In this document: piece after piece, positions 1 through 64,000 of the stretch | Layout: every line of letters starts with the position of its first letter | Numbering within the stretch: position 1 is the first letter of the stretch | DNA from: Oceanispirochaeta sp. | GTDB taxonomy: Bacteria; Spirochaetota; Spirochaetia; DSM-2461 | NCBI GenBank assembly: GCA_963663385.2 | Contig: CAXXXD010000003.1 | Location: 384,001-448,000, forward strand | Direction of reading: 5' to 3' | Length of the DNA stretch: 64,000 nt | Program-made: the position numbers and the translations under genes | Notes under the pieces: model-generated | The model's input: the letters and a program-made list of their open reading frames with translations, nothing else | Databases searched by the model: none | What the model was told of the DNA's origin: nothing

Positions 1-318
1 TCCTGTTACAGCTCTCACCGTTTTCTGTTCCGCCGCGTAAAAACGGGGACCGGGGATAATATTGTCACCGGAGCTGACAACCAGAGTAGAGGCTCCGTAT
101 GTAGTATCGGCTTTAAAGGCTTCAACCAGTGCGGAAAATTCATCGACCGAAGCAAGGGCAATTTCTTCATTTCCGTCAATGTCTGCAAAGTGCAGCAGCT
201 GCAGGGTGAATTCTGCAGGACCCGCCTTGTAAGTGCTGATCATTTCGTTAGAAGCGCAGCCAGCAAAAAGCAGGGCGAACAGAAGTGTTACTGTTACCAG
301 TAGTTTACTGTTTTTCAT
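1..318 (-). CDS. Bifunctional metallophosphoesterase/5'-nucleotidase family lipoprotein, N-terminal part (runs off window start; not in ORF track)
   Basis: Hand translation from ATG 318 (SD GGAGGAG upstream): MKNSKLLVTVTLLFALLFAGC (lipobox)...FTLQLLHFADIDG...TLVVSSGDNIIPGP, calcineurin-like motifs I and II. Confidence 0.8.
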   Translation of the reverse strand, partial: MKNSKLLVTVTLLFALLFAGCASNEMISTYKAGPAEFTLQLLHFADIDGNEEIALASVDEFSALVEAFKADTTYGASTLVVSSGDNIIPGPRFYAAEQKTVRAVTG

Positions 319-454
319 TTTTTCTCCTCCTAGGAATGAACTAAAGTTTAGAATCATACTTTCCATTCGTCCAGTCAAAACGTAAAAATTGCATATATGT
401 CAGACCTTTTTCAGTGTGAAATATTCTGATTCGGGCAGCGGCGGTACAGAATTC

Positions 455-1594
455 TTATACTTTATCCACTTCAGGCACTTTACCGTTCAGAAGGGCTATT
501 TGATTGTCAATCATATGGAATTTCCGATAAAAGGTCGGCGGAACGATCAGAGGCAGAACCTGTTTCTTTATTTTTACATTTAAAGAATACGTTCCATTCC
601 TGCACTGATCGGCCTGCATCAGTTCGCCGTCAACATGGTATTGAAAGGGGGAGGCAGAGGAAATATATGTCTTTTCAACTTCATACCGTTCAATATAAGG
701 CGGTCCTTTTCTGGCCGCTTTCTTGTTAATCTGGTCATGCCGTCCCATCCATAACCAGATCAGATTTCTGGCCAGCGCAAGTCTGCCTGGAAATTTAAAA
801 AGGTAGACTCCCATCAATCCGTCATTGCAGACCACATCCGGACAGATCCTGAACATTTTGGCATAGTAGGGGCGTGTGCCAATTTCGATCAGATGGGGGG
901 ATTGGGGCATCTGAAGATCATTGAAACTGAATTCCGCATTAACCCTGGTTCCTCTGAATGCGAACTTACCGTTTTTCATTTCTATCTGGAACTGCTGCTG
1001 TTTCCTGTCATATTCAGTCAGAAGGGCTGCTGCAGCAGAATGGATGTAACTGGCCAATCCGCTTTTGGGCAATCCGGCGTAGGGACCGCTGTCATAGGTG
1101 TTTCGATTCCTTAGATCCAGGATCCTGGCATCCATCCCCAATCCTGTAAGCTGGCAGTAATGGGTCCTTCTTCCATGTATAACTTTGAGGAGATCAACAT
1201 TAAGAATATAGCCATCCTTAAGGCTGGTGCTGTAACATTTCAACTGATTCATCATCCTGACAGGAACTTCGTAGGAGTCCTGTACTCCGTTGCCTGATCC
1301 GCCTCTTAGAAATCCGATTGCCTTTTTCTCAAGAATCCCGGGGGTTTCGGCTCCCACCTTCATAAACATATTGATTGCTTCATTTGCTGTTCCGTCTCCG
1401 CCCCATACCAGCAGCCTGTTGGGACCGGACAGGCAGAAGCGTCTTACTTCTCTTGCAAAATGTGAACGGCTCTCGCTTTCTATCACATAGGGTACTTCGG
1501 CTTTTTTCAGGATCCTTTTCAGTATCCTTGCATATTGAGGAAAGCGGCTTGGATTAATGATAAAAGAGCAGTCGGGGAGTTGAATCTGACTCAT
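455..1594 (-). CDS. Diacylglycerol/lipid kinase family protein
   Basis: IINP, GGDGT, GSGN, G-G-DA and HVDGE motifs of the DAGK/YegS family. Confidence 0.85.
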   Translation of the reverse strand: MSQIQLPDCSFIINPSRFPQYARILKRILKKAEVPYVIESESRSHFAREVRRFCLSGPNRLLVWGGDGTANEAINMFMKVGAETPGILEKKAIGFLRGGSGNGVQDSYEVPVRMMNQLKCYSTSLKDGYILNVDLLKVIHGRRTHYCQLTGLGMDARILDLRNRNTYDSGPYAGLPKSGLASYIHSAAAALLTEYDRKQQQFQIEMKNGKFAFRGTRVNAEFSFNDLQMPQSPHLIEIGTRPYYAKMFRICPDVVCNDGLMGVYLFKFPGRLALARNLIWLWMGRHDQINKKAARKGPPYIERYEVEKTYISSASPFQYHVDGELMQADQCRNGTYSLNVKIKKQVLPLIVPPTFYRKFHMIDNQIALLNGKVPEVDKV

Positions 1595-1720
1595 TAATCT
1601 CTCCTTCAGCGGACCTGTTATTAATTTTAGATGATTTTTACAGGATTTGCCGTTGATTCATTGTTTAATATTAATATGAGAAACTGATGAGACATCCGGC
1701 AGAAATACTCAAACAAATAT

Positions 1721-1740
1721 TAGTAATAATTATCATTATG
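1721..1740. promoter_or_regulatory. Fur/PerR-like box upstream of ferritin
   Basis: TAGTAAT-A-ATTATCA matches the 7-1-7 TGATAATnATTATCA at 12/14 positions. Confidence 0.5.
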
Positions 1741-1779
1741 ATTTATACTATAAAAATAGTAATATATAAGGTGGTATTT

Positions 1780-2319
1780 ATGAGTTTGAACAATAAAATT
1801 TCAAAAGCTTTCAATGAACAGATAAATGCAGAAATGTATTCTGCCTATCTTTACCTTTCCATGGGGAGCTGGTTTGAAGAGAAAAACCTGGCTGGTTTTG
1901 CCAACTGGTTCCGCTGTCAGTATCTGGAAGAGAATATGCATGCCATGAAGATTTATAACTTTGTGAACGACAGGGGAGGACGTGTCCTCCTGGATACAAT
2001 TCAGGGGCCAAAGACCGAGTGGGCATCCTTTGTGGAAGTATTCGAAGAGGTAGCTGCCCACGAAGCCCATGTTACTTCACTGATAAACAACCTGATGTAC
2101 CTTTCCAGAGAATTGAAAGATTTTGCCAGCGAGAGTTTTCTAATGTGGTATGTGGATGAACAGGTTGAAGAGGAAGCTACGGCAGATGAACTTTTAAGCC
2201 GTCTGAAGCTGATTCAAAGCGACCCCAGTGCTCTCTATACTATGGATAACGAGTTAAAAGGAAGGGTTCCCTCTCCCAGTGTGCTTCCCATTCATTTGGG
2301 ACAATCTGCTGGGGCATGA
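1780..2319 (+). CDS. ftnA: Non-heme ferritin
   Basis: NEQINAEMYSAYLYLSM, EENMHAMK, HEAHVT and WYVDEQVEEE ferroxidase motifs; start moved to ATG 1780 after SD AAGGTGG. Confidence 0.93.
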   Translation: MSLNNKISKAFNEQINAEMYSAYLYLSMGSWFEEKNLAGFANWFRCQYLEENMHAMKIYNFVNDRGGRVLLDTIQGPKTEWASFVEVFEEVAAHEAHVTSLINNLMYLSRELKDFASESFLMWYVDEQVEEEATADELLSRLKLIQSDPSALYTMDNELKGRVPSPSVLPIHLGQSAGA

Positions 2320-2333
2320 TTACTTTTCGGGAA

Positions 2334-2369
2334 ATCGGCAGAGGCAGGGATACTCCTGATTCTGCCGAT
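2334..2369. terminator. Stem-loop between convergent ferritin and MerR genes
   Basis: ATCGGCAGA...TCTGCCGAT inverted repeat. Confidence 0.5.
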
Positions 2370-2400
2370 CATTTCCCTGGTGGGGGTAATCTCCCTTATC

Positions 2401-3210
2401 TTATATCTGTCTGACAGGGATCTGCAGCTCCGTCAACCACTCCTGTTCGCTCTCTTTGTTCCATATACCGTCAATATAGGACTCCCTGGGATTAGCAGAG
2501 GGTTCCCAGTTATTCTCCCGGATCCACTGAAAGGCAAAGGCATAGGCATTCCTGATAGTTGAGTAGGGTCCTTTATGCAGAACACACACCGCCTGTGGTT
2601 CCCGCGTTACCTTCTTGTATCGCACCAGATCCGAGTCTTTGCAGGATTTTACAACAGACTCGCACACTTCAATGTCAATATCCTTTTCCCTGTATTCTCC
2701 GTCGTGATAGATCGTAAAGCAGTATTCGGGTTTGGCGCAGATTGCCCCCTGTCTTTTCATCTCCTCCCCCATTCGGGGCATAAGTTCAAAGTAGGAATTA
2801 TAGGATGGGGCTATGGTTCTCATAGAAGCGACTGTAACAGCCGGCAGTTCTTTTATTATTGCTGAATAATTCATGATTCTTCCTCCTTGCAGAATCTCTT
2901 GCCAGGATCTGACCTGACCGAGCTTCTGCTCATCTTCCCGTATCTGTTTGATTAGTTCCTTTTCTTTCATTTTCAGAAACATCTCAATATTTACGGGATT
3001 TTCAATTAATTCTTTAATCTCCCCCAAACTGAGTCCCAGCTGTTTAAGAGCCAGAATCCTGTGCAGTCTGGGTAACTGTTTACTTGTGTAGTAACGGTAA
3101 CCGCTTGAATAATCCACGAAATCTGGTTTCAGCAGACCTATTTCATCATAGTGTCTCAGGGTTTTTGTGGTGATATGGTTGATTTTAGAAAAAAGCCCTA
3201 TCTGATACAT
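2401..3210 (-). CDS. MerR-family regulator with C-terminal GyrI-like effector domain (BmrR type)
   Basis: YQIGLFSK..TLRHYDEIGLLKP..SGYRYY HTH; C-terminal HKGPY, PRESYIDG and TELQIPV. Confidence 0.92.
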   Translation of the reverse strand: MYQIGLFSKINHITTKTLRHYDEIGLLKPDFVDYSSGYRYYTSKQLPRLHRILALKQLGLSLGEIKELIENPVNIEMFLKMKEKELIKQIREDEQKLGQVRSWQEILQGGRIMNYSAIIKELPAVTVASMRTIAPSYNSYFELMPRMGEEMKRQGAICAKPEYCFTIYHDGEYREKDIDIEVCESVVKSCKDSDLVRYKKVTREPQAVCVLHKGPYSTIRNAYAFAFQWIRENNWEPSANPRESYIDGIWNKESEQEWLTELQIPVRQI

Positions 3211-3316
3211 CAAATACTCCTGTTCCCGGATATAGTTAATTAAATATTATTATGACTGTAATAATTTAAAAAGATCCAGTAATCATATTCATTCCCTCCC
3301 TTCCATATCCGTCTTC

Positions 3317-3347
3317 AGGGTAAAGTTTTCCCTTGGGGCAAAGTCAA
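3317..3347 (-). promoter_or_regulatory. MerR-type sigma70 promoter with 19-bp spacer and dyad
   Basis: Minus strand TTGACT-19 nt (TTGCCCCAAGGGAAAACTT)-TACCCT. Confidence 0.7.
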
Positions 3348-3460
3348 CAAAGAAATAAAAAAAAAGAGCGGGATTCGTGATAATTGGTATCTGTTCAATT
3401 TAGCGAAGAGGAATTCGGCTTTACCGGAGCTGATAGAATCGGTATCTTTTTGAAGGACAC

Positions 3461-3490
3461 AAAAAAAACCGGAGTTAAAAACTCCGGTTT
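3461..3490 (-). terminator. Rho-independent terminator of RRM gene
   Basis: AAACCGGAGTT-AAA-AACTCCGGTTT followed by T-run on minus strand. Confidence 0.8.
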
Positions 3491-3509
3491 CATTAAAAGT
3501 CAAGAAATA

Positions 3510-3791
3510 TTAATAGCGGAAGTTATCGTTCCGGGGTCTTCTTTCTCTTTCAATTGCTTCATTAACGCGAAGATTACGACCATCCAGATCCTGGTTGTTC
3601 AGGGCGGAGATTGCTGCTTCTGCGGCTTCATCTTCTTCCATTTCTACAAAACCAAAACCTTTGGAACGGTTTGTCTCTCTGTCGAAAATGATCTTTGTAC
3701 TCAGAACGTTACCGAACTGTGCAAAGTGATCTGCCAATCTGTCTTCATCTGTGTTGTAGCTCAGATTTCCTACATAGATTTTCTTGGGCAT
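3510..3791 (-). CDS. RNA-binding protein (RRM domain)
   Basis: RNP2 IYVGNL and RNP1 KGFGFVEM. Confidence 0.95.
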   Translation of the reverse strand: MPKKIYVGNLSYNTDEDRLADHFAQFGNVLSTKIIFDRETNRSKGFGFVEMEEDEAAEAAISALNNQDLDGRNLRVNEAIERERRPRNDNFRY

Positions 3792-4090
3792 TTGTACATC
3801 CTTACCGGTTTAACCGGAATTTCAAAATAAATTCACTTAAGAGTACGTATCAAGCTTTATTATATTTGCTGTCATATGATTATCTTCAGTAACTCATCAG
3901 GATGTGCAGAACACGGCGTGACGGAAATCAGAACAGAATACAAATAGCAGATATAAAGAGCAACGTGACATCTCAGTCTCTATTTTTAGTTTTAACAGGA
4001 AACCCGTTATAGGTCAATAAAAAACTGTTCCTTTAACAATCTTATTACACGATTGGAACATATTTTCTTAAAAATACCAAAAGGTTTTGT

Positions 4091-4132
4091 TTGACAAGCG
4101 GGGAATTTCAGGTATATTATGTGATATATCAC
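4091..4132 (+). promoter_or_regulatory. sigma70 promoter and palindromic operator of gntR-glycerate kinase
   Basis: TTGACA at 4091-4096; TATATT/TATTAT at 4113-4120; perfect palindrome GTGATATATCAC at 4121-4132. Confidence 0.6.
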
Positions 4133-4145
4133 GTGGAGTATCAGC

Positions 4146-4775
4146 ATGTCCCTGTCCGAAGATATATATAAAAAGATAATGAATATGCTTTTGAGCGGAG
4201 AGCTTCTGCCGGGGCAGATTATCAACCGGAGACAGATTGCCGCGGAATTTGATGTAAGCGTCGCACCCGTACTTGAGGCTATGCTTCTTCTGGAACATGA
4301 AGGACTGCTCGAAACAATTCCCCGTAAAGGGACTCAGGTGCGTTTAATCAGGGAAGAAGACGTACGCGGCCAATTTGTCCTGAGGGACGCCCTTGAATCC
4401 AAAGCGGCCAGGATCTATTTCGGTCCGCTTCTCAGGGAGAACCTGGCAGAACTGGAACCTTTTGCCAGACAGGTGGATCAGGCCCCGTCGGATAATCTGG
4501 AGGACTGGAAAACAGAGATCCTTTTTCATCGCGAGCTGGTATCCCTGGCCGGGATTCCTGCTCTGACGGCAGCTTTTGATCATATCATGAAGGTGAATCT
4601 CTTCTATGCCATGGCCCGTATCATCCCGGCACATCTTGCAACAGAGCGGGACAACCATGTGGAACTGCTTCAGCGTCTTACGGAGGCGGAAAGCGCTGAC
4701 CGGGCTGAATCTGTTATCCGGGATCATGTGTGGTATGGAAAAGAAGCCATATTAAACAGCGAATTTACGGTTTAG
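4146..4775 (+). CDS. GntR-family transcriptional regulator (FCD-type)
   Basis: GELLPGQ..IAAEFDVSVAPVLEAM..LEHEGLLETIPRKGTQV wHTH; FH..L and H motifs in the C-domain. Confidence 0.9.
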   Translation: MSLSEDIYKKIMNMLLSGELLPGQIINRRQIAAEFDVSVAPVLEAMLLLEHEGLLETIPRKGTQVRLIREEDVRGQFVLRDALESKAARIYFGPLLRENLAELEPFARQVDQAPSDNLEDWKTEILFHRELVSLAGIPALTAAFDHIMKVNLFYAMARIIPAHLATERDNHVELLQRLTEAESADRAESVIRDHVWYGKEAILNSEFTV

Positions 4776-4848
4776 ACCAAAATAATAGTTTATTATTAGT
4801 AACGGGATTAGTAAGGGAATTAAACCTGTAGCAGAAGGGGAGTTGCAA

Positions 4849-5982
4849 ATGAAGATAGTTATTGCGTCAGATTCATACAAGGGTTCCAGTACAAGCCTCC
4901 GGGTTGCGGAAACTATCGAAAAGGGAATACAGAAAGTCGTGCCTGATCTGGATATTGTAAAAATCCCTGTGGCCGACGGTGGAGAGGGACTGGTTCAGGC
5001 TCTGGTTCCCGATGAAGATAAATGGGTCCGTCTCAGTGTAACCGGTCCTATGAGAATGGAGACAAGGGCTGAATACGCTCTGATGGATGATAATACGGCC
5101 GTACTGGAAATGGCCAGTGCCTCAGGTCTTCCTCTTGTGGAAGGTGAAAAGGATCCCCGAATCGCCACGACCTACGGGACTGGTGAAATGATGAGGGATG
5201 CCATTGAAAGGGGATGCCGCAAGATTCTGATAGGTATAGGCGGCAGCGCCACCAATGACGGTGGAACCGGAATGGCCCAGGCCCTGGGAGCCCGTTTTCT
5301 GGATGCTGCCGGAAGGGAACTGACGCCGGCCGGCGGAAACCTGGATCAGATAGCTTCTGTGGATCTTTCCGGAATGCTGGACGGTTTGAAAGAGACGGAA
5401 ATCAAGGTTGCCTGCGATGTGGATAATCCCCTCTGCGGGGAACACGGGGCCAGTGCGGTCTATGGTCCACAGAAGGGAGCCACACCCGAAATGGTAAAAC
5501 AGCTGGATGCCAACCTGGCTCACCTGGCCGGGATTATGGAGAAAGCTTCCGGTAAGGATATGTCAGAGGTTCCCGGCGCCGGCGCTGCCGGCGGACTCGG
5601 GTTCGGTTTGATGGCATTCTGCAATGCCGAACTTGAATCCGGTATAGATCTGGTACTGGACAGCCTTGGTTTTGACCAGGCTATCGAAGGGGCTTCTCTC
5701 GTAATTACAGGAGAAGGCAGAATTGACGGTCAGTCAATACGCGGTAAGGTCCCCGTGGGAATAGCCGCCCGTGCCAAGAAGAAGAATCTGCCGGTTCTGG
5801 CTGTCTGCGGCGATATCGGTCCCGGAATCAGCACCCTTTATGACTATGGTATTGACTCCGTTATGAGTACGGTTAACAAGGCTATGCCTCTGAGCGAAGC
5901 GATGGGACGTTCCAGCGAACTGCTGGAGGAAGCGGCTGAAAGGGCCTTCCGGATGATTATGATCGGGAAGAACATGAAATAG
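4849..5982 (+). CDS. glxK: Glycerate kinase (GlxK/GarK family)
   Basis: IASDSYKGS, PVADGGEG, GIGGSATNDGG, GAGAAGGLG, ITGEGRID. Confidence 0.93.
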   Translation: MKIVIASDSYKGSSTSLRVAETIEKGIQKVVPDLDIVKIPVADGGEGLVQALVPDEDKWVRLSVTGPMRMETRAEYALMDDNTAVLEMASASGLPLVEGEKDPRIATTYGTGEMMRDAIERGCRKILIGIGGSATNDGGTGMAQALGARFLDAAGRELTPAGGNLDQIASVDLSGMLDGLKETEIKVACDVDNPLCGEHGASAVYGPQKGATPEMVKQLDANLAHLAGIMEKASGKDMSEVPGAGAAGGLGFGLMAFCNAELESGIDLVLDSLGFDQAIEGASLVITGEGRIDGQSIRGKVPVGIAARAKKKNLPVLAVCGDIGPGISTLYDYGIDSVMSTVNKAMPLSEAMGRSSELLEEAAERAFRMIMIGKNMK

Positions 5983-6134
5983 TCACTTTTGTAATCTGTG
6001 TTATCAGCCTGTCCTGTGGTATACCGTGGAAATGCTGCAGGATGGGTTTTTTTTTAAGGGTCTTACCGCAATCCTGTAAAGTCCTTGTAACAGCGAGCTG
6101 TATATCTGATGTAAATTTGTCTATAATAGGGATT

Positions 6135-6782
6135 ATGAAAAAAATTGCACTTATTTTTGACCACGACGGTACTCTGGTTGATTCTTTCGACAGTGTAACC
6201 ATCAGCACCAATAAGGTTCTTGAAGCAGCAGGCTGTGATCCTGTTTCGGAAGAGGAAATCCGGAAGGGAATGGCTTTTCCCACACTCGAGCGTTTTAACT
6301 ATCATTCCGGTATAGAAGAGTTTGATGTGTTGAAACAGATGCAGACGGATTTTTATAGGGTTATGAATGAGGTAGGTGTGGACTACGTTAAGATATTCCC
6401 CCGTATTAAAGAGAATCTGGATATTATGGCATCCAGGGGGTACTCACTGGGGATGCTGACAAACAATCAGGGCTTTTTTGTCCGGCGCGCCGCAGCCCGC
6501 CTGGGCTATGCCTACGACTTTGAAGTGATACTGGGAGAGGAGAATGTTCCCGTCCCGAAACCGGATCCCCGGGGGCTTCTTCAGGCTTGTGCCGGTTTGG
6601 GAGCCGAACCTGAAAACTGCTGGTATATCGGTGACGGCAGGCCGGATTATGAAGTAGCCATGGCGGCAGGGTTGAAAGCGGCGCTGGTCAGCTGGGGAGC
6701 TCATTCCCGGGAAGAGCTGCAGAAATTGAACCCGGATGTACTGTTTGATCACCCCGATGATATGAGCGACTTTTTCCGCTGA
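6135..6782 (+). CDS. HAD-family hydrolase (phosphoglycolate phosphatase-like)
   Basis: FDHDGTLVDS, TN, KPDP and YIGD motifs; start at ATG 6135. Confidence 0.88.
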   Translation: MKKIALIFDHDGTLVDSFDSVTISTNKVLEAAGCDPVSEEEIRKGMAFPTLERFNYHSGIEEFDVLKQMQTDFYRVMNEVGVDYVKIFPRIKENLDIMASRGYSLGMLTNNQGFFVRRAAARLGYAYDFEVILGEENVPVPKPDPRGLLQACAGLGAEPENCWYIGDGRPDYEVAMAAGLKAALVSWGAHSREELQKLNPDVLFDHPDDMSDFFR

Positions 6783-6790
6783 CCGGCTGT

Positions 6791-7558
6791 ATGAAGGGAA
6801 GGCGTCCTTACCGGAGAACACAGCGCAGAAGCAGCAGGAGAATTTACTCGCTGGATGAACTGCTCAGCCGACAGCCCCGTTCTCTAAAGAAAGGCAGCCG
6901 TTACCGTGAACTCCTTTTGTATTTTCTGAGTTCCGAATCCCTTCAGCGTATCCGGATCAGCAGCCGCTGCTTCAGGCTGCTGGATAAAGCCCTGATTAAT
7001 CCGGAGAATCTGAATTCCTTCTACAGGACATACCGGCTGCCCCGGCATCAGTTTTTTCCCCTTTTCCTCAGCATAAAGCGCTCCTATCTTATGGAGCGCA
7101 TAAAATGGCAGATAGAACGGGAGAGGTTTATCTGGGAACATATGAAAGCCCTTCCCCCTAAAACAGTCCGCTTTATCCGGTTCCTGGCGGAGTGGGAGCA
7201 GGAGCTGAATCCGAAATCGGAATTCCCCTACTGGATGAAATACCTTCTTCCCCGTACGAAGAAGCGTCTGCATGAGTATGAAGAATTTAATTCCCTGGAA
7301 TGGTATATATTCTATTATACCTACCTGACAGGATTGGCAGCGCATTATCATCTGAAACCAGCCCCCCTGGCGGAGAAGCTGGCTGCCTGCAGTATGCTGG
7401 AGCTTGTTCCGACTGCCAATCCTTTTTCTTTTCCTGAAAAAAGGGTTATAATGAAATCCTACCGCTCATTATGCCGCAGCTATCATCCCGACAGGGGCGG
7501 AGACCCTGCTTTCTTTCTGAAACTGCAGGAGTCACGGGAGGTCCTATGTTCGATCTGA
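6791..7558 (+). CDS. Protein with C-terminal minimal J-domain
   Basis: C-terminal MKSYRSLCRSYHPDRGGDPAFFLKLQESREVL (HPD motif). Confidence 0.7.
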   Translation: MKGRRPYRRTQRRSSRRIYSLDELLSRQPRSLKKGSRYRELLLYFLSSESLQRIRISSRCFRLLDKALINPENLNSFYRTYRLPRHQFFPLFLSIKRSYLMERIKWQIERERFIWEHMKALPPKTVRFIRFLAEWEQELNPKSEFPYWMKYLLPRTKKRLHEYEEFNSLEWYIFYYTYLTGLAAHYHLKPAPLAEKLAACSMLELVPTANPFSFPEKRVIMKSYRSLCRSYHPDRGGDPAFFLKLQESREVLCSI

Positions 7559-8529
7559 TGGATAAGAAAGTTCTAACGATTCTATTCCTGTTTTTATTCT
7601 CCTGCAATCTTGCAGGTGAGAATAAGGGGATATCCGGCAGGGATTATCGAGAGGATATGAGACAGTTCGTCCAGGCTATCTCTCTTTATGCAAAAAGCGA
7701 TACACCCGCCTTCAATATTATCCCTCAGAACGGGCAGGAACTGGTAACCCGGGACGGAGAGGCTGACGGTACCCTGGAACAGGATTACCTGACAGCAGTT
7801 GACGGCTGCGGCCGGGAAGATATGTTTTACGGATATAAACGGGATAACAGAAAAACACCCCGCTCCGACAGTGCGTATATGCTGGAATTGTGCCGGCTGT
7901 TCCATCAGAACGGCGCTGCTGTGCTGTCAACGGACTACTGCGATGATCCGGATAAAATGGATGAATCCTACAGCCTGAATCATGATGAAGGGTTTATCTC
8001 CTTTGCCGCCCCGGAGAGGAATCTTAATGTTATTCCGGATTATCCGGATCCGGTGTATCAGGAAAATACCGACTCAGTACGGATGCTGAGGGATGCCCGG
8101 AATTTCCTCTATTTGATCAATAGTGAATGCTATTCGACAAAATCAGAATTCCTGAAGGCGGTGGCAGAAACAAACTACGATCTGGTTATTATGGATCTGT
8201 TTCATAATGAGGAAGCCTATACCAGACAGGAACTTGACCGGATAAGGTATAAAAAAAACGGAGGAGAACGCCTTCTTATCTGCTATATGAGCATTGGTGA
8301 AGCGGAAGACTACCGTTTTTACTGGGACAGTTCCTGGGAGAAGGATCCCCCTCCCTGGCTGAAGGAGGAGAATCCTCATTGGGAGGGGAATTATAAGGTC
8401 CGTTACTGGGATACGGAATGGCAGAACATTATATTCGGCTCTCCCTCTTCCTATCTGGACAGGATCATGGCCGCCGGGTTCGACGGTGTCTACCTGGATA
8501 TTATTGACGGTTACGAATACTTTGAATAA
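7558..8529 (+). CDS. GH114-like (TM1410/MJ1477, endo-alpha-1,4-polygalactosaminidase family) lipoprotein, circularly permuted
   Basis: Lipobox LFSC; IIPQNG, DG.GRED, CYMSIGEAEDYRFYW, GNYKVRYW, GFDGVYLD; TGATG coupling to upstream gene. Confidence 0.85.
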   Translation: MDKKVLTILFLFLFSCNLAGENKGISGRDYREDMRQFVQAISLYAKSDTPAFNIIPQNGQELVTRDGEADGTLEQDYLTAVDGCGREDMFYGYKRDNRKTPRSDSAYMLELCRLFHQNGAAVLSTDYCDDPDKMDESYSLNHDEGFISFAAPERNLNVIPDYPDPVYQENTDSVRMLRDARNFLYLINSECYSTKSEFLKAVAETNYDLVIMDLFHNEEAYTRQELDRIRYKKNGGERLLICYMSIGEAEDYRFYWDSSWEKDPPPWLKEENPHWEGNYKVRYWDTEWQNIIFGSPSSYLDRIMAAGFDGVYLDIIDGYEYFE

Positions 8530-8533
8530 GCTA

Positions 8534-9496
8534 TTACAGTCCCATCATAAAGCGGTAAACCCTGGAATCGAATCCCGGCAGGTTCTCATGGCCGAAGTCC
8601 GGGTAAATAACAACCTCTTTTTTTGAAGTGATTTTGTTATAGGCGGCGAACTGGGTGGACGCCGGACAGATTTCGTCTATTAGTCCGGTTGCCATCAGCA
8701 CTTCCGCCTTTATCCAGGGGACCATATTCTGTAAATCTATATAACCCAGGGTCCGGAATATTTCATCTTCCCGTTCGTGGGTCGGATCAAAAGCCCGGAA
8801 GTAGTAGAAAAGTTCCTTGTAGGCGTTCTCTCCCAGATCCATCTGCCACACCCTTTTATAGTCACAGAGAAAGGGGTAGGTTGGAGCGGCTTTTTTTATC
8901 CGGGGCTCCAGGGAAGCACAGGCCAATGTCAATGCTCCGCCCTGGGATCCGCCCAGACAGCCGACTCTGTCGGCATCCACTTCGTCCATACCCATGGCAA
9001 TACGGGCCAGCTGAGCCGTATCCAGAAAAATATTTCTGAAAAGCAGTTTATCGGGGCCGTCGGAGAGTCCCCGTATAATATGGCCGCTCCAGGTTGTACC
9101 TGTAACCGCTTCGGTATTGTTGGAAAGCCCGCCCTGTCCTCTGGAATCCATGGCAAACACACTGTATCCGGCCGCTACCCAGTTCAGGAGAGAGCTCCAT
9201 TCGGGTGACCGCCCTGTATAACCATGGAATATGAGTACTGCCGGGTGTTTTTCCGTGCGGCTGGTTTTAGGTTTCAGATACTTCGCATGAACACGGGACC
9301 CGCCGGTTCCGGAGAAGTAGAGGTGATTACATTCGGCAAAGGGAACCTGGAAATCGGCCGCTTCCAGATTGATGTCTGAATCAATGGCATGCATTTGCTT
9401 CAGGGCCCTTTCCCAGTAGGCATTAAAATCATCGGGCCGTGGTGTCATTCCCTGGTATTGTTTGAGTTTTTCCAGGGGCATATCTACAGAGGGCAT
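8534..9496 (-). CDS. Acetylxylan esterase/cephalosporin-C deacetylase (CE7)
   Basis: RGQG, GGSQGG nucleophile motif, D..CP and GHE catalytic residues. Confidence 0.92.
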   Translation of the reverse strand: MPSVDMPLEKLKQYQGMTPRPDDFNAYWERALKQMHAIDSDINLEAADFQVPFAECNHLYFSGTGGSRVHAKYLKPKTSRTEKHPAVLIFHGYTGRSPEWSSLLNWVAAGYSVFAMDSRGQGGLSNNTEAVTGTTWSGHIIRGLSDGPDKLLFRNIFLDTAQLARIAMGMDEVDADRVGCLGGSQGGALTLACASLEPRIKKAAPTYPFLCDYKRVWQMDLGENAYKELFYYFRAFDPTHEREDEIFRTLGYIDLQNMVPWIKAEVLMATGLIDEICPASTQFAAYNKITSKKEVVIYPDFGHENLPGFDSRVYRFMMGL

Positions 9497-9573
9497 AATT
9501 TAACTCCTTTTAAACAGATTGTAATGTACAAACAGTAATATGCTTTTCCATTTATATAAAGGATGTTTCGGGA

Positions 9574-9601
9574 AAAAAATCCGGACTCCTGAGAGCCGGA
9601 T
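9574..9601 (-). terminator. Terminator after ABC permease
   Basis: ATCCGG-ctc...gag-CCGGAT hairpin with A-run on plus strand. Confidence 0.55.
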
Positions 9602-9634
9602 CTGTGTCGTTATATCATAATCAGGTAGGCTGGA

Positions 9635-10492
9635 TTACTCCTTGACTCCGCCGAATGTAAGCCCCTGGATAAACTGTTTCTGAAGAACAAAGAAAACCAG
9701 TACCGAAGGAAGGGCCGCAACGATGGATCCTGCGGCAATCAGGTTGTAGCTGATAAGCCACTGCCCTTTCAGAGCGCTTAATCCGAAGGTAATCGGGCGG
9801 GCTTTATCGCTCTGTACCAGAGTCAGGGCCCAGAAAAAATCATTCCAGATAAAGGTGAACAGCAGAACCCCCAGAGAGGCCAGTGCCGGTCTCAGCAGAG
9901 GAATCATGATGGAAAAAAATATTTTTGGTTCAGTGGCGCCTTCTACACGGGCAGACTCTATCAGAGAAAAGGGGAGCTCCACTATAAAGTTACGTAAAAA
10001 GAATGTGGCAAACCCTGACTGGAAGGCCACATGGAACAGAATCAGGCCGAAGATGGTATCAAACAGGCCGAACTTTACAAACATGGTTCTGACGGGAATC
10101 ATCAGAATCTGGTAAGGTATGAAATTCCCTGCAATAAACATGGCATACAGGGCAATCCTCCCTTTGAAGGGGTAAACCGCCAGGGCAAATCCCGCCATGG
10201 CGCTGAACAGGATGGCGAAAAATACGGCCGGAAGGGTCATGACGGTACTGTTTATAAAATATTTGAGCATGGGGCTCCTGTCCGGATTAAACACTTCGCT
10301 GTAGTTCTCTCCAATAGCGATCCTGCTGGGAATTCCCCAGTAATTACCGGCTGATATATCCGAACCGGGCCGGATAGATGTGGAAATGATGGCGATCATG
10401 GGAAGCAGCCAGATCACAAGTATCAGTATGACCCCAAAAATATAAAGGGCTCTAACGGGAACTGCCCGCTTCTGTATTGGTGTAGGGAACAT
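9635..10492 (-). CDS. Carbohydrate ABC transporter permease (MalG-like)
   Basis: EAA-like motif LIESARVEGA; WNDFFWAL. Confidence 0.93.
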   Translation of the reverse strand: MFPTPIQKRAVPVRALYIFGVILILVIWLLPMIAIISTSIRPGSDISAGNYWGIPSRIAIGENYSEVFNPDRSPMLKYFINSTVMTLPAVFFAILFSAMAGFALAVYPFKGRIALYAMFIAGNFIPYQILMIPVRTMFVKFGLFDTIFGLILFHVAFQSGFATFFLRNFIVELPFSLIESARVEGATEPKIFFSIMIPLLRPALASLGVLLFTFIWNDFFWALTLVQSDKARPITFGLSALKGQWLISYNLIAAGSIVAALPSVLVFFVLQKQFIQGLTFGGVKE

Positions 10493-10494
10493 GC

Positions 10495-11382
10495 TTAACT
10501 CTCCGTATCAATCATTCGTTTAAGAAAGAAATAGATAAAGACTGACATAATCAGAAACAGGATAACCGCCAGAGCAGCCCCGTATCCCATCTTGAAATTA
10601 AAGATGGCTTCATCATACATATGGTAGGCCAGTACATAGGAGCTGCCCCATGGACCGCCTGCCGTCATAGTGGCGATCAGGTCGAAACTTCTCAGGGCTC
10701 CGATAACTGTTACAGTCAGGGCTACAATAGTAGCCGGCCGGAGCTGCGGCAGGATCACATGCCGCAGCATGCTGCGGCCTGATGCGCCGTCGATTCTGCC
10801 GGCCTCTACAATCTGTGTATTGACCCCTGCCAGACCCGTCAGATACAGAATCATGCAGTAGGCCGTCTGCGGCCAGAGTCCGGCTATGATGATACCGAAG
10901 GTCGCCATATTTTCATCTGCCAGAATGGGGATAGGTTTCATTCCCATGGCTTTCATTATATGGGCCAGAATGCCCAGGTCGGGATTGTAGAACCAGGAAA
11001 ATACCAATCCTACTACAACAAGATTTATAACAAAGGGAAAAAAGAAGAGAGATTTCATTACTCTCATACCCGGAATTTGCTGATTAAGAAACAGTGCCAG
11101 TGTCAAACCGATTACCGGTGCCAGCATCATAAAAACAAGCCAGTAAATATTATTTGTGATTGATGTAAAAAATTTCGGATCACTGAAAAGAGTTCTGTAG
11201 TTTTTCAATCCCACAAATGTCATTGGTCCGAAACCGTCCCATTTGTGAAAACTGATAAATATACTCTGAAATATCGGCCATATAACAAATATCAGAAATA
11301 AAATAAGAGCCGGTGCCAGAAAGTAGGCCGGAGCAAATTTCTGCTGCAGTTTCAGTATGTGATTCACGGTTTTTTTATCCAT
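10495..11382 (-). CDS. Carbohydrate ABC transporter permease (MalF-like)
   Basis: FVGLKNY; EAGRIDGA; HVILPQLRP. Confidence 0.93.
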   Translation of the reverse strand: MDKKTVNHILKLQQKFAPAYFLAPALILFLIFVIWPIFQSIFISFHKWDGFGPMTFVGLKNYRTLFSDPKFFTSITNNIYWLVFMMLAPVIGLTLALFLNQQIPGMRVMKSLFFFPFVINLVVVGLVFSWFYNPDLGILAHIMKAMGMKPIPILADENMATFGIIIAGLWPQTAYCMILYLTGLAGVNTQIVEAGRIDGASGRSMLRHVILPQLRPATIVALTVTVIGALRSFDLIATMTAGGPWGSSYVLAYHMYDEAIFNFKMGYGAALAVILFLIMSVFIYFFLKRMIDTES

Positions 11383-11405
11383 GAACAGGTCTCCTTAACA
11401 AGTTA

Positions 11406-11442
11406 AAAAAACGGCGGAGGGTATTATCCTCTTCCGCCGTTT
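11406..11442 (-). terminator. Stem-loop after solute-binding protein gene
   Basis: AAACGGCGGA...TCCGCCGTTT with flanking A-run. Confidence 0.7.
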
Positions 11443-11468
11443 CAGGTTATATGCGATTAGAAACGGAA

Positions 11469-12716
11469 TTATTCAAACAAACTTTTTCTTTCGTTTTCAA
11501 TTCTCTGTCTGATAGCATCAATTCTTTCGGGATTGACCATGAATTCCTGCAATCCCTCCATTCCGACTTTTGCCATTTCGGGCGTGGTGTCCCTGTCATA
11601 GAACTGAGCCAGGCCGTCAGAGGCTCCGAGCATTTCGAAACCGGCTTTTTTGAAGCGGTCCGCAGGAGCGGCAGAGTTTTTGCTGGGAGACAGGGTTCCT
11701 GCGGCTTCGGTCATAAGATCCAGAACATCGGGACGGGCCAGGAACTTCATAAAGAGTTTGGCTTCCTCAGTATGTCTTGCCTTGGCGGGGATGTGAATTG
11801 TGTCTGTAGGGGCATCTTCGTATACGCCTTTGGAAGGATCGATAACAGGGAACTGGAAGAATCCGATATTGTCAACAACCCCGGCGCTTGTCATATCGGG
11901 AATCATGAAGTTTCCGATCAGATACATGGCGGCATCTCCGCTGATGAGGGGAGCCTGAGCTTCCTGCCAGGAGTAGGTGGCATGATTCTCCAGAAAGTGG
12001 CCTCGCTTGATCATATCAGTCCAGATTTCAAATACCTTATCCAGTCTGTGATCCAGGTAGGAAATCTTTCCACCCATCAGGTCCATATGGAAATCATATC
12101 CATTGACTCTGAGGTTCAGGTAATCGAACCAGCCTCCGGCAGTCCAGAGGTATTTTGTTCCAATAGTAATCGGAGTGATTCCATTGGCTACCAGAGTGTC
12201 ATTCACATTCATGAATTCATCCCAAGTTTTGGGAACGGAAAGTCCGAGACTTTCAAATACATCCATTCTATAGTAAACACCCCACTGGTAGTAGGACCAG
12301 GGTGTTCCGTATTTTTTCCCGTCTACTGTCATGGCAGCAATTGAGGATGACATGGAGTCGTTCAGTCCCTCCTCTTCCCATACATCGCTGACATCCATCA
12401 GGAGGCCCTGATCAACAAAGAATTTCATTCTGTTACCGGCAAACCAGAAACAGATATCCGGTGCTTCAGTGGCCAGAAAATTTCGAATAGCGGTTTTGTA
12501 GGCTTCGTGATCAAATGTATTCAGCTGTACATCTATATCCGGATATTCCGCTTTAAACAGTTCAACTGCTTCCGCAAGACCGGCTTTGGGGGCGGGATCC
12601 GACTGATTTGAATTGATAATCAGTACTTTTTCATCCGATTCCTGCTGACCTCCGGCAAATGCTCCTGTAAGGGTTATACTGAGGCAAATCATAAGAATAA
12701 TTAGGCGTTTACTCAT
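11469..12716 (-). CDS. Carbohydrate ABC transporter substrate-binding protein
   Basis: Spirochaete-type leader AFAGGQQE; PKTWDEF; SBP family 1 layout. Confidence 0.92.
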   Translation of the reverse strand: MSKRLIILMICLSITLTGAFAGGQQESDEKVLIINSNQSDPAPKAGLAEAVELFKAEYPDIDVQLNTFDHEAYKTAIRNFLATEAPDICFWFAGNRMKFFVDQGLLMDVSDVWEEEGLNDSMSSSIAAMTVDGKKYGTPWSYYQWGVYYRMDVFESLGLSVPKTWDEFMNVNDTLVANGITPITIGTKYLWTAGGWFDYLNLRVNGYDFHMDLMGGKISYLDHRLDKVFEIWTDMIKRGHFLENHATYSWQEAQAPLISGDAAMYLIGNFMIPDMTSAGVVDNIGFFQFPVIDPSKGVYEDAPTDTIHIPAKARHTEEAKLFMKFLARPDVLDLMTEAAGTLSPSKNSAAPADRFKKAGFEMLGASDGLAQFYDRDTTPEMAKVGMEGLQEFMVNPERIDAIRQRIENERKSLFE

Positions 12717-12990
12717 AGAGACTCCTTCTTTTTGTTTGTATGTAATAGTATAAATCCTCCCGATTTACCGTCAACGACAAGATTTTCTTCGAAGTTTCAC
12801 TATTTTCAGATAAAATATGTACACGTGTTACAGAGCGTATAAGTGTTGTATAAAAATAGAATAACCCCCCTGAATTAACGTAAAAAGATATATAAATACG
12901 GGGAAAAAAATTTTCTTTCATATTAATCAAGCATGGTATATTTAACAAATTTCAGATCTGTTTTAATATATTCAGAATCGAGGGAGATCA

Positions 12991-13854
12991 ATGTTAAAAG
13001 ATCAGCATGCCCAGGGAAGGCGGGACGGAGAATTCTACCTTGCCAGCTTAACGGATATGGAAAAAGAACTTCCCTTTCACCTTGTCGGGGCGGGATGTGA
13101 TTTTTATCAGTACCCGGTGAGCAGGCCTTTCGGTTATCCTGTATTTCAGTGGATCCAGACACAGTCCGGAGGAGGGATTCTGGAACTGGAAAGCGGAACC
13201 TATCCCGTTCCGGAGGGACACGGGTTTCTCCTGTATCCCGGTGACCGTCATTCCTATCATCCTCTGGACGACGAGTGGCATGTGAACTGGATAACCATCA
13301 ACGGATACCATATAGAGAATATGCTGCAGTATATCGGTCTCAAAAAAAGCGGGGTATTTGCCATTTCCGAACCCCTTGTTCTGGCTTCTCATATACGAAA
13401 GGCGGTGCATCTCCTTAAGAATCCCACGGATACAACAGGACTCAGCGGCTCTGTTGCCGCCTATCAGCTGCTGATGGATCTGTTTAAATATGTCTGGAAT
13501 GATGAAAAAGAGGACCACAGCCTGTACAGTAAAAGGCTTAAAGCTGTCTTTGAACAGATAGACCGGGAACTGGATACAGCCCTGAGTATCGACAGGCTTG
13601 CAGAAACAGCCGGTGTAACTCCCCAGTATTTCTGTGAAATTTTCAAAACAGTTACCAATCAGAGACCTACAGAGTATATCAATCAGAGACGGATTGACCG
13701 GGCAAAGGAGATTATAATCCGGGAGCCCCTTAAAAAGATCAGCGAAATTGCCGCTATGGTCGGTTTTGATAATAACAGTTACTTTTCCACGGTTTTTCGT
13801 AAACAGGAAGGGTTAAGCCCCAACAAATTCCGGGAATTCAACTCGCTGATTTAA
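12991..13854 (+). CDS. AraC-family regulator (divergent from sugar ABC)
   Basis: N-terminal cupin; C-terminal YFCEIFK and IAAMVGFDNNSYFSTVFRKQEGLSP. Confidence 0.93.
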   Translation: MLKDQHAQGRRDGEFYLASLTDMEKELPFHLVGAGCDFYQYPVSRPFGYPVFQWIQTQSGGGILELESGTYPVPEGHGFLLYPGDRHSYHPLDDEWHVNWITINGYHIENMLQYIGLKKSGVFAISEPLVLASHIRKAVHLLKNPTDTTGLSGSVAAYQLLMDLFKYVWNDEKEDHSLYSKRLKAVFEQIDRELDTALSIDRLAETAGVTPQYFCEIFKTVTNQRPTEYINQRRIDRAKEIIIREPLKKISEIAAMVGFDNNSYFSTVFRKQEGLSPNKFREFNSLI

Positions 13855-13990
13855 TCACTACCTCCATAAAATAACCTCTCTTTAGATGATTGCTATACTA
13901 CTTGCAAAGATTTATACCCATTATCCTTTTTAAAATTCAAATATGAAGAATTCCGCTCTTTACATAATTGTATTGTTGTATTATTCTTAT

Positions 13991-14014
13991 ATTGTACTAC
14001 TACAATAGTACAAT
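13991..14014. promoter_or_regulatory. YtrA-type palindromic operator
   Basis: ATTGTACTA-N6-TAGTACAAT perfect inverted repeat just upstream of the SD of the YtrA-type gene. Confidence 0.7.
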
Positions 14015-14027
14015 TAGGAGCAGTACA

Positions 14028-14468
14028 ATGGCTTTGAAAGAGGCTGATATTAAAAAACTGGATTTTACTCTGGATCCGAAAAGCGGCGTGCCCTACTACA
14101 AACAGATTATTATGCAGGTAGAACTGGCCATTGCCGACGGCCGTCTGGAAAAGGGGGAGCAGCTTCCCACGGTCAGGGGATTAGCCGTTGAAATACGGGT
14201 TAACCCGAATACGGTTGCCAGGGCCTATAATGAGATGGAGATCAGGGGAATTGTCACGACCCAGCAGGGAACCGGAACATTTATCAGTGACAAAACGGTA
14301 GAACTGGACGAACTGGAAAGGGCGCGGGTTCTGGCGCAGATAGTCAGGCCTCTTGTCAGTAAAGCCGGTTCATATGGATTCGAAATACAGGACCTGGTCC
14401 GTTATCTGCAGGAGATGCAGAATATTAACGAAACAGCTTCCGGAGCTGACGAAAAGGGGGAAAAGTGA
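14028..14468 (+). CDS. GntR-family regulator, YtrA subfamily
   Basis: PYYKQI, GEQLPTVRGLA, VNPNTVARAY, GTGTFI; short C-domain; start ATG 14028 after AGGAG. Confidence 0.92.
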   Translation: MALKEADIKKLDFTLDPKSGVPYYKQIIMQVELAIADGRLEKGEQLPTVRGLAVEIRVNPNTVARAYNEMEIRGIVTTQQGTGTFISDKTVELDELERARVLAQIVRPLVSKAGSYGFEIQDLVRYLQEMQNINETASGADEKGEK

Positions 14469-15574
14469 TGAATATTTTTCAACAGAAACTGGAAAGGGTG
14501 AAGAATCAGAAAAAGGCTTTATTGAAAAAGGATTATACCTATAATGCCTTTTCCTTTATAATCCTGGGGATTTTTCTGGCTGCGGCGACTGCTGCCCAGT
14601 ACTACTCGGGCGGACCCTTTGATATGGATCTGATTGTCGAGTACTGCGGCGGTATTCTCATCGCGGGGATTGTGCTGATGATACTCCCTCTCTGGGTCAT
14701 GTCAGTGCTTATGATCATTAGCTGCTGGTTAGTCCTGCCGATTGAATTCTCAACGGGTTACTATCCCATGGCTATCTTTTCTTCCCTGGGAATCCTGTTT
14801 TCAGCCTCTATGGAGCTGATCTATCACTGGGATAAGGTGGTTGTGCTTCGGATGGGAAAATTTAAAAGCGTGTACGGACCGGGCTTATTCACTCTTTTTC
14901 CATTAATCGACCGGGTGGCGGAGTACGTGGATACCCGTATCAGGGTAACCGACTTCAGTGCGGAGCGTACCATCACAAAAGATACGGTGCCGGTTCATGT
15001 GGACGCCCTCTGTTTCTGGATGATATGGGACGCCAAGCAGGCTGTTCTGGAGGTGGAGAACTATCAGGAGGCGGTCAGCCTGTCTGCTCAGACCGCCCTG
15101 CGGGATGCTATAGGACGGAACGACCTGAGTACGCTGTTATCGGGCCGGGAGGAACTGGGGCATGAAATACAGAAGGTTCTGGATGCCAAAACCAATCCCT
15201 GGGGGATTACCATCCTCTCCATTGAGTTTACAGATGTGATTATTCCCCGGGAACTGGAAGATGCCATGAGCAAGAAGGCCCAGGCTGAAAGGGAGAAACA
15301 GTCCCGTATTATTCTGGGAGAGGCGGAAAAGGAAGTGGCCAGCCAGTTCCGGGAGGCCTCGGAGATCTATGAAGGCAGTCAGGAAGCCCTGCAGCTCAGG
15401 GCTATGAATATGGTTTACGAAGGGATTCGTCAGAATGGTTCACTTATACTTCTTCCGTCCAGTGCGCTGGACAGTATGAACCTGGGAAGCACTCTGGGAA
15501 TGGCTGCCTGGCAGAAGATGCGGAAAGAGAATCCCCGGAATGAAAACGGAGACACAGGAGGTGTTCATTCATGA
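14468..15574 (+). CDS. SPFH/stomatin (slipin) family membrane protein with extra N-terminal TM helices
   Basis: VVLRMGK..GPGL, TKDTVPVHVDA, AQTALRD.IG, PWGI, AQAEREKQSRII, ALQLR. Confidence 0.9.
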   Translation: MNIFQQKLERVKNQKKALLKKDYTYNAFSFIILGIFLAAATAAQYYSGGPFDMDLIVEYCGGILIAGIVLMILPLWVMSVLMIISCWLVLPIEFSTGYYPMAIFSSLGILFSASMELIYHWDKVVVLRMGKFKSVYGPGLFTLFPLIDRVAEYVDTRIRVTDFSAERTITKDTVPVHVDALCFWMIWDAKQAVLEVENYQEAVSLSAQTALRDAIGRNDLSTLLSGREELGHEIQKVLDAKTNPWGITILSIEFTDVIIPRELEDAMSKKAQAEREKQSRIILGEAEKEVASQFREASEIYEGSQEALQLRAMNMVYEGIRQNGSLILLPSSALDSMNLGSTLGMAAWQKMRKENPRNENGDTGGVHS

Positions 15575-16281
15575 TCGAGATTAAAGGTGTAACAAAAACC
15601 TACAGGACAGGAGATACGGAAGTAAAGGCTCTGAAGAGTGTGAATCTGAAAATTGAAAGCGGTGAGTTTATGTCTATTGCCGGTCCTTCGGGGTCGGGAA
15701 AAACCACCCTTATGAATTTGATCGGCTGTATCGATTCACTTGATGATGGTCAGATCCTGATAGAGGGGAAAGTTGTCTCCTCCCTTACAAAGGAAGAGAA
15801 AACAACCTTTCGCCGTGAGAAGCTGGGCTTTATCTTTCAGAGCTATAATCTGATTCCCGTACTGACCGCCTATGAAAACGTCGCTTTCTCCCTGCAGCTT
15901 CTCGGACTGCAGGAGAATGAAATCAAAGAAAGGACCATGAACATTCTGAAAGAGGTCGGCCTTGAGGGGATGGAAAACCGCCGTCCCGGCAAGCTTTCCG
16001 GCGGGCAGCAGCAGCGGGTCGCCATTGCCCGGGCCCTGGTAAAGGAACCTGTCATAGTACTGGCGGATGAACCGACCGCCAATCTTGATTCCCATACGGG
16101 AGAGGATATCCTGAAACTTATGGAAGCCATGAATATCAGGCACGGTACGACATTTGTTTTTTCAACCCATGACAGGATGGTAATGGATTTTGCCCATCGC
16201 CTGGTCTATCTGCATGACGGAGAGTTCCAGTCGGATACGAGGAGACCTGAACCGCAGGCGAAAGCTGTAAAGGAGCAGTAG
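15571..16281 (+). CDS. ABC transporter ATP-binding protein (LolD/MacB type)
   Basis: GPSGSGKT, LSGGQQQRVAIARAL, LADEPTANLD. Confidence 0.95.
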   Translation: MIEIKGVTKTYRTGDTEVKALKSVNLKIESGEFMSIAGPSGSGKTTLMNLIGCIDSLDDGQILIEGKVVSSLTKEEKTTFRREKLGFIFQSYNLIPVLTAYENVAFSLQLLGLQENEIKERTMNILKEVGLEGMENRRPGKLSGGQQQRVAIARALVKEPVIVLADEPTANLDSHTGEDILKLMEAMNIRHGTTFVFSTHDRMVMDFAHRLVYLHDGEFQSDTRRPEPQAKAVKEQ

Positions 16282-16282
16282 T

Positions 16283-17530
16283 ATGACGTTTCTTCCTTCT
16301 TTAGCCATAAAAAACCTTTTCCGCTATACCAGAAGGACCCTGATTACTTCCGCAGCAATTGCTTTCGGTATTATGATTTTTCTTCTGATGGACTCCCTTC
16401 TGGGCGGAATCAAGGAGGATTCTGAAAGGAATCTGATCTGGTACGAAACAGGATCGGCCGCCTTTTTCCACCCCGAATACTGGGAGGATCACTATCTGAT
16501 GCCGGTGGACCGACCGGTTGAGGATCCGGACAGTCTTATCCAGGAGATGGAGAGGGAGGGTATCCCTGCCGTACCCAGGATTGAATTTGCCGCGGATATG
16601 ATGGTTTATCAGGACCCCTTTCCCGAATACGGTAATATCCAGGTCAAATGCATCGGAATAGATCCGGAAAGGGACAAGCAGGTCTTCCGCCTGGACCAGA
16701 CGGTTGTGGACGGCCGTTATCTGAAGCCGGGAGAGGAAGGAGTTATGATCGGTCAGTGGATGGCAAAGGACCTTGGAGCACAGGTGGGGTATCCCCTGAC
16801 TCTGGTGACCAGAACCATGGACGGCTATTTTCAGACAATGGATCTGGAAATTGTGGGCATCCTGCTGAGCGATAATCCTATCGTTAACCGATACGGAGTT
16901 TATATTCCACTGGATACGGTCCGGTATGCCCTGGATATGAACGGGTATGCTACCGGCGTCTATGCCTCTCTCCCCAGGGGGAAAGCAGAGGCGGAAGGTA
17001 TTGCCCGGATGCAGCAGATCGCCGGACCTCTGGGGCTGGATGTGCTTGACTGGCGGATTATGGGAAAGGATTTTGTCGCCCTGGCGGAAGCCAAATCCCA
17101 GGGAAGCAGTACGATCCTCTTCCTTGTTTTTCTGATTGCTGCCGTGGGTATTTCCAATACCATACTGATGTCCATTATGGAGCGGGTGAGAGAACTGGGA
17201 ATGATGCGGGCCCTGGGAATGACAAACGGACAGATCCGCCGGATGTTTCTGATGGAGTCGGCGGGAATCGGATTTTTCGGTGCTCTGGGCGGTGTGATTG
17301 CAGGAGTTATGATCAATATTCCCCTGGTGAACAGAGGGATTGATTACTCCTCCATGATGGAATCGGGAGATATGGGATACCGGGTAGCCGGAATCGTCTA
17401 CGGAGCCTGGTATCCTCAGACCTTTGCTACCGCATTCCTGGTGGGGCTTCTGATAGCTCTTGTTGTAGCCTGGTTTCCCACCAGACGGGCATTGAAGCTG
17501 GATATCACAGCATGTCTGAGATTTATATGA
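16283..17530 (+). CDS. FtsX/LolC-E-like ABC permease 1
   Basis: KNLFRYTRRTLIT; ERVRELGMMRALGM; 4-TM MacB-PCD/FtsX layout. Confidence 0.9.
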   Translation: MTFLPSLAIKNLFRYTRRTLITSAAIAFGIMIFLLMDSLLGGIKEDSERNLIWYETGSAAFFHPEYWEDHYLMPVDRPVEDPDSLIQEMEREGIPAVPRIEFAADMMVYQDPFPEYGNIQVKCIGIDPERDKQVFRLDQTVVDGRYLKPGEEGVMIGQWMAKDLGAQVGYPLTLVTRTMDGYFQTMDLEIVGILLSDNPIVNRYGVYIPLDTVRYALDMNGYATGVYASLPRGKAEAEGIARMQQIAGPLGLDVLDWRIMGKDFVALAEAKSQGSSTILFLVFLIAAVGISNTILMSIMERVRELGMMRALGMTNGQIRRMFLMESAGIGFFGALGGVIAGVMINIPLVNRGIDYSSMMESGDMGYRVAGIVYGAWYPQTFATAFLVGLLIALVVAWFPTRRALKLDITACLRFI

Positions 17531-17633
17531 ACCATGGTGCAGGGGAACTCAGGGGCCGATCAACCCCTTTCCCCTTCGGTCACCGGGACTTTCCTGTGAA
17601 ATGTTCCCGAAAACGTAATAAGAGAGGTATGCT

Positions 17634-18863
17634 ATGAAACTGAGCAACATAGCTTTCAGAAATATATTCAGAAACCGGAGAAGGAGCATCCTTTCCGGAA
17701 CGGCCATCGCCGTGGCCGCTATGAGTATCGTGCTCCTGTTTTCCTTCATTGCCGGTATGATTGACGATATGCAGTATAACTTCCATACCTATACGACCGG
17801 CGCTGTCAGGATAAGGCACAAAGATTTCTCCCGCTACGAGAGGCTGAATCCCATGCATCTGACAGTGGATGTCTCGGACGGGCTGATGGAGGATCTGAAA
17901 AAAGAGGAGGGGATCTCCCTTCTAAGTCCCAGGATAGGATTTCCCACCAGGATCTACCGGGATGGTGAAAACTACAACGCCTTCGGTACCGGTGTGGATT
18001 TTTCCACTGAGGTAGCTTACCAGAACCTGGGTCCCGAGCTGGTCCCGGAAGGCCGAATTCCTGAAACGGGTGCCAATGAGGTTCTTATCGGTTACAAGCT
18101 GGCTGAGGAAGTGGGGGTCGGACTGGGCGACAAGATCACAATCCTCTCCTCCACGGCCGCCAGAGGAACCAACGCCATAACTTTTACTGTTGTGGGACTT
18201 CTGGCCTATCCCATGGAAGGCTTGAATAACACCACGATTCTGGCTCCTCTGGACCGGGTCCAGTATTTTCTGAGGATGCCCGGTCAGGTACAGGAAATTA
18301 TAATGAAAGTGGGAGAGGACGTGGATTCCACAGTTCTGGCCGAAAGACTCAGGGAAAAATATGCAGACAAATACGGTGTGGAAATAAAAGGCTGGATGGA
18401 GCTTGAGACCAGTTATTCCTTCATTGAAATGGCTCAGACCATTTACGATATTGTGGCGTTATTCTTCTTTATCCTTGGAAGTTCGGTCATCCTGAATACC
18501 ACCATAATGGTGATTTTCGAAAGGATGAGAGAGATCGGAACCATGAGCGCCATGGGTATGTCGGGAAAAGATCTGGTCCGGCTCTTTTTCATAGAGGCTT
18601 TTATCATCAGTGTGGCGGGTTCCTTTGTGGGGGTCCTCCTAGGAATGGGATTTACCCAGATCCTTTCGCAGGTGGGACTCAATTTCGGTGAGGCCATGGA
18701 GGGGGTGGATTTTGAGATATCCACGATCCTCTATCCCAAACTTAATCTGAAATCCACCGTGGTGGTTTTCTTCTATTCCGTGGCAGTAGCTTCCATAACC
18801 GCCATCTTACCGGCCCGGCGGGCCAGCCGGATAGATCCGGTGGCTGCATTGAGGGCAGTTTAA
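17634..18863 (+). CDS. FtsX/LolC-E-like ABC permease 2
   Basis: RNIFRNRRRS; ERMREIGTMSAMGM; PARRASRIDPVAALR. Confidence 0.9.
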   Translation: MKLSNIAFRNIFRNRRRSILSGTAIAVAAMSIVLLFSFIAGMIDDMQYNFHTYTTGAVRIRHKDFSRYERLNPMHLTVDVSDGLMEDLKKEEGISLLSPRIGFPTRIYRDGENYNAFGTGVDFSTEVAYQNLGPELVPEGRIPETGANEVLIGYKLAEEVGVGLGDKITILSSTAARGTNAITFTVVGLLAYPMEGLNNTTILAPLDRVQYFLRMPGQVQEIIMKVGEDVDSTVLAERLREKYADKYGVEIKGWMELETSYSFIEMAQTIYDIVALFFFILGSSVILNTTIMVIFERMREIGTMSAMGMSGKDLVRLFFIEAFIISVAGSFVGVLLGMGFTQILSQVGLNFGEAMEGVDFEISTILYPKLNLKSTVVVFFYSVAVASITAILPARRASRIDPVAALRAV

Positions 18864-18888
18864 AACTTTGAACTCAAGGGAGTAAAAA

Positions 18889-19629
18889 ATGAGAATACTG
18901 ATAAGGATCTTTACACTTTTCTGGCTTCTGAGCGGATTATCCATGCTTTTCGGAATCACTGCGGAGGAAATTGTCAGGGAAATGGACCGGCAGCAGAGCT
19001 TTTCCACCATGAAAGCCAGCGGTTCCATGATAACCAATGACCGCTTCGGGACCAAGGTCAGCGATTTTATCAGCTGGTCCCGTGGAAACGACGAGTTTCT
19101 GATCGAGTTTACCAGTGCGGCCGAACAGGGGCAGAAGATTCTCCGTACCGCCAGGGAACTCTATCTTTACTACCCCGACGCGGAAGAGATTATCCGCCTT
19201 CAGGGAGCGGCCCTGCGTCAGTCCATGCTCGGGTCGGATATATCCTATGAAGATATGACTGAAGGGAACGATACCTTGAGCAAATACGAGGTGGAGCTGA
19301 CGGGAGAGGAGACGGCAGGAGGGGAAAACTGCTATGTTCTCGAGATGACAGCCAAATCCCGTGATGTGGCCTATCCGAAACAGATTGTATGGGTGGTTAA
19401 GGATACCCTTGTCCCCCGGCAGGTGCAGTACTTTTCCAAATCCGGGAAGCTTCTGAAGGAGATGCAGGTCGATGCCATCGAGAGGATCGGCGGTAAATTC
19501 GTGATAACCCGGATGACCCTGGAGGACAAGCTGAAAAAGAACTCCAGTACAGAACTGATAATGGAAAATCTGGAAACAGATATAAACCTGGACCGGAACT
19601 TTTTCTCTCTGGATAACCTGTCCTGGTAG
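18889..19629 (+). CDS. Outer-membrane lipoprotein-sorting protein (LolA-like)
   Basis: Signal peptide; GQKIL, LYLYYP, SMLGSDISYEDM, YFSKSGKLLK, FFSLDNL. Confidence 0.85.
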   Translation: MRILIRIFTLFWLLSGLSMLFGITAEEIVREMDRQQSFSTMKASGSMITNDRFGTKVSDFISWSRGNDEFLIEFTSAAEQGQKILRTARELYLYYPDAEEIIRLQGAALRQSMLGSDISYEDMTEGNDTLSKYEVELTGEETAGGENCYVLEMTAKSRDVAYPKQIVWVVKDTLVPRQVQYFSKSGKLLKEMQVDAIERIGGKFVITRMTLEDKLKKNSSTELIMENLETDINLDRNFFSLDNLSW

Positions 19630-19630
19630 G

Positions 19631-19674
19631 CCTTTCCCCAACCTTCCGCCTCCCTGAAGGAGGGGCCGGGCAGG
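19631..19674. repeat. Possible degenerate solo REP-like element
   Basis: CCTCC-CTGAA-GGAGG hairpin; shares GGAGGGGCCGG (19659-19669) with 36186-36196. Confidence 0.35.
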
Positions 19675-19697
19675 ACTACAGTACCGAGGAGCTGCAG

Positions 19698-20948
19698 ATG
19701 AAGTTTTTATTCCTGTTATCCCTGAAAAACCTTTTTCGCTACAGAAAAAGAACCATAATCACCAGCGCCGCCCTGGCTGCGGGAGTGATGATCTATATTC
19801 TGATGGACTCTATGATAGCGGGAAGCATGGATATGTCGGAGGATAATCTTCTGAAATATGAAATGGGTCACGGCAGCATCACCACAGAGCAGACCTGGGA
19901 AGACAGGGACTACTTTCCTCTGGACTCTCCCATTCCCGACGGAGTCGCCTTTTCGGACAACCTGAACGGCCGGAACGGTATTGCCGCGGCACCGAGGGTG
20001 AAATTCCTGGGAGATATGATCCTCTACAGGGATCCCTTCCCGGAAGACGGCAGTATGCAGGTGGTTGTAACGGCTATAGATCCGGACCGTGACAGCCGGG
20101 TATTCGACCTGGAAGGCTCCCTTAAAAAAGGCGCCTGGCTGGAACCGGGCAGAGAGCAGGCGGTGATCGGGAGCTGGATGGCATCGGAAATCGGTGCTGA
20201 TATCGGGTATTACATTACCCTGGTCTGCCGGACCAGGGACGGCTACTATCAGACCATGGATCTGGAAATCGTCGGTATCATCGATACGCCCAATCCTTCG
20301 GTCAACCGGCTCAGCCTTCTGGTCCCTCTGGATACCGCCGACTATTCTCTGGATATGGCCGGAGGAGTCGGTGAAGTTGTCGTGAAACTGCCGGGAGACC
20401 GGACCGTGGATTCCCGGGAAAAAGCCGCAGTTCAGTCCCTTGTTCCGGACGGTATGGTCTATCATACCTGGAAAGAACAGGCGCTGGTTTATATTGCCGC
20501 ATCCAATGGCGACCGGTACAGCACAGTGGTCATCCTGTTTCTGGTTTTCATTATAGCCGCTGTAGGGGTTTCCAATACGATGCTTATGTCCGCTATGGAA
20601 CGGACAAGGGAGATGGGGATGATGCGGGCCATGGGGATGCGCGATAAGGATCTGAAAAGGATGTTTCTCATGGAAGCGGGGGGGATCGGACTTCTCGGAT
20701 CACTTATGGGGATTATTCTGGGAGCTCTGGGGAATATCCCTATGGTTCTCAAAGGCATTCCTCTTCCGGCTTCCACTGACCAGTACGATATGGGATACCG
20801 CATTTCCGGAGCGATGTGGGGGGTCTGGAAGCCGGATACCATGATTTTTTCCCTGCTGACAGGTATGGCCGTTACTGTTATTGTTTCCAGGCTTTCGGTA
20901 CGGAAAATCCTGAAATTTTCCATAGTAGAAGATCTGAGGCATTACTGA
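19698..20948 (+). CDS. FtsX/LolC-E-like ABC permease 3 (paralog of 16283)
   Basis: Shared blocks with permease 1: Y.DPFPE.G, IDP.RD..VF.L, DGY.QTMDLEIVGI. Confidence 0.9.
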   Translation: MKFLFLLSLKNLFRYRKRTIITSAALAAGVMIYILMDSMIAGSMDMSEDNLLKYEMGHGSITTEQTWEDRDYFPLDSPIPDGVAFSDNLNGRNGIAAAPRVKFLGDMILYRDPFPEDGSMQVVVTAIDPDRDSRVFDLEGSLKKGAWLEPGREQAVIGSWMASEIGADIGYYITLVCRTRDGYYQTMDLEIVGIIDTPNPSVNRLSLLVPLDTADYSLDMAGGVGEVVVKLPGDRTVDSREKAAVQSLVPDGMVYHTWKEQALVYIAASNGDRYSTVVILFLVFIIAAVGVSNTMLMSAMERTREMGMMRAMGMRDKDLKRMFLMEAGGIGLLGSLMGIILGALGNIPMVLKGIPLPASTDQYDMGYRISGAMWGVWKPDTMIFSLLTGMAVTVIVSRLSVRKILKFSIVEDLRHY

Positions 20949-20971
20949 GCCGCCCAATAAAGGAGCTGTAC

Positions 20972-22147
20972 GTGAAAAAATATCTGATTACCCTGTATCT
21001 GTTTCTATTTCTGTGTGCTCTGGGGGCCGAACCGAGCCTGAATCTGAGTCTTGAGCTGAATGACGCTCTCTACAGGGGCGAGGATGACTGGTATTTTGCC
21101 GGTACGGGTCAGGCTTCCCTGAATCTGAAATCCCCCCGGGATCCCAATGTTCAGGGGGCCCTGGTTATGGATTTCGTTCCCATAGATCTGTCCGGCGGTA
21201 CATCGGGGACATCCGGTGTGTCCTACTCCTATGTGAATGTTAAAAAGGCCTATGTGAAAGTCCGGTTTCCCGGACTTCGAATGACTCTGGGGAAGACCAG
21301 ACTGGCCTGGGGGGACGGAATTGTATTCAATTCGGGAGATATACTGTTCGGAAGTCTCAATCCCATTCTGGATCTGACCCGGCAGGAGCTTCGGTCCGAT
21401 ACTGCCTGGCTTACATCCCTCAACGTACCCCTGGGGCCGTTCGCCTTTGTGGAAGGGGTGGTTCTACCCCCGGGATATGATATGAGTGATTCTTCCGCTC
21501 CGGTTATTGGTGATCTGAGCAGGGCTTCGGCGGGGGGCCGGGTATATTTTACCGTCTTCAATACCAAAGTGGAGATGGGATACCTCTACAAGGGCGAAGA
21601 GAAGGTTGCCATAGATGTCATAGGTCACAGGCCCTACCTTAGCCTGCAGGGTAATATCGGTCCCGACTGGTACATGTCTACTTCCGCCGCATTTCTTACG
21701 GAAGAGCAGAGAAGTGAAGGATCCGATGCGGACTGGGAGGACAGCTGGAATATCACTTTCGGCCTGTTTCATCTGGCAGAAGTGAATAGAAACAATACCC
21801 TTACCTTCAGACTGGAAACCCTCTGGTTCCCCTATCAGAACTGGGAAAGTAAAGTTGACCGGGAGACTGTTTATGGAGTCTATCTCTATCCGGAGCTGAC
21901 CTGGCAGAGGGGGGCAAGTGTTACTTTTTCCCTGCAGTCGGTAGTTTCACCCCTGGACGGTTCGGCCATGATAACCGGCGGAGCGGGATGGAATATCTAT
22001 CAGGGTTTCACCCTTCAGGCCTACCTGAGCTGTTTTACAGGAGAGGAGACGGATACCTTCGCCTGGGACCGGGGGGATGCCTGGGTGGAAGGGCAGGATA
22101 TGGTAAACGGTGTTTCCCTGATGACGGGAGTGCGGTATGTGTATTGA
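20972..22147 (+). CDS. Secreted protein, probable outer-membrane beta-barrel
   Basis: GTG start after AAGGAG; signal peptide; LGKTRLAWGDG; alternating strand pattern; C-terminal GVRYVY. Confidence 0.65.
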   Translation: MKKYLITLYLFLFLCALGAEPSLNLSLELNDALYRGEDDWYFAGTGQASLNLKSPRDPNVQGALVMDFVPIDLSGGTSGTSGVSYSYVNVKKAYVKVRFPGLRMTLGKTRLAWGDGIVFNSGDILFGSLNPILDLTRQELRSDTAWLTSLNVPLGPFAFVEGVVLPPGYDMSDSSAPVIGDLSRASAGGRVYFTVFNTKVEMGYLYKGEEKVAIDVIGHRPYLSLQGNIGPDWYMSTSAAFLTEEQRSEGSDADWEDSWNITFGLFHLAEVNRNNTLTFRLETLWFPYQNWESKVDRETVYGVYLYPELTWQRGASVTFSLQSVVSPLDGSAMITGGAGWNIYQGFTLQAYLSCFTGEETDTFAWDRGDAWVEGQDMVNGVSLMTGVRYVY

Positions 22148-22289
22148 AAAAATGAGTGTAAACGGTAAGCATCCGTCTGGATTTATAGATCCGAGTTTAT
22201 TATAGATAAAAGGATATTTCCTGACTTGGAAGAAAATCTTCCATTTTGCTATTGTATCCCGTCTTCTGATGTATAATTTTAATATAAGC

Positions 22290-22317
22290 AACAGGTAAAT
22301 AGGGCGATTTACCTGTT
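22290..22317. terminator. Intergenic hairpin
   Basis: AACAGGTAAAT-N6-ATTTACCTGTT. Confidence 0.45.
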
Positions 22318-22381
22318 AAAGATTGACCTGAATTTTGCCAAAGGAATATATTAGGTATTGCAGGTATCTCTGGAGGTTTGA

Positions 22382-23323
22382 ATGCAGCATTTCCTTATGG
22401 CTTTCTATATCCTTTTTTTTGCTACAGGATTTATGGGCAGTACAGCTATCTTTTTATTGAAGATGCGTATCAAAAGTACACTGCTGACACCGCTCTTTGT
22501 TTTCCAGCTACTCTTTATTCTTGGTACCGGTTTAATCATGATCATGTACTATTTTCAAAATTTCCCTTCAGGATTATTTGATCCGGCAGAACGGATCATG
22601 CTTTTTCTTGCATTAGCAACCAATACGGCAATCTGGGCGATTGTTCTTATTCTTATAAAGCGGGTTTCACCGTCAGGATCCCGTCTGAAAGGTTTTCCCG
22701 CACTGGCTTCGTCTTTTGTTATTTTTGTTATTATTAAAAGCATTGCCAATATGCTAATGGTTTTGATGGTGCAAAGCGGGGCGGCCGGAGTGGAAGCTCT
22801 GACAGGCTTACAGGTCTGGAATATAGGGGGGCATGTTTTGACAGCATTGGCAATGGTTTCATTTGGAATAATTGTCCGAGGACCCCTCAACTCGGGAGAA
22901 CCCTCTGCAATTCGCCCCCTGATGAAAGCCTACGGTCTTTGCGCTATCATTTTTGCCCCTGCGGGATTTATCGAATCAGCTTTACAATCTTCTGGAATCT
23001 CATGGCTCGCGATGCTGTCTCTGGATCATCTGTTTTATCTGACATGGAATATTATTTCCATGTCTGCAGCTATCAGGATGCTAAGGCCATCTCAAATAGG
23101 GCAACCGCTTCTTGAAACGGTTCCAGAAGAACGGATCAGAAACTTTAAACTCTCTGCCCGGGAAGTCGAAATGGCCGTTATGATAGGTCGGGGTCTTTCC
23201 AATAAGGAGATTGCATCACAGCTTTTCATTTCTCCTGCAACAGTGCGGACTCATATTTATAACCTTTATCAGAAAACGGGAGCGAGCAGCAGAATAGAAC
23301 TTCTCAATATGCTGAGAGATTAG
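22382..23323 (+). CDS. Membrane-bound one-component regulator with C-terminal LuxR HTH
   Basis: About 7 hydrophobic segments, then LSAREVEM..GLSNKEIASQLFISPATVRTHIYNLYQK. Confidence 0.88.
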   Translation: MQHFLMAFYILFFATGFMGSTAIFLLKMRIKSTLLTPLFVFQLLFILGTGLIMIMYYFQNFPSGLFDPAERIMLFLALATNTAIWAIVLILIKRVSPSGSRLKGFPALASSFVIFVIIKSIANMLMVLMVQSGAAGVEALTGLQVWNIGGHVLTALAMVSFGIIVRGPLNSGEPSAIRPLMKAYGLCAIIFAPAGFIESALQSSGISWLAMLSLDHLFYLTWNIISMSAAIRMLRPSQIGQPLLETVPEERIRNFKLSAREVEMAVMIGRGLSNKEIASQLFISPATVRTHIYNLYQKTGASSRIELLNMLRD

Positions 23324-23519
23324 CTCCGTTAACTTAATGATGTTCATCGAGTAACCGCTTTAGCAACTCTAAACTCCTGAAACGGGCATGTACCGCCCCC
23401 AGATGGACTCTACGATTAATGTATTAGTTTACTCTTATTGAAATTACGACACTTATCCGATGTGAATCCCTGCCATTGGGCTCTATCCTCTGTAGTGAAA
23501 AGTTGATACGGAGGAATAG

Positions 23520-24452
23520 ATGAATAGAAAAATCACTATCTGGAAAAGATTTTTTTTATTATGTTTTCTCAGCCTTACCGCCACATCGGCCATGGCTGAA
23601 GAAAAGAATATGTACATACCGCTGGGGGAGTATGAGTATGTAACCCTTGAATCCCGCACGGTTCAATCCCCCAGCCTGGGCGCTATGGTTATAGGCGAGG
23701 ATTTTTTAATTTCCGGAATTTATAAATATGGTTCTTTTATTGACGAGTCCCCTCAGGGGTATCCGGGGCATTACCATTCTATAGATACAATGTTTGAGAC
23801 TCATTGGGGAAAACATCAGGTTCTTTCCAGTTTCAAAACAGAATCGGATGAACCTTTTACAGGAGGATGGGCGACACTTCAGGCCACGGGTATATACAAC
23901 TATCAAGTCATGAAAGGCAAGAAGCTTAATGTCAGACTCGGTCTGGGAGCCTCTCTCGGAGATTTTGGTATTGATCTAGATAATGGGAAGAACTGGCCCC
24001 TCATCCCTGTGCCATATCTGGGTATGGAATACAGATCCCGAATCATTCAGGCTGATTTCAGTTTTGTCTTCGGTCCGAACTTGAGTCTTACTATCTTTCC
24101 CGAGAGAAAAATCCGTTTCACTGGTGAAGCGGAGATCAATAATTACAGGGATCTGCAGGATCTTATTTTTACGACATCCGTTCACTACAGATTCTTTTCC
24201 GGGGCAGATTCTTCTAATGATTTTGCCGGCGTAGCAGTTGGAATCACGAATACCGGTTTCGGCTTTACTCCCGGAGGGGGCGACGAACCTTACGAGATTC
24301 AGTATTACTCGGTTTTTTCAGAACTTGATTTGACTCTTCTCAAGATTTCCGGGGGATATTGCTTCAACGGACAGGAGCGATTGGGAAAGGCGTCGCCGGA
24401 AGATCTCGGAAATGGATATTTCATGAACATCCAGGCTATGTATCAATTCTAA
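23520..24452 (+). CDS. Secreted protein, possible outer-membrane beta-barrel
   Basis: Signal peptide (SAMA-EE); amphipathic strands; C-terminal IQAMYQF. Confidence 0.6.
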   Translation: MNRKITIWKRFFLLCFLSLTATSAMAEEKNMYIPLGEYEYVTLESRTVQSPSLGAMVIGEDFLISGIYKYGSFIDESPQGYPGHYHSIDTMFETHWGKHQVLSSFKTESDEPFTGGWATLQATGIYNYQVMKGKKLNVRLGLGASLGDFGIDLDNGKNWPLIPVPYLGMEYRSRIIQADFSFVFGPNLSLTIFPERKIRFTGEAEINNYRDLQDLIFTTSVHYRFFSGADSSNDFAGVAVGITNTGFGFTPGGGDEPYEIQYYSVFSELDLTLLKISGGYCFNGQERLGKASPEDLGNGYFMNIQAMYQF

Positions 24453-24462
24453 GGAAACCGGT

Positions 24463-25737
24463 ATGAAGGAAAAATCTTTTACACCCTTTCTTGTTGTATG
24501 GACCGGCCAGTTCTTTTCGGGGCTGGGAACAGGGATGACAGCTTTTGCACTCGGGGTTCATGTTTTCAAACTAACCGGCAGTGCCATGAATTTTGCCATG
24601 GTCATGGCCTCGCAGTTTATTCCTGCAATTCTTATTGGTCCCGTGGGAGGTGTATTGGCCGATCGGTTCGACCGGAGGCTTATGATCATTCTGGGGGATG
24701 CCGGTTCGGCCGCTGCAGTTGTCTTTCTTTTGTTCTGTACTGTTTACGGCCGACTATCCATTTGGATCATATACATGGGAGTAGCTCTAGGCTCTGCGTT
24801 CACAGCCCTCCAGGGGCCTGCCTACAAGGCTTCTCTATCGGATATGCTTACGGAGTCCCAGCTTGCAAAGGGCAGCGGTTTAATGCAATTGTCCTCTTCT
24901 GTCAAGCATCTTGTAGTACCGGTAAGCGCAGGATTTCTGCTAGCTTATTCAGGAATTGAATGGGTACTGCTGCTGGATATCGTAACTTTTGCATTTGCCG
25001 TTGCGGCAGTCATGTTTATGCCCGCCAGAGAGAAGATAAGCCATAGCTGTAAAGAATCTCGAATCCTGACTGAATTGAAAGAGGGGTGGCAAAGCCTTTC
25101 GGGAAAACCGGGCGTAATGCATCTGGTCATAAAACTTGCTATCGTCACCTTTTTTGTAGGCTGTATTCAGACCCTTTTTACTCCAATGATGCTGACCATA
25201 ACGGATGTGGAAACCCTGGGGATGGTTCAGTCTGTGAGTGCTTTGGGAATGCTTGCAGGAAGCCTGATAATCAGCGTCATAGGTCTAGGAGAGGACTATC
25301 TGGTCCCATTGCGCCTGGGACTTGCCCTGGGGGGAGTTTTTCTGGCTGTTATGGGGATGAGCACAAATATCCTTCTGATTACAATATTCTTCTCTTTATT
25401 TTTCTTCTGCCTGCCCATGATCAATTCCAGTGCGGAGGTTTTAATCCGAACTGGAATCCCGAACCATGAGCAGGGGCGTGTATGGGGGCTGACAGGACTG
25501 CTTACCCAGACTGGCTATGTTGCCGCCTACCTTAGTGCCGGGTTTCTTTCGGATCAGGTATTCAGTCCCCTCCTTTTCGACCAGGGAGTGCTTGCATCCA
25601 GTCTCGGTCACATTGTCGGGACTGGACCCGGGCGAGGACCCGTTTTGGTATTTATGATATGCGGTCTGGGTCTTATTCTCACAGCTTTTACAGGAGTAAA
25701 ACAATGTTGTCTTTTAAAATTATCAGAAAGGAATTGA
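24463..25737 (+). CDS. MFS transporter (macrolide-efflux/DHA3-like)
   Basis: WTGQFFS..G; motif A GVLADRFDRR; QGRVWG. Confidence 0.9.
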   Translation: MKEKSFTPFLVVWTGQFFSGLGTGMTAFALGVHVFKLTGSAMNFAMVMASQFIPAILIGPVGGVLADRFDRRLMIILGDAGSAAAVVFLLFCTVYGRLSIWIIYMGVALGSAFTALQGPAYKASLSDMLTESQLAKGSGLMQLSSSVKHLVVPVSAGFLLAYSGIEWVLLLDIVTFAFAVAAVMFMPAREKISHSCKESRILTELKEGWQSLSGKPGVMHLVIKLAIVTFFVGCIQTLFTPMMLTITDVETLGMVQSVSALGMLAGSLIISVIGLGEDYLVPLRLGLALGGVFLAVMGMSTNILLITIFFSLFFFCLPMINSSAEVLIRTGIPNHEQGRVWGLTGLLTQTGYVAAYLSAGFLSDQVFSPLLFDQGVLASSLGHIVGTGPGRGPVLVFMICGLGLILTAFTGVKQCCLLKLSERN

Positions 25738-28046
25738 GCAGAAAAAGGGGGACTATGGTCGTTGTCTTTATGTTTATCATGCTTTCTTCCCTTTTAATCT
25801 CAAGCGGTACAAGGATGATCCTGGAGCTTAATAGTGCATTGGACGTCCTGTTCTCTTCAGCCGGAATCCCGCACTTTGTTCAGATGCATTCAGGGGATCT
25901 TGATATTCAGCAACTGAACGCCTGGGCCGACGAAAATGAACTTATAGCCGATAGGCAGATTGTGGAAATGGTTTCAATAGAAGGATCTTCTCTGTTTTTG
26001 AAGGAGGGAGGGGAGAGTGAAGAAAACAGTATTATGGATATCAGTTTTGTAAAGCAGAACAGCATCTTTGATTTTCTTCTGGATACCGAAAACCGTATTA
26101 TTGAATTATTACCGGGAGAGATAGGAGTCCCCGTTTATTATGCCCGGCAGAAGAGTGTTCAGCTCGGGGATTTGATCAGAGTGGGAACCGGGGATCGGGA
26201 GCAGACTTTTAAGGTCACAAAGATACTCAGGGATGCCCAGATGAATCCCGCGATCGTCCATTCTAAACGTTTTCTTCTCAATGATCGGGATTTTGAAAAT
26301 ATGAGAAATCTTTTTCCTGAAACTGAATACCTTATTGAGTTCAGGCTGACAGATGAAGAGAAGCTGGAGAGCTTTACAAATGAGTATCTCGCCATGGGGA
26401 TGCCCCAGAGGGGGCCGACTGTCGATTACCGGCTATTCAAGGTTCTCAACGGTCTCAGTGATGGGCTCGCCGGTCTGATTATTATTATCCTGAGTTTTTT
26501 GCTGATGATGATTGCCATACTCTGTTTGAGATTTACAGTTTTAACAGCTATAGAAGAGGACTTCAGAGAGATCGGTGTGATGAAAGCCGTTGGAATGCCC
26601 CAGAGGAAAATCAGACGGATTTACCTACTTAAATATATTGCTGTCGGTGGCTCTGCTGCAATCTGCGGTTATCTGATTTCGTTATTTGCGAATCGGTACC
26701 TGATGGCAAACAGCGAAGTCTATATGGGGAAAGCGCCTGTGGGACTGTTCTCTATAATCATTCCCTTTTCGGCTGTCATGTGTATTTTCCTTTTTCTTAT
26801 CCTTTCGGTGGTCCTTCTGCTGAGACGGTTTAAGAGCATAAGCGCTGTTCAGGCTCTACAGGCAGGCGACAAAACGGAGGCTCCCCGAAAAACCGGTAGT
26901 TTGGAGCTGAAAAGAAGCGGCAAAATGAATATTAATCTGTTTCTGGGTATACGCGATGCGGTTGAACGCTTCAAAAACTACGGTCTTTTAATATTTATCT
27001 TTGTTATATCCAGCTTCATCACTATCCTGCCTGTTAATTTCCTGTCCACTATTTCATCGACAGAGTTTATTTCCTATATGGGAATCGGACGGAGTGATAT
27101 CAGGATTGATCTGCATCAGACGGATAAGATTCAGGAACGTTTTGATTCAATGATAGATTATTTAAGAGATGAACCGGACATTGACCTAATATCGCCTCTT
27201 GTCACATCACAATTCACCATTATCAAAGAAAACGGCGAAACCGACCCCCTGACAGTTGAATCGGGAGACTTCTCCCTGTTTCCCCTGGATTATATGGAAG
27301 GGAGAGAGCCGCAGAACAATAGAGATATTGCCCTCTCATATTTGAATAGTCGGGACCTGGGCAAGAATGTGGGAGATCCCCTGATCCTGGAAATTAACGG
27401 TAAAAAGCAGGAGATGCTTGTTTGCGGAGTTTATCAGGATATAACGAACGGCGGACATACAGCCAAGGCTTCAATTCCCTACAATAGCGGGAAGGTCCTA
27501 TGGTATACCCTGAGCCTTAATATGAAGCCGGGAGTCTCCATTGCAGATACTGTGAGCGAGTACAGTAGCCTGTTTTCACCGGCAAGGGTTACTGATCTTG
27601 AGTCTTATCTCTCTCAAACTCTTGGAAATACAATTGCACAGGTACGGAAAATTGCAATTCTGGCCGTCATTATCGGGTTATCGGGAGCCATACTGATTAC
27701 CTCGCTCTTTCTCAATATGATGATAAGCCGTGATAAAGTTCGTATTGCCGTTATGAGAAGCCTTGGTTTTTCTTTGAGGCATCTTCGTCTGCAATACCTG
27801 ACTACTACAATAGTCCTTTTGGTTTTAGGAATTATCGGCGGAACCGTTATTACCAATACTGCGGGGCAGACTTTGATAAGCTTTCTCATTTCATTTATGG
27901 GAGCAGCCCGTATCCAATTGATTATAAACCCGCTGCTTTCCTCTTTTCTGTTGCCCGTCCTGTTAACAGGGACAGTTGCGGTAACCACTGTTATCAGCAT
28001 AACAGGAATAAGAGATTATACAATTGCTGCGGCAGTCACGGAATAA
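25704..28046 (+). CDS. ABC transporter permease with two FtsX domains
   Basis: EEDFREIGVMKAVG and IAVMRSLGF; ATG 25704 after AGGAG. Confidence 0.88.
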   Translation: MLSFKIIRKELSRKRGTMVVVFMFIMLSSLLISSGTRMILELNSALDVLFSSAGIPHFVQMHSGDLDIQQLNAWADENELIADRQIVEMVSIEGSSLFLKEGGESEENSIMDISFVKQNSIFDFLLDTENRIIELLPGEIGVPVYYARQKSVQLGDLIRVGTGDREQTFKVTKILRDAQMNPAIVHSKRFLLNDRDFENMRNLFPETEYLIEFRLTDEEKLESFTNEYLAMGMPQRGPTVDYRLFKVLNGLSDGLAGLIIIILSFLLMMIAILCLRFTVLTAIEEDFREIGVMKAVGMPQRKIRRIYLLKYIAVGGSAAICGYLISLFANRYLMANSEVYMGKAPVGLFSIIIPFSAVMCIFLFLILSVVLLLRRFKSISAVQALQAGDKTEAPRKTGSLELKRSGKMNINLFLGIRDAVERFKNYGLLIFIFVISSFITILPVNFLSTISSTEFISYMGIGRSDIRIDLHQTDKIQERFDSMIDYLRDEPDIDLISPLVTSQFTIIKENGETDPLTVESGDFSLFPLDYMEGREPQNNRDIALSYLNSRDLGKNVGDPLILEINGKKQEMLVCGVYQDITNGGHTAKASIPYNSGKVLWYTLSLNMKPGVSIADTVSEYSSLFSPARVTDLESYLSQTLGNTIAQVRKIAILAVIIGLSGAILITSLFLNMMISRDKVRIAVMRSLGFSLRHLRLQYLTTTIVLLVLGIIGGTVITNTAGQTLISFLISFMGAARIQLIINPLLSSFLLPVLLTGTVAVTTVISITGIRDYTIAAAVTE

Positions 28047-28072
28047 TAAATCAGGAATAAAGGAATAAGTAA

Positions 28073-28891
28073 ATGAGTATACTACTGAAATCGGAAAAAT
28101 TGAATAAATATTACAATCTCGGTAAGAACAACAGATTGCATGTTCTTAAGGATGTGGATTTTGAGATTATGCGGGGAGAATTCGCAACAATCATGGGACC
28201 TTCCGGTTCCGGAAAGTCGACCCTGCTTTATAATATCTGCGGTATGGACCGCATGAGCTCCGGGCGGGTGAACTTCAATGGAAAAGAGCTGGCTGATCTG
28301 TCAGAAAAGTCTCTTGCTTCTTTGCGGCTGGAGGAAATGGGATTTATTTTTCAGCAGATACATCTTCTAAAAAACCTTTCTGTACAGGATAACATAATCT
28401 TATCCGGATACCTTAACGGGAAAAAAAGCCGAAGGGATATCAATGATAAGGCCCGGAAGCTGATGGAGATGACCGGAATAGAATCTCTGGCTCAAAACGA
28501 TATAACACAAGCATCCGGCGGGCAGCTTCAGCGGGTGGGAATCTGCCGAGCCCTGATAAATGATCCGGAAATAATCTTCGGTGATGAACCCACAGGGGCC
28601 CTCGATTCTCATTCTTCAGCTGAAATTATGGAACTGCTTAGAACTGTGAACAATTCGGGAACCACTGTTCTGCTTGTTACGCATGATCCGCAGGTTGCTT
28701 CGCTGAGTGACCGGGTGATCTATATGGTGGACGGTCAGATTGTCTCAGAAAAAAAGATCGGACGTTATACAGGGAATAAAAAGGATGTACTCGAAAGAGA
28801 ACAGATAATTTCGGAATGGCTTCATACTCCTGAATACAGGTTTAAAGAGACTGGTAAAAATACAGTTGGATCGGGGCATAATCTACACTGA
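28073..28891 (+). CDS. ABC transporter ATP-binding protein
   Basis: GPSGSGKS, ASGGQLQRVGICRAL, FGDEPTGALD. Confidence 0.93.
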   Translation: MSILLKSEKLNKYYNLGKNNRLHVLKDVDFEIMRGEFATIMGPSGSGKSTLLYNICGMDRMSSGRVNFNGKELADLSEKSLASLRLEEMGFIFQQIHLLKNLSVQDNIILSGYLNGKKSRRDINDKARKLMEMTGIESLAQNDITQASGGQLQRVGICRALINDPEIIFGDEPTGALDSHSSAEIMELLRTVNNSGTTVLLVTHDPQVASLSDRVIYMVDGQIVSEKKIGRYTGNKKDVLEREQIISEWLHTPEYRFKETGKNTVGSGHNLH

Positions 28892-28908
28892 AGAATGGAG
28901 CGGAAAGT

Positions 28909-29100
28909 ATGCTTGAAAACATCTATATAATAGAGAAGTTAGCAATAATGCATGAAGTAGAAATCCGGGAGACAGTAAGAAGGGGTTCCCGGATAGATGA
29001 TACCTGTATCAGTACCAGGAAATTCGGTCTGATACAAAAAATAATCAGAATGGTAGAACCTTCAGCAATCCAGTTTAGGGCAAGAAGGTGGTTTCATTAA
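28909..29100 (+). CDS. Small hypothetical protein
   Basis: 63-aa ORF with GGAG upstream, between co-directional genes. Confidence 0.35.
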   Translation: MLENIYIIEKLAIMHEVEIRETVRRGSRIDDTCISTRKFGLIQKIIRMVEPSAIQFRARRWFH

Positions 29101-29888
29101 TATTAGTGCTCCTGATCTTATTACCTGTGACTCTGTTCTCAGGAATGTTCCATATGCATTTTCTAATAGAAAGGAAAAAGGCTCTGTTGCGATCTCTTTC
29201 TGTTGATCTTTCCGGTAAAATCTATAAAGAAAAGCAAATTATAGACCTTCCTGCTCCGGTGCGGCGGTATTTTCAAAATGTTTTAACTGACGGACAGCCT
29301 TACATCAGCACCATTTATCTTAAACATGACGGCCAGTTCAAGACGGCACCAGGTAAAAACTGGATAAATATTGAGGGAGAACAGCACTTTACTGTTGAGG
29401 AGCCCGGATTCCTGTGGAGTGGAATGACTGTTTTTTTATCAGTTCAGGATATGTATATCGCCGGAAAAGGGGAAACCCGGGGCTCCTTTTTAAATTTATT
29501 CAATCTATATCATGGAACAGGTCCTGGATATGATCAGGGGGAACTTCTCAGGTGGATTGGAGAAAGTGTCTGGTTTCCTACTAACCTTCTGCCCAGTCAA
29601 CGTTTGCAATGGGTTCCTATAAACGAGAATAAGGCGAAACTCTCTTTAGTATATAGAGGGAAAGCACTGTCTTGCGATGTCAGCTTCAATACAGGCGGTG
29701 AGATTACACAGCTGAAAACCAGGAGGTACATGAGAGTAGGGCGGTTGGAAACATGGGTAGGCCGTTTTAGTAATTACAAAGAGGTTGATGGTATGAAAAT
29801 CCCAATGAAAGTTGAGTCTGTCTGGAAATTGCCCGATGGTGAGCACAGCTATGCCCGTTTTATTATCCGGGAAATACATCATAATTGA
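29088..29888 (+). CDS. DUF6544-type membrane-anchored protein
   Basis: N-terminal TM; LPAPVRRYF, QHF..PGFLW, DQGELLRW.GE.VWFPT.L. Confidence 0.75.
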   Translation: MVSLILVLLILLPVTLFSGMFHMHFLIERKKALLRSLSVDLSGKIYKEKQIIDLPAPVRRYFQNVLTDGQPYISTIYLKHDGQFKTAPGKNWINIEGEQHFTVEEPGFLWSGMTVFLSVQDMYIAGKGETRGSFLNLFNLYHGTGPGYDQGELLRWIGESVWFPTNLLPSQRLQWVPINENKAKLSLVYRGKALSCDVSFNTGGEITQLKTRRYMRVGRLETWVGRFSNYKEVDGMKIPMKVESVWKLPDGEHSYARFIIREIHHN

Positions 29889-30112
29889 AGGTTGAGACTC
29901 TGATAGCCGGCATCGGTTTTAGAATCTGATAATTGGATAACTACGCTGTCAAAATGGTGAAACCAAAGTAGATTCCATCAGAGCCGGCCGAAGTGGCTCT
30001 GGTCTCCCTGAGACGCATTTCTGGAGACGAGCCGGACACCTTTGTCTGGGTCCCCGGGGAATGGGCAGGATACGAATAATGAGATATCCCTTATGTCCTG
30101 GATACAGTATAT

Positions 30113-30781
30113 TTATTGATTACCTGAATCCTGAAAACGCCGGTTCGCCTCCTCCAGTTTCCTTTTCAGATCAAACTGCAGCCGGGGACGGGGCATATTG
30201 AATATTTCATAGTTAGTGTAATAGAAAAGGGCTATCATATAATAGGCCATCTCTTCATAGGGAATCCGGCAGTCGATGGAAAACCACCATCTGAGTATTC
30301 CCATAAACCTTCCGGCTATACTGGACGCTAACAGTTCAGAGGGGACCAGGGACTGCGGTTTAACTGCCCGACTGGAGAGCTCCTGTTTCATACCACATAG
30401 AATGGCGTCCTCTATATACTTCAGCAGTCTGTTTTGAAAAGAGGGGAGTCCTTTGTCCGAAAGCATTAATTTGAAGAAATCTTTTCTCTCTTCCAGAAAT
30501 GTCATAAATTGATAGTGTTTGCTTGAAGGTTCTCTGATCTCATTATTTACTATCTCTTCTTCGCTCATAGTGGGATCGCCCTGTATTTCATCAAAAAACT
30601 CATCCAGTCCACGCAGCAGCAGGTCATTAATATCTTCGTAGTGCCGGTAGAAGGTAGCTCTGTTGATCATAGCCCGCTCACAGAGTTCGCTGACTGATAG
30701 GCTTTCGATCCCTTTTTCCTGTATAATGTCCCAGAGCGCTTCCCGTAACATCTTTCTGGTCCGTTTTACCCGTAAATCCAT
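30113..30781 (-). CDS. TetR/AcrR-family regulator
   Basis: MDLRVKRTR..L; ELCERAMINRATFYRHYED; start ATG 30781 after AGAGGTG. Confidence 0.92.
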   Translation of the reverse strand: MDLRVKRTRKMLREALWDIIQEKGIESLSVSELCERAMINRATFYRHYEDINDLLLRGLDEFFDEIQGDPTMSEEEIVNNEIREPSSKHYQFMTFLEERKDFFKLMLSDKGLPSFQNRLLKYIEDAILCGMKQELSSRAVKPQSLVPSELLASSIAGRFMGILRWWFSIDCRIPYEEMAYYMIALFYYTNYEIFNMPRPRLQFDLKRKLEEANRRFQDSGNQ

Positions 30782-30834
30782 GCGACACCTCTTTTTCATC
30801 TGTGGCTTGTGCGACAAATCCACTGAATCTGTTG
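30781..30834. promoter_or_regulatory. Tandem imperfect operators (29-bp period) overlapping TetR start
   Basis: Two copies of TGCGACA-N10-ATCTGT, i.e. CGACA-N13-TGT[G/T]G. Confidence 0.5.
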
Positions 30835-31151
30835 TTTGACAGCTATTCTATAAAACAATAAGTTGAATATACAACAGGGTGTTGCTTAATGCAGGTGTGT
30901 TGTATCTATCAGTTATTCAAAAGGATGAGGAACCCGTGAAGGAGAAAAGGAAAGGTATAATGAGCAGACTATGGGATTTATTAATTTTGATACTTTTTAC
31001 ACTGCTGTGTTTTATTAACCTCTTTCCCGAAAGAACAGATCGTCTTCTGGAACACTTTCATTCTGAAAATCAGATTATATCCTTGGAGAAGGACGGTTTC
31101 GCGGATACACGAATCAGTCCCCCTTGTATTCCGTTTGAGAGACCTGTTTTA

Positions 31152-31985
31152 TCAGTAGTTGGAAAAACTGCCGCTGCCGGTTATACGGATCTCCCTCAGA
31201 CGGCTGCCTTCCTGCAGGGACACATCCCCGCTGCCGGTTATGGTGATATCTGCTGTATCCGTAAGAAAATCCTCTCCGTCGAAGTCTCCCGATCCGGTAG
31301 TTTTAATTTCCGCCGTATTGCAGCGCCCCCTGAGTTCCACATCGCCGCTGCCGGACTGAACGGATCGGAGCTGCTGCGTCTGCAGACAGGCCGTAATACT
31401 CCCGGAACTGCTGGTTTTAAAATCCGCTTCGGTACAGATTATCTCTCCGGCCCGGATGTCTCCGGACGAGCTGACACGGATTTCTGCCGCTGTACAGTCT
31501 ATTTCGTTTATCAGGATGCTGCCGGAAGAACTGGTCCTCAACTCTACCGTATCGGCCAGTATACCCTTCAGCTCAACATCTGCGGAAGAACTGAGCGTAG
31601 CTCTGAATGTATCAGCCTCCCAGTTATCGTTGGAACGGAGCCGGCCGGAGCTGCTCATGCCTACTTCGTTTAAAAGGGGCATATAGATTATAAACCTGAT
31701 ATCATCAGAGTGGAAAAAACTGATTTTATGCCGGGATGCTTTGACAACCAGGATGCCCCGGTCATTGTAAATTTCTATATCCCCTTTGTAGCGTGAGGGG
31801 ATATCCGCTTCCACCCGGCAGGTATCGGCCCTTTCTATTATAACGTCCGCGGGAATTCTGAACTGAACCGCCCGGAAGGTGCCGTAATCTGTGCGCAGGG
31901 ATATATCTTCCTGCATGCCCCATGCCCAGAGATTCCCTGTAAATAATATGGATAGAAGCAGTCCTGATAAAGCTGTCTTTTTCAT
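31152..31985 (-). CDS. DUF2807 / head-GIN domain beta-helix protein
   Basis: Signal peptide; repeated SSSG.I, GSGDV and GSGDF units. Confidence 0.85.
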   Translation of the reverse strand: MKKTALSGLLLSILFTGNLWAWGMQEDISLRTDYGTFRAVQFRIPADVIIERADTCRVEADIPSRYKGDIEIYNDRGILVVKASRHKISFFHSDDIRFIIYMPLLNEVGMSSSGRLRSNDNWEADTFRATLSSSADVELKGILADTVELRTSSSGSILINEIDCTAAEIRVSSSGDIRAGEIICTEADFKTSSSGSITACLQTQQLRSVQSGSGDVELRGRCNTAEIKTTGSGDFDGEDFLTDTADITITGSGDVSLQEGSRLREIRITGSGSFSNY

Positions 31986-32070
31986 CTCAAACCTCTGCTA
32001 AATAGTATTACTCTTGTTTTTCTCATACAGTATTATAACAAGCTTACCCTGCAGAACTGTTACTTTATCA

Positions 32071-32114
32071 AAAAAGGCGGATACCCGCACCTGTTCCGGT
32101 ACAGACATCCGCCT
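32071..32114 (-). terminator. Terminator of serA
   Basis: AGGCGGAT...ATCCGCCT with A-run on plus strand. Confidence 0.55.
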
Positions 32115-32145
32115 CAAATGGATTGTCGTTTCAGGATAAATGAAT

Positions 32146-33333
32146 TTATTTCATAGCAATCTGAATAATATTTTCAGTGCCTCGGATTTTATCCAGAACA
32201 GATGTTTCAGGTTTGGCATCCAGTTTCAGGGTGCAGACAGCTGCTTTTCCGCCGGAAAAAATGGCATTTTCCATCTCTTCAATATTGATTCCGGCTGTTC
32301 TGAGCTCATCCAGTACGGATGCCAGAACTCCCACTTTATTGAAGTGACGGACAACCAGGTTGATAACGGCTGAACTCTTGTCCTGATGATTAACCTGATG
32401 GAGAGGTTTTCCCGTTTCCATATAGGCTTTTACAATATTGACGACTTCTCCGGCAATAGCTTCGGACGCCTGATCCGTAGAGGCTCCGATATGATGGGTT
32501 CCGGTTACCGCAGCAGCCAGTTCCGTATCGGCAAAATCCTTGTCTGTGGCACCGGGCTCATTTTCATAAACGTCCAGGGCTACTTTGAGGCCTTTATTCT
32601 TAATGGCCTCCTTCAGGGCTGTCGTATCGATAACTTCACCTCTTGAGGTATTAATCAGAATCGCGCCCTCTTTCATGGCATCCAGCATCTCTTTTCCCAC
32701 AAAGTGGACTGTTTCCTTTCCTGCGGCCAGGTGAATGGAAAGAGCATCAGCTTTTGAGGCGGCTTCCAAGGGTGTGGCACAGTATTCCACACCCCAGGCT
32801 TTGGCTTTTTCCGGAGTCAAGCTGCGGGACCAGGCCGCTACGTTCATACCAAACGCTCTGGCTCTGTCTGCGGTTCCCTGTCCGATGGACCCCATACCGA
32901 TGATGGAAAGGGTTCTTCCTTTCAGACCGGCTGCCTTGCCATAGAGTTTTTTGTTCCATACGCCGTTGCGCAGGTCCATTGTTCCGTCCGCAATACGCCG
33001 GTCGGCAGCAATCATCAATCCCATGGCCAGTTCGGCAACGGCATCGGCATTTTTACCGGGGCAGTTTGCCACATGGATCCCGCAGGAGGATGCCTTATCC
33101 AGGTCTATTGTGTTTACTCCGGCCCCTGCTCTGATAATCAGAGAAAGATCGGATCCATTTTCAATCGTTTCAGCGTTTACTTTTGTAGACCGTACTATCA
33201 GTATTTCCGCATCAGCGATGGCACCGGGAAGATCTCCGGCGGTTAGACCGGGTTCCAGAGTGATTTCCGCTCCGAGAGATTTCAGGTCTTTCAGAGCCGT
33301 ATCGGATAATTTGTCAGCTATAAGTATTTTCAT
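32146..33333 (-). CDS. serA: D-3-phosphoglycerate dehydrogenase-like with ACT domain
   Basis: RAGAGVNTID, GMGSIG, INTSRG, LDVYENEP, HIGAST; C-terminal H.NKVGVLA ACT domain. Confidence 0.85.
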   Translation of the reverse strand: MKILIADKLSDTALKDLKSLGAEITLEPGLTAGDLPGAIADAEILIVRSTKVNAETIENGSDLSLIIRAGAGVNTIDLDKASSCGIHVANCPGKNADAVAELAMGLMIAADRRIADGTMDLRNGVWNKKLYGKAAGLKGRTLSIIGMGSIGQGTADRARAFGMNVAAWSRSLTPEKAKAWGVEYCATPLEAASKADALSIHLAAGKETVHFVGKEMLDAMKEGAILINTSRGEVIDTTALKEAIKNKGLKVALDVYENEPGATDKDFADTELAAAVTGTHHIGASTDQASEAIAGEVVNIVKAYMETGKPLHQVNHQDKSSAVINLVVRHFNKVGVLASVLDELRTAGINIEEMENAIFSGGKAAVCTLKLDAKPETSVLDKIRGTENIIQIAMK

Positions 33334-33410
33334 AATTTCAGAATAGCCTTGAATTTTTTTGTTGTAAAGTTTTAATTACTCAATTTTAATGTTAGTAATT
33401 GATTAAAACA

Positions 33411-33438
33411 TCAAAACTGACTAAATAGTCAGTTTTGA
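33411..33438. promoter_or_regulatory. Perfect 13-bp inverted repeat (operator-like)
   Basis: TCAAAACTGACTA-AA-TAGTCAGTTTTGA between divergent serA and hlyIII. Confidence 0.65.
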
Positions 33439-33498
33439 GCGCGTATTGTCACTATAAGAAGGGAAGAGTATAGTTTCCAAAAGACCAAGGAGATTCTG

Positions 33499-34167
33499 AT
33501 GAAATCAATCGGACAGTGGCTGGAGGCCCATATTACACTTCATAATCATGACAGCCGGCAGGAGGAGGCGGTCAATAGTATCACCCATGCAGTGGGAGCT
33601 CTCCTTTCTCTTGCGGGACTGGTGTTTATGCTGATCAAAACTGTTCCTTCTGCTGTTTCCCGATCGGTCATGGGCGCAGTAGTTTTCGGCTCTGCCATGA
33701 TCCTGATGTATACTTCCTCCTCTATCTACCATATTATACCGCCATCCAACTGGAAGCGTTTTCTCCGGATTATGGATCATGTGAATATTTATCTTCTGAT
33801 TGCCGGCACCTATACTCCTATCTGTCTGGCCATGAACAGTCCTGCGGGTAATCAGCTCCTCCTGCTGGTCTGGGTTATCGCTTTTCTGGGTGTTATTTTC
33901 AAACTGGTTTTCTGGGGAAGGATAAAACCTCTTCATACAATCATCTATATACTGATGGGCTGGCTTGTCGTTTTCTATTTTGAAGAACTGAAAACGCATA
34001 TTCCTTCAGGATTCCTGCCCTGGATACTTAGCGGCGGGATTGCCTATACTGTAGGAACCATTTTTTACGGGATAAAAAAGATTCCTCACTATCATGCTAT
34101 CTGGCACAGTTTTGTTATTCTGGGAAGCGCCTGTTTCTATTTTGGAGTCTACCTGCATATACTGTAG
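33499..34167 (+). CDS. Hemolysin III / PAQR family membrane protein
   Basis: EEAVNSITH, SSIYH, DHVNIYLLIAGTYTP, HAIWHSFV. Confidence 0.95.
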   Translation: MKSIGQWLEAHITLHNHDSRQEEAVNSITHAVGALLSLAGLVFMLIKTVPSAVSRSVMGAVVFGSAMILMYTSSSIYHIIPPSNWKRFLRIMDHVNIYLLIAGTYTPICLAMNSPAGNQLLLLVWVIAFLGVIFKLVFWGRIKPLHTIIYILMGWLVVFYFEELKTHIPSGFLPWILSGGIAYTVGTIFYGIKKIPHYHAIWHSFVILGSACFYFGVYLHIL

Positions 34168-34176
34168 AAGCCGTAT

Positions 34177-34488
34177 TCAGAAAGCTGTATTCCTGAAAAT
34201 CATCAGGGCATTCATCATTCTGGGAAATCCGGCTGTCGGAGCGATCAGAAGGATGGCGTGTTCTATTTCTTCCCGTGTGCAACCGGCTTTTCGAGCTTTT
34301 TCAATATGGGTCTGCAGGGCAAACTCGTATTGAGAGGCAGCGGAGACCGCAATTTTAATAAGCCAGCGGGATTTTTCATCCAGCGGACCGCCTTTGTCAT
34401 GCAGATTTCTGCCAAACTCCTCATAGGATTTATAGATTTCCCGGTGATTTTCCTTAAAATATTTCAGATTTTCATGACGTTCATTCAT
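34177..34488 (-). CDS. Carboxymuconolactone decarboxylase/AhpD-like protein
   Basis: GPLDEKSRWLIKIAVS, H..KA..AG.T.EEI, TAGFP; start ATG 34488 after AGGGAG. Confidence 0.85.
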   Translation of the reverse strand: MNERHENLKYFKENHREIYKSYEEFGRNLHDKGGPLDEKSRWLIKIAVSAASQYEFALQTHIEKARKAGCTREEIEHAILLIAPTAGFPRMMNALMIFRNTAF

Positions 34489-34568
34489 GGCTCGCTCCCT
34501 TGCACTAATAGTGTTATAGTTAAGTCTTGATAATGAACTGAAAGAATGCAAGAGGATATCCGTTAACC

Positions 34569-36059
34569 ATGTTTTCAATCGCAAAGAACTCCAGATTTAC
34601 TGCCATTACAGTTTCTTTACTGCTCCTCTGGGGAGTCTCGTCCCTTTCCGCGGAAAAACGGGTTCGGGATAACTTCCCCGAACTCCTGCCTGGGGTACCC
34701 CGGAGAGGGGCGATCAGAATACAGAGCAATGCCTGGTACGATACCTACCGCATCAGAATCCCCCAGGATGCGGTTGGTGTAACCCTCCGTTTAAACGGAG
34801 CCGGGGCGGATCTGGACCTTTATCTGCGTTTCGGTTCACCCATGCAGGATTACAGTGAAGCCGATGTATACAGCGAGCAGGATCTTTTCAATGAAGTGAT
34901 GCAGATCTACCGTTATGACGAGATTGGTCTTGAAAACGGCTACGCCTATGTGGATGTCGCCTATATGCTGGAAAAACCGCCTGTATCCGATCAGAAAGTG
35001 ATGAAAACCATTCCCTATACTATCAGCTTCGAACTGGTAACAGGAGAGCAGGAAGAGGCGCTGGAGCCTGGGGATCCTGTTTCGGGTGTTTTGCAGCCTG
35101 AGAGTTTTATGCAGAAAATCTATCCTGTAAGGATTCCGGGAGATGCGGATAAACTGAGGGTTGACCTTTATAACAGCAGCGGAGATCTTGATGTAATGGT
35201 TACGGATTCTCCTGTTGCTCCGGCGGATGCACATCCTATCTATTTGGCGGAGACTGTGGCGGGGAATGAGAGCTTTGTCATGGATATTGCATCAGTCTAT
35301 AGGGGCGAAACCCTTTACCTTACCGTATTTGACAGTATTGCCTCCGACAGGGAACAGACCTTTTCCCTTGTCGCCGGATTTGAAGAAGCTGCCCCGGAAT
35401 TCCTGAACGTTCTCCCCGCTCTTCCCGTCCCGCGGAATCCCTTTGAAAATGCCCTGTATTCCACCGTCGAAATTCTCACTCCCGAAAGCGGCGGATCCGG
35501 TGCTGTTCTATCCGACAGGGGTGTCATCCTGACAAACTACCATGTTCTGGCAGCTTCAGACGGGGGCTATTATAACGAGGTGACCGTTGCTGTTGTGCAG
35601 AAGACCTATGCTCCTGCGGTGGAATCCTATACAGCCCGGGTCCTGGCTGTCTCTGAAGATCTTGACTGCGCCATTCTTCAGATTGTCAGGGGCTACTACG
35701 GGCAGGAAATCCCGGACGATTACGTTTTTCCCTATTTCTCCCTGGTCGGGGAAGAGGAGCTGAGTATGGGGGATGAGATCAATATCCTCGGCTTCCCGAC
35801 TATCGGCGGTTCCGGATCCCGGGCGACCATAAATTTATCCAGGGGTATTCTGGCGGGTGGAGAGAATATCAGCCGCATCCATGTCCTGAAAACCGATGCC
35901 ATGATAAGCGGAGGGAATTCCGGTGGTGCTGCCATGGACAGTTCCTGGCGTCTTCTGGGCATCCCCTCCTTTGTAATAGAGGAGGATACGGAAAGCATGG
36001 GGTATATCATTCCTCTCAGCACTGTTCCGGCTGAGTGGTTTGAGCGCTACCTTCCATGA
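34569..36059 (+). CDS. Trypsin-like serine protease with two N-terminal PPC domains
   Basis: Signal peptide; GADLDLY and SGDLDV PPC motifs; triad TNYH, D, GNSGG. Confidence 0.88.
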   Translation: MFSIAKNSRFTAITVSLLLLWGVSSLSAEKRVRDNFPELLPGVPRRGAIRIQSNAWYDTYRIRIPQDAVGVTLRLNGAGADLDLYLRFGSPMQDYSEADVYSEQDLFNEVMQIYRYDEIGLENGYAYVDVAYMLEKPPVSDQKVMKTIPYTISFELVTGEQEEALEPGDPVSGVLQPESFMQKIYPVRIPGDADKLRVDLYNSSGDLDVMVTDSPVAPADAHPIYLAETVAGNESFVMDIASVYRGETLYLTVFDSIASDREQTFSLVAGFEEAAPEFLNVLPALPVPRNPFENALYSTVEILTPESGGSGAVLSDRGVILTNYHVLAASDGGYYNEVTVAVVQKTYAPAVESYTARVLAVSEDLDCAILQIVRGYYGQEIPDDYVFPYFSLVGEEELSMGDEINILGFPTIGGSGSRATINLSRGILAGGENISRIHVLKTDAMISGGNSGGAAMDSSWRLLGIPSFVIEEDTESMGYIIPLSTVPAEWFERYLP

Positions 36060-36111
36060 CATACTATCTTACCTGCGGTTAATTCCGATTTATTGACTTG
36101 CTAATCTATAT

Positions 36112-36249
36112 CCTTCCCGGCCCCTCTCGATCTCCCCGAAGGGGAGAGGTGGGAAAGACGCTAAAGCTGACTTCACCCCTCCTTTGGAGGGGCCGGTTGC
36201 ACACCCGAGAAATGGAGCGAAGCGGAATGGCCAGTGGCCGGGGGAGGCT
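36112..36249. repeat. Compound REP-like palindromic element
   Basis: Hairpins TCTCCCC-GAA-GGGGAGA (36131-36147) and CCCCTCC-TTT-GGAGGGG (36176-36192); outer CCGGCCCCTC/GAGGGGCCGG pair. Confidence 0.7.
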
Positions 36250-36261
36250 CGTGAGGAGGCA

Positions 36262-36642
36262 ATGAGACCGGGGTACATGACAGCAAACGAGTCTATCTAT
36301 AAAAAAATAAAAGAGATGCAGATTCATCAGAAAAATCACCCTACAAAAACAGAGATACTAATGTGGGAATATTTAAGGAATCAAAAAACTGGATATAAAA
36401 TAAGACGCCAGCATATTATAGAATGTTTTATTACAGATTTTGTATGTTTAAAAAAGAAAGTTGTGATTGAAATAGATGGAGGGATTCATATAAAGCAAAA
36501 AGAATACGATAAATATCGAACTGAGATCCTGACTAGCTCAGGATTTGAAGTCATCCGCTTTTCAAATGAAGAGGTACTTAAAGACCCGGCAGCTGTTGCC
36601 TTACAAATAAAGGGTAAACTGGACAGTATTATACCTTTCTAA
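36262..36642 (+). CDS. DUF559 (Vsr-like) endonuclease domain protein
   Basis: PT..E.LMW.YLR, KIRRQH, FITDFVC, VIEIDGGIH, D..R..L..GF.VIRFSN; SD GAGGAGG; visibly AT-rich. Confidence 0.9.
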   Translation: MRPGYMTANESIYKKIKEMQIHQKNHPTKTEILMWEYLRNQKTGYKIRRQHIIECFITDFVCLKKKVVIEIDGGIHIKQKEYDKYRTEILTSSGFEVIRFSNEEVLKDPAAVALQIKGKLDSIIPF

Positions 36643-36736
36643 CTACAGGATCGGGTATATTGAGGAGTTCTTTATAGACTCTCTGTCACGGGGTATTTAC
36701 CCGTTAAGCCGAATAAGGCTATTCTGTCTTTCCGGG

Positions 36737-37108
36737 ATGATACGAAAATTGCCATATAGAATAATTCTGTTTTTCCTTCTCTTTTTCCTCTTTCAGTGGG
36801 GAGGGCAGTATGCTGCCTTTCAGGTGTCTCAAGGAGGTCGGGAGTTGATTTTTCTGCCTCTTTTATACGGCTGTTTTATCCTCAGGGGATTTATCTGGCT
36901 TTTTATTCTGAGGGATATGGAACTCGGTCTGGCTTATTCTCTTTCCAGTCTGGGGTACCTGATCATCCCTCTATTGTCCCTGATTGTTCTGGGGGAACCT
37001 TTTAGAGAAAATTTTGTCCCGGGAGGGTTGTTAATCCTGGCGGGTATAACCCTTTACGGCCGGGCCGAACAGCGCTTATCCGTGAACCATGGGGAGAACA
37101 CTTTATGA
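36737..37108 (+). CDS. SMR/EamA small membrane protein (ArnE/F-like flippase subunit)
   Basis: 4 TM; W..IL..M.LG.AYSLSSLGY..LLS..VLGE. Confidence 0.75.
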   Translation: MIRKLPYRIILFFLLFFLFQWGGQYAAFQVSQGGRELIFLPLLYGCFILRGFIWLFILRDMELGLAYSLSSLGYLIIPLLSLIVLGEPFRENFVPGGLLILAGITLYGRAEQRLSVNHGENTL

Positions 37109-37464
37109 GTCCTTTTGTGAAGGCTTTCCTGTTAATGGTTCTGATGGGAGTTATGACTGCGGGAGGGCAGATCTTTCTCAAGCTGGGGATGAAGGGCCGG
37201 GAACGCCCCTCCGGTTTATGGAGGATGCTCCTTTTCTGTTTGAATATCCGGATACTGTCCGGTCTCTTTCTGGCTTTGACCGCTCCCCTTGTATATATAA
37301 GGGCCCTTGTTTTTCTGGGACTGAGCGGTACGTACGGTCTAAACGGTCTAAGCTACTTTTTTGTCTTTGCCTTCTCCAGGCTGTTTCTGAAAGAGAAGGG
37401 GAGCCTGCTGCATCTGGCCGGTCTTATGCTGATTGCCGGAGGGATAGCCCTCTGGTCAATCTGA
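37105..37464 (+). CDS. SMR/EamA small membrane protein (ArnE/F-like flippase subunit)
   Basis: 4 TM; GQIFLKLG, FLKEK, GL.LI..GI; ATGA overlap with previous gene. Confidence 0.75.
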   Translation: MSPFVKAFLLMVLMGVMTAGGQIFLKLGMKGRERPSGLWRMLLFCLNIRILSGLFLALTAPLVYIRALVFLGLSGTYGLNGLSYFFVFAFSRLFLKEKGSLLHLAGLMLIAGGIALWSI

Positions 37465-38186
37465 GTGTCGTTATCCCCGTCTACAACGGGGCTTCCCATC
37501 TGGAGAGTTTTCTGGACAATCTGGTTACCTGTCTAGAGAAGACGGATCATACCTGGGAGGTTTTTCTGGTCGATGATCACAGCGGGGACGGGACCTTTCA
37601 TACCATTCGGAAAATGAATGGAAAGGACAGCCGGATCAGGGGCTGCCGTCTGTCCGAGAACCGGGGTCAGCAGAATGCCATCTACTGCGGGCTGCTGTCC
37701 AGCCGGGGCAGGTACATTGTAACAATGGATGACGACGGGCAGCACCCTCTCTCCCGTCTGACCGATCTGATAGAGACTCTGGAAAAGGGGTGGGATGCTG
37801 TCTATATGGTTAACCGGACAGGGAAGCGAAGCGGAATCCAGCGCTTTGGTACGGGGCTAACGGATCTGTTTTTCAGGCTCTTCTGCGGTAAACCGGCGGG
37901 AGTGGAAATCGGCAGCTACCGAATCATGAAAAGAACCCTTGTGGAACGGTTTGAAAAGACCCCGTCCCGTTTTGTCTATATCTCGGCTCTTATCTTCCGA
38001 AGCATGCCTGAAGCGGCCGTCTGTTCCCTGCGTTATGAGCCGGAAAAATCAGAAGCAATGCGGAGCAGCCGCTTTTCCCTGAAACGCAGAGCCGGCGTAT
38101 TCCTCCGTTTGTTTATCCATTACGGACCATTTCGCAAACTGATTCCCTTCAGGGGAGAACCTTACACCATTGAGGATATGTTATGA
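37452..38186 (+). CDS. GT2 polyprenyl-phosphate glycosyltransferase (ArnC/GtrB/DPM-like)
   Basis: LSVVIPVYN, VDDHSGDGT, N.GQQNAI..G, TMDDDGQHP; no ATG/GTG/TTG near the domain start, so a CTG start is inferred. Confidence 0.85.
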   Translation: MVNLSVVIPVYNGASHLESFLDNLVTCLEKTDHTWEVFLVDDHSGDGTFHTIRKMNGKDSRIRGCRLSENRGQQNAIYCGLLSSRGRYIVTMDDDGQHPLSRLTDLIETLEKGWDAVYMVNRTGKRSGIQRFGTGLTDLFFRLFCGKPAGVEIGSYRIMKRTLVERFEKTPSRFVYISALIFRSMPEAAVCSLRYEPEKSEAMRSSRFSLKRRAGVFLRLFIHYGPFRKLIPFRGEPYTIEDML

Positions 38187-39442
38187 TTTTGCACGTGCTC
38201 GGAGGCGGTCCCGCCCAATTAGGCCTGATCAGAAGGGCGAAGGAACTGGGATTTCAGGTAGCCGTTTCCGACAGGAACCCGGAAGCCCCCGGTTTAAAAG
38301 AGGCTGATCATATATCTCTGGCCAGTTCCTTCGACAGGGAAGCTGTCCTGAAGGATGCCGCGGAAATCGGATCGGATTTTTTAATAACCAGCGGGACGGA
38401 CCAGCCGGTTCTGACGGCGGCAGAGGTTTCCGCCGAACTGAATCTGCCCTATTTTCTCTCTCCCCGTCAGGCTCTGACTGTAACAAATAAAAAGGTTATG
38501 AAGAAGGTTTTTCGTTCCGCAGGAATCCCCACTGTGGATTTTACTTTCCTTAAGGAAGATTTTTCAGACAGCGAACTGGAACATCTGACTTTTCCCCTTG
38601 TTATCAAACCCCTGGACAGCCAGGGGCAGCGGGGAGTTTTGAAGGTGAAGACCTCCGATGATATCAGAAAAAACTTTGCGGAAGTTCTCAGCTACTCCCG
38701 GGAGAGTGAAATCCTGGCGGAAGAGTATTACCCTTCCACGGAACTGACCGTCAGCGGCTGGGTGGAAGGAGGGGCCCCGTACATTTTTTCCATTACAGAC
38801 CGTGTTACCGTTGATAATGGCCCCCACCTGGGAGTCTGTGTTTCTCATCGTTACCCCTCTGTCTGTCACAGCGACTGGGAGGAACTGGAACATCTGACCG
38901 GGAAACTGGCTTCCATGATCGGCCTGCAGTACGGTCCCCTCTATTTCCAGATTCTCTACGGCAGGGACGGCTACAGGGTAAACGAGATAGCCTGCCGCCT
39001 GGGCGGAGCGTATGAGGATGAGTTCCTGCCATGGCTCTGCGGGGTTCCCCTGCTTGATCTGATGATTGAAATGACCGTCCGCAGAGATTATAATGCGGAT
39101 TATCTGAATCGGCTTTCAACCTGCCGGAGAGGTAAATACCTTTCCCTGCAGATGTTTTTCTGCCGCCCCGGAACTATCCGGGAGCAATCGGGCATGGAAG
39201 ACGTTCTGAGTCAGGAGGGCATATTAAACGGACGCTTTCTGCTGAATGAGGGTACAGTGGTCGGATGCAGGGAAAATTCTACCCAGCGGGCGGGTTATTA
39301 TATTGCCTCAGGCCGGAACCCCTGCGAACTGAATACCCTTATCAGCCAGTCCTGCGGGAAACTCCATATAGGGGATCCCCAGGGGCGTAATATGATTCAA
39401 TGGTACGAAAGGATGATGTTTCCCCATGACGAGAGTAATTAA
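38183..39442 (+). CDS. ATP-grasp ligase
   Basis: LGGGPAQ, TNKKVMK, PLVIKPLDSQGQRGV, EEY, NEIACRLGG. Confidence 0.88.
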   Translation: MILHVLGGGPAQLGLIRRAKELGFQVAVSDRNPEAPGLKEADHISLASSFDREAVLKDAAEIGSDFLITSGTDQPVLTAAEVSAELNLPYFLSPRQALTVTNKKVMKKVFRSAGIPTVDFTFLKEDFSDSELEHLTFPLVIKPLDSQGQRGVLKVKTSDDIRKNFAEVLSYSRESEILAEEYYPSTELTVSGWVEGGAPYIFSITDRVTVDNGPHLGVCVSHRYPSVCHSDWEELEHLTGKLASMIGLQYGPLYFQILYGRDGYRVNEIACRLGGAYEDEFLPWLCGVPLLDLMIEMTVRRDYNADYLNRLSTCRRGKYLSLQMFFCRPGTIREQSGMEDVLSQEGILNGRFLLNEGTVVGCRENSTQRAGYYIASGRNPCELNTLISQSCGKLHIGDPQGRNMIQWYERMMFPHDESN

Positions 39443-40361
39443 AGTAATTCTGCTGCTGTGTATAGTTTTATGTCTGAATGTATCCTGTCATAATAAAAAG
39501 GATGTTTCCTCCATAACCATCGCCGAACAGTACGGACTGGCCTATGCCCCCCTTCAGATAATGAAAGCAAAAAAGTATCTGGAGGAACTGCAGCCTGATG
39601 CAAAGGTTACCTGGGTCAAACTGGCCAATACCGCGGCAATCCGGGAAGCCGTATTAAGCGGAGATGTTGATACGGGATTCCTGGGAATCCCCCCCTTTCT
39701 GATTGCCTGTGATCAGAAAATGCCCTGGAAAATAGCCACCGGTCTCAGCCAGGCCCCGCTGGGGCTTGTTGTCTCCGATGCGGATATTCGCAAGGTGGAA
39801 GATTTTGGCCCCCATACGAAACTGGCGCTGCCGCAGCCGGGCAGCATACAGCATATACTGCTGGGAATGGCCCTTCAGAATATGTTCGGTGATTACAGCA
39901 TGCTGGATAACAGGCTGGTCTCCATGAAACATCCCGACGGGATGAATGCTCTTCTTGGCGGTTCCATAGAGGGACACTTCACTTCTCCCCCCTATATATT
40001 TCAGGAGTCTGACCAGGAGGGCTTTTCGGTTCTTATAAGCGGAGAACAGGCTATGGGAGAACCCTTCACATTTATTGTCGGTATGGCAACGGAGGAGTTC
40101 TTTGAAAAGGAACCGGAGCTTTACAGAGATTATTTGTCCGCCCTGGATAAGGCTGTGGATTTTATCAACACCAACAGGAGTGAAAGCGTCCGGATCCTGG
40201 CGGAAGCCTATGGTATGGAGGAAGATATCCTTGCGGATTACCTGTACCGGCCGGGTATGGTTTTCGAAACGGAAATACGGGGACTGGACAGGTTCCTCGG
40301 TTTTATGAAAGAGCAGAATATTGTAAAAAATCTGGAAAACAGCGGGGATGTGGTTTTTTGA
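39426..40361 (+). CDS. NitT/TauT-family ABC substrate-binding lipoprotein
   Basis: Lipobox NVSC; QYGLAYAPL, PQPGSIQH, MKHPD, HFTSPPY. Confidence 0.85.
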   Translation: MTRVIKVILLLCIVLCLNVSCHNKKDVSSITIAEQYGLAYAPLQIMKAKKYLEELQPDAKVTWVKLANTAAIREAVLSGDVDTGFLGIPPFLIACDQKMPWKIATGLSQAPLGLVVSDADIRKVEDFGPHTKLALPQPGSIQHILLGMALQNMFGDYSMLDNRLVSMKHPDGMNALLGGSIEGHFTSPPYIFQESDQEGFSVLISGEQAMGEPFTFIVGMATEEFFEKEPELYRDYLSALDKAVDFINTNRSESVRILAEAYGMEEDILADYLYRPGMVFETEIRGLDRFLGFMKEQNIVKNLENSGDVVF

Positions 40362-41122
40362 AACGTATCCCCCGCCTGTTATGGCTCCTGCTGTTCCTTA
40401 TCCTCTGGGGAGGGGTCCACTCTCTTCATCTCTTCCATCCTCTTGTGCTGCCTTCCCCCGGCGAGGTGGGGTTGAAGATTCTGACAGATATTAGGAACAA
40501 GGAGATTCCGGCGGGTCTTTTTCACTCTTTCTATATTATTTTCGCAGCGCTCCTGCCGGCTGTTGCAACGGCTTTTATTATGGCTGTCGGCGCCAGGCGC
40601 TTCCCCCGGCTGGATCAGCTCTGGGAAGCCCTCTCCGCTCTGGCTCATCCGCTGCCGGGTATTGCCCTGCTCCCTGTACTGGTATTATGGACCGGTTTGG
40701 GGACCCATATAATTGTCCTTATCGTTTTTCACTCTGTTCTCTGGCCTTTCTATATTAACCTGAGGAGCGGGTTCCGGGAAATCTCTCCCCTCTGGCTTGA
40801 TCTGGGACGGAACAATCAGTTAAACAGCCGGGAGGTCTTTATCCATATACTCCTCCCCGGTGCCTGGCCCTCCCTCCTGGCGGGATTGAAGATCAGCTGG
40901 GCAAGGGCCTGGAGGGCTGTTATCGGAGCGGAAATGATATTCGGGACCATAGGCAGTGCGGGGGGACTGGGGTGGTATATCTTCAACAAACGTATCTTTA
41001 TGGATACCCCCGGCATGTACGGCGGGATTGTCATTCTTATGTTTATCGGTCTGCTTGTGGATGATCTGCTTTTCCGGAAACTGGAACAGAGGATGAACCT
41101 CCGATGGGGTGGTACTCTATGA
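40358..41122 (+). CDS. NitT/TauT-family ABC permease
   Basis: LPSP.EV, PLPGIALLP, AWRAVIGAEM, GGLGWYI. Confidence 0.9.
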   Translation: MKRIPRLLWLLLFLILWGGVHSLHLFHPLVLPSPGEVGLKILTDIRNKEIPAGLFHSFYIIFAALLPAVATAFIMAVGARRFPRLDQLWEALSALAHPLPGIALLPVLVLWTGLGTHIIVLIVFHSVLWPFYINLRSGFREISPLWLDLGRNNQLNSREVFIHILLPGAWPSLLAGLKISWARAWRAVIGAEMIFGTIGSAGGLGWYIFNKRIFMDTPGMYGGIVILMFIGLLVDDLLFRKLEQRMNLRWGGTL

Positions 41123-41898
41123 GTGTACTGCGGGCAGAGAGCCTTGGCTTCTCCTACTATCCCGCCGGGAACAGAAAACTGGAAATATTCAGTAACCTGA
41201 ACCTTCAGATACGGGAGGGGGAAATCTTCTGTATTCTGGGGCCCTCCGGCTGCGGCAAGAGTACTCTGCTTAAAATCCTGGCGGGGTTTCTGCCTCCCGG
41301 TCGGGGAGAGGTCCTTTATCGGGATCATCCTGTCCGCGCTCCCTTTATCAAGGGGCAGATGGTTTTTCAGGATACGGCCCAGCTGCTCCCCTGGCTTACG
41401 GTTAAAGAGAATATTTTCTTTCCCCTTAAAAGAAAGAGATGGGGTATCTTTCCATCCGCGGGAAACCGATCCGTATCCGATCTTCCGGATGAGTTACTGA
41501 AACTGACAGGGCTGTCAGACTTTCAGAATTTCTATCCCGCGCAGCTTTCGGGGGGGATGAAACAGCGTTGTGCCCTGGCAAGAGCTCTTTTTGCCGGGCC
41601 TGATCTGTTATTTATGGATGAACCATTTGTCAGTCTGGATGCTCCCTCCAGGAGCGCTCTTCAGAAGGTTGTTCTGGAACTCTGGACGACCGGAGGAAAA
41701 ACCATCCTCTTTGTCACCCATGATATTCCCGAAGCATTGCTTCTGTCGGACCGTCTGATGGTGATAACAGAGATGAACAGAGAACCCAGGATCCTGGACA
41801 ACCCGCTTCCCCGTCCACGTCGCAGGATGGATGAAGAGTTCCTTAGGGAAGAGAACAGGATGTACTCCTATCTGGAGTCTTCCGGGATGACTTTGTAA
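41119..41898 (+). CDS. NitT/TauT-family ABC ATP-binding protein
   Basis: GPSGCGKST, LSGGMKQR, MDEPF..LD, VTHDI.EA. Confidence 0.92.
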   Translation: MSVLRAESLGFSYYPAGNRKLEIFSNLNLQIREGEIFCILGPSGCGKSTLLKILAGFLPPGRGEVLYRDHPVRAPFIKGQMVFQDTAQLLPWLTVKENIFFPLKRKRWGIFPSAGNRSVSDLPDELLKLTGLSDFQNFYPAQLSGGMKQRCALARALFAGPDLLFMDEPFVSLDAPSRSALQKVVLELWTTGGKTILFVTHDIPEALLLSDRLMVITEMNREPRILDNPLPRPRRRMDEEFLREENRMYSYLESSGMTL

Positions 41899-43451
41899 AT
41901 TTTAACCGGCCACTCCCTGCTGTTCCGGAAAGAGGCGATCCTTATGCCGTAGCCGGGACTGGGGAACTCGGCTTCCAGACGGCACTCTTCCTCAAGGAAC
42001 TGTTCCAGTTGAGGGTACCAGTGGGCAGGGTTTCCGTATAGAACATTCCATACAGGGCGGCTGCGGTAAATATAGAGAATTTCAGCAGGTACGACAATCC
42101 GGTTGATTCCTCTGGATCGGATATAGCCGGACAGGGGAGAATCCCCGTCAGTATCCCCTTTGTCCGGCAGATTCTCCAGGTTCCTCCAATGATACAGATT
42201 TCCGTTTTCAAGATAATACTCCAGAGTCAGATTTCCCAGGCAGACACTATCCGGCGGAAGGGTTTCTGAAATCTGACTGATATAGTCGGCATAATTTTCG
42301 TTACTCCGATTAAGCTCCTTCCTGAGTTCCATTGAAGTAAAAAGGATCGTTACTCCTGTCAGCAGGATAGGAAGCAGGCGGGTCAGTGGGCCCGACAGGA
42401 ATTTCAATCTGACAATTCCCGCAGCCGCAGCCCCGTAATAGAAGGGGAAGAGAAAGATGATGGAAGGCTGACTGTATTTCCCCAGGATCATCAGCCCGAT
42501 GTTGATTCCGATCAGACCGCAGAAAATAAGGGTCCTTTGAGAGCGGCCGGGAAGCAGCAGCATAAGGAGAAAGAAGGGCAGGCTGATATACTGCCAGCGT
42601 ATGTCGGGCAGATAGTAGGTTCCGCCTTTCTGGGTAAACAGTTTCTGATGAAATCCGGGCCACCTGAGAAGTTTTATATCAGGAGTCTCTGTTACGCCGA
42701 GGGAGCTGCCGTATGTCAGATAATCCCGGATGAAATGGGAGTTGAAACAAAAGCTCAGCCAGAGGAAAAAGGCAGCTGCTCCTGCCGCAATTATCAGGAA
42801 AACAGCTCCGCAGGCTGCAGATCTTCTCCTTCTGATTATTTCAGTCAGCAGATAAAGCCCCGCTGGCCAGGCAACCAGAAAAGCATTGGGATGGAACCCT
42901 ATGGCTATCCCTGTCAGCAGAGCCGAAACAGCTGCAGGTAAATATCCTTTTCCTTTCTGCAGTACCACACAGCTTAGAATCATCAGAAGCAACAGGAATA
43001 TCTCCTGTCGCGCCGTATGGGAAGCATAGATAAATTGAATATCCAGTGAGAACCATATGGTCATAACAAGAGAAAACCATTCTGATTTTTCCGAACCTGT
43101 CAGATTCCTGAAAAAGGAATTGATCCCTATCAGGCAGAGAAATCCTCCTGTGAGTGAGAAGAATCTTACTGAGTAAAGAGAGTAGCCCAGTATTTTTATA
43201 AAGACAATCTGACCCAGATGAAAGAGTATTTTTATGGCATGAGGATGCCTCTTGTGAAGATCGTAGAAGGGTTCGGTTACATCCAGTCTCCCTTCAGACA
43301 TGATCTGACGGCTTAACCCGCTTAACCAGGGTTCGTCACTGTGCATAAAGGGGTAGTCTGCTAGTATAAGGAGATTGAGCATAAACCAGACAAAACAGTA
43401 GAGGAGCAGAAGGAGTCCGGGTGTAAGGAGTCTTCTTTTAACAGCGATCAT
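41868..43451 (-). CDS. ArnT/PMT-family (GT-C) membrane glycosyltransferase
   Basis: HSDEPW acidic motif after first TM, polytopic core, SH.ARQE, FHPN. Confidence 0.8.
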   Translation of the reverse strand: MIAVKRRLLTPGLLLLLYCFVWFMLNLLILADYPFMHSDEPWLSGLSRQIMSEGRLDVTEPFYDLHKRHPHAIKILFHLGQIVFIKILGYSLYSVRFFSLTGGFLCLIGINSFFRNLTGSEKSEWFSLVMTIWFSLDIQFIYASHTARQEIFLLLLMILSCVVLQKGKGYLPAAVSALLTGIAIGFHPNAFLVAWPAGLYLLTEIIRRRRSAACGAVFLIIAAGAAAFFLWLSFCFNSHFIRDYLTYGSSLGVTETPDIKLLRWPGFHQKLFTQKGGTYYLPDIRWQYISLPFFLLMLLLPGRSQRTLIFCGLIGINIGLMILGKYSQPSIIFLFPFYYGAAAAGIVRLKFLSGPLTRLLPILLTGVTILFTSMELRKELNRSNENYADYISQISETLPPDSVCLGNLTLEYYLENGNLYHWRNLENLPDKGDTDGDSPLSGYIRSRGINRIVVPAEILYIYRSRPVWNVLYGNPAHWYPQLEQFLEEECRLEAEFPSPGYGIRIASFRNSREWPVKIYKVIPEDSR

Positions 43452-43478
43452 TTAATATCCCATTTTGGCAGGAAAATG

Positions 43479-43522
43479 AAAAATCCCCCGGAGAAAACAG
43501 GAAATGTTTCTGCCGGGGGATT
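43479..43522 (-). terminator. Terminator of rhodanese gene
   Basis: AATCCCCCGG...CCGGGGGATT with A-run on plus strand. Confidence 0.7.
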
Positions 43523-43544
43523 ACTGCAATTGAATTAATATATC

Positions 43545-44471
43545 TTACTGAACAGTGGGGAGACCTTCGTTGCTCCAGCCGGTAGCGCCTGTTCCAGTGG
43601 TTCCGAAACCACTCTTTACGGAGGCGGCATCAATTCCCAGCAGTCTCATGATACCAACAGTCTGACCGGCTGTCTGACCGGAGTAGCAGTATACAAATAC
43701 TTTTTCGTCCCGGGGCAGATCGGCAAAAGCTTCCTGCATATTGTTACCGAAGGGGATATTGATAGCACTTTCGATATGACCTTTTGCATAGTCTTCGGAG
43801 GATCTCACAGAGACTATTGTCATCTCTTCATCCGCATCCAGTTTCTCTTTCAGTTTGGCAGCAGCAATAAGGTTGCTGGGTGTTTCGGGATCGGATTTCA
43901 GGTTATTAAAGTAGTTTTCAGCAGCTGCCCTGATTTCCGCATCAATTTTAACACCCGATGCTTCGGGGGCCAGATTCTCTTCTGTTTCCACGTAATTTTC
44001 ATAACCTTCGGTTTTGGCAATACCCAGTTTCCATCCGTATTTAATGGATGTGGCATCAAAACCGGCTACATTAAGCACGGCTATAGTCTGACCGGCTGTC
44101 TGGCCGGAATAGCAGTTTACATAGACAGGTTCATCATCGGGAAGCCAGTTCAGGGCATCTGCCAGAGCAGGAGTTCCCCAGGCCGCATTAACCGCACCCT
44201 TAAGGTGACCGGCTGCATAATCGTCTGCACTTCTGATATCCAGAATAAAGGGTTCGGAACCGCCGTCAATCAGCTCGAAAATCTTGGAAGCAGGTACAAT
44301 CCGGGATCCGGGATATTCACCGAAGTAGGCGTTGGCAGCTTCTTCAAGGGGGCTGACAGTTACAACAGTTTTGACAGTTTCTTTGGTTTCTGTTGTTTTA
44401 ACAGGAGCCTCGGTTTTCTGACATCCCGCAAAAAGAGCCACTACCATAAACAATGCTAGAAATCTTTTCAT
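43545..44471 (-). CDS. Tandem rhodanese-domain lipoprotein
   Basis: Lipobox LFAGC; two domains, each with GH[LI]..A.N and CYSGQTAG. Confidence 0.9.
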   Translation of the reverse strand: MKRFLALFMVVALFAGCQKTEAPVKTTETKETVKTVVTVSPLEEAANAYFGEYPGSRIVPASKIFELIDGGSEPFILDIRSADDYAAGHLKGAVNAAWGTPALADALNWLPDDEPVYVNCYSGQTAGQTIAVLNVAGFDATSIKYGWKLGIAKTEGYENYVETEENLAPEASGVKIDAEIRAAAENYFNNLKSDPETPSNLIAAAKLKEKLDADEEMTIVSVRSSEDYAKGHIESAINIPFGNNMQEAFADLPRDEKVFVYCYSGQTAGQTVGIMRLLGIDAASVKSGFGTTGTGATGWSNEGLPTVQ

Positions 44472-44858
44472 TTCATTTTCTCCTTATGTTCGGGGAATTG
44501 AACTCTCCCGATACTTGACTCAGTCTCAAATTTTAATAGGAACCAAGTCATATTTCACATAAATCATACGGTAAAAAACTATAAATATTTTTTTACCTAT
44601 TTCCTTTTTAAACCTTAATCTTCAAATACATGCTATGTCAACTAAAATTGTGTAAATTTAGCAATACAGTATCGGGTGTTTACATGTCTTAAATATATTG
44701 AAAAATATATATTAAAATATAATATTGTTTTGTAAGGAAATATTTTTAAGGATAATTATTGCTTTGATAGTCATGTAAATAGTATAAGTGTACGAATAGT
44801 CTTTTAATAGGTCTGGTTTTCCGGATTTTATTTTGTGTTTTTCTTGTGTGAATACAAT

Positions 44859-44896
44859 AAAAAGCTGCTGATCCCAAGGGGAAGCAGCAGCTTTTT
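44859..44896. terminator. Terminator of lacZ (A- and T-flanked hairpin)
   Basis: AAAAAGCTGCTG...CAGCAGCTTTTT. Confidence 0.75.
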
Positions 44897-44919
44897 CTGC
44901 CTTTCGCTACACTGAAAAA

Positions 44920-48093
<3,174 letters not shown>

Positions 48094-48166
48094 TTATTCT
48101 ATAACCCATATATACCATGGGAAAGTACTTTTCAAAATGAGTGTTCTGGTATATATCATATGTTAA

Positions 48167-49042
48167 ATGGTATATCCTGGCATTGATAAAATCAAGGAAC
48201 AGCTCATTTTTCGCTCACTGGGAGGGCTGGAATCCCGTCAGCGCGTGGGCTGCGGATTCATGCATAAGGATGGGATACGTATTGATGAAAAAGATACCCG
48301 TCTATCCACTTATGCTCTGGTTTATGTTATCCGGGGAGAGGGTGAATATGTGGATGAGGATGGAAACCGGTATCCTCTGAAAGCGGGAAGCCTTTTTCAG
48401 CGGATACCTGAGCGAAATCATTCAACGATTCTTGACCCCGGCAGTCGGTGGGCGGAATGTTTCATTGATCTGGGAGCAGAGCTCTACAGAGCTCTTGTGG
48501 CCATGCGTATTGTGGAACCTGATAAGTATGTTTACTGGCTTCCTCCGGATAAGGGGCTTGAAAAAGAGTTCTATCATTATAAAAGATCTCTCGAAACCGT
48601 AAAGGAGAGGGAACTTTCCCTTTTCGGTCTGGAAATGCTTCAGTTCTGCGCTTCAATCCTTCAACGGGCCAAATCGGAGGCCGGAGACCCTCTCTGGATT
48701 ATGGTGGAAAAGAGCTGCCGGGATTTATCGGGGCGTTGTGCAGAACGGTTTGATCTGAAGGAATACTGCCGTGAGAACGGCTGGGGGTACGAGTCCTTCC
48801 GGAAAGCCTTTGTCAGAAGGATGGGGATCTCCCCCGGTCAGTATCTGATACAGAGGCGGATGGATGAAGCCTGCCGGCTGCTCCGGACAGGAAGGCTTAC
48901 TGTTAAAGAGATAGCTTTGCAGCTTGGCTACCACAGTCCCTATGAGTTTTCGGCTCAATTCCGCCGGATTACCGGATGGTCTCCCAGTGCTTATAAAGGT
49001 GCGGGGCAGACAAAACCGGGTCCGGATACCCCTTTCGGATAA
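48167..49042 (+). CDS. AraC-family regulator (divergent from lacZ)
   Basis: Cupin plus C-terminal VKEIALQLGYHSPYEFSAQFRRITGWSP. Confidence 0.92.
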   Translation: MVYPGIDKIKEQLIFRSLGGLESRQRVGCGFMHKDGIRIDEKDTRLSTYALVYVIRGEGEYVDEDGNRYPLKAGSLFQRIPERNHSTILDPGSRWAECFIDLGAELYRALVAMRIVEPDKYVYWLPPDKGLEKEFYHYKRSLETVKERELSLFGLEMLQFCASILQRAKSEAGDPLWIMVEKSCRDLSGRCAERFDLKEYCRENGWGYESFRKAFVRRMGISPGQYLIQRRMDEACRLLRTGRLTVKEIALQLGYHSPYEFSAQFRRITGWSPSAYKGAGQTKPGPDTPFG

Positions 49043-49067
49043 ATAGTAAAAAAGATAAAAATTTCCC

Positions 49068-49118
49068 TTTACAAATTAACGATGTCCTATTATCATACAA
49101 TACGACAATAAGAAAATA
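49068..49118 (+). promoter_or_regulatory. Promoter and GntR-type operator of the transaldolase operon
   Basis: TTTACA-17-TATCAT; motif TATTATCATACAATACGACAATAAGAAAATA shared with the gntR and iolB promoters. Confidence 0.75.
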
Positions 49119-49159
49119 TTACTGTACTTAATGATAGAAAATTCTAAGGAGATTAAGAA

Positions 49160-50236
49160 ATGAGTTTATCAAGCCCACTGAAAAAATCAGTTGATTTATG
49201 CAAAATGGAAGTATGGAACGATTCCTGTTCAGTTGAAGAATTGAACTATGCTATAAGCCACGGCGCTTCCGGTGCGACAACCAACCCCGTAATCGTACTG
49301 AATGTACTAAAACAGGAAATGCACCTCTGGAAAGACAGAATCCTTGAAATCATTAAAGAGATGCCTACCGCATCAGAAGTTGAAATCTCCTGGAAACTTA
49401 TTGAGGAAATGGCAGTTAAAGGCGCTTCCATCCTTAAACCTGTTTTTGATGAAACCAATGGCAAGAAGGGCCGGATCTCCATCCAGACAAATGCTCAGCT
49501 CTACCGCAATGCGGAGGCCATGACAGCTCAGGCTGTAGAATTCAACAAACTGGCCGAGAACATGATGGTTAAGATGCCAACTACCGAAGCGGGTATCAAA
49601 GCTTTCGAAGAAGCAACCTATCATGGCGTTAATATCAATGCTACCGTAAGTTTTACTGTTCCCCAGGCTGTTCAGGTAGCCGAAGCTGTAGAAAGAGGTC
49701 TTAAAAGAAGAGAAGCCGAGGGGAAAGATGTTTCCAATATGACGCCTGTCTGTACAATCATGGTTGGTCGTCTGGATGACTGGCTGAAAGTTGTTGCTGC
49801 CAGGGAAAAAATTGCCGTAACCCCCGGAGTCCTTGACTGGGCCGGTGTGGCAGCTTTCAAGAATGCCTACAGAATTTTCAAAGAGAAAGGCTACAGAACA
49901 AGACTTCTCTCTGCTGCTTACAGAAGTCATCTGCACTGGTCTCAGCTGATTGGTGACGATATTGTTCAGACTATCCCCAGCAAGTGGCAGAAACTGTACA
50001 ACGAAAGTGGTATCGAGCCGGAAGTAACAATTGACAAGCCTGTTGATCCTGCCATTATGGATGAGCTGACAAGACTTTTCCCGGACTTCGTAAGAGCTTA
50101 CGAACCAGATGGTATGACTCCTGCCGAGTTTGATTCCTATGGAGCCACTGCCAGAACCCTCCGTGGATTCCTGGCCGGTTATGCCGAGCTGCTCAGTGTT
50201 GTACGGGATCTGATGGTTCCCAATCCCGACGCATAA
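49160..50236 (+). CDS. Transaldolase-family protein (atypical active site)
   Basis: WNDS, GATTNP, VKMP Schiff-base Lys, INAT, VGRLDD, SAAYR. Confidence 0.9.
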   Translation: MSLSSPLKKSVDLCKMEVWNDSCSVEELNYAISHGASGATTNPVIVLNVLKQEMHLWKDRILEIIKEMPTASEVEISWKLIEEMAVKGASILKPVFDETNGKKGRISIQTNAQLYRNAEAMTAQAVEFNKLAENMMVKMPTTEAGIKAFEEATYHGVNINATVSFTVPQAVQVAEAVERGLKRREAEGKDVSNMTPVCTIMVGRLDDWLKVVAAREKIAVTPGVLDWAGVAAFKNAYRIFKEKGYRTRLLSAAYRSHLHWSQLIGDDIVQTIPSKWQKLYNESGIEPEVTIDKPVDPAIMDELTRLFPDFVRAYEPDGMTPAEFDSYGATARTLRGFLAGYAELLSVVRDLMVPNPDA

Positions 50237-50257
50237 GCTGAAAGGGTGTATAACCGG

Positions 50258-50288
50258 AAAGGGCGTTTTATGGTAAAGGCGCCCTTTT
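50258..50288 (+). terminator. Intercistronic stem-loop after transaldolase
   Basis: AAAGGGCG...CGCCCTTTT. Confidence 0.6.
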
Positions 50289-50349
50289 ATCAATCAGGGT
50301 GTAAGTCTACCCTTGAGAAGAGGCTTGAAAAGTAAATTGAGGAGTTAAA

Positions 50350-51729
50350 ATGTCTGACTATATTACCGGATTGATAAGCCGGGCCCGCAAGGCCCAGGCG
50401 GAAATAGAATTCCTGTCCCAGGAAAAAGTGGATGAGATCTGCGAAAGCATCGCCTGGGCTGCCATTCAGGAACCCTTTGTCACAGAACTGTGCAAACTGG
50501 CCGTGGAAGAAACCCGTATGGGCGACTTCCAGAGCAAATACGGAAAAATGATGAACAAGACCCGCGGTGGCTGGTTCGATATGAAAGGCCAGAAGTCCGC
50601 TGGTGTTATCGAAGAAGACGAAGCGCTGGGACTGATCAAAATCGCCAAGCCCGTAGGTGTTATCGGGGCCATGGTTCCGTGTACCAACTGCGAGGCCACT
50701 CAGGTTCTTAAATCCATGAGCGCCATCAAGGGCCGGAATGCCATTATCCTGGCCCCCCATCCCCGTGCCATCAAAACCAATAAAATGGTGATCGATATGA
50801 TGCGCGGCATTCTGAAAGGGCTTGGGTACCCCGAAGACCTGATCATCCATATGGATGAGGTTACCATGGACAACTCACAGGAGCTGATGAAACAGTGCGA
50901 CCTGATCCTGGCAACAGGAGGCGGCGGTCTTGTGAAAGCGGCTTACTCCAGCGGAACCCCCGCCTACGGAGTTGGAGCAGGTAATGCGGTAACTATTGTA
51001 GACGATACGCAGGACCCCAAGGTTGTGGCAGACAAAATCAAACGGTCCAAAACCTTCGATCTGGCCACCAGCTGTTCCGCCGAGAACTCCTGCCTGTTTC
51101 AGAAAGAGATTTATGAAGACATGTGCGCCGCACTGGAAGCCGAAGGGGGTTACAGGGTTAAGGCGGATGAAAAGGATAAACTCCAGAAAGCCATGTGGCC
51201 CGACGGACATACCCTGAACCGGGACATCGTGGCCCAGCCTGCCGAAAAGATTGCCTCCATTGCCGGAATCGATCTGCCCGAAGGAAAGTGTTTTCTCTTT
51301 GTGGAAGAAACGGGAATCGGCGCGGACTATCCTTTCTCGGGAGAGAAACTGTCTGTTGTCACCACCCTGTACAAATGGGACACCTTCGATCAGGCCGTTC
51401 AGATGGTAAATGATATCACCAACTACTCCGGAGCAGGCCACTCCTGCGGTATTCATACAACAAAGAAAGAGAGAATCCTCCAGCTTTCGGAGAGGGTTCA
51501 TGTATCACGGGTTATGGTTAACCAGCCCCAGTGTCTGGCCAACAGCGGTTCCTGGACCAATGCCATGCCCACCACCCTGACTCTGGGATGCGGTTCCTGG
51601 GGAGGAAATATTGCCAGTGAGAACATCACCTGGAAGCATTTGATCAACACAACCTGGGTTTCTTCTCCCATCGCCAACCGACAGCCTTCGGATGAGGAGT
51701 TATTCAGTGAAAGCGTTAGAAAAGGCTAA
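50350..51729 (+). CDS. CoA-acylating aldehyde dehydrogenase (SauS/EutE/AdhE-ALDH family)
   Basis: KPVGVI...PCTN, ATGG..LVKAAYSSGTPAYGVGAGN, SKTFD.ATSCSAEN (catalytic Cys), FSGEKLS, GHSCGIHT, LGCGSWGGN. Confidence 0.92.
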   Translation: MSDYITGLISRARKAQAEIEFLSQEKVDEICESIAWAAIQEPFVTELCKLAVEETRMGDFQSKYGKMMNKTRGGWFDMKGQKSAGVIEEDEALGLIKIAKPVGVIGAMVPCTNCEATQVLKSMSAIKGRNAIILAPHPRAIKTNKMVIDMMRGILKGLGYPEDLIIHMDEVTMDNSQELMKQCDLILATGGGGLVKAAYSSGTPAYGVGAGNAVTIVDDTQDPKVVADKIKRSKTFDLATSCSAENSCLFQKEIYEDMCAALEAEGGYRVKADEKDKLQKAMWPDGHTLNRDIVAQPAEKIASIAGIDLPEGKCFLFVEETGIGADYPFSGEKLSVVTTLYKWDTFDQAVQMVNDITNYSGAGHSCGIHTTKKERILQLSERVHVSRVMVNQPQCLANSGSWTNAMPTTLTLGCGSWGGNIASENITWKHLINTTWVSSPIANRQPSDEELFSESVRKG

Positions 51730-51730
51730 T

Positions 51731-53341
51731 ATGAAAAAACGTTCCAGAGGCGGGGACTCAGTCCCGGAAGAAGAGAAAAGGGAAATCCCCAAAGCTCACA
51801 GGGAAGCGGTCTCCCATCTGGACAGGAGAAAAGCCACCATGCTGGCCGGCGGAGGCGAGTCCCGCCAGGCTCAGCAGAGGGCCAAGGGCAAGAAGACGGC
51901 CCGGGAGAGAATCCATTTTCTTACCGATGAAGGCAGTTTTGTTGAAAACCAGCCCTACATTACCACCCGGAGCGATGACTTCGGCATGGATAAGAAGAAG
52001 TTTGCCGGAGACGGTGTTATTGCCGGAAGCGCTCTTCTGGACGGTCGTCAGATCTGGCTGACCTCCCAGGACTTCACCGTACTGGGCGGGTCACTGGGCG
52101 AGCAGCATGCCGCCAAGATCGCCGGGGCGCAGATGAATGCCCTGAAAACAGGCAAGCCCTTTGTGCAGATCAACGATTCCGGCGGAGCCCGCATTCAGGA
52201 AGGGGTCATGTCCCTTGAAGGGTACGGCAGTATCTTCCGGGCCAACACGCTGGCCTCGGGTGTGATTCCCCAGATCTCCCTGATTATGGGTCCCTGTGCG
52301 GGAGGAGCCGCGTACTCGCCGGCTTTGACTGACTTTGTTTTTATGGTCGACAAGACCAGCCAGATGTATATAACCGGTCCCGACGTGATCAAAGCTGTGA
52401 CCGGAGAGAATGTGACCGGCGAAGGTCTGGGCGGGGCAGTAGCCCATAACAGCAAAAGCGGTAATGCCCATTTCCGCTGCGCCTCCGAAGAAGAGTGCCT
52501 GACCACTCTTAAAAGGCTGCTGTCCTACCTGCCTTCCTCCAACAGGGAAGCGCCTCCGCGGATTGAGTGTACGGACGATCCGAACAGGGATACGGGAGAG
52601 ATCCTCCATATCCTTCCGGATAAGGCGAACAAGCCCTATGATATAAGGGAAGTGATTGATCTGATCTTTGATCAGGAGAGCTTTCTGGAGGTGCATAAAG
52701 AGTTTGCCACCAGCATGGTCGTAGGATTTGCCCGCCTGGCCGGCCGGACGGTCGGTGTATACGGTAATCAGCCCAGGGTGTTTGCGGGATCCCTGGATAA
52801 GGACTCCTCGGACAAGGCGGCCCGGTTTATCCGCTTCTGCGATGCCTTCGGTATCCCCGTGATTTCCCTGGTGGATGTTCCGGGGTATATGCCGGGTACG
52901 GTTCAGGAATTCGGCGGTATTATCCGCCACGGAGCCAAGCTGCTGTACGCGGTCGCCGAGGCTACGGTTCCTAAAATTGCCCTTGTCCTGCGGAAAGCCT
53001 ACGGCGGCGCCTATATCGGTATGGCCTCAAAGGCTCTTGGTTATGACAGGGTGCTGGCCCTTCCCACGGCGGAGATTGCCGTAATGGGAGCTGCCGGTGC
53101 GGCGAATATTATTTTCCGGAACGATATCAACGCCGCCAGGGACCCCGATCTTATCCGTGAGATCAAGATCCACGAGTACCAGGAGAAGTTTATGAACCCC
53201 TTTGCGGCGGCTTCCCAGGGTATTGTGGACGATGTTATCGCACCGGAAGCCATCCGGAAGGAACTGATCCGGTCTGTAGAGATGATGGCGGATAAGATGG
53301 AAGATCTGCCTAGAAAGAAACACGGGAATATTCCCCTTTAG
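51731..53341 (+). CDS. Acyl-CoA carboxylase beta / decarboxylase alpha carboxyltransferase subunit (PccB/MmdA family)
   Basis: GK.TARERI, QDFTVLGGSLGE, DSGGARIQEG, GPCAGGAAYSP, VDVPGYMPG, RKAYGGAY, KKHGNIPL. Confidence 0.93.
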   Translation: MKKRSRGGDSVPEEEKREIPKAHREAVSHLDRRKATMLAGGGESRQAQQRAKGKKTARERIHFLTDEGSFVENQPYITTRSDDFGMDKKKFAGDGVIAGSALLDGRQIWLTSQDFTVLGGSLGEQHAAKIAGAQMNALKTGKPFVQINDSGGARIQEGVMSLEGYGSIFRANTLASGVIPQISLIMGPCAGGAAYSPALTDFVFMVDKTSQMYITGPDVIKAVTGENVTGEGLGGAVAHNSKSGNAHFRCASEEECLTTLKRLLSYLPSSNREAPPRIECTDDPNRDTGEILHILPDKANKPYDIREVIDLIFDQESFLEVHKEFATSMVVGFARLAGRTVGVYGNQPRVFAGSLDKDSSDKAARFIRFCDAFGIPVISLVDVPGYMPGTVQEFGGIIRHGAKLLYAVAEATVPKIALVLRKAYGGAYIGMASKALGYDRVLALPTAEIAVMGAAGAANIIFRNDINAARDPDLIREIKIHEYQEKFMNPFAAASQGIVDDVIAPEAIRKELIRSVEMMADKMEDLPRKKHGNIPL

Positions 53342-53370
53342 TGTTTGACTTATGATAAGGAAGAGGTCGC

Positions 53371-53529
53371 ATGATGAAAAGATTATTTGGTAGAAAAAAA
53401 CAGGAAGCCTTAAAGGCTCGGGAGGTTAAAGCTCCTGTAGATTATACTCCCGGTGTGTACAGCGATGCCATGATCTGGGCTGCGAGCAAGCTGAATCAGT
53501 TGCAGCTGCAGTCGAATCCCGGCTTCTGA
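53371..53529 (+). CDS. 52-aa small protein downstream of carboxyltransferase (not in ORF track)
   Basis: SD AAGGAAGAGG; MMKRLFGRKKQEALKAREVKAPVDYTPGVYSDAMIWAASKLNQLQLQSNPGF; lies before the operon terminator. Confidence 0.6.
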   Translation: MMKRLFGRKKQEALKAREVKAPVDYTPGVYSDAMIWAASKLNQLQLQSNPGF

Positions 53530-53564
53530 CTCATAAATACTATTTAAAAAATGTTCGGTTTTCA

Positions 53565-53617
53565 CCGGTATCAGCCCCAACTGCAGAGAGATCCTTCCGG
53601 GCTGGTACCGGTTTTTT
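53565..53617 (+). terminator. Terminator of the transaldolase operon
   Basis: ACCGGTATCAGCCC...GGGCTGGTACCGGT followed by T-run. Confidence 0.7.
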
Positions 53618-53714
53618 ATGTGTTTTACCAGTATACGCCGGATCAGAAGTTAAAACAGGGTCTGAATGAAGAAGCTCAGGGTTCATCATTCAGACTCAGT
53701 TTTTGATGGCCGTG

Positions 53715-54425
53715 TCACTTGTTGATCTGCAGTCTGTTCTTGATATTTTCAATATGGGAACTGAAGGTATCCACCGAGTTGGATACTTCGCCTGTTCCGA
53801 TAGTATCGATTATCTGTTGATGCTCGCTGACAATCAGGGCCGGGTCGTTGTAATCGCTCTGGGACTGGTCAATCTCTTCGAACATAAAAGACTTAAGGGT
53901 TTTATAGATAGAGTAGAAGAGGGTATTCCCTGTGCTTTTCACAATGATATTGTGAAAATTATAATCCGCCTCAATCATGTTTTCCCGCTGCCCCGCGTCC
54001 AGGCTCATCTTCATATGGTCCACCTGTTTCTGCAGTTCTTTTATTATACCGGCTACTTTATCAGGATCTTCGTTCTGCAGATGGGTGAGGGTGATAATAC
54101 TCCAAAGCTCAATGGCCCCTCTTGTTTCGATCAGTTCCTGCTGTTCCTCTTTACCCAGAAGGATGGACCAGGAAAGGGCTTCCGCGGAGATATTGGCTCT
54201 GTCCGAGAGAAATGTACCCTTGGCCGCCTTGGATTCCAGCACGCCAAGGTAGTTAAAAATTTTAATGGCCTCCCGAATGGAGGAACGGCCGATACCGAAC
54301 CGCTCTGCCAGCTCATTTTCTGTCGGGATTTTATCTCCCGGTTTATATTTTCCGGAGGCTATCAGATCTTTGATATGCTCCATTACCTGTTCCACTACCG
54401 TTTTCTGTTTTATCTTCTGAACCAT
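53715..54425 (-). CDS. FadR/GntR-family regulator
   Basis: PGDKIPTENELAERFGIGRSSIREAI; FCD domain DYNFH..I..GN, SEH. Confidence 0.93.
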   Translation of the reverse strand: MVQKIKQKTVVEQVMEHIKDLIASGKYKPGDKIPTENELAERFGIGRSSIREAIKIFNYLGVLESKAAKGTFLSDRANISAEALSWSILLGKEEQQELIETRGAIELWSIITLTHLQNEDPDKVAGIIKELQKQVDHMKMSLDAGQRENMIEADYNFHNIIVKSTGNTLFYSIYKTLKSFMFEEIDQSQSDYNDPALIVSEHQQIIDTIGTGEVSNSVDTFSSHIENIKNRLQINK

Positions 54426-54437
54426 TTTTTATGCTCC

Positions 54438-54472
54438 TATTGTATGATAATATAACATTAATACAAATTCAA
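54438..54472 (-). promoter_or_regulatory. gntR promoter with putative autoregulatory operator
   Basis: Minus strand TTGAAT-17-TATCAT; 54438-54452 reverse-complements to TATTATCATACAATA, identical to 49088-49102. Confidence 0.75.
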
Positions 54473-54560
54473 CAACAGAATTATTCTGTTTATCTGTTTT
54501 ATATTTATTTATAAATAAAACAGTGTTTTTTGTATAGAATACTGTTGAAAAAGATTACTG

Positions 54561-54776
54561 GCGCAAACGTTTGATATTTAAGTGATTTTTTTATCGATAT
54601 TTATTTAATGATTTTTTAAAGGAATATAATATTCAAATTGTAATGTCTGATAATATGTAAATAGGCTAAGTTGTTTTAATATAATGAATAAAAATGAAAA
54701 AATAAAATATATCAGAAAAAACTTGACAGAAAATCAAACTAGGAGTGATAATGATTAAGTATCGGAAACGTTTGCG
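54561..54776 (+). promoter_or_regulatory. Promoter and two LacI-type operators of the inositol uptake operon
   Basis: CAAACGTTTG at 54564-54573; TTGACA at 54723-54728 with GATAAT at 54747-54752; CGGAAACGTTTGCG at 54763-54776. Confidence 0.7.
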
Positions 54777-54853
54777 TAAATGTAATGTATTCCGTAAAAA
54801 AAAAGAACCGGCAGGGGAATGCCGGTATATGCCGAGAGGCAGGAGGAGAATTT

Positions 54854-55792
54854 ATGAGAAAGCTTTTAGTAGCGCTGATGATGATGGCTCTGTTGACAGG
54901 GGCTGTATTCGCAAATGGACAGCAGGAAGATGAGGGTTATAAAGTAGGTTATGTATGTAACAACTTTAATGATACCTTTCAGACTTATGTAATGGATGCG
55001 GCAGAAGCCTACTTCAATAATGTAGCTGATGTGGAAATCGTTCTTCAGGACTCCGTTGAGGATGTTATTCGTCAGCAGGACCTTGTTAATACACTGATTG
55101 CACAGAAAGTTGATGCACTGATTGTTGTGCCTGTTGATACAAGCGCTATGGAACCCATTGTAAAAGCAGCTGACGAAGCAGGAATTCCCCTTTGCTTCGT
55201 AAACAGAAACCCCTATGCAGGAAAATCCCTTCCTGAAAATGTTTTCTACGTAGGTTCTCAGGAAATCATCGCCGGACAGCAGCAGATGGAATACATGGGA
55301 GAACTCATGGGCGGAAAAGGCGGTGTCGGTATCCTGATGGGTAAACTGGACAACGAAGGCGCTCTGAAAAGAACAGAAGGAAACGAAGCTGTTATTGCAG
55401 ATAAGTTTCCCGGCATTAAGATTCTTGCAAAAGAGACCGGTAACTGGCAGAGAGACCAGGGCATGACTCTGACAGAAAACTGGCTGACCGCTTACGGTTC
55501 CGATCTGAATGGAATCCTGGCTAACAACGATGAAATGGCACTTGGTGCTGTAGAAGCTCTGAAAGCTGCCGGAAGAGAAGATATCTTCGTAATGGGTGTT
55601 GATGCCATTCCCGATGCAAAAGAAGCTGTCGGAAACGGATCTCTGGCTGCTACTGTACTTCAGGATGCTGTTGGACAGGGAGAAGGCGGAGCAAAAGTTA
55701 TCCACAGTGTGCTTCAGGGAAAAACTCCCGAGCCGATTACCTGGGTACCCTTTGTACTTATTACACCGGAAAACCTGGCTGATTTTCAGTAA
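54854..55792 (+). CDS. Sugar (probably inositol) ABC substrate-binding protein, RbsB family
   Basis: Leader VFANGQQE; VDALIVVPVD, FVNR, NWQR, ANNDEMALGA, GVDA; iol context. Confidence 0.9.
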   Translation: MRKLLVALMMMALLTGAVFANGQQEDEGYKVGYVCNNFNDTFQTYVMDAAEAYFNNVADVEIVLQDSVEDVIRQQDLVNTLIAQKVDALIVVPVDTSAMEPIVKAADEAGIPLCFVNRNPYAGKSLPENVFYVGSQEIIAGQQQMEYMGELMGGKGGVGILMGKLDNEGALKRTEGNEAVIADKFPGIKILAKETGNWQRDQGMTLTENWLTAYGSDLNGILANNDEMALGAVEALKAAGREDIFVMGVDAIPDAKEAVGNGSLAATVLQDAVGQGEGGAKVIHSVLQGKTPEPITWVPFVLITPENLADFQ

Positions 55793-55803
55793 TTGAATAG
55801 CCG

Positions 55804-55835
55804 AGGGGAAAAGCCGGAGGTTTTTCCCCTTTTTT
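55804..55835 (+). terminator. Stem-loop after SBP gene
   Basis: AGGGGAAAA...TTTTCCCCT plus T-run. Confidence 0.6.
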
Positions 55836-55847
55836 ATGGAGGGATTT

Positions 55848-57365
55848 ATGGCAGAGGAAAAATATATCCTGGAAATGACGGATATTGTAAAGACCTTTCC
55901 CGGCGTACAGGCACTCAAGGGTGTTCAGCTGAAGGTCAAACCGGGTGAGATCCATGCTCTGATGGGGGAGAATGGCGCCGGTAAATCTACACTTATGAAC
56001 TGTCTGGCAGGAGTTCATGGACAAACTTCAGGAACCATTTTATATGATGGTAAAGTAAGAGAAAATTATAATACAATTCAGGCTCTTGAAATGGGTATCT
56101 CTATGATACACCAGGAATTGAGTCCTGTTCTTCACAGACCGATCATGGAAAACATCTGGTTAGGCAGAGAACCTTTAAACAAATTCGGTCTTGTTGATCA
56201 CCAGAAAATGTATGAGATGAGCGTGGAAGTTCTGAAAGAGATCGATCTTGATGTCGATCCCAGAACAGAGATGGTAAATCTGACTGTAGCAAAAATGCAG
56301 ATGATAGAAATAGCCAAAGCTGTTTCTTTTGATTCCAAACTGATTATTATGGATGAACCCACATCTGCCCTGGCTGACAAAGAGATAAATCAGCTTTTTA
56401 CCATTATGCGGAAGCTGAAAGAAAGCGGTAAAAGCATTATATATATCTCTCATAAACTGGATGAGGTTTATGAGATTACTGATCGTATTTCCGTTTTTCG
56501 GGACGGTATTTATATCGGAACGGAGGATACTGACAAGCTGTCAGAGGATCAGCTCATTAAGATGATGGTAGGACGGGAAGTCAATGAACTCTTTCCCAAG
56601 GAACCCTGTCCTATCGGCGATGTAAAGATGGAAGTAAGGGGTCTGACCCACAGCAGGCATTTCAGGGATGTGTCCTTTACAGTCAGGAAAGGCGAGATCC
56701 TGGGGGTCGCCGGTTTGATTGGAGCGGGCCGAACGGAAGTTATTGAAACAATTTTCGGAATTCGGGAAAAAGTCAGCGGTGAAGTATTGATCGACGGGAA
56801 ACCCGTTGAAATCAACTCTCCCAGGGATGCTATTGCCAATCATATGGCTCTATTGACAGAAGACCGCCGTCATTCGGGGATCTTCCCCATGCTGTCGGTC
56901 CGCTTGAATATGGCCATTACCAACTTTCCGAAATTCCTGAATAAATTCGGACTGATCCGGGACAGGGATGTAAAGAAAGAGTGTGATGAATATGTTAAAA
57001 AAATCCAGGTGAAAACACCCAGTCTGCAGCAGCGGGTAGAGAATCTATCCGGTGGAAATCAGCAGAAAGTACTGGTTTCCCGCTGGTTGATGACCAATCC
57101 GGATATCCTTTTTCTGGATGAACCGACACGTGGTATCGATGTAGGAGCAAAATCAGAGATCCATCGTCTGATAACCAGGTTGGCCGGAGAGGGAAAATCT
57201 ATTGTCATGGTTTCTTCCGAACTACCGGAAGTAATGGGGATGAGTGACCGCATTATGATAATGCATGAAGGGAAAGTAACCGGTATCGTTGATAACCGGG
57301 ACGACCTCACTCAAGAGGAATTAATGACCTATGCTACTGGAAAAGCTGGGAAGAAGGGGGCGTAA
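55848..57365 (+). CDS. Sugar ABC ATP-binding protein (RbsA/MglA type)
   Basis: GENGAGKSTL, MDEPTSAL, LSGGNQQKV, DEPTRGIDVGAK. Confidence 0.95.
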   Translation: MAEEKYILEMTDIVKTFPGVQALKGVQLKVKPGEIHALMGENGAGKSTLMNCLAGVHGQTSGTILYDGKVRENYNTIQALEMGISMIHQELSPVLHRPIMENIWLGREPLNKFGLVDHQKMYEMSVEVLKEIDLDVDPRTEMVNLTVAKMQMIEIAKAVSFDSKLIIMDEPTSALADKEINQLFTIMRKLKESGKSIIYISHKLDEVYEITDRISVFRDGIYIGTEDTDKLSEDQLIKMMVGREVNELFPKEPCPIGDVKMEVRGLTHSRHFRDVSFTVRKGEILGVAGLIGAGRTEVIETIFGIREKVSGEVLIDGKPVEINSPRDAIANHMALLTEDRRHSGIFPMLSVRLNMAITNFPKFLNKFGLIRDRDVKKECDEYVKKIQVKTPSLQQRVENLSGGNQQKVLVSRWLMTNPDILFLDEPTRGIDVGAKSEIHRLITRLAGEGKSIVMVSSELPEVMGMSDRIMIMHEGKVTGIVDNRDDLTQEELMTYATGKAGKKGA

Positions 57366-57368
57366 ATT

Positions 57369-58376
57369 ATGTCTGCAGCAGAAAATATTTTAAAATTAAA
57401 GAAAACAGGGTCCAAAGAGATCCTGCAGAAATACGGTATTGTATTTGTTCTTATTCTGATGGTAATCGGAATAAGTGTCCTGGAACCGGCCTTCCTGAGC
57501 AGTTCCAATATCTTTAATGTTCTGACACAGTCCGCCATATTCGGGATTATGGCATTGGGACTGACATTTGTTATTATCTCCAAGGGAATTGACCTGTCTG
57601 TCGGTTCTATTCTGGCTTTTGCCGGTGTTGTCGCAGCCAGTCTGGCTCAGACGGCTGAAGCTACCGGAAAATACTATCCCAACCTGGCTGAAATGCCTGT
57701 TCTGGTTCCCATTCTGGCAGCTCTGGGTGTAGGTGCGGCCTGTGGTGCGGTTACGGGTATCCTTATCGCTAAAACCAATATCCCCGCTTTTATCTCTTCT
57801 TTAGGTATGATGACTGTGGCGAGAGGTTTTGCCCTGATTTACTCGGATGGTAAACCTGTCAGTACCCTGATTCCATCCATGACACGTCTCGGCGGCAAAC
57901 TGTGGGGCTTCCTTCCTATTCCCGTACTGATCTATTTTGTCATGATTATTATCAGTTCCGTCCTGCTGAATAAAACAAGATTCGGTAAGAGCGTTTATGC
58001 GGTCGGCGGTAATATCAAGGCTGCCGAGGTATCCGGTGTTAATGTAAGCAAAACCCTGATTGCCATCTATTCATTCTGTGGATTGCTGGCCGGTCTGGCA
58101 GCAATCGTATTTGCCGGCCGTGTCGGTTCTGTTCATCCCGGTGCTGCCTTCGGATATGAATTGACTGCCATTGCAGCAACCACAATCGGTGGAACAAGCC
58201 ATTCAGGCGGTATCGGAACAATCTGGGGCGCTTTTGTAGGTGCCATGGTACTGGCTGTACTCAGAAACGGACTGACTCTTCTTGGTGTTGATGCCTACTG
58301 GCAGCAGGTAACCGAAGGTGTCATCATCGTTGTTGCTGTTATCATCGATATGCGTAAAAACGCTAAAAAAGACTGA
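57369..58376 (+). CDS. Sugar ABC permease (RbsC type)
   Basis: GIDLSVGS, YAVGGN..AA.VSG, YELTAIAA..IGGTS. Confidence 0.95.
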   Translation: MSAAENILKLKKTGSKEILQKYGIVFVLILMVIGISVLEPAFLSSSNIFNVLTQSAIFGIMALGLTFVIISKGIDLSVGSILAFAGVVAASLAQTAEATGKYYPNLAEMPVLVPILAALGVGAACGAVTGILIAKTNIPAFISSLGMMTVARGFALIYSDGKPVSTLIPSMTRLGGKLWGFLPIPVLIYFVMIIISSVLLNKTRFGKSVYAVGGNIKAAEVSGVNVSKTLIAIYSFCGLLAGLAAIVFAGRVGSVHPGAAFGYELTAIAATTIGGTSHSGGIGTIWGAFVGAMVLAVLRNGLTLLGVDAYWQQVTEGVIIVVAVIIDMRKNAKKD

Positions 58377-58397
58377 TAAGAGGAAAGAACAGAAGCT

Positions 58398-59411
58398 ATG
58401 AAAAAAATTAAAATCGGTTCAGTCGGTCTGGGACGTCTGGGCCTGCAGCATGCGGAAAATATAGCCACAAGGGTCATGAATGCCGAACTGACGGCCCTGT
58501 GTGATTTGAATGAATCCCTTTTAAATGAAACCGCGGACAGACTGGGAGTAACCCACCGCTGTAAAAGTTTTGAGGAATTGATTGCTATTGAAGAGCTGGA
58601 TGCCATATCCATTGTCTCTCCTTCGCATCTTCATACAGGTCAGATTTCAGCTGCCCTGGCAGCAGGGAAGCATGTGTTTTCGGAAAAACCTCTTGGTGTA
58701 ACTGTAGAGGAGTGCAAAGAAGCGGAAAAGGCTGTGGAAAAGTACTCCGATAAGGTTTTTATGCTGGGCTTTATGCGCCGCTTTGATCCTTCCTATGTGT
58801 ACGCTCATGAAAAAGTGATGGCCGGAGAGATCGGTAAGCCGGTTCTTTTCCGCTCCTACAGTCAGGACCCCGAAAAATTTATTGACGGAGCTATTGCTTT
58901 TGCCGGTCATAGCGGCGGGCAGTTTCTGGATATGGCTGTGCATGATATTGATTTGGCTCGCTGGTTTCTCCAGTCAGAGCCGGAAAGCGTTACAGCCATG
59001 GGAGGCTGCTATGCGCATCCTGAATTCGCTGAATATAAGGACGGGGATAATGTTTCCTGTTTGATGAAGTTCAGGAATGATGCTATGGTTTTTCTGTTTG
59101 CAGGCCGGACGGCTCCCCATGGTTACAATGTGGAGACTGAAATCATTGGAACAAAAGGAATCCTGAGAATCGCTTCTGTTCCGCAGAAAAATCTGGTGGA
59201 AGTCCTTGATAACAGTGGTGTGCGCCGGGAATGCAGCGAAAACTTTCTGGAACGATTTGAAAGTTCCTATGTAAATGAAATGCAGGAATTCGTGGACTGT
59301 ATCCTGGAAGGCCGGAAACCGAAAGTAACCGTATATGACGGGACCAAAGTATCCGAAATCGCCTACAGGTGCAAAGAGTCTTTCGAGACCGGCAATCAAT
59401 TGAGGTTTTAA
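58398..59411 (+). CDS. iolG: Inositol 2-dehydrogenase (Gfo/Idh/MocA)
   Basis: GLGRLG..H, EKPL, GFMRRFDP, DMAVHDID; iol context. Confidence 0.85.
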   Translation: MKKIKIGSVGLGRLGLQHAENIATRVMNAELTALCDLNESLLNETADRLGVTHRCKSFEELIAIEELDAISIVSPSHLHTGQISAALAAGKHVFSEKPLGVTVEECKEAEKAVEKYSDKVFMLGFMRRFDPSYVYAHEKVMAGEIGKPVLFRSYSQDPEKFIDGAIAFAGHSGGQFLDMAVHDIDLARWFLQSEPESVTAMGGCYAHPEFAEYKDGDNVSCLMKFRNDAMVFLFAGRTAPHGYNVETEIIGTKGILRIASVPQKNLVEVLDNSGVRRECSENFLERFESSYVNEMQEFVDCILEGRKPKVTVYDGTKVSEIAYRCKESFETGNQLRF

Positions 59412-60436
59412 TGAAAAATACCCAGGTTACCATAAAGGATATTGCGGAAATCGCCGGAGTCAGCTTTTCGACGGTTTCCCGTTCCCTGAACGACAGTTCC
59501 GGAGTTTCGGAAAAAACAAAAAAGAGGATTTGTCAGATTGCGGAAGACCTGGGTTTTGAATTTAATGCCGGCGCGAGGAGTATGATTACGAGCCGTGCCG
59601 GAACCGTGGGGATTGTTCTGCCCGAACAATATACCCTTGTAAATGTTAATGTGTACCACGGGATGCTGATGAACAGCCTCCGAACCTACCTGGAAAAAGC
59701 GGATGTGGATCTGATTGTCACCTATCAGAATAACCATTTCAGCAAGCAGAATAATATAAAACGGCTTATAACACGGAAAAAGGTCGATGGTCTGATTCTT
59801 CTGGATGAGTACATCTCCCCGGAATCTCTGGACTTCATGAAAAACCGGGATTTTCCTTTTGTCTGTACCCATTACCCGCCCGGACCTGCAATCAAAGATC
59901 AGGATGTGATTTTTACGGATCATTATATCGGCGGTCAGCTTGTGGCAGAACATCTGCTTGAAAGGGGACGTACATCATTCCTTCTGCTGGCAATGGCAGT
60001 GGAGCATGACGAGTTTCTCTTGAGAGAGCGGGGATTTATAGAAACCGTTGAGAGGGCCGGTCACAAGGTAAAACGGATTACCAGTGATTCAACATTTGAT
60101 TCGGCCAAAGAGGTAATGAAAGAGCATCTGGCTGCTGCCAGATCCAGTGATGCCCTTTTCGCCATTAATGACCTGATGGCGCTGGGCGCTATGCGGACTT
60201 TGAAGGATAAGGGATTTGACATACCCGACGATATCGCTATCGTCGGGTATGATGACAGTGAATTCGCCCGTTACAGTAACCCCTCCCTTACCTCTATTCA
60301 TCAGCCTCGAGAAGAGCTGGCGCATATTTCCTGCGACCGTCTATTTCTTCAGATGGAAAAGAAGAGGCAGGACGAGGAGTTTATTAAAAAGAGAATCAGC
60401 ATACAGCCGGTTCTTCTGGAGCGGGAGTCGACATAA
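59411..60436 (+). CDS. LacI-family regulator
   Basis: VTIKDIAEIAGVSFSTVSRSLN; NDLMALG, IVGYDD, LTSIHQP; ATG 59411 overlaps iolG stop. Confidence 0.94.
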   Translation: MKNTQVTIKDIAEIAGVSFSTVSRSLNDSSGVSEKTKKRICQIAEDLGFEFNAGARSMITSRAGTVGIVLPEQYTLVNVNVYHGMLMNSLRTYLEKADVDLIVTYQNNHFSKQNNIKRLITRKKVDGLILLDEYISPESLDFMKNRDFPFVCTHYPPGPAIKDQDVIFTDHYIGGQLVAEHLLERGRTSFLLLAMAVEHDEFLLRERGFIETVERAGHKVKRITSDSTFDSAKEVMKEHLAAARSSDALFAINDLMALGAMRTLKDKGFDIPDDIAIVGYDDSEFARYSNPSLTSIHQPREELAHISCDRLFLQMEKKRQDEEFIKKRISIQPVLLEREST

Positions 60437-60451
60437 ATATGAAAATAAAGC

Positions 60452-60507
60452 TTCACAATATTTAATACTGCTGATACTATATCAGACAATAATACAATAA
60501 GAAGATA
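60452..60507 (+). promoter_or_regulatory. iolBDE promoter with GntR-type operator
   Basis: TTCACA-17-TACTAT, then TATCAGACAATAATACAATAAGAAGATA (24/28 identical to 49091-49118). Confidence 0.75.
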
Positions 60508-60523
60508 CGACAAGGAGGTTGAG

Positions 60524-61339
60524 TTGGTAGTTCGAAATGAAAAAAACATGAAATCCGGGTACACGGCTATAACCGAAGAGAACGGGAAACATTCCGAAAT
60601 GCTTCTGGATTTTGGACTTCTCAATCTGAAAGCTGGTGAGGAATGGACCTGTGAAGAACAAAAAGAACGAGCCTGGCTGCTGATCAGGGGCAACGCCGTA
60701 TTTGAATGGGAAGGAAAATCCGAAGAAGTGACAAGAAGATCCTGCTTTGATGAAAATCCTTCTGTATTACATGTACCCCAGGGTGTCAAAGTGAAAATCA
60801 GAGCGGTTGAGGACACTGAATTCGGAGTTGAAAAGAAGTTAAACGACAAGGATTTTGATTGTAAGCTCTATAAACCGGAGGATGTCCGCTGCGACATATT
60901 CGGCGGAGGGATTATGCATGATGCCGCCAAGAGGACCGTTCGTACCGTATTTGACGGAGAGATAGCTCCCTATTCCAATATGGTAATGGGAGAAGTGATC
61001 AATCACCCCGGGCGCTGGTCCAGCTACCCTCCACACGATCATCCCCAGCCGGAAATCTATCACTACAGACATTTTCCCGAGCAGGGATTTGGTGTCTCCC
61101 TTATAGATGAAGAACCTTACTATGTGAAAAACGGGGATACAACACTGATTTTACCCGATAGAACACACTCTCAGGTGGCTGGTGCCGGATATGCCATGTA
61201 TTACATCTGGATGATTCCTCATCTGGAAAACGACCGTTGGCTGCCTACCACACGGTACTTTCGGAAGGAGCATGAATGGCTCAAGGAACCGGATGTCAAA
61301 ATCTGGCCAGAATTAAAATACGGGGAGGAACAGAAATAA
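60524..61339 (+). CDS. iolB: 5-deoxy-glucuronate isomerase
   Basis: [33 protein letters not shown] start after AAGGAGG. Confidence 0.88.
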
Positions 61340-63273
61340 TGGGAACAATCAGAATGACAGTCGCTCAGGCGCTGGTAAAATTCCTGAATCAGCAGTATCT
61401 GGAATTTGACGGGAAGGAACATAAATTTGTAGAAGGTATTTTTACCATATTCGGACATGGAAATGTAGTTGGTCTGGGACAGGCTCTGGAAGAAGACCCC
61501 GGGACACTCAAAGTCCATCAGGGAAGAAACGAACAGGGAATGGCTGCGGCTGCCATGGGTTTTGCCAAACAGAATCACAGGCGTAAAATTTATGCGGCTA
61601 CTTCTTCTGTCGGACCCGGCGCTGCCAATATGGTGACTGCGGCCGCAACCGCTACCGCCAACAGGATCCCTGTGCTTCTGCTGCCCGGAGATACCTATGC
61701 TACAAGACAGCCGGACCCGGTTCTCCAGCAGATGGAGCAGTTTCATGATCTGACTCTGACTACGAACGATGCTTTCCGTCCGGTCAGTAAATTCTGGGAC
61801 AGGGTAAACCGTCCCGAACAGCTCATGTCTGCCATGATCAATGCCATGCGGACCCTTACCGATCCGGCCAATACCGGTGCTGTAACGGTTTGTCTTCCCC
61901 AGGATGTTCAGGGGGAAGCCTATGACTACCCCGAATATTTCTTTCAGAAACGGGTTCACCGACTGGAAAGAACAGCGCCGACGGATGCGATGGTGGCAGA
62001 AGCGGCAGCCATGATTAAATCAAAGAAAAAGCCCATGCTGATCTGCGGCGGTGGGGTTCGTTATTCCGAAGCAGGACAGGAACTGATAAAATTCGCCGAG
62101 GAGTTCAATATCCCCTATGCGGAAACCCAGGCCGGTAAGAGTGCTACCCTGCATTCCCATCCCCTGAATATCGGCGGTGTCGGTACAACAGGTTGTCTGG
62201 CAGCCAATACACTGGGACAGGAGACAGATCTTGTAATAGGTGTAGGAACCAGGTATACCGATTTTACCACAGCGTCAAAATGGCTGTATCAGAATCCCGA
62301 TGTGGATTTTATCAATATAAATGTTGCCGGTTTCGACTCCTATAAACTGGATGCCGTGCGCGTCACATCGGATGCAAAAATGGCCCTTGCCGCTCTAAGG
62401 GAAGCTCTTGTGAAAGAGGGATATAAATCTGCCTATACCACTGAGATCAAGGCCGCCAAGGATGAATGGGACAGGGAACTGAACCGGCTTTTCAATCTGA
62501 AATATACTGGATCCGGATTTCAGCCGGAAATCAGGGACGGTCTGAAAGAAAAACTGGAAGAGTACAGCAAATTTCTGGGATCTGAACTGACCCAGACCAG
62601 GGTACTGGGAATCCTTGACGAAGTTCTGGGTGAAAACTCTATCTGTGTTGGAGCCGCCGGTTCTCTTCCGGGAGACCTGCAGAGGGTTTACCGGGCAAAA
62701 AGCGAACGGTCCTATCATATGGAATACGGTTACTCCTGTATGGGGTATGAAATCGCCGCGGCTCTGGGGGCCAAGCTGGCGGAGCCGGAACGTGAAGTCT
62801 ATGCCCATCTGGGTGACGGTTCCTTTATGATGCTCCACTCCGAACTGGCGACATCTATACAGGAGGGAATGAAGATCAACTGTCTGGTATTTGACAATGT
62901 TGAATTCGGCTGTATCAACAACCTGCAGATGGAAAGGGGACAGGGCAGCTTCGGTACTGAATTCCGTCACAGGGATCCCGCATCCGGTAAACTGGCAGGT
63001 CCTCTGGTTTCTGTGGATTTTGCCAAAATCGGTGAAGGATACGGCTGTAAAACCTATACGGTCAAGAACGAAGAAGAGCTTAAAGCTGCCATTGAGGATG
63101 CAAAAAAACAGACTGTATCCACAGTGATTGATATAAAGGTTCTACCTAAAACAATGACCGGCGGATACAAGGGATTCTGGCGCTGCGGGCAGGCGGAAGT
63201 TGCTGAAAGCAAATCCGTTGTTGAAAAGACGGAAGAGATGAAAAACGAGCTGAAAAGAGCCCGACAGTACTGA
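61339..63273 (+). CDS. iolD: 3D-(3,5/4)-trihydroxycyclohexane-1,2-dione acylhydrolase (ThDP)
   Basis: [50 protein letters not shown]. Confidence 0.96.
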
Positions 63274-63344
63274 TTCCGGTAAGGTTCAATTTTATTTCCC
63301 GGAGGGATACTTACTCCGGGAAACTGAATATATAAGGGAAAATT

Positions 63345-64000
63345 ATGAACAAAGAGAATGTTAAATTGGCCATGGCTCCCATTGGTTGGACCAATGATGA
63401 TATGCCTGATCTGGGGGCTGAAAACACTTTTGAACAGTGTGTGAGCGAGATGGCTCTGGCGGGGTATACCGGTTCGGAAGTAGGGAACAAGTATCCGAAA
63501 GATCCGGCGGTTCTGAAAGAGTATCTGGATATCCGCGGGATCCAGATCTGTAACCAGTGGTTTAGTTCCTTTCTGGCTTCCCAGCCTTTTGAACAGGTCG
63601 AAAAGGATTTCAGAAATCAGTTGATGTTCCTGAAAGCCATGGGGGCGGACGTTATCGGTCCTTCCGAGCAGACCCGGTCCTGCCAGGGGCAGCTGGATGT
63701 TCCCATTTTTTCTGGAAAGGCGGAATTCAATACGGAAGAATTCAAAAGATTGACAGACGGCATGAACAAGCTGGGGCATATTGCCAGAGAAGAAGGTCTG
63801 ACCCTGGCTTATCATCACCACATGGGTACTGCCGTACAGACCATGGAAGAAACGGAACGTTTCCTCAATGATACGGATCCGGATAAGGTTACCCTTCTGT
63901 ATGACTGCGGTCACTTCTCTTTTGCCGGAGAGGATCCTGTTAAAGCCCTTGAAAAATTCATCAGCCGGGTTGGTCATGTACACCTTAAGGATATGCGTAA
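63345..64000 (+). CDS. iolE: myo-Inosose-2 dehydratase (partial, runs off window; not in ORF track)
   Basis: Hand translation MNKENVKLAMAPIGWTNDDMPDLGAENTFEQCVSEMALAGYTGSEVGNKYP...YHHHMGT...YDCGH...HVHLKD. Confidence 0.95.
   Translation, partial: MNKENVKLAMAPIGWTNDDMPDLGAENTFEQCVSEMALAGYTGSEVGNKYPKDPAVLKEYLDIRGIQICNQWFSSFLASQPFEQVEKDFRNQLMFLKAMGADVIGPSEQTRSCQGQLDVPIFSGKAEFNTEEFKRLTDGMNKLGHIAREEGLTLAYHHHMGTAVQTMEETERFLNDTDPDKVTLLYDCGHFSFAGEDPVKALEKFISRVGHVHLKDMR

Follow-up and report, generated by a model that had tools for sequence, protein, structure and literature searches.

Bacillus subtilis and Salmonella degrade myo-inositol by the canonical pathway of IolG, IolE, IolD, IolB, IolC, IolJ and IolA, in which IolG, IolE, IolD and IolB together yield 5-dehydro-2-deoxy-D-gluconate (DKG). 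In the sulfoquinovose pathway of SftT/BmSF-TAL, a transaldolase (TAL)-family enzyme acts on an unphosphorylated ketose with an anionic tail, moves a dihydroxyacetone unit to glyceraldehyde-3-phosphate and frees an anionic aldehyde, with no need for a kinase. Sodium-pumping decarboxylases are known that act on methylmalonyl-CoA (MmdABCDE of Veillonella) and on malonate (Mad of Malonomonas). Non-canonical handling of malonate semialdehyde (MSA; 3-oxopropionate) by anaerobes is described in two reports on inositol fermentation: Anaerostipes retains IolC and IolJ and relies on a CoA transferase (PMC8355322), while Dysosmobacter has no IolJ and has been proposed to use a class II aldolase (PMC13311982). 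The word transaldolase occurs in neither report, and our literature searches found no paper describing a link between TAL and inositol or an aldehyde dehydrogenase-carboxyltransferase branch.

We analyzed a window of 64,000 nucleotides from a marine-type spirochaete genome (5.3 Mb, 98% complete). A sequence-only reading of this DNA had described an operon of a TAL-like gene, a CoA-acylating aldehyde dehydrogenase (ALDH), a carboxyltransferase (CT) and a 52-aa ORF adjoining a sugar ABC-iolG-lacI-iolBDE locus, and all of these genes were recovered where it had placed them. On the forward strand, the operon consists of a Gln-type TAL/fructose-6-phosphate aldolase (FSA)-family protein (49160-50236; PF00923, 147.6 bits), the ALDH (50350-51729), an MmdA/PccB-type CT (51692-53341; PF01039, 607.7 bits) and the 52-aa ORF (53371-53529), a possible accessory subunit with the Shine-Dalgarno-like sequence GGAAGAGG 6 nt upstream of it. 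An AraC-family regulator (48167-49042, forward strand; HTH_18, 71 bits, and AraC_binding) lies directly 5′ of the operon. On its other side, a hairpin with 22-nt arms that are 86% complementary (53652-53703, assigned to no strand) is probably a bidirectional terminator for the operon and the convergent gene of a GntR/FCD (FadR-type) regulator (53715-54425, reverse strand; PF00392, 64 bits; PF07729, 52.8 bits); a 51-aa ORF that overlaps the hairpin (53551-53706) is probably not a gene. These are followed, again on the forward strand, by a sugar ABC transporter with binding protein, ATPase and permease (54785-58376; family matches), which is kept together with iolG in relatives and is presumed to take up inositol, and by inositol 2-dehydrogenase IolG (58398-59411; TIGR04380, 374.4 bits, cut-off 355), a LacI-family regulator (59369-60436; family matches), a divergent IolB-type isomerase (60524-61339; PF04962 (KduI/IolB), 177.5 bits; TIGR04378, 92.4 bits, below the cut-off of 205), IolD (61276-63273; TIGR04377, 941.7 bits, cut-off 715) and IolE (63345-64000), which is cut by the window edge and scores 416 bits against 290 as a complete protein. 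Past the window, the remainder of iolE and a second iolG are followed by unrelated genes.

The upper four steps of the canonical pathway are thus also encoded here. The lack of iolC, iolJ and iolA, noted earlier for the window, extends to the whole genome by profile search: the top matches reached 117.8 bits against 300 for IolC and 82 bits against 448.5 for IolA/MMSDH, no DUF2090 protein was found, and there is no dedicated IolJ, the single class II aldolase of the genome being encoded ~800 kb away. As in the canonical pathway, the C3-C4 bond of a six-carbon keto-acid has to be broken, and a triose-level unit, MSA and then acetyl-CoA are the expected products; instead of a kinase, a dedicated class II/DUF2090 aldolase and an MMSDH-type IolA, however, this locus has a class I TAL-fold enzyme, a EutE/SauS-type dehydrogenase and a biotin-dependent CT. 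We propose, with moderate confidence, that the TAL-ALDH-CT operon encodes the lower half of the organism's myo-inositol pathway. IolG, IolE, IolD and IolB, whose genes are present, would make DKG by established chemistry. The Gln-type TAL would then form a Schiff base on the C5 keto group of unphosphorylated DKG and break the C3-C4 bond, freeing MSA and most likely passing the three-carbon unit to glyceraldehyde-3-phosphate to give fructose-6-phosphate; the SauS-like dehydrogenase would oxidize MSA to malonyl-CoA, and the CT would transfer its free carboxyl group onto a biotin protein, leaving acetyl-CoA. The three enzymes together would probably complete inositol breakdown, by a route that is undescribed and possibly energy-saving. 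The observations of the sequence-only reading were confirmed, and its interpretation, with the functions inferred, was partly supported.

One part of that interpretation, transfer by a transaldolase, was not supported as stated. The protein falls below every NCBIfam transaldolase cut-off (best, 123 bits against 367), and its predicted model (pLDDT 94) has a transaldolase fold (TM 0.80-0.83 against solved transaldolases), nearest to actinobacterial and Neisseria transaldolases. It retains the Schiff-base K138 together with D21, N42, T162, R204 and R255, and the Lys, Asp, Asn, Thr and both anion-binding Arg are invariant in an alignment of 26 clade members. The transaldolase Glu, however, is replaced by Q109, as in FSA, and the Phe/Tyr position is occupied by M201; no clade member retains the catalytic Glu, and the FSA Tyr position is Met in 26/26. 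Judged by these residues, the TAL protein is not a canonical transaldolase. Because Gln replaces Glu and Met replaces Phe/Tyr, transfer of dihydroxyacetone to glyceraldehyde-3-phosphate is not established over simple aldol cleavage, and as the enzyme has neither the Glu of transaldolases nor the Tyr of FSA, no acid/base residue can be named.

The proposed inositol ending would follow the same logic as the SF-TAL pathway, but SF-TAL has ~220 aa, whereas the inositol clade has a long form of ~358 aa with Gln for the catalytic Glu. In a sequence search of structures, the similarity of TAL to SF-TAL (PDB 8bc3) was only 36 bits over 70 residues. FsaA of E. coli belongs to the same superfamily and has Gln at the transaldolase Glu position, as does TAL here; it differs in its catalytic Tyr and its length of 220 aa, compared with Met and 358 aa for TAL, which scores 49 bits against the TIGR00875 cut-off of 246.

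Relatives of TAL are encoded in 411 genomes from many phyla, from which the best 80 TAL loci were used for locus counts and 50 TAL genomes for the IolC and Dak1 profile. The expected conserved linkage to iol genes proved strong: iolB or iolD lies beside TAL in 55 of the 80 best loci, and in 34 of the 45 that span at least 15 kb, across Chloroflexota, Clostridia, Acidobacteriota, Verrucomicrobiota and Spirochaetota. TAL is usually inside the operon, typically in the order lacI-iolB-TAL-iolD-iolG-iolE, and in the loci that we annotated no other gene outside the canonical iol set recurs. Since most of the compared genomes are MAGs, absences in them are soft, and with this limit IolC above its cut-off is missing in 41/50 TAL genomes. 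It is present in the other nine, and four loci (L016, L050, L053 and L065) have it in the TAL operon itself, between iolB and iolD; another spirochaete (G335) has IolJ-IolC-IolB-TAL-IolA in one cluster. TAL and IolC are therefore not strictly exclusive, and the earlier view that TAL stands in for IolC and IolJ has no clean profile behind it. Neither IolC above cut-off nor TAL was found in 5 of 15 IolD-positive Spirochaetota sampled, indicating that other pathway endings exist.

These profiles bear on what becomes of the three-carbon unit. TAL might instead be an FSA-type aldolase that splits unphosphorylated DKG into MSA and free dihydroxyacetone, the latter being phosphorylated by DhaK or reduced to glycerol and the ALDH and CT acting as we propose, which we consider rather unlikely. 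Its Gln, which aligns with that of FsaA, is the FSA hallmark, and engineered aldolase-like variants in the PDB carry E96Q/F178Y and E60Q/F132Y; furthermore, Dak1 is present in 20/50 TAL genomes and in the genome studied here (C3:362267-363199), adjoining a PfkB kinase and a Zn-ADH. Yet the acid/base Tyr of FSA is Met throughout the clade, no annotated TAL cluster contains a Dak gene, and none of the exact operator matches located in the genome-wide motif search described below is near this Dak1. Dak1 is also missing from 29 of the 41 IolC-less TAL genomes, which favors transfer over release of free dihydroxyacetone; among them is the close relative G012, whose TAL locus is on a contig of 5.6 Mb that is listed as a chromosome.

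The loci that combine TAL with IolC raise another possibility, that TAL replaces IolJ only and acts on phosphorylated DKG as a class I aldolase, with an unrecognized kinase acting where IolC is missing. It would suit the Caldilineae-type order TAL-IolB-IolC-IolD-IolA, a cluster that holds neither known aldolase type, in genomes where DUF2090 was not found and the class II aldolases are on other contigs. This reading is nevertheless decidedly improbable, given the 41/50 TAL genomes without IolC: no kinase family recurs in the IolC-less clusters, some of which (for example L037, L060 and L062) hold all other steps in their operons, and the best PfkB matches of the present genome are a KdgK adjoining Eda and the gene adjoining DhaK. 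Moreover, G335 has IolJ as well as TAL, and we know of no TAL/FSA-family enzyme that accepts a 1-phosphorylated ketose.

For the steps after MSA, we propose that the ALDH converts MSA to malonyl-CoA. Its best curated family, matched over the full length, is SauS (NF047625, 520.9 bits, below the cut-off of 600), whose substrate, sulfoacetaldehyde, is the sulfonate analogue of MSA, MSA being its carboxylate analogue; here, however, the surroundings are iol genes and a CT rather than sulfoacetate genes. The start of the CT gene overlaps the ALDH stop, with an alternative ATG at 51731. The CT is the sole free-standing carboxyltransferase in the genome and belongs to the same family as those of the Mmd and Mad decarboxylases and the 12S/5S/1.3S transcarboxylase (PDB 1on3), although it remains below the MmdA cut-off (TIGR01117, 746 bits against 998.8). 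We propose that it moves the carboxyl group of malonyl-CoA onto a biotin protein, its acyl-CoA specificity not being readable from the sequence. As in the Mmd and Mad systems, the genome has genes for OadA, which bears biotin, and for a pump subunit of the OAD-beta type, and a small ORF follows the CT like the epsilon subunits there; in contrast to those systems, the CT lies apart from the carrier, gamma/delta and beta subunits, with no biotin carrier or pump subunit adjoining it at the locus, and its proposed substrate would be made by an aldehyde dehydrogenase of sugar-alcohol breakdown. The acceptor would most likely be OadA, through its biotin domain; OadA, which also has HMGL-like and PYC_OADA domains, adjoins OadB elsewhere in the genome, and this sodium pump could accept the carboxyl group, OadB freeing CO2 with sodium pumping, or OadA could hand the carboxyl group to pyruvate. 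The earlier suggestion of energy conservation gains the beta subunit and the biotin protein, but not a carrier belonging to the CT itself.

The association of the ALDH and CT genes recurs: TAL, ALDH and CT keep their synteny in 4 related MAGs, and among six metagenome contigs (54-71% identity) ALDH-CT occurs in two and TAL-ALDH in one. In 29/80 loci IolA holds the ALDH-CT place, and outside this spirochaete lineage ALDH and CT stand in for IolA in no more than a few metagenome contigs. The ALDH adjoins a class-III aminotransferase in 2 metagenome contigs, a class that includes MSA-producing beta-alanine aminotransferases. Homologues of the 52-aa ORF, which matched no Pfam or NCBIfam family, lie 3′ of the CT in three loci (L013, L022 and L026), L029 having none there. 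ALDH relatives with 50-51% identity end iol clusters in four Anaerolineae loci (L035, L077, L083 and L089) without an adjoining CT, one copy being followed by a TauE-family exporter. This arrangement would fit an ALDH that does the job of IolA alone, giving acetyl-CoA and CO2, or malonyl-CoA for lipids, alongside a CT unrelated to inositol that serves, for example, methylmalonyl-CoA/propionyl-CoA or anaplerotic transcarboxylation, as might the facts that, among solved structures, propionyl-CoA carboxylase beta subunits and the 12S transcarboxylase come closest to the CT and that OadB occurs in relatives with or without the CT. We regard this as improbable, because the two genes overlap, the pair recurs in the 4 MAGs and 2 metagenome contigs, and the only free-standing CT of the genome sits in an operator-controlled operon. 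In addition, both Anaerolineae genomes examined among those with the SauS-like ALDH carry a complete biotin decarboxylase operon (CT-OADgamma-BCCP-OADbeta) elsewhere; the CT is 52% identical to that of a CT-gamma-BCCP-beta operon from an Anaerolineaceae genome.

It could also be argued that the operon lies outside inositol catabolism and only adjoins the iol genes, TAL being the pentose-phosphate transaldolase of the cell or the operon handling some other sugar acid or a sulfonate. A Glu-type transaldolase is missing from the genome, in which PF00923 matches just two genes, both of the Gln type; the ALDH is nearest SauS, an AraC regulator precedes the operon, and 7 full-length TAL loci have no iolB, iolD, iolE or iolG nearby. 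We give this reading very little credence in view of the iol synteny across phyla, the loss of the catalytic Glu in all clade members, the dead end that the inositol pathway would otherwise meet in this genome, and the fact that sulfonate metabolism offers the CT no substrate. The operator common to the operon and iolB, which is kept in relatives, also speaks against it. A comparison of TAL loci in relatives did not find the AraC regulator kept beside TAL.

This operator-like motif, reported earlier for TAL and iolB, was found again and ranks first among the direct-repeat families of the 12-kb region (49091-49118 and 60480-60507, both forward strand, 86% over 28 nt). The first copy opens with the -10 hexamer of a promoter-like site, TTTACA-17-TATCAT (49068-49118, forward strand), 5′ of TAL, and the second lies directly 5′ of iolB. 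A third copy (54425-54458, reverse strand; 82% over 34 nt) precedes the GntR/FCD gene in its own orientation, placing the element in the -10/+1 region of all three promoters, and a one-mismatch copy is found at 54641-54652. The sequence TATCAKACAATA has 3 exact and 2 one-mismatch matches in the window against 0.61 expected, with at least five in 0/100 shuffles, and 6 exact matches in the whole 5.3-Mb genome against 0 for the reversed control. The GntR/FCD gene, which the sequence-only reading had overlooked and which converges on the TAL operon behind the hairpin, encodes a candidate repressor of this regulon; it is 84-85% conserved beside the operon in L013 and L029, and it probably acts on the one shared operator to regulate its own gene, the TAL operon and iolBDE. 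Among relatives, the element also occurs upstream of TAL in L013, L022, L026 and L029 and is kept upstream of iolB in the last three, while a palindromic form, TTGTCAGACAA, occupies equivalent places in L014, L015 and L024.

The window's nearest protein and locus matches lie in Oceanispirochaeta-like spirochaetes, and the genome itself comprises 5.3 Mb in 4 contigs and is 98% complete. Annotation of the window placed the genes between 48 and 64 kb where the sequence-only reading had put them. An AraC regulator gene (48167-49042, + strand) directly precedes an operon on the same strand, which consists of a TAL/FSA-family, transaldolase-like gene (TAL; 49160-50236; PF00923, 147.6 bits), a CoA-acylating aldehyde dehydrogenase gene (ALDH; 50350-51729), a carboxyltransferase gene that overlaps the ALDH stop (CT; 51692-53341) and a 52-aa ORF (53371-53529). 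A probable terminator hairpin with 22-nt arms follows (53652-53703), and a GntR/FCD regulator gene missing from the earlier list (53715-54425, - strand) is convergent to the operon. Beyond gntR lie a sugar ABC transporter, iolG, lacI, iolB, iolD and iolE, and past the window edge iolE is completed and a second iolG follows, before unrelated genes begin. A 51-aa ORF 3′ of the 52-aa ORF (53551-53706) overlaps the hairpin, matches no family and is probably not a real gene.

We scored the steps of inositol catabolism with profiles and searched the whole genome for those missing from the window. IolG (374 against a cut-off of 355), IolD (942 against 715) and IolE (416 against 290) all passed; IolB had Pfam support only (177 bits) and fell under the TIGR04378 cut-off. 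The absence of iolC, iolJ and iolA, which had been claimed for the window, extended to the genome: there was no IolC (best match 117.8 bits against a cut-off of 300, with the best PfkB genes adjoining KDPG aldolase or DhaK), no IolA/MMSDH (TIGR01722; best 82.2 bits against 448.5) and no dedicated IolJ: DUF2090-type aldolases (PF09863) were lacking, and the single class II aldolase (PF01116) lies about 800 kb from the locus, at C3:1238386 on the same contig. Since IolC, IolJ and IolA are all missing, inositol catabolism would end at 5-dehydro-2-deoxy-D-gluconate (DKG) without new enzymes, and we consider it likely that the TAL-ALDH-CT operon is the missing lower half of the pathway in this genome.

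The TAL operon and iolB had also been proposed to share an operator-like motif, and this proposal was borne out. The top direct repeat of the 12-kb region pairs 49091-49118 with 60480-60507 (86% over 28 nt), and a third copy of the element lies 5′ of gntR in the orientation of that gene. The 12-mer TATCAKACAATA occurs in the window in 3 exact and 2 one-mismatch copies against 0.61 expected, a count of five that none of 100 shuffles reached; genome-wide there are 6 copies, and the reversed control gave 0. Promoter-like sites precede both TAL and gntR, and the element begins at their -10 hexamers. Loci of related MAGs (L013, L022, L026 and L029) have it upstream of TAL, gntR and iolB as well, and a palindromic form, TTGTCAGACAA, is present in L014, L015 and L024; the latter agrees with T.GT-N3-AC.A, the pattern of FadR-type GntR operators. 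In the vicinity of the remaining exact genomic copies lie a second GntR/FCD gene, accompanied by LarA-like and altronate-dehydratase genes, as well as a FapA-like gene and an SNF-family transporter. No kinase of interest is near any of these copies, and a kinase hidden in the regulon was thus rejected; the PfkB gene at 4.5 kb from one of them adjoins KDPG aldolase and resembles KdgK.

The TAL protein has the TAL/FSA (beta/alpha)8 fold, and its AlphaFold2 model (pLDDT 94.2) can be superposed on transaldolases of C. glutamicum and N. gonorrhoeae, with about 20-23% identity (TM 0.80-0.83 to 3r5e, 3clm and 7oey). Residues were read by alignment to E. coli TalB and FsaA and, separately, in an alignment of 26 members of the TAL clade. 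The Schiff-base lysine K138 (TalB K132) is kept in all 26 members, as are D21, N42 and T162 (TalB Asp17, Asn35 and Thr156) and both arginines of the distal anion (phosphate) site, R204 and R255 (TalB R181 and R228); the position of TalB S226 is Ala in TAL. In every one of the 26 members, the catalytic Glu (TalB E96) is replaced by Gln109, within the motif GRISIQTN, and the position of TalB F178, where transaldolases have Phe and FSA has Tyr, is an invariant Met201 in the motif TIMVGR. The FsaA counterparts are Q59 and the catalytic Y131. Titles of PDB entries name E96, F178, D17, N35, T156, S176 and R181 as studied active-site positions, and E96Q/F178Y as an aldolase-like design.

The claim that this enzyme is a transaldolase therefore stood for the fold, the lysine and the arginine pair, but not for the catalytic Glu and Phe of transaldolase proper (EC 2.2.1.2, TalB type), nor for the curated families: all 10 NCBIfam matches were below their cut-offs, including the best transaldolase model (NF002881, 123 bits against 367). 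An aldolase of the FSA type, which would release dihydroxyacetone, is a rival that shares the Gln, whereas the position of its catalytic Tyr is Met in TAL, and the FSA model TIGR00875 gave 49.2 bits against a cut-off of 245.95. Gln109 and Met201, together with the failed cut-offs on both sides, set TAL apart as a Gln/Met subtype within the superfamily. Its residues would fit Schiff-base chemistry on a 2-ketose with an anionic tail. DKG matches this description exactly, with a free CH2OH-CO head and a carboxylate at the place of the phosphate of fructose-6-phosphate, and the bond that we propose to be cleaved would be the one cut by IolJ. The only other TAL/FSA-family gene of the genome (C3:270531-271319; L116:4481-5521) is likewise Gln-type, without the first of the distal arginines, and lies in a cluster with a TRAP binding protein, LacI, SMP-30/gluconolactonase, a fucose-isomerase-like protein and an HpcH/HpaI aldolase. 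As both PF00923-family genes are Gln-type, the genome has no Glu-type transaldolase.

The predicted linkage of TAL homologues to iol genes held across several phyla. A scan of about 185,000 reference genomes, one per species, found the gene in 411, and we compared the best 80 loci from these (54-89% identity). In 55 of the 80, iolB or iolD lay within the available DNA (iolD 46, iolB 46, iolE 36, iolG 36), as it did in 34 of the 45 loci of at least 15 kb. Among the 25 loci without iolB or iolD, 12 are contigs below 9 kb, whereas L013 and L029 stop right before iolB; iolB, iolD, iolE and iolG were all missing near TAL in seven full-length loci (L038, L044, L052, L066, L067, L070 and L091). TAL is mostly found inside the iol operon: the order is lacI-iolB-TAL-iolD-iolG-iolE in Anaerolineae, lacI-iolB-TAL-iolD-iolA in a Terriglobia MAG, lacI-iolB-iolD-TAL-iolA-iolE-iolG in a Chloroflexia MAG and ABC-iolG-...-iolD-iolE-TAL-iolB-iolA in Clostridia (L037 and L039). 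Operons of these orders encode all canonical steps except the kinase and the aldolase, with TAL as the sole recurrent extra. TAL is therefore very probably a gene of inositol catabolism. In an Anaerolineaceae MAG (L077), a membrane H+-pyrophosphatase gene (5600-7915) lies directly 5′ of the lacI-iolB-TAL operon, which fits a PPi-based glycolysis in which a route forming fructose-6-phosphate would be cheaper.

We next consider whether the three-carbon unit would be transferred or released; the TAL sequence is compatible with both. The genomes of the 50 longer loci among the best 80 were tested for IolC and for the dihydroxyacetone kinase Dak1. IolC over its cut-off was missing in 41 of them, and 29 of these 41 also lacked Dak1, among them a close relative (G012) with its TAL locus on a contig of 5.6 Mb that is recorded as a chromosome. 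The frequent lack of Dak1 favours transfer to an acceptor such as glyceraldehyde-3-phosphate (GAP) over release of dihydroxyacetone, although MAG incompleteness and other dihydroxyacetone routes weaken this argument. Dak1 is present in the genome that contains the window.

The expectation that TAL genomes lack iolC was accordingly supported by the 41 genomes but not by the other 9, in which IolC was present. In L016, L050, L053 and L065, iolC lies between iolB and iolD in an operon TAL-iolB-iolC-iolD-iolA, and neither known aldolase type was found in these clusters. This coexistence is the main support for the second rival, in which TAL would replace IolJ and act on phosphorylated DKG. In a sample of 400 other Spirochaetota genomes, 15 had IolD; 9 of these had IolC, 3 had TAL and 2 (G335 and G343) had both. 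G335 carries the single cluster IolJ-IolC-IolB-TAL-IolA-ABC-IolD-IolE, and its TAL has the identical Gln and Met. TAL is thus able to coexist with the canonical steps, IolJ included, which would fit a parallel route, such as one leading directly to fructose-6-phosphate. No TAL subfamily split by IolC status could be defined in a midpoint-rooted FastTree tree, where IolC-positive genomes fell mainly in the Caldilineae clade and were interleaved with IolC-negative ones.

Most TAL clusters carry a classical IolA (adjacent in 29 of the 80 best loci; 540-590 bits against 448.5 where scanned), and the spirochaete lineage has an EutE/AdhE-type acylating dehydrogenase at this place instead. The best curated family of ALDH is SauS (NF047625), at 520.9 bits and below the cut-off of 600; sulfoacetaldehyde, the substrate of SauS, is the sulfonate analogue of malonate semialdehyde (MSA). 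In contrast to SauS, the ALDH gene has TAL, CT and iol genes as neighbours, and not sulfoacetate or taurine genes. Four related MAGs keep the order TAL-ALDH-CT; their ALDH is 75-86% and their CT 77-92% identical. Six metagenome contigs carry ALDH relatives of 57-68% identity, with ALDH-CT on two (L123 and L128) and TAL-ALDH on one (L125); a class-III aminotransferase follows the ALDH relative on L124 and L126, and a B12-binding regulator on L127. ALDHs of 50-51% identity end iol clusters in four Anaerolineae loci (L035, L077, L083 and L089), that of L077 reaching 577 bits to SauS. As CT requires a carboxylated acyl-CoA, its pairing with ALDH points to malonyl-CoA, and not to sulfoacetyl-CoA or acetyl-CoA, as the product.

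The ALDH relatives at L124:1616-2956 and L126:707-2041 (57-63% identity; an amidohydrolase is also near on L124) look like a beta-alanine/pyrimidine or taurine route into this dehydrogenase family; the class-III aminotransferases include those for beta-alanine and taurine. In L077, a TauE/SafE-family anion exporter (17473-18192), with malonate or sulfonate as candidate substrates, follows the SauS-like ALDH.

CT is full-length (PF01039 positions 1-493 of 493, 607.7 bits; E 5e-187 to 1vrg) and of the MmdA/PccB type (TIGR01117, 746.2 bits, below the MmdA cut-off of 998.8). It is the only free-standing carboxyltransferase of the genome and, unlike in MmdA operons, no genes for gamma/delta, biotin carrier or beta subunits adjoin it. 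Its acyl-CoA specificity could not be read from the residue after GGAY, which we had assumed to be the PccB specificity position: Ile occurs there in CT, in propionyl-CoA carboxylases and in an acetyl-CoA carboxylase alike, so that our assumption was wrong or uninformative. No free-standing biotin carrier was found in the genome. Another contig encodes a 602-aa OadA with HMGL-like, PYC_OADA and biotin domains, which adjoins the genome's single OadB pump subunit. By domain content, a 12S-like CT and OadA would have the makings of a transcarboxylase, and with OadB those of a sodium-pumping decarboxylase. Of 10 genomes checked, 8 had OadB, some of them relatives that lack a window-type CT, and its presence is therefore permissive and not diagnostic. 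Both Anaerolineae genomes examined encode a complete CT-OADgamma-BCCP-OADbeta operon elsewhere, whose CT is 52% identical to that of the window. A good ribosome-binding site precedes the 52-aa ORF, which is kept 3′ of CT in three of four relatives with the motif PGVYSDA..W, but is missing in the closest (L029); predicted complexes of its product with CT scored 0.02, 0.31 and 0.22, where the mark was 0.32. Elsewhere in the genome, a single 1837-aa frame with carboxyltransferase and biotinyl domains (C2:553872-560537; L094 and L097) gives this spirochaete a multidomain acyl-CoA carboxylase of the eukaryotic style, and a 1128-aa biotin-protein ORF is taken, by size alone, to be pyruvate carboxylase.

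The observation behind the sequence-only reading is thus confirmed and its interpretation supported in part. In the composite scheme, the Gln-type transaldolase would convert DKG and GAP to fructose-6-phosphate and MSA, the new semialdehyde dehydrogenase would oxidize MSA to malonyl-CoA, with the carboxyl group staying activated, and the iol-regulated CT would dock on the OadA/OadB machinery for biotin-dependent decarboxylation or transcarboxylation; the decarboxylation wasted by IolA would instead pump sodium or carboxylate pyruvate. We judge the chances of this scheme, whose chemistry we infer, to be evenly balanced. The broader claim, that inositol is fermented by such a kinase-free, energy-conserving route and that the TAL ending is widespread in at least five phyla and has been overlooked, is a tentative one. 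Such a route would vary the known pathway by means of known enzyme superfamilies. Inositol, including that derived from phytate, is a major carbon source in soil, sediment and gut, and genome-based prediction of inositol users depends on IolC, IolJ and IolA as markers; if the TAL ending is real, hundreds of species are wrongly scored as not finishing the pathway. It would be the second natural replacement of a kinase and an aldolase by the transaldolase family, after that for sulfoquinovose, and a new catalytic subtype, Gln/Met rather than Glu/Phe or Gln/Tyr. With the ALDH-CT branch, the EutE/SauS type would gain a malonate-semialdehyde dehydrogenase that forms malonyl-CoA, and fermenters could harvest a decarboxylation step that aerobes discard. 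The literature searched, which omits most subscription journals, held no publication linking a transaldolase, or a malonyl-CoA-forming dehydrogenase with a carboxyltransferase, to inositol catabolism, and the word transaldolase does not occur in the available portions of two papers on anaerobic inositol fermentation (PMC8355322 and PMC13311982).

Immediately upstream of the AraC gene, the opposite strand of the window carries a LacZ-type beta-galactosidase gene (44920-48075, - strand; 890 bits, slightly below the NF052611 cut-off of 999). A row of GntR regulator, glycerate kinase and HAD hydrolase genes (4146-6782), with a GH114-like gene, an acetyl-xylan esterase gene and the genes of a sugar ABC transporter and its accompanying AraC regulator further along, is unrelated to the TAL operon. 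Five of the 15 IolD-positive Spirochaetota (G300, G397, G225, G118 and G414) had neither IolC nor TAL over threshold. Two complete genomes are among these five. In G300 (L129; C1:2513500-2533400), iolB-iolD-iolG is followed by a 334-aa protein with no Pfam match and a HAD hydrolase. In G397 (L130; C1:3936200-3956100), iolG-iolB-iolD and a 491-aa IolE-domain protein are followed by phosphoglycerate kinase, GAPDH-like, malic-enzyme-like and LarA-like genes, and this cluster may represent a third ending of the pathway.
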